32,000 nt of DNA from Geobacter sulfurreducens PCA (GCF_000007985.2 NC_002939.5:1590001-1622000), one strand, 5' to 3'. Shown: positions 1 through 32,000, counted from the first letter of the stretch. The notes: generated from the sequence alone by a model not told the origin. Program-made: numbers and translations.

Positions 1-1200
1 TCGCGGTGGATTGAGTACGACCAGGTCAAGACGTTCACCCTCCTCCACGAGTTCCTCAATCAGTTCGGCTGCATCACCCGCCTCGAAGCTGCAGTTGTGG
101 ATGCGGTTCAGCCGGGCGTTGCTTTCGGCGTCGTTTACCGCCGCTTCCACAACTTCAATGCCGTGAACCTCGCGGGCCGTGCCCGCGAGAAAGAGTGCGA
201 TGCCACCGATGCCGCAGTAAAGATCGACAACGGACTCCTTGCCGGTCAGGCTGCTCCATTGGCGGACCGTCTCGTATATGATCCGGGCCCCGCCGCTGTT
301 TACCTGAAAGAAGGACCGGGGTGAAATGGTGAAGCGGATGCCGCCCAACTCCTCCGTAAGGGCATGCTGGCGGGTCAGAAAGTAGTCCCGCTGTCCGAGG
401 ATGACATTCCCCTCCGATGAGTTGACGTTCTGAACAACTACCTCGACCTGGGGGACGCTCTGCTGCAGGTGCTTCGCCAGGTGGTGGATTTCATTGTAGT
501 TGCGCTCGACCGTGACAAACACCGCCATGGCCGTGCCCGTCCGTTCCGAAATCCGTACCACCAGATAACGGAGAAGGCCGCTTCCGGTCCGCGGATTGTA
601 GACCTGGACCTTGCACTTGGCGATTCCCTCCTTCACGGCTGTAACGACTCGGTTGATAAGAGGATGATGGAGGGGGCATGTGCCGATATCCATGACCTGA
701 TGGCTGTTGCGTCGGTAAATGCCGATCACCGGGCGGCGGAACGTCCCAGAAACCACCAGTTTCGCCGAGTTGCGATAGTGAAGCTGATTGGGGGAGGGAA
801 GTGTCGCCAGCACCTCCGCAGCGCCCAACGTCTGGTAGCGGCGGATCTGACGCTCGGTGAAGGTGCGCTTCCAGTTTAGCTGGTCCGGATAATGCATAAC
901 GATCAGCGGACAGCCGTCGCAACTGCCGGCCCTTTTACAGGAGGGCTGTGCAAGTCTTGCCCGCGATGGGGTGAGCACCTCGACCGCTTCTGCGTGGAGG
1001 TGCCTTTTGCCCACGTGGGTAAGGCGAGCCCGCACCCGTTCATCAGGTAAAGCCCCTATCACATGGACGTTGGTACCGTCATGGGTGCCGATACCGTTTC
1101 CATCCTCGTCGAGGGCGGTAACGGCAAGCTCGATCAGATCACCTCGTTTGGAGGAGGGGCCGGCTGCGAGTACGGTTTTGGGAGATCGTTTTTTATTCAT
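1..1200 (-). CDS. rlmD: 23S rRNA (uracil-5-)-methyltransferase, RlmD/RumA family (TRAM + Fe-S cluster + SAM methyltransferase); C-terminus lies beyond the left edge
   Basis: Absent from the ORF track because no stop codon lies in the window. Hand translation of the reverse strand from ATG (complement of 1198-1200) gives MNKKRSPKTVLAAGPSSKRGDLIELAVTALDEDGNGIG... The cluster cysteines are SCKRAGSCDGCPL plus GTCPLHH. The SAM-binding motif is VVDLYCGIGGIALFLAG (complement of about 181-240), and DLVVLNPPR lies at the edge. 400 codons are open and in frame to position 1. Confidence 0.85.
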   Translation of the reverse strand, partial: MNKKRSPKTVLAAGPSSKRGDLIELAVTALDEDGNGIGTHDGTNVHVIGALPDERVRARLTHVGKRHLHAEAVEVLTPSRARLAQPSCKRAGSCDGCPLIVMHYPDQLNWKRTFTERQIRRYQTLGAAEVLATLPSPNQLHYRNSAKLVVSGTFRRPVIGIYRRNSHQVMDIGTCPLHHPLINRVVTAVKEGIAKCKVQVYNPRTGSGLLRYLVVRISERTGTAMAVFVTVERNYNEIHHLAKHLQQSVPQVEVVVQNVNSSEGNVILGQRDYFLTRQHALTEELGGIRFTISPRSFFQVNSGGARIIYETVRQWSSLTGKESVVDLYCGIGGIALFLAGTAREVHGIEVVEAAVNDAESNARLNRIHNCSFEAGDAAELIEELVEEGERLDLVVLNPPR

Positions 1201-1206
1201 GGCTTC

Positions 1207-1236
1207 AGTTAAACAGGAATCTTCAGGGATTGTCAA
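1207..1236 (-). promoter_or_regulatory. Candidate sigma70 promoter for rlmD (TTGACA-18-TTAACT)
   Basis: On the reverse strand TTGACA is the complement of 1231-1236 and TTAACT the complement of 1207-1212. The -10 matches consensus at only 3/6 positions and ends 6 nt before the ATG. Confidence 0.3.
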
Positions 1237-1269
1237 TGACTCAGGCCGGTGGATGAACAGTGGTTTGAG

Positions 1270-1298
1270 TTGCATCCTGAGAAGAATTTTACTAATAT
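1270..1298 (+). promoter_or_regulatory. Candidate sigma70 promoter of the polysaccharide operon (TTGCAT-17-TAATAT)
   Basis: TTGCAT at 1270-1275, an exact 17-nt spacer, TAATAT at 1293-1298. It sits about 48 nt upstream of the ATG at 1347 in the AT-rich divergent intergenic region. Confidence 0.55.
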
Positions 1299-1346
1299 TT
1301 TCAATTTTTCCATGCAACGGCTAGCAGTTCAGGGGGCATCTGAGAC

Positions 1347-2459
1347 ATGGTCGAGCTTTACTTGCATCTGCTAACTACCGGCATGATCAGGGATTTCATC
1401 GTTGCGGTGAATATCCTGCTCTTTGTCGTCACACTCGGTCTTTTCCTGACCCTTTTGTTTCACAAGGTTTACGTGGAGAGGCGCACCCGCCGCCTTGCTG
1501 CTCTCAAGGAGCGGTATCTCGAAGAGCTGACGCACAAATGCTATGAACCAACCCTTGCGATCCCGAAGCCGACCACGGCACTGGAGTACGATGCTCTTGG
1601 CGCCGTGTTTGCCACGATGCTCGTGAACGTCTCCGGCGCCATGGCCGCCAGCGTGCGATGCTTCATCCGCGAACTGGGCATTGATGCCTATTACCGGGCT
1701 CGCGTCCGGTCCCGCTCGTGGGTGAAGAGGTATGTGGCGGTCGAGAAACTCGGCTATTTCGGCTTTCCCGAGCTGAAGCCCCTGTTTCGTTCACTGCTCG
1801 ATACCGAGAGGGATACGCGGATCATTCCCAAGCTCGTCTGGGCTCTCAGCGTGATTGCCGACCGTGACGACGTGCCATTCATCAATCGCGTCCTGAAAGA
1901 TCCCCTGTTCATGTCAGCCAAGTTCAACGAATATATTTACACGAATATTATTCGTGCGTTCCGTGAGCGGGATCAGGAGCAGGAACTGCTGGAACTGTTC
2001 ACATTTCTCATGGACGACGAAGCGCTGCCGGTCATTCTCAAGCGGGATATCATCCAGGCGTGCGGCAGCGAGATGTTCCTCATCGCCAAGGATCTTGCAG
2101 CTGACTGCTTCCGCCGCTTCCACGAAGTGGCCGAGATGCGGATCGCCTGCATTCGCACTCTGCAGCGTTTTTCGGCGGTGGACACGGAGGTGCTTCTGAG
2201 CGAATGCCTCCGGGATACCGATTGGCGAATCAGAGGCGTTGCCGCCAAGAGTGCCCACCTTTACTCCCCGGCAGTCGTGGGTTCATTGCGGCAGCTGCTC
2301 CACGACGAAAGCTACCACGTGCGGATTAATTCCGCACTCTCTCTCTCCAGAATGGGAGAGGCGGGGCTCGAAGTCCTCGTGGATGCAACCCGGAGCGAGG
2401 ACCGGTTCGTGCGCGATGTTTCTCAATACGTGCTGAAGAGGCTCATCTATGCTTCATAA
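1347..2459 (+). CDS. Membrane-anchored HEAT-repeat (PBS-lyase HEAT-like) protein, first gene of the polysaccharide operon
   Basis: 370-aa ORF. It has an N-terminal hydrophobic helix (IRDFIVAVNILLFVVTLGLFLTLLF) followed by RRTRR. Repeated HEAT-like units include SWVKRYVAVEKLGYFG, DWRIRGVAAKSAH, SYHVRINSALSLSRMGEAG and DRFVRDVSQYVLKRL. Its stop overlaps the next start by 11 nt. Confidence 0.8.
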   Translation: MVELYLHLLTTGMIRDFIVAVNILLFVVTLGLFLTLLFHKVYVERRTRRLAALKERYLEELTHKCYEPTLAIPKPTTALEYDALGAVFATMLVNVSGAMAASVRCFIRELGIDAYYRARVRSRSWVKRYVAVEKLGYFGFPELKPLFRSLLDTERDTRIIPKLVWALSVIADRDDVPFINRVLKDPLFMSAKFNEYIYTNIIRAFRERDQEQELLELFTFLMDDEALPVILKRDIIQACGSEMFLIAKDLAADCFRRFHEVAEMRIACIRTLQRFSAVDTEVLLSECLRDTDWRIRGVAAKSAHLYSPAVVGSLRQLLHDESYHVRINSALSLSRMGEAGLEVLVDATRSEDRFVRDVSQYVLKRLIYAS

Positions 2460-3867
2460 CATCGTTGCCTTCCTGCTGGCGATCCAGCCGGTGATCTTCA
2501 TTTATTTCATCGTGCTGAACGGGTTCTACACCCTGTTCACCATCATCTCCCTGCGTGACATCCGCAACTATCTGAATGCCGTCACGAGCCAGAGCATCGA
2601 CAACGTGCTCAACGGGATGTTCTATCGGCCCCTGTCTATCCTCGTGCCCGCCTACAACGAGGAAAAGACCATCGTTTCCTCGGTGAAGTCGCTGCTCGCC
2701 CTGCGGTATCCCGAGTACGAAGTCATCGTCATCAACGACGGGTCCACCGACGGCACTCTTGAAAGTCTCATCAACGAATTCCGTCTTGTCCGGATCGACA
2801 AGCCCATCAGCCTGCATGTTCCCCATCGGCCGATCATTGCCAAGTACGTTTCCGTCGACCATCCCTACCTCTTCGTGCTGGACAAGGAGAACGGCGGCAA
2901 GGCCGATGCCCTCAACGCGGGGATAAACGCTTCCCAGTTTCCCCTGTTCTGCTCGATCGATGCCGACTCCGTGCTTGAGGACGATGCGCTCATCCGTGCG
3001 ACGCGGCTTTTCGTGGAAGACCGGGAGGTCGTTGCCACCGGCGGTATCGTGCGGGTCCTTAACGGTTGCGAGGTGGAGGACGGCATCGTCAAGGGGGTCC
3101 GCGCTCCCCGGGGGATGCTGGAGTGCTTCCAGACTGTGGAGTACACCAAGGGGTTCCTCTCGGGGCGGACATCGTGGAATTACTTCAGGAGCTTGCTGAT
3201 CATCTCGGGCGCCTTCGGCATCTTCCGCAAGGACATGGTGATGGCCGTCAAAGGGTACCGCGAGAGCGTGGGCGAGGACATGGACTTGGTGGTGCGGCTC
3301 CACCGCCATTGCCGCCAGAACCGGATTCGCTACAAGGTAGTGTTTGTGCCCGATCCTGTCTGTTGGACCCAGGTTCCTTCGGATATGGCATCGCTCCTCA
3401 AACAGCGCAATCGCTGGCACCGTGGCCTCATTGACAGCCTTTGGCACAACAGGGGCATGTTCCTCAACCCCCGCTACGGTACGGTCGGACTGTTCGGGTT
3501 CCCCTATTTTGTTACGGTTGAACTACTCGGGCCGGCAGTTGAATTTATTGGCTATTTCGGCTTCGTGCTTCTCTTTTTCCTGGGTCAGGTGAATCGCGAG
3601 TTTGCAATTCTCTTTTTCCTCCTGGCTGTTCTCTGGGGAACTTGGATTAATCTCGGCTCCATCTTTCTCGATAACCTCATTTACAAGCGCTACAAGGGGT
3701 TGGGCGACGTCCTGAAGCTTTGCCTCTTCGGTCTACTCGAATTTTTCGGGTACCGGCAGATCATCGTGGTTGAACGGCTCATCGCCACGTTCATGTTCTG
3801 GAAAAAGGGGTGGGGCAAGCCCAAGCGAAAGGAGATCGATGGTGAAGTGTCTGGTTCGGTTGCCTAG
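2449..3867 (+). CDS. Processive family-2 glycosyltransferase (PgaC/IcaA/NodC-like polysaccharide synthase)
   Basis: 472-aa ORF with N- and C-terminal TM helices. GT2 synthase motifs are PAYNEE, VINDGSTDGT, the DxD motif SIDADS, GAFGIFRK, GEDMDL and the QxxRW motif QRNRWHRG. Confidence 0.9.
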   Translation: MLHNIVAFLLAIQPVIFIYFIVLNGFYTLFTIISLRDIRNYLNAVTSQSIDNVLNGMFYRPLSILVPAYNEEKTIVSSVKSLLALRYPEYEVIVINDGSTDGTLESLINEFRLVRIDKPISLHVPHRPIIAKYVSVDHPYLFVLDKENGGKADALNAGINASQFPLFCSIDADSVLEDDALIRATRLFVEDREVVATGGIVRVLNGCEVEDGIVKGVRAPRGMLECFQTVEYTKGFLSGRTSWNYFRSLLIISGAFGIFRKDMVMAVKGYRESVGEDMDLVVRLHRHCRQNRIRYKVVFVPDPVCWTQVPSDMASLLKQRNRWHRGLIDSLWHNRGMFLNPRYGTVGLFGFPYFVTVELLGPAVEFIGYFGFVLLFFLGQVNREFAILFFLLAVLWGTWINLGSIFLDNLIYKRYKGLGDVLKLCLFGLLEFFGYRQIIVVERLIATFMFWKKGWGKPKRKEIDGEVSGSVA

Positions 3868-4036
3868 CAGGATACTCTATCTGGTGCCGCGGGTGCTGCT
3901 CCTGGCCCTGTTCCTGACCTACGTGACGTTCATGCTCCTGTCTTCCTATGAATGGTTCCGTCCCGTGGAGGTGGCCGTCCAGGGGGCACTGGCGAAACTG
4001 GTGCAGGGTGCGGCCGGCTTGTGGAGCAGGCTATGA
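3839..4036 (+). CDS. Small (65 aa) single-pass membrane protein. It is either a PgaD/IcaD-like synthase accessory or the detached signal-anchor of the next gene.
   Basis: Internal ATG of ORF 3770..4036, preceded by AAGGAG at 3829-3834. The product is MVKCLVRLPSRILYLVPRVLLLALFLTYVTFMLLSSYEWF... It overlaps the GT2 3' end by 29 nt, and its TGA (4034-4036) overlaps the next ATG (4033-4035) as ATGA. Confidence 0.5.
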   Translation: MVKCLVRLPSRILYLVPRVLLLALFLTYVTFMLLSSYEWFRPVEVAVQGALAKLVQGAAGLWSRL

Positions 4037-6450
4037 CGGGCAAGCCGCTGACCGACTATGTGGCTCTCGGATTCACGGCCCTGGAACGGGGCGACTGCCA
4101 GGAGGCGGTCAACATCTTCCGTCGGGCCCAGGAGACGGGACCGACTGCCCGGAGTTTCGTGGGGCTCGGCCTTGCCTTTCACCGGCTCGGCGATCCGCCG
4201 GCAGCCCGCTGGGCCTTTGCCAAGGCCCTCGACCTGGAGCCTGCCGACCGGGATGCCAACGAGTGGATCGAACGGATCGGCAGACCTGCCGTGCCGGCGC
4301 GGACCAGCGGGGGCCGCGGATGCCGTTTCCGGGCCGGTGAGGATTTCCTGCAGATCAAGGAGAATGGTTCCTGGCGCAGGTTCTTCATCAAGGGAATCAA
4401 CCTGGGGCTGGGCCTGCCGGGGTACTTCCCGGGCGAGTACCCTATTCACCGGGAGACCTATCGCCGGTGGTTCCGGCTCATGGGAGAGCTGGGGGTGAAC
4501 TCGCTACGGGTCTACGCGGTGCAGTCCCCTGGATTCTACGAAGCGCTGGCCGATCATAACGAGCAGGGGGGACGGCTTTTCCTCTTTCAGGGAATCTGGC
4601 TGGAGCTGCCCGAAGATGGCGATTTCCGCGGCCGGGACTTTCTGGCGTATGCCCATCGGCAGATTCGCGAGGCGGTGGACTCGGTCTGCGGCAGTGCCGA
4701 CTTCCCCGAGCGCCCCGGCCTGCCCCACGGTTCCTACCGCCGCGACGTTTCCCCCTGGACTGCCGCCTATGTGGTCGGCCGTGAATGGGAAAGCTGCGCG
4801 GTACGCGCTTTCAACGGGCGCTACGGCCGCAAGCGGGGCGGTTTTGCCGGCCAGTTCCTGAAGGTTGACGACGGGCTCCCCTTTGAGCAATGGGCCGCCG
4901 AGATCTGCGACTACCTCCAATCCTACGAGCATGCCACCTATGACTGCACCCATCCGGTAACCACCATCAACTGGCCGACACTGGACCCCCTGACCCATCC
5001 GTCGGAGTCCACCTACGAAGAGGGGCTCATTCGCCAGGGTTTCCAGGTGAACGTGGACGTCTGCAATGAGGACGAGGACGTGGAGACCTTTGATCCCGCG
5101 CTCATCGCCTCGCGGCAAGGGGCGGGGTTCTTTGCCACCTATCACGTCTATCCCTACTATCCCGATTTTCTCAACAACGACTTCCTGGATGTCGAAAACC
5201 CCTACCGGGAGTACCTGAAGCGGCTCAGACGCCACCATGGTCGACAGCCTGTGGTTATCGCCGAGTTCGGGGTGCCGTCGAGCCGTGAGGCAACTCACTG
5301 GCAGCGAGATGGCTGGCATCATGGCGGTCATGACGAGGTCTCCCAAGGGAAAATCAATGGTTACATGATGGAGGCCATCCGCGACGCGGGGCTGGCCGGG
5401 GGGATGCTGTTCAGCTGGTTTGACGAGTGGTTCAAGCGAAACTGGGTCTTTCTTCCCTATGAACTCCCGGCCGAACGCAACCCCTTTTGGTTCAATCACC
5501 AGGATGCCGAGCAGACCTACGGCCTCATGGCCGCCTATCCCGGTTATCCCGGCAAGGTCGTGACCCTGGCCGGACGACGTGAAGAATGGCGTGACGCCTC
5601 GCTCCTCCAGGAGAAGAGGGGAGGCGCCCCCCTGCACCGTTTCGGCGACGGCCGCGACGGGGCGCGAACCCTCGTGCGGCTTTCAGCGCGGCACGATGAG
5701 GGATTTTTCTATCTCTGCCTCGAAACGGCCGAACCGGTCGATTTCAGCGCGGCCCACTACCTGATTGGCCTCAATACCTGTGGGGCGAAGGCGGGGGAGA
5801 CGCTTCTCCCCTTCGACACCAACGCCCGAAGCCCGCTGGGGCTCACCTTCCTGATCCATCTGGCCGGCGAGGGCGCGAGCCGCATCCTGGTAAGCCGTTT
5901 CTACGACAAATATCTCAATGAGGGACTGCCGGTCCGCCCCGTGCCGTCCGATACGGGAGAGTGGGTGGTCATGCAGAACATCACCAACCACCGCCGCATC
6001 AGCAAGGACGGCACCCGGTTCTACCCCTCCCGGGTCTTCTCCATGAGCGGGCTGCGCTTCGGCAGCCTCGATCCGCAAAGTCCCCGCTTCGACTCCCTGG
6101 CCGACTGGCATGTCTCGGGCACTCTGATTGAGCTTCGGCTGCCCTGGGGGCTCCTGAACATCACCGACCCCAGTTCCCGGCAGGTCCTCTGGATGGCGGA
6201 ACAAGGGGGCAAGACCCACACCACCGACGGCATTGCCGCCATCGCGTGTTCTTATCGCCCGTCGGGCGAGGGGCTCGCCGCCCGTCCCACGGGCGGGCGG
6301 ACAAATCTGGCCGATTCCTTGCCCGCCGGTCTCGGCTCTGATGCCGTCCGACGCTATCAATGGGAGAGGTGGAACCACCCCCTGTACCACACCTATCTCA
6401 AGCGGAGCTACTACCTCTACCGGGATGTACTCGACCGGATGCCGGAGTGA
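4033..6450 (+). CDS. TPR-repeat protein fused to a TIM-barrel glycoside-hydrolase-like domain and a C-terminal beta-rich (carbohydrate-binding-like) region
   Basis: ORF 3952..6450. I prefer the ATG at 4033 because GGAG lies at 4023-4026 and the ATGA coupling fits. The N-terminus is TPR-like (YVALGFTALERGDCQEAVNIFRRAQE...AFHRLGDPPAARWAFAKALDLEP). It is followed by GVNSLRVYAV, LFLFQGIWLE, VVIAEFGVPSS and MLFSWFDEWFKRNW, which resemble clan GH-A barrels. No signal peptide is visible at either start. Confidence 0.75.
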   Translation: MTGKPLTDYVALGFTALERGDCQEAVNIFRRAQETGPTARSFVGLGLAFHRLGDPPAARWAFAKALDLEPADRDANEWIERIGRPAVPARTSGGRGCRFRAGEDFLQIKENGSWRRFFIKGINLGLGLPGYFPGEYPIHRETYRRWFRLMGELGVNSLRVYAVQSPGFYEALADHNEQGGRLFLFQGIWLELPEDGDFRGRDFLAYAHRQIREAVDSVCGSADFPERPGLPHGSYRRDVSPWTAAYVVGREWESCAVRAFNGRYGRKRGGFAGQFLKVDDGLPFEQWAAEICDYLQSYEHATYDCTHPVTTINWPTLDPLTHPSESTYEEGLIRQGFQVNVDVCNEDEDVETFDPALIASRQGAGFFATYHVYPYYPDFLNNDFLDVENPYREYLKRLRRHHGRQPVVIAEFGVPSSREATHWQRDGWHHGGHDEVSQGKINGYMMEAIRDAGLAGGMLFSWFDEWFKRNWVFLPYELPAERNPFWFNHQDAEQTYGLMAAYPGYPGKVVTLAGRREEWRDASLLQEKRGGAPLHRFGDGRDGARTLVRLSARHDEGFFYLCLETAEPVDFSAAHYLIGLNTCGAKAGETLLPFDTNARSPLGLTFLIHLAGEGASRILVSRFYDKYLNEGLPVRPVPSDTGEWVVMQNITNHRRISKDGTRFYPSRVFSMSGLRFGSLDPQSPRFDSLADWHVSGTLIELRLPWGLLNITDPSSRQVLWMAEQGGKTHTTDGIAAIACSYRPSGEGLAARPTGGRTNLADSLPAGLGSDAVRRYQWERWNHPLYHTYLKRSYYLYRDVLDRMPE

Positions 6451-6454
6451 TGCC

Positions 6455-7222
6455 GTGAACGTGAGCCGCAGACAATTTCTGATCATCGGGGGAGCTGCGC
6501 TGGCAGCCATGGCCGTCCCACTGCCGGTCTCGGCCCGGAAGGACACGGTGGTGCCGGTGCTCATGTACCACGATGTCTCCAACCATTTCCACGATCCCTT
6601 TACCATCTCACCCGCGCTCTTTGCCGCCCACATGGAGTGGCTCCATGCTGCCGGCTACCGGGCCGTGACGGTGGGGGAAGCCCTGGCCGGGCGGGGAGCC
6701 ACTGCCGGCAAAATGGTGGTTATCACGTTTGACGACGGCTATGCCTCGTTTCTGGACTATGTCCATCCGCTTCTGCTTCAGTATGGCTTCTCGGCCGCAA
6801 TTTCGGTCATCGGCAGTCATGTGGGGACCTGGCTGGAGCGGGATGGCCGCCGGCCCATGCTGAGCTGGGACGAGTATCGCTATCTGGCGGCGCGGCGAGT
6901 GGAGGTAGGGTGCCATGCCTATCATCTCCACGCCATCGAGCGGTTGCGGCATGCCTCGGCCGACGAATTGGCTGAAGATCTGGAGCTCTTTCAGAAGACC
7001 ATGGCGCGGGAGATGGGGCGGCGGGCTACGCTTCTGGCCTGGCCCTACGGAATCTACACGTCCGAGCGGGTTCAGATTGCCCGGCAGGCCGGATTTGTGC
7101 ACATTCTTACCTCCAACGAGGGATATGTGGATGACGGCACCGATCCGGGGGCGATCCCGCGGCTCAATATCGATAATCGGCTTGACCTTGTTTCGTTCAG
7201 TAATTATCTCAGGGGGGAATGA
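6455..7222 (+). CDS. Polysaccharide deacetylase (carbohydrate esterase family 4, PgaB/IcaB-like) with a twin-arginine signal peptide
   Basis: GTG at 6455 (or 6461) within ORF 6233..7222. The Tat motif is SRRQFLIIGGAALAAMAVPLPVSA. CE4 motifs are VLMYHDV, VVITFDDGY, GCHAYHLH and LLAWPYG. The 5' part of the ORF-track call overlaps the preceding gene and is rejected. Confidence 0.85.
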   Translation: MNVSRRQFLIIGGAALAAMAVPLPVSARKDTVVPVLMYHDVSNHFHDPFTISPALFAAHMEWLHAAGYRAVTVGEALAGRGATAGKMVVITFDDGYASFLDYVHPLLLQYGFSAAISVIGSHVGTWLERDGRRPMLSWDEYRYLAARRVEVGCHAYHLHAIERLRHASADELAEDLELFQKTMAREMGRRATLLAWPYGIYTSERVQIARQAGFVHILTSNEGYVDDGTDPGAIPRLNIDNRLDLVSFSNYLRGE

Positions 7223-7225
7223 AGA

Positions 7226-8800
7226 ATGACGAAGACGATCATCCCGGCAGTCATGCTCGTGGTGATGCCCTGTGCGGCACTGGCTTCGGCGCCAGCCGAC
7301 CTGTTCCGGGGCGGGAAGATAGACGAGGCGGTGACAGCCTATCGCGCCACCATCGGCCAAGCCTCCGCGGCACGGGAAAAGGCGATGCTCCACAAGGAGT
7401 TGGGCGATCTGTACGCAGAAAAAGATCAGTATGCCGAAGCAGCTGATGAGTACGTCGCGGCTCTGGCGCTCGACCACGGCTTTCCAACGACTGAACGGAT
7501 CAGGATGGCAGTGGCCGTTTCGTGGGCCAACCGGCTGGACGATGCGATCTTCGCGTTGCGCGCCGTGGTTGCCGACGAACCGGACAACACCACTGCCCGG
7601 ACCCATCTGGCCCGAACCCTGTCCTGGCGTGGTGATCAGCCCGATGCCATTGCCGAGGCCGATCGTGTCCTAGCAGCTCGACCCGGAGACCGGGATGCGC
7701 TTCTGGTCAAGGCAAACGCCCTCCGTTGGCAGGGTAACAGTAGCCAGGCCCTGCCGCTCTACCAACAGATCCTGGCGGGGAGTGACGACTTCGATACCCG
7801 CCTGGGTCTTGCCTTTGCCCAGCTCCAGACCGGCAACAAGCAGGAGGCAACCGCCAATGCCGCCATCCTCAAGCCCCGATTCCCCTACCAGGAGCGGGAC
7901 TTGAAGAGACTCCGGGAGGAAATCGAAAATACCACCGCTAATACGGTCGAGGCGTCATACACTCGCTACGGTGATTCGGACGACAACAAGGCGGACCGTT
8001 TCGGCGTTGCCTACACCCATCGCCAGGGTGACTGGAGCCTCTCCGGTTCCTACCGCCACTTCACGGTAAACGATACCGTCGGCGACACCTATGCCGACAT
8101 CCTCGATGCGGGCGGTTATCTGCGCCTGGCCGGCCGCTACGGTGTCGGCGCCGGTATCGGCGTGGCTCGTTTGGACAGCGGCTCATCCGACATGAACCTG
8201 ACCTGGCGCCTCAACGCCGACGCCGATGTAGCGCGAGGCGGTGTAAGTCTTTCCCTGCGCAAGGACGTTCTCACCGACACCGCATCCCTGGTGGAGAACC
8301 GGATCAGATACCTCTCCGCCGGCATCAGCGCCAGCCAGCGCATCACCCAGCGCTTTACCCTGTTCGGCGGTTACTCCTGGCGCGACTACTCCGACGACAA
8401 CAGCGCCCATGACCTGCTTATCGCTCCGTCCTATACCCTCTACACCGGCGACCCCACGGTGCGGACCGGCTACCGCTTCCGATACCTCAATTTCGACCGC
8501 CAGAGCTTCGGCGGCTATTTCGATCCGAACGACTTCATATCTCACCAGCTTTTTGTCTCCGTCGACTGGCAACTCGACCGCATCTTCCTCTATGCGGAGC
8601 CCTATGGCGGATTCCAGTCCTTCGACCGCTACGGCGATCACACCGACGATATCTTCGGCGGCTTCAGCGGCACCCTCGGCTACCGCTTTACCAAGCGCCT
8701 CACGGGTGAGGTGAACGGGGAGCTCGGCAACTACGCCCTCGGCGCCACCTCCGGTTTCGAGTACTACTCCGTCGGAACCCGCTTCGCCTATTCCTTCTGA
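7226..8800 (+). CDS. Outer-membrane TPR + beta-barrel polysaccharide export porin (PgaA/BcsC-like architecture)
   Basis: 524-aa ORF. The signal peptide is [22 protein letters not shown]. It has N-terminal TPRs. The C-terminal half has alternating aromatic/Gly beta-strand patterns and ends in the OMP-type terminal ...RFAYSF. Confidence 0.8.
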
Positions 8801-8815
8801 TCAGCCGGCTGAACA

Positions 8816-8843
8816 TGCCCCGTTCGGACCTCCGGACGGGGCA
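8816..8843 (+). terminator. Hairpin terminator after the polysaccharide operon
   Basis: TGCCCCGTTCGG-ACCT-CCGGACGGGGCA forms a 12-bp stem including one G:U pair, followed by CGATTTC. It lies 16 nt after the stop at 8800. Confidence 0.6.
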
Positions 8844-8850
8844 CGATTTC

Positions 8851-8880
8851 TTGACTTTTCGCCGAATGTCCGGCTACTAT
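8851..8880 (+). promoter_or_regulatory. Candidate sigma70 promoter of ispG (TTGACT-18-TACTAT)
   Basis: TTGACT at 8851-8856 and TACTAT at 8875-8880. The -10 ends 8 nt before the ispG ATG at 8889. Confidence 0.4.
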
Positions 8881-8888
8881 GCCCCGTT

Positions 8889-9950
8889 ATGAAAGCCAAG
8901 ACGAGACAGATCCGAGTGGGGAACGTACCGGTGGGCGGCGATGCGCCCTGCTCGGTGCAATCCATGTGCAATACCGATACGCGGGACGCGGGCGCCACCC
9001 TTGATCAGATCAACGCCCTGGCGGCTGCGGGCTGTGAAATCGTCCGCTGCGCCGTCCCCGACATGGCCGCTGCCGAGGCCTTGGGCGCCATCAAGCGCCA
9101 AAGCCCCATCCCGGTTATTGCCGACATCCACTTTGACTACAAACTTGCCCTGAAGGTACTGGAGGGGGGAATTGACGGCCTGCGTCTCAATCCCGGCAAT
9201 ATCGGCGAACGGTGGAAGGTGGAAGAGGTTGTAGCAGCGGCCCGGGAACGGCTGGTACCCATCCGCATCGGCGTCAATGCCGGCTCTCTAGAAAAGGAGC
9301 TTCTTCAGAAATACGGCCACCCGACCGCCGAGGCCATGGTCGAGTCGGCCCTTGGCCATGTGCGTATTCTCGAAGAACTCGGCTACGATCAGATCAAGAT
9401 ATCTCTCAAGGCATCGGACGTACCCAAGACGGTGGCGGCTTACCGGCTTCTGGCCCAACGGATCGACTATCCGCTTCACATCGGCATTACCGAAGCGGGC
9501 ACTATGTTCTCCGGAACCATCAAGTCAGCCGTGGGGCTTGGCATCCTGCTTGCCGACGGCATCGGCGATACGCTCCGGGTATCCCTCACGGGTGATCCGG
9601 TGGACGAGGTGCGGGTCGGCTTCGAGATCCTCAAGGCGCTTAATCTCAGACAAAAAGGGATTAATCTTGTCTCCTGCCCCACCTGCGGCCGTTGCCAGAT
9701 CAACCTCATCGGGGTGGCCGAAGAGGTTGAGAAGCGTCTCGCCGGCATCGACGCCCATCTCACCGTGGCGGTCATGGGATGCGTCGTGAACGGACCCGGC
9801 GAGGCCCGCGAGGCCGACGTGGGGATTGCCGGCGGACGGGGCGAGGGGCTCCTGTTCCGCAACGGGGAAATCGTCCGCAAGGTGCCGGAGGCCGACATGG
9901 CCGATGCGCTGATTGCGGAAGTCGAAAAGATACTCGCTGAAAAACACTAA
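8889..9950 (+). CDS. ispG: 4-hydroxy-3-methylbut-2-en-1-yl diphosphate synthase (MEP pathway)
   Basis: 353 aa. The N-terminus [28 protein letters not shown] matches the conserved IspG/GcpE N-terminus. The C-terminal Fe-S ligands are SCPTCGRC ... GCVVNGPGE. Confidence 0.95.
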
Positions 9951-9966
9951 TTTCCGAGGTTAGTCG

Positions 9967-11679
9967 ATGCGTTACACCAACTACTTCATCCCCACCCTCA
10001 AGGAAACCCCGTCCGACGCCGAGGTGGTCTCTCACCAGCTCATGCTCCGGGCCGGTATGATCCGTAAACTTGCCGCGGGCATCTACAATTATCTGCCGTT
10101 GGGACTGCGCTCCATCCGCAAAGTGGAAACAATCGTGCGCGAGGAGATGGACCGCGCCGGCGCCATCGAGCTGCTGATGCCGAGCGTACAACCGGCCGAG
10201 CTCTGGCAGGAATCCACCCGGTGGGAACAGTACGGCAAGGAACTTTTGCGCTTCAAGGACCGCAAGGATGCGGAATTCTGTCTCGGACCCACCCATGAGG
10301 AAGTGGTCACCGACATTGTCCGCCGTGAAGTGAAAAGCTACCGGCAGATGCCCTTCAACCTCTACCAGATCCAGGCCAAGTTCCGGGACGAGATCCGCCC
10401 CCGGTTCGGCCTCATGCGGGGGCGCGAGTTCATCATGAAGGACGCCTATTCCTTCGACGTCGACAGCTCCGCTTCGGATCTTTCCTATGACAAGATGTAC
10501 CAGGCCTATCGCCGGATTTTCCAGCGCTGCGGCCTCAAATTCAGGGCAGTGGAGGCAGATACCGGCTCCATCGGCGGTTCGTCGTCCCACGAATTCATGG
10601 TGCTTGCCGATTCGGGCGAGGATGCCATTGTTTCATGCACCCAGTGCGAGTATGCCGCCAACGTGGAAAAGGCCGAGGCCCGACCCGCCCCTGCCGAGCA
10701 TGCCGAGCCGCGCCCTCTGGAAAAGGTGGAGACACCGGCCAAGCGGAGTGTCGAAGAGGTAACGGCCTTCCTCGGCATCCCCTCGTCCGCCCTGGTGAAA
10801 ACGCTGCTGGTAGTGGCCGACGGTACACCCGTGGCCGCCCTCGTGCGCGGCGATCACGACCTGAACGAGATCAAGCTCAAACATTTGTTGGGTTGCGAGA
10901 CCCTGGAGATGGCCAACGAGGAAATGGTGACCAGGGTAACCGGCGCTCCCGTGGGCTTTGCCGGCCCGGTGGGGCTGAACATCAAGATCGTTGCCGATCT
11001 GGCCGTCCAGGGGATGAAGAACTTCGTTACCGGAGCCAATGCCGGCGATCTGCACCTGAAAAACGTCACCATCGGCCGCGACTTTACCCCGACTCAGTAT
11101 GCCGACATCCGCAACGTGGTCCACGGTGACCCCTGTCCCCGTTGCGAGGCGGGACACCTCGAACTGTGGCGAGGCATCGAGGTGGGGCACGTCTTCAAGC
11201 TGGGCACCAAGTATTCGGAGGCCCTGCGCGCCACCTACCTGGACGCCGACGGCAAGGAGCAGATCATCTTCATGGGGTGCTACGGTATTGGCATCAGCCG
11301 GACCGTGGCCGCCTGCATCGAGCAGAACCATGATGCCGACGGCATCATCTTCCCCATTCCCATTGCCCCGTTCCACTGCATCGTCTCGGCGGTCAACACC
11401 AAGGACGCAGAGGTCATGGCCGCCTGTGAGTCACTCTATCTCGACCTGCGCGCCGCAGGGGTGGAGGTGCTCTTCGACGATCGCGACGAGCGCCCAGGCA
11501 TCAAGTTCAAGGACGCCGATCTCATCGGCATACCCCTCCGTTTGGTGGTCGGCTCGAAGAATCTGGCCGACGGCAAGGTGGAGCTCAAGAGCCGCAGGAC
11601 CGGCGAGGTGGAACTGCTTCCGCTGGCCGGCGCGGTGGAAAAGGTCCGGAACATCGTGGCCGAAGCCCTCGGCCGGTAA
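9967..11679 (+). CDS. proS: Proline--tRNA ligase (bacterial type with editing insertion domain)
   Basis: 570 aa. Contains [46 protein letters not shown], class II motifs [25 protein letters not shown] and GCYGIGISR. Confidence 0.95.
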
Positions 11680-11702
11680 CCGTACAAGGAGATATCACCG
11701 TT

Positions 11703-12422
11703 ATGACAAGAGATCAAGCGCGGGAGAAGGTTATCTTCGCCCTCGATTCCAGTGAATTCGCCCATGTCCAGTACTGGGCCGAAACCCTGTCCGACCGGGT
11801 GGGCATGTTCAAGGTCGGCAAGCAGTTGTTCACCGCCTGCGGGCCGGCCACGGTCCGGATGATCCAGAAATTCGGCGGAGAGGTTTTCCTGGACCTCAAG
11901 TTCCACGATATTCCCAACACCGTTGCCATGGCCTCCCTTGAGGCAGCCCGGCTGGGAGTAAAACTCTTCAACCTCCATGCCCTGGGAGGGTACGAGATGA
12001 TGGCCCGCACGGTGGAGGCGCTGGACAAGGAGTTCAAGGGGGGGGAGAGAGCGAAGGTGCTGGCCGTTACCATCCTTACCTCCTCAACCGAAGAGACCCT
12101 GCGCCAGGTGGGGATCGAATCGCCGGTGGAGGAGATGGTCGTGCGGCTCGCCACCCTGGCCAGGAAGGCCGGCATCGACGGCGTGGTCGCTTCACCGCGG
12201 GAGATCCCCCTTATCCGCGAGGCATGCGGTCCCGATTTCCTCATCGTCACGCCGGGGGTACGCCCGGCCTTCGCCGCTCTCAACGACCAGAAGCGGGTCA
12301 TGACTCCTGCTGAAGCGGTCAGGGCAGGGGGGGATTACCTCGTTATCGGCCGCCCGATCGGCGACGCCCCTGACCCGGCCGGCGCAGCCGAAATGATTCT
12401 CGACGAGATCATGGCCGGCTGA
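11703..12422 (+). CDS. pyrF: Orotidine 5'-phosphate decarboxylase
   Basis: 239 aa. Contains FALDSS..., FKVGKQLF, VFLDLKFHDIPNTV, and LVIGRPI at the C-terminus. Confidence 0.93.
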   Translation: MTRDQAREKVIFALDSSEFAHVQYWAETLSDRVGMFKVGKQLFTACGPATVRMIQKFGGEVFLDLKFHDIPNTVAMASLEAARLGVKLFNLHALGGYEMMARTVEALDKEFKGGERAKVLAVTILTSSTEETLRQVGIESPVEEMVVRLATLARKAGIDGVVASPREIPLIREACGPDFLIVTPGVRPAFAALNDQKRVMTPAEAVRAGGDYLVIGRPIGDAPDPAGAAEMILDEIMAG

Positions 12423-12441
12423 GGGAAAAAGGAACCACAGC

Positions 12442-13179
12442 GTGAAAGAAGAAATTCTGTACGGAATCAACAGTGTGATGGAGGCCCTGCGCGGATCGCG
12501 GAGGGCCTTCGAACTTTTCGTTTCCCGGGAGACCCACGACCGGCGCACGGAGAAACTGCTCGCGTTTGCCGCTGAAAGGGGGGTGCCGGTCCGAACGCGC
12601 GACAAGCGCGACCTTGCCCGTCTCTGCGGTACCGACCACCATCAGGGTGTTGCCCTGCGAGTCGAAGGCTTTGCGTACGCCGCTCTTGAAGACATCATCG
12701 CCTCATGGCAATCCTCCGGGGAGCCGGGACTCATTCTTGTTTTGGATGGAATACAGGACCCGCACAATCTGGGAGCGCTCATCCGAAGCGCCGCCTGTGC
12801 CGGAGCCCATGGCGTCATTATCCCCAGAGACCGGGCCGCCGGCGTAACCGCTTCGGTTGAAAAGATTTCTGCCGGCGCAACAGAGACGATTCCGGTGGCC
12901 CAGGTGACGAATGTCGTCCAGGCGCTGGAAACTCTCAAAGAAGAAGGGTTCTGGGCATTCGGCACTGCCGACAGTGCGGCCTCGTCACTCTATAGTCATG
13001 ACTTGACCGGCAATGTCGTCATCGTGATCGGCGGTGAAGGGGAGGGGGTCAGGCCCCTCGTGCGGAAGAAGTGCGATTTCCTCGTGGCTATCCCCCTGAA
13101 AGGAGGGGTTAGCTCGCTCAATGCCTCAGTGGCGGGGGGCGTTGTCCTCTTCGAGGTGGTGCGACAGCGTCTGTCTTGA
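12442..13179 (+). CDS. rlmB: 23S rRNA (guanosine-2'-O-)-methyltransferase RlmB-like (SpoU/TrmH family with N-terminal SpoU_sub_bind region)
   Basis: GTG start, 245 aa. The N-terminus EILYGINSVMEAL parallels E. coli RlmB. SpoU motifs are LDGIQDPHNLGALIRSA, VIVIGGEGEGV and SLNASVAGGVVLFE. Confidence 0.85.
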   Translation: MKEEILYGINSVMEALRGSRRAFELFVSRETHDRRTEKLLAFAAERGVPVRTRDKRDLARLCGTDHHQGVALRVEGFAYAALEDIIASWQSSGEPGLILVLDGIQDPHNLGALIRSAACAGAHGVIIPRDRAAGVTASVEKISAGATETIPVAQVTNVVQALETLKEEGFWAFGTADSAASSLYSHDLTGNVVIVIGGEGEGVRPLVRKKCDFLVAIPLKGGVSSLNASVAGGVVLFEVVRQRLS

Positions 13180-13256
13180 CGCTGTGTACGCGTGTCTGAA
13201 TGGGGAAAGGTTTTGTGTTAAATTGTGTCAAATAGCTTGTGAATAAGGTTGTTGAT

Positions 13257-13290
13257 AAAAAAGGGGCTCCCCATCGGGAAGCCCTTTTTT
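13257..13290. terminator. Bidirectional rho-independent terminator shared by rlmB (+) and tRNA-Leu (-)
   Basis: AAAAAAGGGGCTCCCCATCGGGAAGCCCTTTTTT forms a GC-rich stem with one bulge. An A-tract flanks it on the left and a T-tract on the right, so either strand reads hairpin + U-tract. Confidence 0.7.
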
Positions 13291-13293
13291 AGC

Positions 13294-13380
13294 TGGTGCC
13301 GGAGGTCGGAATCGAACCGACACGGGGTTGCCCCCGGCGGATTTTGAGTCCGCTGCGTCTACCAGTTTCACCACTCCGGC
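13294..13380 (-). tRNA. tRNA-Leu (anticodon CAA), class II with long variable arm, CCA encoded
   Basis: The reverse complement reads GCCGGAGTGGTGAAACTGGTAGACGCAGCGGACTCAAAATCCGCCGGGGGCAACCCCGTGTCGGTTCGATTCCGACCTCCGGCACCA. The anticodon loop is CT-CAA-AA, the T-loop is GGTTCGATTCC, and the length is 87 nt. Confidence 0.93.
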
Positions 13381-13392
13381 AAAAGTGTTCGG

Positions 13393-13422
13393 ATTATAGA
13401 TGCAAGGTCGGCGGAGCGTCAA
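13393..13422 (-). promoter_or_regulatory. Candidate sigma70 promoter of tRNA-Leu (TTGACG-18-TATAAT)
   Basis: On the reverse strand TTGACG is the complement of 13417-13422 and TATAAT the complement of 13393-13398. The -10 lies 12 nt upstream of the mature 5' end at 13380. Confidence 0.6.
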
Positions 13423-13458
13423 GGGGAAATGCCCTCTGCGCAGGTGATAAAAAATGTG

Positions 13459-13487
13459 TTGACACCCCTCGACCTGTTTGGTATAAA
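13459..13487 (+). promoter_or_regulatory. Candidate sigma70 promoter of tRNA-Ala (TTGACA-17-TATAAA)
   Basis: Consensus TTGACA at 13459-13464, 17-nt spacer, TATAAA at 13482-13487. It sits 17 nt upstream of the tRNA 5' end. Confidence 0.7.
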
Positions 13488-13504
13488 TCAGGTCTCTTTT
13501 GAAC

Positions 13505-13580
<76 letters not shown>

Positions 13581-13590
13581 AAACACAGAA

Positions 13591-13617
13591 GGTTGGCCGA
13601 AAGGCCAACCCCTTTTT
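13591..13617 (+). terminator. Rho-independent terminator after tRNA-Ala
   Basis: GGTTGGCC-GAAA-GGCCAACC is a perfect 8-bp stem with a GNRA-type loop, followed by CCTTTTTG. Confidence 0.85.
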
Positions 13618-13685
13618 GCGTCTTATGGTGCATCTGTCAAGGTCTTTCCCTTGTGCGTCGGCAGTCTATTATTCCTTGAAGTAGA

Positions 13686-13714
13686 TTTGCGCTTTCAGTA
13701 TACTTGACCGGTTT
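13686..13714 (+). promoter_or_regulatory. Candidate sigma70 promoter of aspS (TTGAAG-17-TATACT)
   Basis: TTGAAG at 13686-13691, 17-nt spacer, TATACT at 13709-13714. AGGAGG at 13729-13734 precedes the ATG at 13745. Confidence 0.6.
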
Positions 13715-13744
13715 TTTAAGTGACGAGACAGGAGGTTTTTACCG

Positions 13745-15529
13745 ATGACCGATATGCTTGGCGACTGGAAACGATCTCACCTCTGCGGAACCTTGACCAA
13801 AGCCGATGTGGGCAAGCAGGTGACGCTCATGGGCTGGGTGATGCGCCGTCGTGACCACGGCGGACTCATTTTTATCGATCTTCGCGACCGGGAAGGGCTT
13901 GCCCAGATTGTTTTCGATCCCGCCAAGGCGCCAGAGGCCCATCGGGAGGCCGAGGCCGTCCGCAACGAATACGTCGTGGCCATTAAGGGTGAGGTTGTTC
14001 CGCGCCCCGAGGGGACCGTCAATCCGAACATGAAAACGGGAGAAGTGGAGATTCTCGTCACCCAGTGCAAGTTGTTGAACCGTTCCAAGGCGCTTCCCTT
14101 TACGCTTGATGATTATGTCGATGTGGCCGAGAACCTGCGCCTCAAGCATCGTTATCTCGATCTGCGCCGTACGCCTCTTCAACAGAACCTGATTCTTCGT
14201 TCCCGGGTTAGCCAGGTTACCCGCCAGTATCTGACCGAAAACGGTTTTCTGGAGATTGAAACTCCGTTCCTCACCAAGTCGACCCCCGAAGGCGCCAGGG
14301 ACTTCCTCGTGCCGTCCCGGATCAATCAAGGCAACTTTTACGCTCTCCCTCAATCGCCCCAGATATTTAAGCAGATTCTCATGATTTCGGGTTTTGATCG
14401 CTACTTCCAGGTCGTTCGCTGCTTCCGGGACGAAGACCTGCGGGCCGATCGCCAGCCGGAGTTTACGCAAATCGACTGTGAGCTTTCCTTTGTTGATCGC
14501 GATGACGTTATTGCCGTCATGGAAGGCTTGATCGCGCGAATTTTCAAGGAGGCAAAGGAGATTGACGTTCAGCTTCCGATCCCGCGCATGACGTATGCCG
14601 AGGCGATCCGCCGCTACGGCGTCGATAACCCCGATGTCCGTTTTGGCCTTGAATTGGTGGAGCTGACAGACATCGTCAAAGGATCCGGCTTCAAGGTTTT
14701 CGCCGATGTGGCCGCCGGCGGGGGTATCATCAAGGGGCTCAACGCCAAGGGCTGCGCACGCTTCTCCCGCAAGGAGATCGACGACCTTACCGAATTCGTC
14801 AAGATTTATGGAGCCAAGGGGCTCGCGTATGTCAAGATCGAGGGAGGAGAATGGCACTCTCCCATAGCCAAGTTCTTTACCGCCCAAGAGATTGCCGATA
14901 TGAATAGGGCTTTCGGAGCCGAGGAAGGCGACCTTCTCCTTTTTGTGGCCGACAAGCCGAAGGTCGTCAATGACTCGCTGGGCAAGCTCCGCAATCAACT
15001 GGCCCAGATTCTCGGACTCGTCGACAAGGGGACCTTCAAATTTGTCTGGATCACTGACTTCCCGTTGCTGGAGTGGGACGAGGAGGAGAAGCGTTGGGCC
15101 GCTGTCCATCACCCCTTCACCGCACCCATGGACGAAGATCTCGACAAGGTCGAGTCAGACCCCGGGGCCTGCCGTGCCAAGGCCTACGACCTGGTTCTCA
15201 ATGGTAACGAGATCGGTGGCGGTAGTATCAGGATTCATCAACAGCACATCCAGTCACTGATGTTCAGGATGCTCGGCCTGTCCGAGGAAGAGGCCCGCGC
15301 CAAATTCGGATTCCTTCTGGATGCTCTGGAATTCGGCACACCTCCGCACGGAGGCATTGCCTTCGGCATGGATCGACTCATAATGCTTCTTACTGGCAGT
15401 GACTCCATCCGAGACGTTATTGCGTTCCCCAAAACGCAGAAGGGTGCTTGTCTCATGTCCGACGCCCCGTCGCCGGTTGATTCTAAGCAGCTCAGGGAGT
15501 TGGCCATCAAGGTGACGGTCAAGCAGTGA
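13745..15529 (+). CDS. aspS: Aspartate--tRNA ligase (bacterial type with GAD insertion domain)
   Basis: 594 aa. Contains [40 protein letters not shown] and GGGSIRIH...[13 protein letters not shown]. Confidence 0.95.
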
Positions 15530-15542
15530 TCGGGGATTCCCT

Positions 15543-16232
15543 ATGAAGGTCCGTGCCGGCATTTCCGCACTTGTGACCATTGCGGTTCTTGCGGGGTGCG
15601 CCTCACACCTGCCGGTCTACCGGATTGATGCTCTCGCCAGGCTTTCTGCTGTAAAGATGATGGGGGCGGAGAAGTATGCACCTCCGGAGTTGGCTAGTCT
15701 TCAACAGGCCATTGTCGATGGGGACGCGCTCATGCAGAGTGGTGAGCATGAGCTGGCCGACAGCTATTATCTGCTGGCCATTCGCAAAAGCGAGGCCGTG
15801 GAGCGGAGCATCGCCCGTGAGCGTGAACATGAACGGGCGATGCAGGTGCGGAGCGAGAACGAGCGGCTTGCTCGTGAGCGCCAGAAGGCACTCGAAGAAC
15901 TGAAACGCGAACTTGCGGAAAAGGAAAAGGAAGAGAAAAAGCGAATCGAAAGAGCTCCTCAGCCTGTCCGTGACAAGGAGAAAGAAAAAGAGGTCAGGTC
16001 GTTTCCGCTCCACCATACGGTAAAGCGTGGCGAAAGCCTTCCGCAAATCGCCGCACAGCCTGACGTTTACGGCGATGCAGCGCTCTGGCCTCTCTTGTAC
16101 CGTGCCAACCGCGATCAGATACGTGACCCTGGTAGAATATGGCCTGGACAGGTACTCAGAATTCCTCGAAATATCTCACGTGATGACCTCGCGGAGGCAA
16201 GGCGTTACGCGCAGGAGCGACCAGCGCCCTGA
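15543..16232 (+). CDS. Lipoprotein with a Lys/Glu-rich coiled-coil region and a C-terminal LysM peptidoglycan-binding domain
   Basis: 229 aa. The lipobox is VLAGC. The charged stretch is ERLARERQKALEELKRELAEKEKEEKKRIE. The LysM-like C-terminus is HHTVKRGESLPQIAAQPDVYGDAALWPLLYRANRDQIRDPGRIWPGQVLRIP. Confidence 0.8.
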   Translation: MKVRAGISALVTIAVLAGCASHLPVYRIDALARLSAVKMMGAEKYAPPELASLQQAIVDGDALMQSGEHELADSYYLLAIRKSEAVERSIAREREHERAMQVRSENERLARERQKALEELKRELAEKEKEEKKRIERAPQPVRDKEKEKEVRSFPLHHTVKRGESLPQIAAQPDVYGDAALWPLLYRANRDQIRDPGRIWPGQVLRIPRNISRDDLAEARRYAQERPAP

Positions 16233-16250
16233 TCACGTGGGAAGAGACAG

Positions 16251-16276
16251 AAAGCCGGGATTTTCCCGGCTTTTTT
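16251..16276 (+). terminator. Rho-independent terminator after the LysM lipoprotein gene
   Basis: AAAGCCGGGA-TTT-TCCCGGCTTTTTT has a perfect 7-bp GC-rich stem (extendable by A:T pairs) followed by a T6 run. Confidence 0.85.
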
Positions 16277-16324
16277 GCGTCTAACCCGTTGGCTTTTTTG
16301 TAGTATACGGAAAAGGATTTTTTC

Positions 16325-16351
16325 TTGACAGCAACTAACCTTTTGTATACT
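16325..16351 (+). promoter_or_regulatory. Candidate sigma70 promoter upstream of icd (consensus TTGACA; -10 TATACT at a short 15-nt spacing, or TACTGT at 17)
   Basis: TTGACA at 16325-16330. The -10 candidates lie inside the palindrome at 16343-16359. The spacer length is not ideal, so the assignment is uncertain. Confidence 0.4.
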
Positions 16352-16359
16352 GTATACAA
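16343..16359. promoter_or_regulatory. Perfect 17-bp palindromic operator candidate TTGTATAC-T-GTATACAA
   Basis: The reverse complement of TTGTATAC (16343-16350) equals GTATACAA (16352-16359). It overlaps the -10 region of the putative icd promoter. A degenerate copy, TTGTAGTATAC, lies at 16298-16308. Confidence 0.55.
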
Positions 16360-16516
16360 ACTGATTTTGGAGTATGTTAGGCTTATTTCATGTAAGTTGG
16401 TTGAGTTGGCAGGGTTGTAGGTCGTTGCTGTAAAAATGTAAGACTGTGGCGGCGGAAATGGCCATGGTGAAAATCTGTGGATTGGTTTGTCATTAGGCCT
16501 CAGGCGACGTTAGTAA

Positions 16517-18757
<2,241 letters not shown>

Positions 18758-18785
18758 TGACGTAGGAAGTACACATATCTGCTAA

Positions 18786-19754
<969 letters not shown>

Positions 19755-19779
19755 GGTGTTGTTACCCATGACGCAGCAA

Positions 19780-19811
19780 GGCAAAGAAGGGCCCTGTGCC
19801 CTTCTTTTGCC
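19780..19811 (+). terminator. Hairpin terminator after mdh
   Basis: GGCAAAGAAGGGC-CCTGT-GCCCTTCTTTTGCC forms a 13-bp stem with a 1-nt bulge. The T-run lies inside the descending arm. Confidence 0.7.
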
Positions 19812-19865
19812 TTATGGGGGGAGTTGACGTAGTCCGGTCGGTTCCCAATTGAGAAGATATGAGAG

Positions 19866-19894
19866 TTGAAGTTGTATACAGTATGTGCTATATA
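19866..19894 (+). promoter_or_regulatory. Candidate sigma70 promoter of korDABC (TTGAAG-17-TATATA) with a TTGTATAC-type operator filling the spacer
   Basis: TTGAAG at 19866-19871 and TATATA at 19889-19894. The spacer at 19872-19888 is TTGTATAC-A-GTATGTGC, which matches the icd palindrome at 12 of 16 arm positions. Confidence 0.55.
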
Positions 19895-19948
19895 CGTATG
19901 CAATTTTGTGCCGGTAACGGCCCCACTTCAGTAAAGGAGCGTATCTAG

Positions 19949-20143
19949 ATGGAAAAACAGCTTCCAACGATTGAGATCATTGAGAAGTACTGCAAGGGGT
20001 GTCACATCTGTGTTGAGTTCTGCCCCACAAAGGTACTGGAGATGAAAGGGTTCGTCGTGGCGGTAAAGAACCTTGAAGCTTGCATCAAGTGCATGCAGTG
20101 CGAACTGCGGTGTCCCGATTTCGCCATTAAGGTGACCCCTTAA
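19949..20143 (+). CDS. korD: 2-oxoacid:ferredoxin oxidoreductase delta subunit (2x[4Fe-4S] ferredoxin)
   Basis: 64 aa with two CxxCxxCxxxCP motifs (CKGCHICVEFCP and CIKCMQCELRCP). Confidence 0.9.
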   Translation: MEKQLPTIEIIEKYCKGCHICVEFCPTKVLEMKGFVVAVKNLEACIKCMQCELRCPDFAIKVTP

Positions 20144-20166
20144 CTATTCTCGAGGAGGTAAGTGAC

Positions 20167-21300
20167 GTGGCAAAAAAAGTAGCATTTTTACAGGGTAACG
20201 AAGCGGCCGCGCATGGCGCCATATACGCTGGGTGCAAATTCTTCGGTGGTTACCCGATCACTCCGTCGACCGAGGTCGCCGAGGTGATGTCGGCAGAACT
20301 TCCCAAGGTGGGTGGCAAGTTCATTCAGATGGAAGACGAAATCGGAGCCATGGCCGCCATCATCGGTGCCTCCTTGACCGGTGTCAAGGTCCTCACCGCA
20401 ACTTCGGGCCCCGGACTTTCCCTCAAGCAGGAAAACATCGGTTATGCATGCATCACCGAAGTGCCCTGCGTTATTGTTGACGTAATGCGTGGCGGTCCTT
20501 CCACCGGTATGCCTACCGGTCCTTCCCAGTCGGACATCATGTGTGCCAAGTGGGGAACTCACGGAGACCATGCCACCATCGCGCTCATGCCCGCGTCGGT
20601 TCAGGAATGCTTTGAAATGACCGTCAAGGCGTTCAACCTTGCCGAGAAATACCGCGTACCCGTTTTCGTCATGCCCGACGAGATAGTTGGTCACATGCGC
20701 GAGCGTATTGAGTTCCCCGAACCGGGCGAACTGGAGGTGATCGATCGTGCTGCTCCGACCGTGCCGCCCGAGCAGTACAAGCCCTATGATACCCAGTTCG
20801 GCGATGTGCCTCCCCTTGCTGCGTTCGGGTCCGACTACCGTTTCCACGTGACCGGTCTCAACAAGATGGCGGATGGTTTCCCCACCACCAAGGCTGCAAT
20901 CGTTCAGGCCGAGGAAGAGCGCCAGGTACGCAAGGTTGAAGCAAACAAGAACGAAATCATGGAATGGGAAGAGTTCATGTGTGAGGACGCCGACGTGATC
21001 GTCGTCGCCTTCGGCTCGACCTCCCGGTCCGCACGTTTTGCCGTGAACGAGGCCCGTAAGGAAGGCATCAAGGCGGGTCTTTTCCGTCTCAAGACCTTCT
21101 GGCCGTTCCCCGAGGAGCGGATGCTCGAACTTTCCAAAAAGGTAAAGGCCTTCATTACCCCCGAGATGAGCCTTGGTATGTGCAATGGCGTCGTCAAGGG
21201 GTGCATCGAAGGCAACGCTCCTGTCCTCGGTATTTATCACGTGGATGGCGAACCGGTAAATCCCGGCGAAATCCTCAGCAAGATTAAGGAGGTCAAGTAA
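20167..21300 (+). CDS. korA: 2-oxoglutarate:ferredoxin oxidoreductase alpha subunit
   Basis: GTG start with GAGGAGG 9 nt upstream, 377 aa. Contains GNEAAAHGAIYAGCKFFGGYPITPSTE. Substrate assignment rests on the icd/mdh context, not on sequence alone. Confidence 0.85.
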   Translation: MAKKVAFLQGNEAAAHGAIYAGCKFFGGYPITPSTEVAEVMSAELPKVGGKFIQMEDEIGAMAAIIGASLTGVKVLTATSGPGLSLKQENIGYACITEVPCVIVDVMRGGPSTGMPTGPSQSDIMCAKWGTHGDHATIALMPASVQECFEMTVKAFNLAEKYRVPVFVMPDEIVGHMRERIEFPEPGELEVIDRAAPTVPPEQYKPYDTQFGDVPPLAAFGSDYRFHVTGLNKMADGFPTTKAAIVQAEEERQVRKVEANKNEIMEWEEFMCEDADVIVVAFGSTSRSARFAVNEARKEGIKAGLFRLKTFWPFPEERMLELSKKVKAFITPEMSLGMCNGVVKGCIEGNAPVLGIYHVDGEPVNPGEILSKIKEVK

Positions 21301-21302
21301 TA

Positions 21303-22124
21303 ATGGCTTTCAATTATGAGAAATACATCCGTCCGGGGAAACTGCCTCATATCTGGTGCCCCGGCTGTGGTCACGGCATCGTCATGAAGGGTCTCATCAG
21401 GGCGATGGATACACTCGGTCTCGAGAAGAACAATACGGCGATCGTCTCCGGTATCGGTTGTGCCTCCCGTCTTCCCGGATACATGGACTGCTGCACCCTC
21501 CACACCGCACACGGTCGCGCTGCTGCGTTCGCCACCGGCGTAAAGCTGTCTAAGCCGGAAATGACAGTCTTCTGCGTCGGCGGTGATGGAGACGGCGTTG
21601 CTATCGGCGGCAACCACTTCATCCATGCCTGCCGTCGCAACATTGACATGACGTACATTTTGATGAACAACAAAATCTACGGCATGACCGGCGGGCAGTT
21701 CTCGCCGGCTACCCCGCACATGGCGAAAGCTTCCACCACCCCCTATGGCAACCCCGACCCGTCTTTCGACATCGCCAAGCTTGCCATTGGTGCCGGTGCA
21801 ACCTTCGTGGCCCGTGGTACTGCGTTCCACGCCAACCAGATCGACAAGCTGATTGTCGAAGCCGTACAGCACAAGGGGATGTCGGTTGTTGAAATCCTTG
21901 ACGACTGCCCCACCTGCTTCGGCCGTCGGAACAAGTACCGGTCGGTTGTCGAGATGATGAACCATCTCAAGGAAGTTGCCGTACCGGTCAAGGCCGCTGA
22001 GAAGATGACGCCCGAGCAGCTTCAGGGCAAGGTTCTCACGGGCGTTCTGTACAAGGAAGACAAACCCGAGTACTGCGAAGAGTATCGGAAAGTCATCGAG
22101 CGCGCCCAGGGCGGTGCCAAGTAA
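21303..22124 (+). CDS. korB: 2-oxoglutarate:ferredoxin oxidoreductase beta subunit (TPP-binding)
   Basis: 273 aa. Contains WCPGCGHG, and a TPP motif GGDGDGVAIGGNHFIHACRRNIDMTYILMNNKIYGMTGGQ. Confidence 0.88.
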   Translation: MAFNYEKYIRPGKLPHIWCPGCGHGIVMKGLIRAMDTLGLEKNNTAIVSGIGCASRLPGYMDCCTLHTAHGRAAAFATGVKLSKPEMTVFCVGGDGDGVAIGGNHFIHACRRNIDMTYILMNNKIYGMTGGQFSPATPHMAKASTTPYGNPDPSFDIAKLAIGAGATFVARGTAFHANQIDKLIVEAVQHKGMSVVEILDDCPTCFGRRNKYRSVVEMMNHLKEVAVPVKAAEKMTPEQLQGKVLTGVLYKEDKPEYCEEYRKVIERAQGGAK

Positions 22125-22149
22125 ACCGAGCATAAAAGGAGATAGATAC

Positions 22150-22698
22150 ATGTCTGGAAGATATGAAATCAGGTTTTCCGGTGCCGGCGGCCAAGGGCTC
22201 ATTCTTGCCGGGGTGATTATGGCCGAGGCGGCCTCCATCTACGACGGCAAGCAGGCTGTCCAGTCCCAGAGCTATGGCCCTGAGGCACGGGGAGGCGCTT
22301 CCAAGTCGGAAGTCATCATCTCGGATGGTCCGGTTGACTATCCGAAGGCTACGCAGTGCGATGCTCTGCTGGCTCTTACGCAAGAGGCATGCGACAAGTA
22401 CTCCGCCGACCTGAAGGAGGGGGGAGTTCTGCTGGTTGATTCTGACCTCGTTACCAAGCTGCCGCCGGGCAACTACCAAACGACCGCGTTTAATATCATT
22501 AATACCGCAAAGAACGATGTCGGTCGTGAGATCGTTGCCAACATCGTTGCTCTTGGTGCCATGGTTGCCCTGACCGGCGTCGTGTCCAAGGAGGCGGCCG
22601 AGAAGGCGGTCCTTTCCCGTGTTCCCGAGGCTTTTGTGGAGCTGAACAGAAAAGCTTTCCAGATGGGTTTCGAGAAGGCATTGGCTGCAAAAAAATAG
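22150..22698 (+). CDS. korC: 2-oxoglutarate:ferredoxin oxidoreductase gamma subunit
   Basis: I prefer the ATG at 22150 (RBS AAAGGAG at 22135-22141) over the ORF-track start at 22114, which overlaps korB. The N-terminus is MSGRYEIRFSGAGGQGLILAG....SYGPEARGG. Confidence 0.88.
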   Translation: MSGRYEIRFSGAGGQGLILAGVIMAEAASIYDGKQAVQSQSYGPEARGGASKSEVIISDGPVDYPKATQCDALLALTQEACDKYSADLKEGGVLLVDSDLVTKLPPGNYQTTAFNIINTAKNDVGREIVANIVALGAMVALTGVVSKEAAEKAVLSRVPEAFVELNRKAFQMGFEKALAAKK

Positions 22699-22711
22699 TA
22701 TTTGTTCATGT

Positions 22712-22757
22712 GAGAACGACAAAGGCTCGGCGCATGCGTCGGGCCTTTGTCGTTCTC
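22712..22757 (+). terminator. Large perfect hairpin downstream of korC (15-bp stem) without a U-tract
   Basis: GAGAACGACAAAGGC (22712-22726) pairs perfectly with GCCTTTGTCGTTCTC (22743-22757). The 16-nt loop contains GCATGC. It is followed by GGCCAAATCC with no T-run. Confidence 0.45.
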
Positions 22758-22777
22758 GGCCAAATCCTGTTAATCCC

Positions 22778-22806
22778 TTGCGGGCCAAGGCATTATGGGG
22801 TATAAC
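22778..22806 (+). promoter_or_regulatory. Candidate sigma70 promoter of the HD-GYP gene (TTGCGG-17-TATAAC)
   Basis: TTGCGG at 22778-22783, 17-nt spacer, TATAAC at 22801-22806. Confidence 0.35.
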
Positions 22807-22853
22807 GTACGCTAAATGACGGTGCGTTGACCTTTCTTGCCAGGAGTCCTGCC

Positions 22854-24029
22854 ATGACGCTGGAGCTCTGCAGATTGTCGTTGCAGCAGACGCAGGAACT
22901 CCTGAGGCTCACTGATGCCACGCTCAAGAACATATGCTCTCGCAGGTTTTCCGGTGAGGAACTCTACTCCGAGGCGATACGGCGGGTTCTCGGTGGTGGC
23001 GGCAAGCGGGGACCGGAAAGTATTTTTCTCCTCATTGACGGCATTGGTGGTACGAGCAGAGGATGGATCTTTCAGCTCCAAGCAGGAGAGTTGGTAAGAA
23101 GTTCAGATGAAATTCTCGTAGATGCCGACTCGGTTTATTCACTGGGCCGCCTCGGTAGCGAGGTTCTCGTGTCGAACTGGCGTGAGAGCTTCGAGTCGAT
23201 TGAGCGCTATCAGGTAATCTTTCATCCCGACATTGTCAAACATATAGCAAAGCCTATCAGGAACTTTGTCGCATGTCAGATCAGCGGCGAGAGTAATGGT
23301 GCGCTCCTTGCATTTAATTACGCTGGGGAAGCCACAGAGTACGACGGCGATGTGCTTCGCGGACTGTCGGTTGTCATTGGCTCCCTTGTCACGCTGTCGG
23401 TGATGGTTCGCGAAACCGAGCACGCCTTCATTTACACCATCGAGGCATTGGCCCGGGCGTGCGAGGCGGCCGAGGAGAGCACGGGTGATCATATTGTACG
23501 GGTAAATCGCTATGCCGGAGCCCTTGCCGCCCATATGGATCTCTCTCCCGACTTTGTCGAGGTGATTTCCTATTCAGCCCAGATGCACGACGTGGGGAAG
23601 ATTCGGGTTCCGACGGCTATCCTCCTGAAGCCCGGCCCCCTTGATGAGGCTGAAGAACGGGTTATGCGCCTTCACCCGGAATTCGGGGAGCAGATTCTGG
23701 GTGATTCTCCCCGTCTGAGCGTGGCACGGGAGATTGCTCTGAGTCATCATGAGAATTGGGATGGAAGCGGGTATCCCCGAGGCTTGCAGGGTGAAGCCAT
23801 TCCGCTGGCCGGTAGAATCGTGAAGCTTGCGGATGTCTATGATGCACTCCGTTCCAGGCGCAGTTATAAAAAGGCCTTGAGCCACGCAGAAGCGCGCGCT
23901 GTCTTCTTGAACGGCGATGAGCGGATCACGCCACGCAGTCATTTCGACCCTCGGGTTCTTGAGACGTTCTTTCGCATAGAGCCTCTCTTTGAGCGAATCT
24001 ACCAGAGTTCGCGCAACCAGCAAGTATAG
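22854..24029 (+). CDS. HD-GYP domain cyclic-dinucleotide phosphodiesterase with an N-terminal GAF-like sensor region
   Basis: ATG at 22854 (AGGAG at 22842-22846) within ORF 22827..24029. The HD motif is SAQMHDVGKI, the HHExxDGxGYP motif is SHHENWDGSGYPRGL, and KLADVYDAL follows. The sensory domain spans about 190 aa and is not identifiable by eye beyond a GAF-like size. Confidence 0.88.
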   Translation: MTLELCRLSLQQTQELLRLTDATLKNICSRRFSGEELYSEAIRRVLGGGGKRGPESIFLLIDGIGGTSRGWIFQLQAGELVRSSDEILVDADSVYSLGRLGSEVLVSNWRESFESIERYQVIFHPDIVKHIAKPIRNFVACQISGESNGALLAFNYAGEATEYDGDVLRGLSVVIGSLVTLSVMVRETEHAFIYTIEALARACEAAEESTGDHIVRVNRYAGALAAHMDLSPDFVEVISYSAQMHDVGKIRVPTAILLKPGPLDEAEERVMRLHPEFGEQILGDSPRLSVAREIALSHHENWDGSGYPRGLQGEAIPLAGRIVKLADVYDALRSRRSYKKALSHAEARAVFLNGDERITPRSHFDPRVLETFFRIEPLFERIYQSSRNQQV

Positions 24030-24103
24030 GGCGGCGTTGCTGTTCATGTGGGCCGCACGTGCATTTTTTACCTTGAAACTTTAGCATGACAAAGGAGATC
24101 GGA

Positions 24104-25066
24104 ATGTTTCTTCTTCCCAAAGGGAATCCGTTGTACGAGAACATTGCGGCGTCCAAGGTCAAGATCCCCGACATGTTTGAGAAGCTGAAAAGCAGCTCTT
24201 TCACCGGCTATCTCAGCTTTACGTTTCCTTCCTCTATTGCAATTTTCTTTTTTGAGGCCGGAAAGCTGATCAGTGCCATGCTGGAGCATGACGGAAAGAG
24301 GCTGACCGGCTTCGAAGCTATTGCCGGCGTATGTACCCAGATTTTTGGCGGCGGCGGTGCCTTGAGTGTGTACAAGCTTTCCAAAGATCTCACCATGTGT
24401 CTCCATGCGATGCTTCATGGCGATGTGCTGTACCAGGGGCAGGAACTCAAGCTGATCGACATCAAGGGCTTGCTCGAAAAGATGAAAGCTCAGCGCCTCA
24501 ACGGCTGTTTGAGGATATATACCGAGGACCGGACAGCCCTTATCTTTTACAAGGAAGGGGCACCCCTCGGTTTTTTCCATGATGGTTCCCACGATATAGA
24601 GACATCTGCTTCTGAGTCCCAGAAAATTGCCGGCCTGCCCGGTTCCAAAATTGATGTTTTGTCGACCAAGAGTGCTGAAGAGCTCATGCATTACGACCTG
24701 TTGGAAATGGTCAACATCGCCAAGCTCTGGGAGTCGACCACGGCTCGCTTTTCCTCGGAGCGGGAAAAGATCCGGAAAGAAGCGGAGGTTGTTGGTCAGC
24801 AGCATGCAGATGACGCATTGAAGGAGCTTGAAGACGACCTCAAGGAAGTAGCCATGGCCTATGTCGGTAAAATGGGGGCTTCGCTCGTTGAGAAGGAACT
24901 GAATGACCGCGGTGGACGTCGTGCCCTCACAGAGGGTTCCCAGGTTGGTGCATTCCTTGCCGGTGTGGAGAAGGGGGCAAAGCTCCTGACCAGCATATCC
25001 AAAACCAGGGAGATGCTGGAGACCATGAAAAACGAGATCGCAGAACGGACGAAATCACTGCTGTGA
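24104..25066 (+). CDS. Protein with two tandem DUF4388 (PATAN-like) repeats and a charged helical C-terminal domain; function unknown
   Basis: I prefer the ATG at 24104 (AAGGAG at 24092-24097, 6-nt spacing) over 24086. Repeat 1 is IPDMFEKLKSSSFTGYLSFTFPSSIAIFFFEAGKLISA. Repeat 2 is IKGLLEKMKAQRLNGCLRIYTEDRTALIFYKEGAPLGF. The DUF4388 assignment is from memory of the family consensus. Confidence 0.7.
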   Translation: MFLLPKGNPLYENIAASKVKIPDMFEKLKSSSFTGYLSFTFPSSIAIFFFEAGKLISAMLEHDGKRLTGFEAIAGVCTQIFGGGGALSVYKLSKDLTMCLHAMLHGDVLYQGQELKLIDIKGLLEKMKAQRLNGCLRIYTEDRTALIFYKEGAPLGFFHDGSHDIETSASESQKIAGLPGSKIDVLSTKSAEELMHYDLLEMVNIAKLWESTTARFSSEREKIRKEAEVVGQQHADDALKELEDDLKEVAMAYVGKMGASLVEKELNDRGGRRALTEGSQVGAFLAGVEKGAKLLTSISKTREMLETMKNEIAERTKSLL

Positions 25067-25099
25067 CAATGCAATCGTTGGAGCGCTCGAGAGGGAACG

Positions 25100-25837
25100 A
25101 TGGCAGACATATCAACCGTTGACCTGGTTCAGATTATCTTCTGGTTTCTGGCCGGATGCGTAAGTTTTTACTTCAGCATCGACAACGCCCGGGTCTGGAC
25201 CAGTATTTCCATGGGCTTTTTCCTCATTTTCCTGAGTCAGCTCTATGTGGTCGAGAAGGCGCTGGATGCTCCCTGGACCGCGTATACCCAGCTGGAGGCG
25301 ATCCACTACATCATCGGTACCGTTGCCATCATGGTCATGACCCACGGGTTCCAGGAGTATTATATCTTCAGTCGAACCCTTGAACTGGGAGGGAGCAAGC
25401 ATGTCGTCTACCTGTCCATTCTCGGCATTCTCGTGGGGTCAGTGGTCTTTGTCTTTGCCAATCCTGAGCCCCAGTATCCGGTGCTGCGCAACATCGCCAT
25501 GATTGAAAACAGCACCTGGGTTTTCCTGTCGCTGGTGAACATTGATATAATTCGCAAGATTTATCTGCAGATTCGAGATTCTGTGATAGCCAACGGCTTT
25601 ATCGCCTTTGGCGTCGTCTTTATCACGATCTTTCTGTGGAAAGGGTCAGAATTGTACCTTCAGGTCTACAACTGGGACTATGACTGGCAGATCATCATGC
25701 AGAACCTGGGTGTCACATTGCCGGAACAGTTCATGGGGCGCCGCCAGTTTTCCCTGATGGTTCATGATGCAGCCGGGCTTGCTTCGGGGCTGACAGCCGG
25801 CGGCACGTTCCTGTATCTTCTCAGGCTGCTGCGCTGA
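25100..25837 (+). CDS. Integral membrane protein with about 7 predicted TM helices, no recognisable soluble domain; function unknown
   Basis: 245 aa. I count seven hydrophobic segments by eye, for example LVQIIFWFLAGCVSFYFSI, VWTSISMGFFLIFLSQLYVV, IHYIIGTVAIMVMTHGF, VVYLSILGILVGSVVFVFA and GFIAFGVVFITIFLW. It begins 33 nt after the previous gene with a GAGGGA RBS. Confidence 0.75.
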   Translation: MADISTVDLVQIIFWFLAGCVSFYFSIDNARVWTSISMGFFLIFLSQLYVVEKALDAPWTAYTQLEAIHYIIGTVAIMVMTHGFQEYYIFSRTLELGGSKHVVYLSILGILVGSVVFVFANPEPQYPVLRNIAMIENSTWVFLSLVNIDIIRKIYLQIRDSVIANGFIAFGVVFITIFLWKGSELYLQVYNWDYDWQIIMQNLGVTLPEQFMGRRQFSLMVHDAAGLASGLTAGGTFLYLLRLLR

Positions 25838-25859
25838 TCGCTGCTTCTCACATCACGTG

Positions 25860-25892
25860 GAGAAAAGGGCTGGCAAAGCCCTTTTCTCTTTT
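25860..25892 (+). terminator. Rho-independent terminator after the 7-TM gene
   Basis: GAGAAAAGGGC-TGGCAAA-GCCCTTTTCTC is a perfect 11-bp stem followed by TTTTG. Confidence 0.85.
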
Positions 25893-25945
25893 GCGGGCCA
25901 CGTCACGATGCCGGAAAAGCGTGGTACACTCCTCTCGGAGGCTGC

Positions 25946-26560
25946 GTGCAGGAATTCCTCGGCCAATATCTGACAACCTACGGTTACGGAGTGCTCTTTG
26001 TCTGGACCTTCCTTGAGGGCGAGGCAGGGCTCATTCTCGCGGGTTTTCTTGCGTTCCAGGGGTATCTGGATATCGGGGGGGTCATTCTGACCGCCCTTGG
26101 AGGTGCGTTTGCCGGGGATCAGTTCTACTTTTACCTGGGACGCTGGAAAGGGCCCTGGCTGCTGAAGGTGTTCACCCTTATCGCCCGCAAGTTCCGCAAG
26201 GCCCTCCGGCTTATCGAACGTTACGGCACCTTTGTTGCCTTTGTTTCGCGTTACACCTACGGTTTCAGAATCATCTTGCCGATAATTCTCGGCATGACCA
26301 CGTTTCCCGCCCGGCGGTTCCTCTGGCTGAATCTCTGCAGTGCTTTTCTTTGGGCAGTGCTATTTTCACTGGCGGGTTACTTTTTCGGCAAAAGCGCTTC
26401 GCTCTTCGTAGAGGACGTGAGCCGGTACGAGTCGCATCTGCTGGCAATTCTTGCAGGGCTTGTCTTCTGCATGTGGCTGTTTCACTTTATCCATGCCCGC
26501 ATGAGAAGGAGACCCGCCCGTGAACGGCTCAGGCGAATGAGGCAACGGGAGTTCGATTGA
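25946..26560 (+). CDS. DedA family (SNARE-associated/VTT domain) inner-membrane protein
   Basis: GTG start (GGAGG at 25937-25941), 204 aa. Contains YGYGVLFVWTFLEGEAGLILAGFLA....GAFAGDQFYFYLGR...FVSRYTYGFRIILPIILG. Confidence 0.85.
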   Translation: MQEFLGQYLTTYGYGVLFVWTFLEGEAGLILAGFLAFQGYLDIGGVILTALGGAFAGDQFYFYLGRWKGPWLLKVFTLIARKFRKALRLIERYGTFVAFVSRYTYGFRIILPIILGMTTFPARRFLWLNLCSAFLWAVLFSLAGYFFGKSASLFVEDVSRYESHLLAILAGLVFCMWLFHFIHARMRRRPARERLRRMRQREFD

Positions 26561-26578
26561 TGGGAGGAATGAAGAACG

Positions 26579-27346
26579 ATGTCGGATCATGAAGTGACCG
26601 GAGGCGTTTCCCTGAAGGAGCGGGTCGCCATAGTACTGGTGGAGCCGCAGAGCCCCGGCAATGTGGGGATGGTGTGTCGCGCCATGAAGAACATGGGGCT
26701 TGGCGAACTGCGAATCGTAAAGGGGTGCCGTCTCGATCACCCGGAAGCACTCAAGTTTGCCGTTTCCGCCCGTGATCTTCTTGAGAGGGCCAGAGTATTC
26801 GAGTCCCTTGAAGATGCCCTGTCTGATACGGAACTGTCCGTGGCCACGACCCGTCGCCACGGCAAATACCGCCAGGAGATCTTTTCACCGAAGGAGATCG
26901 TGTCGAAGTTTGCCGCCAATCTTGCAGGCAACCGCGCCGCCCTGGTCTTCGGCCGCGAAGATAACGGTTTGACCACCGATGAGCTTTCCCTGTGCCGCTG
27001 GCATGCCACGATCCCCTCGTCGGAGGAGTACGGTTCTTTGAATCTGGCCCAGGCAGTGATGGTGTTCTGTTACGAGCTGTTCACCTCCCTCGGCAGCCGG
27101 ACAGTGGGCGGCGAAGATCGTCCCCTTGCGGGATCAGCCGAAACGGAGCCCCTCTTCGAGCATATGGAGCGCACCCTGATGCGTATCGGGTATCTCAATC
27201 CCCAGAATCCCGCCCATCTGATGCGTTCGCTGCGGCGCATCTTTGCACGCTCCGAGTTGGACAGCCGCGAGGTGGCCATCCTGCGCGGGATGATGACCCA
27301 GATCGATTGGGCCGCCGACCAGTTCAAGGGAAAGAAGGGAGCATGA
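26579..27346 (+). CDS. trmJ: SpoU/TrmH group-1 RNA 2'-O-methyltransferase (TrmJ/LasT-like)
   Basis: 255 aa. VAIVLVEPQSPGNVGMVCRAMKNMGLGELRIV parallels the E. coli TrmJ N-terminus. Also contains ALVFGREDNGLT and SLNLAQAVMVFCYEL. Confidence 0.8.
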   Translation: MSDHEVTGGVSLKERVAIVLVEPQSPGNVGMVCRAMKNMGLGELRIVKGCRLDHPEALKFAVSARDLLERARVFESLEDALSDTELSVATTRRHGKYRQEIFSPKEIVSKFAANLAGNRAALVFGREDNGLTTDELSLCRWHATIPSSEEYGSLNLAQAVMVFCYELFTSLGSRTVGGEDRPLAGSAETEPLFEHMERTLMRIGYLNPQNPAHLMRSLRRIFARSELDSREVAILRGMMTQIDWAADQFKGKKGA

Positions 27347-27636
27347 CCATCACGACCCTGCTCGGTCTTCTGGCGGGCACCCTTACGAGTGTGGCCGCCA
27401 TCCCCCAGGTGGTCAGGGCCTTCAGAACCAAACGGGTACGCGACATTTCGATCTGGCAGCCCCTGATTCTCGTTACCGGACTGTTCCTCTGGCTCGGGTA
27501 TGGTCTGCTCCTGCGCGATCTCCCGCTCATTGTCGCCAATATCGTTTCGATCATCTGCAACAGTGCGGTGATCGTTATGAAAATGAGCTATGGGGGGGAT
27601 GACAACCGGCCGGCTGATGATTATCCTTGTGAGTGA
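27343..27636 (+). CDS. SemiSWEET / PQ-loop (MtN3-like) 3-TM transporter
   Basis: Internal ATG at 27343 of ORF 26992..27636; the upstream part overlaps trmJ in another frame. The 97-aa product is [57 protein letters not shown]..., with a PQ motif and three TM helices. The ATGA overlaps the trmJ stop. Confidence 0.8.
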
Positions 27637-27662
27637 CATTATTCCAGGATGGTGGAGGACCC

Positions 27663-28247
27663 ATGAAACGACTGGTGATGGTAGTGACAGCACTGCTCGG
27701 ATTGTCGCTGCTTTCGGGCTGCGGCTACAACGTGATGCAAGCCAACGAAGAGGCGGTATTTTCCGCGTGGGGCGACGTAGAGGCGGCGTACCAGCGGCGG
27801 GCCGATCTCATTCCCAACTTGGTGGAGGTGGTCAAGGGGTACGCGAAGCATGAGGCTGAAACCCTGACGGCGGTAACCGAAGCCCGGGCCAAGGTCGGGT
27901 CAATGCAGGTGACCCGCGATGCCGTGAACAATCCGGAAACCCTGGCCAAGTTTCAACAGGCCCAAGGGGAACTCTCCAGCGCGCTCTCACGGCTCATGGT
28001 CGTGGTGGAACGATATCCGGATCTGAAGGCCAACCAGAACTTCCTCGATCTCCAGAACCAGTTGGAAGGGACCGAAAATCGGATCAATGTAGCCCGGACC
28101 CGTTACAACAAGGCGGTACAGGACTTCAATACCAGCATCAGAACCTTCCCCAACAGCCTTACGAACAAGCTGCTGCTTCACCTGGAACGCAAGGAACCGT
28201 TCAAGGCAGACGAAGGCGCCAAGGCCGCGCCTAAAGTGAAGTTTTGA
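27663..28247 (+). CDS. LemA family protein (lipoprotein/membrane-anchored)
   Basis: ATG at 27663 (GGAGG at 27652-27656). Contains [23 protein letters not shown], then the LemA core [25 protein letters not shown]...[34 protein letters not shown]. Confidence 0.88.
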
Positions 28248-28273
28248 CGAGGTCCCGGATTTCCGGTCTGAAC

Positions 28274-29143
28274 ATGAAGCGCCTGCTTCTCGCCATATGC
28301 ATCATTCTGTTCCCGACACTCGTTGCAGCACGCGACGTGCCGCAACTTCACGGGTACGTGAACGATTACGCCGGACTCCTGTCTCCACAGGCAACTCAAC
28401 GAGTGGAGCAGATTCTGGCCGATCTTGAACGGAGCGATTCGACCCAGATTGTCGTGTTGACCGTACCCTCCCTGGAGGGGGACAGCCTTGAGGAGTTTTC
28501 CATCCGGGTGGCCGATGCCTGGCGAATCGGACAGAAAGGTGCGGACAACGGTGCCATTCTTCTGGTTGCCCGGGCCGAGCGGAAGGTGAGAATCGAGGTG
28601 GGACGGGGGCTCGAAGGACGCCTTACCGATCTTGTCTCCGGACGGATCATCCGGGGCGATATTGCCCCCTATTTCAGGCAGGGGGATTACGACGGCGGAA
28701 TTCTGGCCGGAGTGTCGGCCATGGCAGCCGTAGTGAAGGGAGAGTATGCCAACGCACCGCGCGACCTCAAACAGGGGAAGAAGAGTGCCCCTCCCATCAT
28801 GGGGCTGCTCATTTTCGTCGGGGTTGCCTGCGTCTTTCTCGGAGCGTTTTCCCGTATCCTCGGCGGCCTCGCCGGTGCTGTCGGGTTACCGCTGGTTACC
28901 GTGCTTACCATGCCGGGGCTCGGCCTTGTTTTGCTTGCCGGCCTTGCGGTGGCCGGATTCGTGGCCGGCCTTGTGCTTACCTCGCTGTTCGGCGGCGGTG
29001 GCAGGGGTGGAGGAGGCTTTGGCGGTGGCCCGTACCTCGGCGGTGGTTTTGGGGGAGGGTACGGTGGAGGCTGGTCGTCGGGGGGCGGTTTTTCTGGGGG
29101 CGGTGGCGGTTTCGGTGGCGGTGGAGCTTCGGGCGACTGGTGA
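28274..29143 (+). CDS. TPM-domain protein (YgcG-like; methanol-dehydrogenase beta-propeller annotation family) with TM segments and a Gly/aromatic-rich tail
   Basis: ATG at 28274. The signal peptide is MKRLLLAICIILFPTLVAA. The TPM core is GYVNDYAGLLSPQ...QIVVLTVPSLEG...GAILLVARAERKVRIEVGRGLEG. Hydrophobic helices follow, then a 50-aa G-rich tail. Confidence 0.85.
   Translation: MKRLLLAICIILFPTLVAARDVPQLHGYVNDYAGLLSPQATQRVEQILADLERSDSTQIVVLTVPSLEGDSLEEFSIRVADAWRIGQKGADNGAILLVARAERKVRIEVGRGLEGRLTDLVSGRIIRGDIAPYFRQGDYDGGILAGVSAMAAVVKGEYANAPRDLKQGKKSAPPIMGLLIFVGVACVFLGAFSRILGGLAGAVGLPLVTVLTMPGLGLVLLAGLAVAGFVAGLVLTSLFGGGGRGGGGFGGGPYLGGGFGGGYGGGWSSGGGFSGGGGGFGGGGASGDW
28991..29140 (+). repeat. Low-complexity GGN-codon tract encoding a Gly/aromatic tail
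   Basis: It encodes GGGGRGGGGFGGGPYLGGGFGGGYGGGWSSGGGFSGGGGGFGGGGASGDW. The DNA is imperfectly repeated GGC/GGT/GGA/GGG units. Confidence 0.9.
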
Positions 29144-29159
29144 GGCGAGGTAATCGGGC

Positions 29160-29786
29160 ATGAAGGCTGAATTGTTTTTTTCGTCCGCGGAAATGGAGCG
29201 AATCCGCAACGCCGTGGCTGCTGCAGAAGCGGCTACTTCAGGCGAAATTGTAACCATGGTGGTGGCTGAGAGCGACAGCTACCGGGAGGCGGAAACCCTC
29301 GGCGCGGTCCTCCTGGCCGGGCTGGTGTCGATTGCCGTTGCCGTGGTGCTCCACCATGTGACCATCTGGACCTATATCCCCCTTGTCTTTGTCCTGTTTC
29401 CGGCAGCGCGGGCAGGCATGCGCCGGATGCCGCGCCTGAAACTTCCCTTTGTCGGCAGGGCTCGCCTTGCCGAGGCCGTGCGTGAGCGGGCCGTGCGTGC
29501 GTTCTATGAGCGCGGGCTCTACCGGACCCGGCAGGAAACCGGTGTCCTCATTTTCATATCACTCCTCGAACACAAGGTCTGGATTCTGGGAGACCGGGGG
29601 ATCAACGCGAAGATACCGCCGGGATTCTGGGAGGGACTGGCCGGTGAATTGGCCCGGGGGATACGGGAGGGAAGAGGCTGTGATGCCCTTTGCGCCGCTG
29701 TTGCCGGGTGCGGGGCCGAACTGGCCAGGCATTTTCCGCGCAGGGCCGACGATACGAACGAGCTGACGGATGATCTGATGACGTGA
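29160..29786 (+). CDS. TPM-domain (TLP18.3/Psb32/MOLO-1 phosphatase-like) membrane protein
   Basis: 208 aa. Contains FSSAEMERIRNAVAAAEAATSGEIVTMVV, a two-helix hydrophobic insertion, then RTRQETGVLIFISLLEHKVWILGDRGI. Confidence 0.8.
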   Translation: MKAELFFSSAEMERIRNAVAAAEAATSGEIVTMVVAESDSYREAETLGAVLLAGLVSIAVAVVLHHVTIWTYIPLVFVLFPAARAGMRRMPRLKLPFVGRARLAEAVRERAVRAFYERGLYRTRQETGVLIFISLLEHKVWILGDRGINAKIPPGFWEGLAGELARGIREGRGCDALCAAVAGCGAELARHFPRRADDTNELTDDLMT

Positions 29787-29792
29787 GAGCGG

Positions 29793-31346
29793 TCAGTGCG
29801 TCCCCGCGGATTCGCCCGTGTGACGTGGGCGTCGCAGAAGCAGCAGAAAAGGGATCACGCTGAGAAAGGCGATCCCCACGATCCAGAATATCCGGTTGTA
29901 TGCCAGCATCCCCGCCTGTTTCTGAATAACACCGTAGAGTGCTCCGAGCGCAGCTTTCCCTGCGGTCACCCCATCCATTCCCCGCTGTTGCATCCCTTCC
30001 GCGAGCACGTTGAGCCGTTGTTGTGCCGCAAGATTGTATGGCGTTACCTGTTCCACCAGGACATTCTGGTAAAACTGGTGATACCGGGCAATAAGAGTGG
30101 CCGCGACGGCGATGCCCACACTGCCGCCGATATTGCGCATCAGGTTGAGCATGCCGGTGGCGTTCCCCATCTCTTCCTTGGGAATCGGCATGAGGGTCAC
30201 GGTATTGAGGGGAACGAACAGCATGGCGAGCCCCACGCCGAGGACCACGCGCGGCCAAACGAAGTCCCAGTAGGATGCCTCCAGGGTGAACCGTTGCATG
30301 AGGAACATGGCGGTCGCTCCAATCAGAAGCCCTCCCAAGACCACTTTTCGGCCATCGTAGCGTGAGATGATCGCCCCCACGAACGGCATGGTCAGCAGGG
30401 TGGCCACCCCCCCTGGGGCCAGGACCATTCCCGCCAGGGTTGCATCGTAGCCCATGAGCGTCTGGAGGAAGAGGGGGATCAGCATGATCGAGCTGTAGAG
30501 GCAGAACCCGATCATGAACATGATCAGATTGCCTGCGGAAAAGGAAATGTCCTTGAACAGGCGCAGGTTGACGATGGGGTGCTCGTGCCTGAGCTCCACA
30601 TAGATGAGAAGCATCAGCGCAAGTACCGAGATGATGGATGCGCCGGTGATAAAGGATGAGTTGAACCAGTCGTCCTGCTGTCCCTTGTCGAGCACGATCT
30701 GCAGCGCCCCGAGTCCGACGGTCAGCAACCCCAGCCCCCACCAGTCGATGGACAGCTTTGAGCGGCGGAGATAGGGGGGGTCGAAGATGAAGTAGACCGC
30801 CATGATCACCGCCAGGATGCCTATGGGGATATTGATGTAGAAAATCCAGCGCCAGTTCAGGTTGTCGGTGATCCAGCCCCCCAGGGCCGGGCCGATGATG
30901 GGGCCGAACATGGCGCCGATGCCGAAGATGGCGTTGGCCATTCCCCGTTCCCGGGGCGGGAATGTCTCCATGAGGATCGCCTGGCTGCTCGGGATCAGGG
31001 CTCCACCAGCAGCGCCCTGGACTATCCTGAAGAAGATGAGGCTTGTCAGGTTGGGCGCGGCGCCGCAGAGAAACGAGGCAATGGTGAAGAGGGTGATGCA
31101 GGAGATGAGGAACCGTTTCCTGCCGAAGAGTCGCGAAAACCAGCCGGTCATGGGGAGGACCACGGCGTTGCTCACCAGGTAGGAGGTGAGCACCCAGGTG
31201 ATTTCGTCGGTGCCGGCGTTGAGGCTCCCCTGCATGTGGGGAAGCGCCACGTTCGCCACGGAGGTGTCGACGATCTCCATGATTGTCGGCAGCATCACCG
31301 TGATGGTGATGAGCCACTTGTTGACGGTTTTCGTGTCCGGTTCCAC
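29793..31346 (-). CDS. emrB: MFS drug:H+ antiporter, DHA2 / EmrB-QacA subfamily (14-TMS class)
   Basis: 517 aa. GTG start (complement of 31344-31346) with AGGAG upstream. Contains WLITITVMLPTIMEIVDTSVANVALPHMQGSL...ITWVLTSYLVSNAVVLPMTGW...FGRKR. Confidence 0.88.
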   Translation of the reverse strand: MEPDTKTVNKWLITITVMLPTIMEIVDTSVANVALPHMQGSLNAGTDEITWVLTSYLVSNAVVLPMTGWFSRLFGRKRFLISCITLFTIASFLCGAAPNLTSLIFFRIVQGAAGGALIPSSQAILMETFPPRERGMANAIFGIGAMFGPIIGPALGGWITDNLNWRWIFYINIPIGILAVIMAVYFIFDPPYLRRSKLSIDWWGLGLLTVGLGALQIVLDKGQQDDWFNSSFITGASIISVLALMLLIYVELRHEHPIVNLRLFKDISFSAGNLIMFMIGFCLYSSIMLIPLFLQTLMGYDATLAGMVLAPGGVATLLTMPFVGAIISRYDGRKVVLGGLLIGATAMFLMQRFTLEASYWDFVWPRVVLGVGLAMLFVPLNTVTLMPIPKEEMGNATGMLNLMRNIGGSVGIAVAATLIARYHQFYQNVLVEQVTPYNLAAQQRLNVLAEGMQQRGMDGVTAGKAALGALYGVIQKQAGMLAYNRIFWIVGIAFLSVIPFLLLLRRPRHTGESAGTH

Positions 31347-31358
31347 GTCTCCTGCCTT

Positions 31359-32000
31359 CTAGAACGGCCAGAGCCCGTGGAGGATGTCGCCCAGAGAGCG
31401 CTCCACGTCCACCGACGGCACCACGCTCATGCCCACCCGCAACAGGTGGCCGGGATCGCTTGCCCTGTCCACGGCGATCTTGACCGGAACCCGCTGGACG
31501 ACCTTCACGTAGTTGCCCGTGGCGTTTTCGGGCGGCAACAGCGAGAAGGCCGCGCCGGTTCCTGCCATGATACTGTCGATCCTGCCCGAGAAGGTGCGGC
31601 CAGGATAGGCGTCAACCGTAAAGGTGACCTTCTGGCCCGGCTTCATGTGGGTAAGCTGGCTCTCCTTGTAGTTGGCAGTGATCCAGACGTCATCGAGATC
31701 GACCACGGCCATGAGGGGCTGGCCCGCCTGGACCGTGTTGCCTGGCTCCACCGATTTGCGCGTGACGTAACCATCGGCGGGCGCCAGGATTTTCGTGTAG
31801 GAAAGGTTGAGGGACGCCGTGGCTAGTTGGGCATCGCGTAGCGCCACCCGGGCTTCGCGGCTACCGCTTCCCGACAGACCGATCTCGGCCTGTGCCTTGC
31901 GCATCTGCTCCTCTGCCTCGCGCACCTGGGCCACCGCCACCCGCTTTGCTGTCTCGAGCCGGTCGAACTGTTCGCGGGGGATGACCTCTTTTGCCAGCAA
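31359..32000 (-). CDS. emrA: HlyD/EmrA-family membrane fusion protein; N-terminus lies beyond the right edge
   Basis: The frame is open to position 32000, so the leading M in the ORF track is an artefact of a TTG at the edge. Contains a coiled-coil segment, then YTKILAPADGYVTRKSVEPGNTVQAGQPLMAVVDLDDVWITANYKE. It stops 12 nt before the emrB start. Confidence 0.85.
   Translation of the reverse strand: MLAKEVIPREQFDRLETAKRVAVAQVREAEEQMRKAQAEIGLSGSGSREARVALRDAQLATASLNLSYTKILAPADGYVTRKSVEPGNTVQAGQPLMAVVDLDDVWITANYKESQLTHMKPGQKVTFTVDAYPGRTFSGRIDSIMAGTGAAFSLLPPENATGNYVKVVQRVPVKIAVDRASDPGHLLRVGMSVVPSVDVERSLGDILHGLWPF

Follow-up and report, generated by a model that had tools for sequence, protein, structure and literature searches.

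A widespread, unnamed type of operon in Geobacter sulfurreducens predicted to encode a synthase-dependent exopolysaccharide machine with a signal-less hydrolase

Introduction

The poly-β-1,6-N-acetylglucosamine (PNAG) systems of Gram-negative bacteria, PgaABCD, HmsHFRS and BpsABCD, combine a membrane family-2 glycosyltransferase (GT2), a periplasmic CE4 de-N-acetylase and glycoside hydrolase, and a TPR-containing β-barrel porin. The staphylococcal PIA/PNAG system IcaADBC has a stand-alone CE4 protein, IcaB, and a small membrane ORF, icaD, after the synthase gene. Pel (PelA to PelG) also has a TPR porin (PelB) and a periplasmic hydrolase and deacetylase (PelA), together with helical-repeat inner-membrane accessory proteins. 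We analyzed GSU1453 to GSU1458 of Geobacter sulfurreducens PCA, within a window of 32,000 nucleotides (NC_002939.5, 1590001 to 1622000), and found features of all three systems.

Among curated families, three of the six proteins match PgaC, PgaB and PgaA best. However, PgaD is missing, and its place as conserved synthase partner is taken by a HEAT-repeat membrane protein. Separate genes encode the deacetylase and the hydrolase, and fused relatives run from hydrolase to CE4, the opposite of the order in PgaB. The hydrolase-fold protein GSU1456 is a predicted clan GH-A barrel with TPRs rather than a PgaB C-terminal domain, the CE4 protein GSU1457 is a predicted Tat substrate whereas PgaB is a lipoprotein, and the porin GSU1458 has 524 residues against the 800 positions of the NCBIfam PgaA model. 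The locus resembles ica in its IcaB-like CE4 and its small membrane ORF, but it differs in lacking IcaC, in having a HEAT protein, a hydrolase with TPRs and a porin, and in a small ORF that is not kept beyond Geobacter. The Pel synthase is the GT4 enzyme PelF, acting with the c-di-GMP receptor PelD, whereas the GSU operon has a processive GT2. Pfam detected no PelD-like domain in the operon, no c-di-GMP-binding domain of any kind was detected there, and apart from a marginal TPR hit on PelB (E = 0.8) no sequence similarity to Pel was found.

Two monoderm modules are also close. Clostridium perfringens NELoc-2 (CP4_0466 to CP4_0468) has the same gene order, with a hypothetical protein of about 685 residues, a HEAT protein of about 377 and a GT2 of about 466; homology to these proteins is inferred from synteny and protein size. 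A Planococcus maritimus plasmid module matches the GSU hydrolase (E = 4e-27), HEAT protein (E = 4e-7) and GT2 (40% identity, E = 3e-107). This monoderm version differs from the GSU operon in having neither a porin nor a CE4 gene in the Planococcus copy, and in its linkage to CotH kinase and VTC/polyphosphate-polymerase genes.

Results

Operon structure

When re-read from the sequence, the six ORFs and their five junctions agreed exactly with the tightly packed, same-strand cluster of the initial annotation, and we conclude that GSU1453 to GSU1458 form one operon (Table 1). The proposed terminator is real, and it was the strongest in the region in a terminator scan. The "good promoter" claimed at 1270-1298 did not hold up. 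This site (TTGCAT-17-TAATAT) agrees with the consensus at only 7 of 12 positions. A promoter scan did not pick it up, and itself found no more sites than in shuffled sequence. The operon promoter presumably lies in the divergent intergenic region, in which no Rfam riboswitch was found. A separate promoter-like site is located at 8851-8880, upstream of ispG.

Table 1. Features of the GSU1453-GSU1458 locus (positions in the window)
Feature	Position	Strand	Remarks
Intergenic region, divergent	1202..1346		between GSU1452 (TrmA-family methyltransferase, minus strand) and the operon
GSU1453, HEAT protein	1347..2459	+	Pfam HEAT_2
GSU1454, GT2 synthase	2449..3867	+	11-nt overlap with GSU1453
GSU1455, 65-aa ORF	3839..4036	+	29-nt overlap with GSU1454
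GSU1456, 805-aa protein	4033..6450	+	ATGA overlap with GSU1455
GSU1457, CE4	6455..7222	+	GTG start; 4-nt gap after GSU1456
GSU1458, TPR-porin	7226..8800	+	3-nt gap after GSU1457; C-terminal end ...AYSF
Intrinsic terminator	8816..8843	+	closes the operon; 12-bp stem with 9 G-C pairs, then T-rich tail

Synthase and HEAT partner

By its sequence, GSU1454 is a processive, membrane-embedded GT2 that is predicted to act as synthase and translocase. It matches the Pfam GT2 families and Chitin_synth_2, and its top NCBIfam match is PgaC_IcaA (E = 2.9e-36; 125 bits, cut-off 422). The motifs NDGSTD, SIDADS, GEDMDL and QRNRWHRG are all found, the last three as the initial annotation had reported, and are kept in relatives. 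Invariant among these are D97, D171/D173, E276/D277 and Q319-R320-x-R322-W323. The family profile aligns with BcsA, HAS and chitin synthase over the catalytic-to-membrane region, which places GSU1454 with these enzymes and not with non-processive ones.

GSU1453 is predicted to be a single-pass inner-membrane protein with a HEAT-repeat solenoid (Pfam HEAT_2, E = 1.2e-19) on the cytoplasmic side. A hydrophobic segment at residues 8-44 is followed by ERRTRR, and the positive-inside rule places both the HEAT repeats and the catalytic domain of the GT2 in the cytoplasm. In all 43 loci that have both genes, HEAT lies immediately 5' of GT2 in the same orientation, and Pfam confirmed the HEAT identity of the upstream gene in five phyla. 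GSU1453 is an obligate, conserved partner of the synthase, presumably acting with it in polymerization.

Deacetylase and porin

GSU1457 is, as judged from database matches, a PgaB/IcaB-type CE4 de-N-acetylase that stands alone and has a predicted twin-arginine (Tat) signal peptide. It scores 72.9 bits with Pfam Polysacc_deac_1, E = 3.5e-32 with NCBIfam PgaB (under the cut-off) and E = 6e-16 with the IcaB model TIGR03933. The top PDB matches are PgaB (4U10), IcaB (4WCJ, E = 4.9e-14) and BpsB. Two of the CE4 motifs claimed for it, TFDDG and WPYG, are present, but the supposed HxxxH aligns to PgaB as HxxxxH. The signal region reads SRRQFLI, then a hydrophobic stretch, then VSA, and it scores 17.9 bits with the Pfam Tat signal against a cut-off of 22.7.

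In GSU1458, a hydrophobic N-terminal Sec signal precedes a TPR scaffold (about residues 25-220), and the C-terminal part is an outer-membrane β-barrel porin. It matches several Pfam TPR families, and residues 116-450 match NCBIfam PgaA (PGA_TPR_OMP) at E = 1.5e-8, far under the cut-off. The C-terminal F is kept in relatives, in line with the earlier description of a TPR protein with a β-barrel ending in YSF.

Hydrolase-fold protein

GSU1456 has a short TPR region (residues about 9-82), a clan GH-A (β/α)8 barrel and C-terminal β-sandwiches in its AF2 model (pLDDT 93, pTM 0.93). Foldseek matched the model best with GH157, GH2 and GH5 enzymes (E down to 7.5e-14), at about 12% identity, which is uninformative on substrate. 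The top match is a GH157 endo-β-1,3-glucanase, and the nearest folds are enzymes that act on β-glucans, glucuronides and mannans, not on hexosamine polymers. Invariant across the superfamily are R159, E251 (strand 4), H371/Y373 (strand 6), E411 (strand 7) and E465/W466 (strand 8). The model thus describes GSU1456 as a glycosidase barrel and suggests hydrolase activity. Outside the TPR region, the sequence has no match in Pfam, NCBIfam or PDB. PgaB was not among the top 50 fold matches, and no sequence relation to the PgaB C-terminal domain was found.

GSU1456 lacks a signal peptide as well as any hydrophobic 19-mer, a point that the initial annotation missed. The annotation's description of a glycosidase-like barrel fused to TPRs is right as to TPRs and barrel, but needs correction: the barrel is of clan GH-A and unrelated in sequence to that of PgaB, and the protein carries no export signal.

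Small ORF

GSU1455 encodes a single TM helix and is preceded by a Shine-Dalgarno sequence (AGGAG) 4 nt upstream of its start. It has no family match in Pfam or NCBIfam. The YLVPR motif and the TM helix are kept in G. pickeringii (L087) and a Geobacteraceae MAG (L007), and among the loci compared a counterpart is absent from L088 and all other phyla. The ORF exists as annotated, but we reject it as a conserved PgaD-like partner because it is confined to Geobacter and has no Tn-seq phenotype. It is an accessory of the Geobacter lineage.

Conservation and fusions

The HEAT, GT2 and hydrolase trio occurs in many phyla and in at least 598 species genomes (a relative was encoded in 598 of the first 600 pattern-matching stretches from species-representative genomes). 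In a separate count, 527 clusters at 50% identity reach E <= 1e-30. The trio is also present on Deinococcus and Planococcus plasmids. The block of GT2, hydrolase, CE4 and porin genes is colinear in 17 loci of several phyla. Because this block is found again in other phyla, the arrangement is far beyond chance. Fusions join GT2 to hydrolase, hydrolase to CE4 (with seven further cases), hydrolase to TPR/porin, hydrolase to HEAT (one case) and HEAT to GT2 (L034). None of the 63 group-B loci has a CE4 gene; therefore, deacetylation is not a built-in step of the core machine.

A literature search found no published name or characterization for GSU1453-GSU1458 or its architecture. With its HEAT partner, GH-A hydrolase and separate Tat CE4, the locus has the non-pga architecture that had been claimed for it. 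It represents a widespread type without a name, a variant of synthase-dependent exopolysaccharide systems.

Electrode growth phenotype

We used the log2 electrode/parent ratios of a published Tn-seq experiment (Chan et al. 2017, Table S2). The ratios were -1.05 for GSU1453, -1.26 for GSU1454, -1.43 for GSU1456, -1.33 for GSU1457 and -1.14 for GSU1458; GSU1455, at -0.33, had no phenotype. The 44 neighboring genes had a mean of 0.05 (SD 0.37; Mann-Whitney p = 6e-6). Five of the six genes therefore share a coherent electrode-growth defect, which is modest, short of the authors' -2 threshold, and may include polar effects. These data hint at a matrix-type phenotype.

Proposed export of the hydrolase

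In group A, all 15 intact hydrolases lack any hydrophobic N terminus, and all 17 CE4 proteins adjoining the hydrolase carry an RR motif. Wherever the hydrolase has no signal peptide, a gene for a CE4 with a Tat signal directly follows (22 of 22 loci), although group A is possibly one clade, in which case a single ancestral event followed by transfer, and not repeated selection, could account for the correlation. The pairing held in each of five further loci on which it was re-tested. In other loci the hydrolase either brings a Sec signal of its own or forms a single protein with CE4. G. sulfurreducens encodes Tat components (tatB is GSU0022). Because GSU1456 is signal-less and a Tat-signal CE4 always lies directly next to such hydrolases, GSU1456 may be exported by "hitch-hiking" on GSU1457 through the Tat pathway, a route to which we give an even chance.

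Alternatively, the group-A protein might stay in the cytoplasm and work beside the HEAT protein and GT2 at the cytoplasmic face of the membrane, where it could, for instance, take part in priming, regulation or the control of chain length; the Tat signal of CE4 would then be unrelated. Its lack of a signal peptide or hydrophobic segment, the cytoplasmic placement of the HEAT and GT2 catalytic domains, and the hydrolase fusions with GT2 and HEAT are all consistent with this. In cyclic β-1,2-glucan synthase, cytoplasmic GH-like domains control chain length. However, a Sec signal, lipobox or TM anchor is found on nearly all group-B hydrolases with an intact N terminus and on the fusion, Deinococcus and Planococcus proteins, which argues that the family works outside the cytoplasm. 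Fusions with CE4 and TPR/porin put the hydrolase beside periplasmic partners, and the 22-locus pairing also speaks against a cytoplasmic site, which we regard as doubtful.

Discussion

A processive membrane GT2, a CE4 deacetylase, a glycosidase-fold protein and a TPR porin support the original reading of the locus, and GSU1453-GSU1458 very probably encodes a synthase-dependent exopolysaccharide machine. Its product, on the protein matches, would on balance be a partly deacetylated hexosamine polymer. We infer that the substrate is most likely UDP-GlcNAc, which would give a β-linked polymer, PNAG-like or chitin-like. The PNAG-family matches are far under the curated NCBIfam cut-offs (125 versus 422, 111 versus 322 and 33 versus 367 bits), so the polymer need not be PNAG.

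A chitin- or chitosan-like β-1,4-GlcNAc polymer, with a GT2 of the chitin-synthase/NodC type, a chitin deacetylase and a chitosanase-type barrel, seems unlikely. GT2 residues 293-397 do match Pfam Chitin_synth_2 (E = 1.3e-9), the GEDxxL and QRxRW motifs are of what we take to be the chitin synthase/NodC/HAS type, the GT2 in the same gene context in NELoc-2 is annotated as a chitin synthase, and GH5 chitosanases belong to clan GH-A. However, PgaC_IcaA scores 125 bits against 39 for NodC and 38 for chitin synthase, and the CE4 is nearer to PgaB/IcaB than to chitin deacetylases.

Still less probable is a diverged orthologue of pgaABCD/hmsHFRS making poly-β-1,6-GlcNAc, in which PgaB would have been divided over two genes and the 65-residue ORF would serve as PgaD. 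The top curated families of GT2, CE4 and porin, the best solved structures for CE4 (PgaB, IcaB and BpsB) and a small TM ORF after the synthase gene, as with pgaD and icaD, favor it. Against it, every score is 3- to 11-fold under the equivalog cut-off, the GH-A hydrolase has no sequence relation to the PgaB C-terminal domain and does not count PgaB among its top 50 fold matches, the small ORF is Geobacter-only and without Tn-seq phenotype, and the synthase is invariably accompanied by a HEAT protein, which pga lacks. The accessible part of the pga operon survey of Bundalovic-Torma 2020 contains no G. sulfurreducens operon.

A neutral β-glucan (cellulose-like, β-1,3 or mixed-linkage), with CE4 as an O-acetyl esterase, is very improbable: the GH157 fold match, the GT2 alignment with BcsA and the function of group-B systems without CE4 point to it, but fold matches at 12% identity are mute on substrate, the CelA model scores 36 bits against a cut-off of 699, there is no PilZ domain or BcsB, and the CE4 is specifically PgaB/IcaB-like.

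For the hexosamine polymer that we favor, GSU1454 in the inner membrane, with the membrane-anchored, cytoplasmic HEAT protein GSU1453, would polymerize the UDP-sugar and thread the growing chain into the periplasm. There GSU1457 would strip some N-acetyl groups, and GSU1456 would trim or clear the chain, by analogy with the hydrolases that belong to other synthase systems. Through their TPR domains, GSU1456 and GSU1458 may then pass the chain to the GSU1458 β-barrel for export. Taken whole, this account of an unnamed machine, its steps and the hydrolase route is reasonably likely.

On the Tat route, GSU1456 and GSU1457 would fold in the cytoplasm, bind each other there and then cross the membrane jointly; such a complex, predicted from gene pairing, would be the non-covalent counterpart of the two-domain PgaB. 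Tat hitch-hiker pairs are known, for example HybO/HybC of hydrogenase-2 and DmsA/DmsB. As here, one subunit has a twin-arginine signal, its partner has none, and the genes are adjacent. However, the known examples are cofactor-loaded redox enzymes. If the proposal is true, a hydrolase/deacetylase pair acting on a polysaccharide would be a new kind of Tat hitch-hiker cargo.

Operon structure and genomic setting

The six genes GSU1453 to GSU1458 lie on the same strand, and their coordinates and junctions match the initial annotation exactly (see the table). They encode proteins AAR34827-AAR34832 of strain PCA. The GT2 protein is identical, residue for residue, in G. sulfurreducens genomes such as CP002031.1. 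We derived the locus tags from the run of genes downstream of the operon (ispG, proS, pyrF, a SpoU methylase gene, aspS, icd, mdh, and kor), and the Tn-seq table of Chan et al. 2017 confirmed them. The same downstream genes exclude the operon from the Xap polysaccharide cluster (GSU1498-1508).

The terminator assigned to the end of the operon is the strongest terminator-like hairpin in the region, with 12 pairs, 9 of which are G-C. However, the "good promoter" proposed upstream of GSU1453 (TTGCAT-17-TAATAT) did not hold up. It matches the consensus at only 7 of 12 positions and was absent from the output of a promoter scan, which returned no more sites than it did in shuffled sequence. A promoter-like sequence between the operon terminator and ispG (TTGACT-18-TACTAT, 9/12 matches) fits separate transcription of ispG. 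Cyclic-dinucleotide riboswitches are common in Geobacter. We considered one upstream of the operon and rejected it, as Rfam found only two tRNAs within the window.

The G+C content of the HEAT and GT2 genes is 0.54 to 0.57 (window 1001-4000), which is lower than the 0.61 to 0.66 of the hydrolase, CE4, and porin genes (window 4001-9000). Membrane-protein composition could explain the difference, as could a mosaic origin. The gene right behind aspS, upstream of the icd-mdh-kor TCA-cycle cluster, encodes a small LysM and DUF4398 protein that probably binds peptidoglycan. About 14 kb downstream of the operon, genes for an HD-GYP-type (HD_5) protein and a DUF4388 protein follow each other, and the two may be a cyclic-dinucleotide turnover or signalling pair.

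Features of the window, with average log2 electrode/parent Tn-seq ratios (PMC5585712) for the operon genes
Feature	Position	Strand	Remarks	log2 electrode/parent
Proposed promoter	1270-1298
HEAT gene (GSU1453)	1347-2459	+	First gene of the operon	-1.05
GT2 gene (GSU1454)	2449-3867	+	Overlaps the HEAT gene by 11 nt	-1.26
65-aa ORF (GSU1455)	3839-4036	+	Overlaps the GT2 gene by 29 nt; AGGAG ribosome-binding site	-0.33
805-aa ORF (GSU1456)	4033-6450	+	ATGA overlap with the 65-aa ORF	-1.43
CE4 gene (GSU1457)	6455-7222	+	GTG start; 4-nt gap after the 805-aa ORF	-1.33
TPR/porin gene (GSU1458)	7226-8800	+	3-nt gap after the CE4 gene; protein ends in AYSF	-1.14
Terminator	8816-8843
Promoter-like site	8851-8880	+
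tRNA gene	13297-13380	-	Between the SpoU methylase gene and aspS; divergent from the next
tRNA gene	13505-13577	+	Between the SpoU methylase gene and aspS
LysM + DUF4398 gene	15543-16232	+
icd-mdh-kor cluster	16535-22124
HD_5 gene	22827-24029	+
DUF4388 gene	24086-25066	+

A predicted processive synthase and its proposed HEAT-repeat partner

GSU1454 has TM segments at both ends and carries the full processive-synthase motif set attributed to it earlier (D, DxD, (T/G)ED, and QxxRW), invariant in 11 relatives. Across the catalytic-to-membrane region, the profile of its family could be aligned to BcsA, hyaluronan synthases, and chitin synthase, in agreement with a processive grouping. The best curated family was PgaC_IcaA (TIGR03937; 125.3 bits, E = 2.9e-36), whose cut-off of 422.3 was not reached, and there was a Pfam match to Chitin_synth_2. 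On the basis of the motifs, the TM ends, the family scores, and the profile alignment, GSU1454 is predicted to be a processive synthase, with PgaC equivalog status excluded. It probably belongs to the hexosamine-polymer branch.

The operon is indeed headed by a HEAT membrane protein. After a single N-terminal TM helix and a stretch of basic residues, GSU1453 continues as a HEAT solenoid; the helix and the basic residues place the solenoid in the cytoplasm. In all 43 loci that have both, the HEAT gene immediately precedes the GT2 gene and shares its strand. In Nitrospirota, Binatia, Sulfuricurvum, Paenibacillus, and Vulcanimicrobiota, Pfam searches bore out the HEAT assignment. Pfam and NCBIfam found no c-di-GMP receptor module (PilZ, degenerate GGDEF, MshEN, or PgaCD-type) in the six proteins, and the HEAT protein is only a candidate for such a receptor. 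In Paenibacillus selenitireducens (locus L083), a gene for a GGDEF and receiver-domain (REC) protein (4971-6320) is immediately upstream of the HEAT-GT2-hydrolase genes, which hints at c-di-GMP control of the module in that lineage.

GSU1456 is a putative clan GH-A hydrolase

Outside a short TPR, the sequence of GSU1456 had no match in Pfam, NCBIfam, or PDB sequence and profile searches; all PDB matches were TPR proteins, either designed or natural. From the single sequence, AlphaFold2 reached a pLDDT of only 35. With a 120-sequence alignment, the model had a pLDDT of 93 and a pTM of 0.93, and it contains the glycosidase-like barrel that had been read as fused to TPR in this 805-aa protein. 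The best Foldseek matches of the model belong to clan GH-A, with identities of about 12%: a GH157 endo-beta-1,3-glucanase, GH2 glucuronidases and galactosidases, and a GH5 mannanase.

Clan GH-A enzymes share a (beta/alpha)8 barrel in which the acid/base Glu follows strand 4 and the nucleophile Glu follows strand 7. Among 120 close and 19 distant relatives of GSU1456, the invariant residues of active-site type are R159, E251, which follows strand 4 (243-248), H371/Y373 on strand 6, E411 on strand 7 (407-412), and E465/W466 on strand 8. In the model, GSU1456 thus has both the barrel fold and the two glutamates of a clan GH-A enzyme. By fold and active site, the operon appears to encode a putative cognate polymer-cleaving enzyme.

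GSU1456 is also the most conserved protein of the cluster, with a cross-phylum identity of about 55%, versus about 40% for the GT2 protein and about 20% for the HEAT protein. The family counts at least 1,642 homologues in a 90%-identity protein collection; at E <= 1e-30, it also comprises 527 representatives of clusters formed at 50% identity. Among species-representative genomes, the first 600 pattern matches included 598 with a confirmed hydrolase relative. The hydrolase of a Thermodesulfovibrionales MAG (L033, 3741-7349) is extended at its C terminus by about 350 aa. We ruled this extension out as a hidden CE4; it has no Pfam or PDB match. A Treponemataceae MAG (L034, 1605-12014) encodes two paralogous hydrolases of 1,060 and 897 aa, and the second has a lipoprotein-like signal.

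The module is conserved across phyla and recurs as gene fusions

We compared 80 fetched loci. They fall into group A (17 loci, with an adjacent CE4 gene) and group B (63 loci, without one). Group A (45 to 60% identity) takes in Geobacteraceae, Nitrospirota, Binatia, Abyssobacteria, Deferrimicrobium, and Sulfuricurvum, among others. In these loci the HEAT, GT2, hydrolase, CE4, and porin block is colinear. Group B (33 to 40% identity) includes Acidobacteriota, Gemmatimonadota, Cyanobacteria, Treponemataceae, Gammaproteobacteria, and Vulcanimicrobiota. No CE4 gene was found within 8 kb in any of the 63 group B loci. Where the flanks are complete, about half of these loci have HEAT and GT2 genes nearby, often together with a porin-like TPR protein.

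The same components also occur as fusions. HEAT is fused to GT2 in a 1,021-aa protein of the Treponemataceae MAG (L034), GT2 to hydrolase in the protein P0274, and hydrolase to HEAT in P0285. MAGs of Cloacimonadota and Bacteroidales supply at least eight cluster representatives with a hydrolase-CE4 fusion, and hydrolases fused to TPR/porin-like regions form proteins of 1,400 to 1,500 aa. One MAG (CAZBWV010000019.1; L089, 4944-13207) has a variant layout, with genes in the order GT2 protein, TPR/porin-like protein, hydrolase-CE4 fusion (1,120 aa), and second CE4 protein (612 aa). Upstream there is a Big_7-domain protein, and a HEAT gene was not called there.

A minimal trio of hydrolase, HEAT, and GT2 genes is present on a Deinococcus radiophilus plasmid. 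On the Planococcus maritimus plasmid NZ_CP059541.1 (L094, 3000-10435), the hydrolase-HEAT-GT2 trio adjoins VTC/polyphosphate-polymerase, DUF4956, and CotH-kinase genes. The GT2 proteins of these two plasmids are 40 to 44% identical to GSU1454. The necrotic-enteritis-associated locus NELoc-2 of C. perfringens encodes CotH, hypothetical, HEAT, and "chitin synthase" GT2 proteins of 497, 685, 377, and 466 aa (PMC2879425, Table 4). Compared by order and size alone, these genes match the Planococcus module, which is itself homologous to the window proteins. This run is the sole literature trace of the core module that we found, and it is uncharacterised there.

The hydrolase may be exported together with the CE4 deacetylase

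GSU1457 is a stand-alone protein of 255 aa with a CE4 domain (PF01522; 72.9 bits versus a cut-off of 23.1), and it is closest to PgaB, IcaB, and BpsB. Its ITFDDG motif (the TFDD aspartate pair) and HAYHLH motif (the HxxxxH histidine pair) align to the PgaB motifs. It is therefore predicted to be a CE4 (NodB-type) de-N-acetylase of the PgaB/IcaB subgroup. Its N terminus is SRRQFLIIGGAALAAMAVPLPVSA, a putative twin-arginine signal that scored 17.9 bits against Pfam TAT_signal, under the 22.7 cut-off. As the Tat criterion we used an S/T-R-R-x-F-L-K motif, a hydrophobic region, and an AxA-type cleavage site. The RR motif is conserved in 22 of 22 GSU1457 orthologues, and G. sulfurreducens has a Tat component, tatB (GSU0022).

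GSU1456 lacks a signal peptide, and its sequence contains not a single hydrophobic 19-mer. The same was true of all 15 group A hydrolases with an intact N terminus. In 17 of 17 group A loci, the CE4 gene is the next gene, 4 to 15 nt downstream of the hydrolase gene, and its product has an N-terminal (S/T)-R-R-x-F-L-K motif. Among group B hydrolases with an intact N terminus, nearly all carry a Sec signal peptide or a lipobox. Membrane anchors are found at the N terminus of the hydrolase-CE4 fusions, and signal anchors in the Deinococcus and Planococcus hydrolases. These signals in relatives indicate that the hydrolase family acts outside the cytoplasm.

In the simplest interpretation, the hydrolase and CE4 proteins would fold and associate in the cytoplasm, and Tat would then export them together. 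The basis of this hitch-hiker reading is comparative: the gene adjacency, the export-signal pattern, and the hydrolase-CE4 fusions. A single ancestral event may lie behind all group A loci, and hence behind the pairing of signal loss with a Tat-type CE4. The predicted pairing of a signal-less hydrolase with an adjacent Tat-signal CE4 held in five of five further loci, from two Geobacter relatives and three members only 40 to 44% identical to GSU1456. The CE4 motifs there are TRRQFM, NRRQFI, SRRELIK, HRREFLK, and KRREFLY. If the co-export reading is right, GSU1456 and GSU1457 would together form a counterpart of PgaB that is non-covalent, inverted in order, and equipped with a non-homologous hydrolase.

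The predicted TPR-porin and the 65-aa ORF

GSU1458 has a clear Sec signal peptide and TPRs; the TPR families are clear and the terminus is AYSF, in line with the YSF described for the last protein of the operon. It matched the PgaA model (TIGR03939) at residues 116 to 450 with 33.3 bits (E = 1.5e-8; cut-off 366.65). This weak match and the conserved C-terminal F point to a predicted barrel. A PDB profile search gave TPR matches only and was uninformative on the barrel.

The 65-aa TM ORF that had been noted after the synthase gene was recovered. GSU1455 has one TM helix and no Pfam or NCBIfam match, and its YLVPR motif and TM helix are conserved only in close Geobacter relatives; other loci leave no space for such an ORF. 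We considered whether this ORF and the hydrolase gene are one frameshift-split gene, with the ORF as the signal anchor. Among group A loci with an intact junction, no such ORF lies between the GT2 and hydrolase genes outside Geobacter (window, L087, L007), and the gap, where measured (Nitrospirota loci L008-L010), is under about 60 nt. Therefore, we rejected the split gene as a general explanation.

Comparison with known exopolysaccharide systems

The polymer made by the Pga system is poly-beta-1,6-GlcNAc. PgaB is a two-domain lipoprotein with CE4 at its N terminus and, at its C terminus, a PNAG hydrolase domain, whereas here the deacetylase and the hydrolase are separate. GSU1457, a stand-alone putative Tat substrate, scored 111.5 bits against the PgaB model (TIGR03938; cut-off 321.9). 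GSU1456 has a clan GH-A fold and no sequence match to PgaB. The architecture of GSU1458 is only analogous to that of PgaA, with a score far under the cut-off. PgaD is a small inner-membrane protein that binds c-di-GMP together with PgaC; GSU1455, in contrast, is a 65-aa ORF without a family match, with one TM helix, and found in Geobacter only. The system would work like pgaABCD, yet it departs from the Pga signatures in every sequence-level comparison made.

The locus had also been said to fit none of the pga, bcs, pel, or alg layouts. Pfam and NCBIfam scores bear this out, since the signature proteins of these systems were not recovered. The Bcs signature is BcsA-PilZ with BcsB; the CelA model gave 36 bits versus a cut-off of 699, BcsC gave 18 bits versus 858, and Pfam found no PilZ in the operon. 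The Pel signature is PelF (GT4) with PelD, and that of Alg is Alg8 with Alg44; Pfam found no GT4 domain in the six proteins. In the Nfr system, NfrB is a GT2 protein with a c-di-GMP-binding MshEN domain and NfrA is a porin. Pfam and NCBIfam, which may not hold NfrA or NfrB models, listed no NfrA, NfrB, or MshEN matches for the six proteins.

The tags GSU1453-GSU1458 were absent from the main text of the papers searched. The literature searched also yielded no relevant reports on GSU1449-1460, on Geobacter PNAG or pgaC, or on HEAT proteins in synthase-dependent systems. Apparent "pgaC" mentions in Geobacter papers proved to be the plasmid name pGacA, and an RNA-seq paper on gsu1771 covers other polysaccharide clusters. 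The consulted parts of the large Bundalovic-Torma 2020 survey, which covers synthase-dependent operons, describe divergent, IcaB-like "pgaB" clades in environmental Gram-negative bacteria and, in the supplements, a different two-gene PgaB/PgaC locus for G. metallireducens; these parts contain no entry for the GSU1453-GSU1458 operon.

Five operon genes share an electrode Tn-seq defect

Average log2 electrode/parent ratios were taken from Table S2 of Chan et al. 2017 (PMC5585712), in which replicates agree. Five of the six operon genes had a coherent, electrode-specific defect (-1.05 to -1.43), and the small ORF GSU1455 had none. For 44 neighbouring non-essential genes (GSU1404-GSU1452), the mean was 0.05 and the SD 0.37, which puts the five genes at z = -3 to -4 (Mann-Whitney p = 6e-6). 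By that paper's own formula, their apparent doubling times are 11.7 to 12.5 h, versus 10 h for the parent. The operon genes were never discussed there because the authors' threshold was -2. Polar effects are a possible cause of the block. That the defect comes as a block supports the view that the genes act as one functional unit and contribute to electrode biofilm growth.

Discussion

Of the routes to biofilm matrix polymers, the best understood are the synthase-dependent systems, such as those for cellulose, alginate, PNAG, and Pel. To our knowledge, the list of these systems is treated as nearly closed. The analysis shows how the operon is built, which domains and folds its proteins have, that its neighbourhood is conserved and its parts recur as fusions, how export signals are distributed, and that the Tn-seq defect comes as a block. 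In the mechanism we propose, the HEAT and GT2 proteins would form an inner-membrane synthase that polymerises and translocates a beta-linked polymer, which we infer most likely contains GlcNAc. The CE4 protein would partly de-N-acetylate the chain, the GH-A hydrolase, having ridden on the CE4 protein through Tat, would trim or clear it, and the TPRs would guide it to the porin.

The locus adds to the synthase-dependent exopolysaccharide systems a conserved new subunit, the HEAT protein, and a putative hydrolase without a sequence family in Pfam or NCBIfam. Candidate roles for the HEAT protein are scaffold, regulator, or nucleotide receptor. Tat co-export has probably been put to a new use at this locus. 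A broader joint reading is tentative, and we hold it to be somewhat less probable than its negation. It takes HEAT, GT2, and GH-A hydrolase as a distinct, unnamed class of exopolysaccharide machinery in many phyla, with the TPR-porin and CE4 as lineage-specific additions. The hydrolase would found a new GH family and, in one large clade, would hitch-hike through Tat on the deacetylase as the first polysaccharide-processing cargo. The same core would underlie NELoc-2, and the machinery would contribute to Geobacter electrode biofilms.

Loci of this type occur in hundreds of species of Desulfobacterota, Nitrospirota, Acidobacteriota, Gemmatimonadota, Cyanobacteria, spirochaetes, Deinococcus, and Bacillota. 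In the literature searched they have neither a name nor an experimental study, and their most conserved protein has no Pfam family. They raise the questions of what a HEAT subunit does for a processive synthase, what the new GH-A family acts on, and whether Tat co-export assembles a PgaB-like pair. The host, G. sulfurreducens, is a genetically tractable model of electroactive biofilms, and the Tn-seq data hint at an electrode phenotype. If the NELoc-2 synteny reflects true homology, the module would also be tied to a disease-associated locus.
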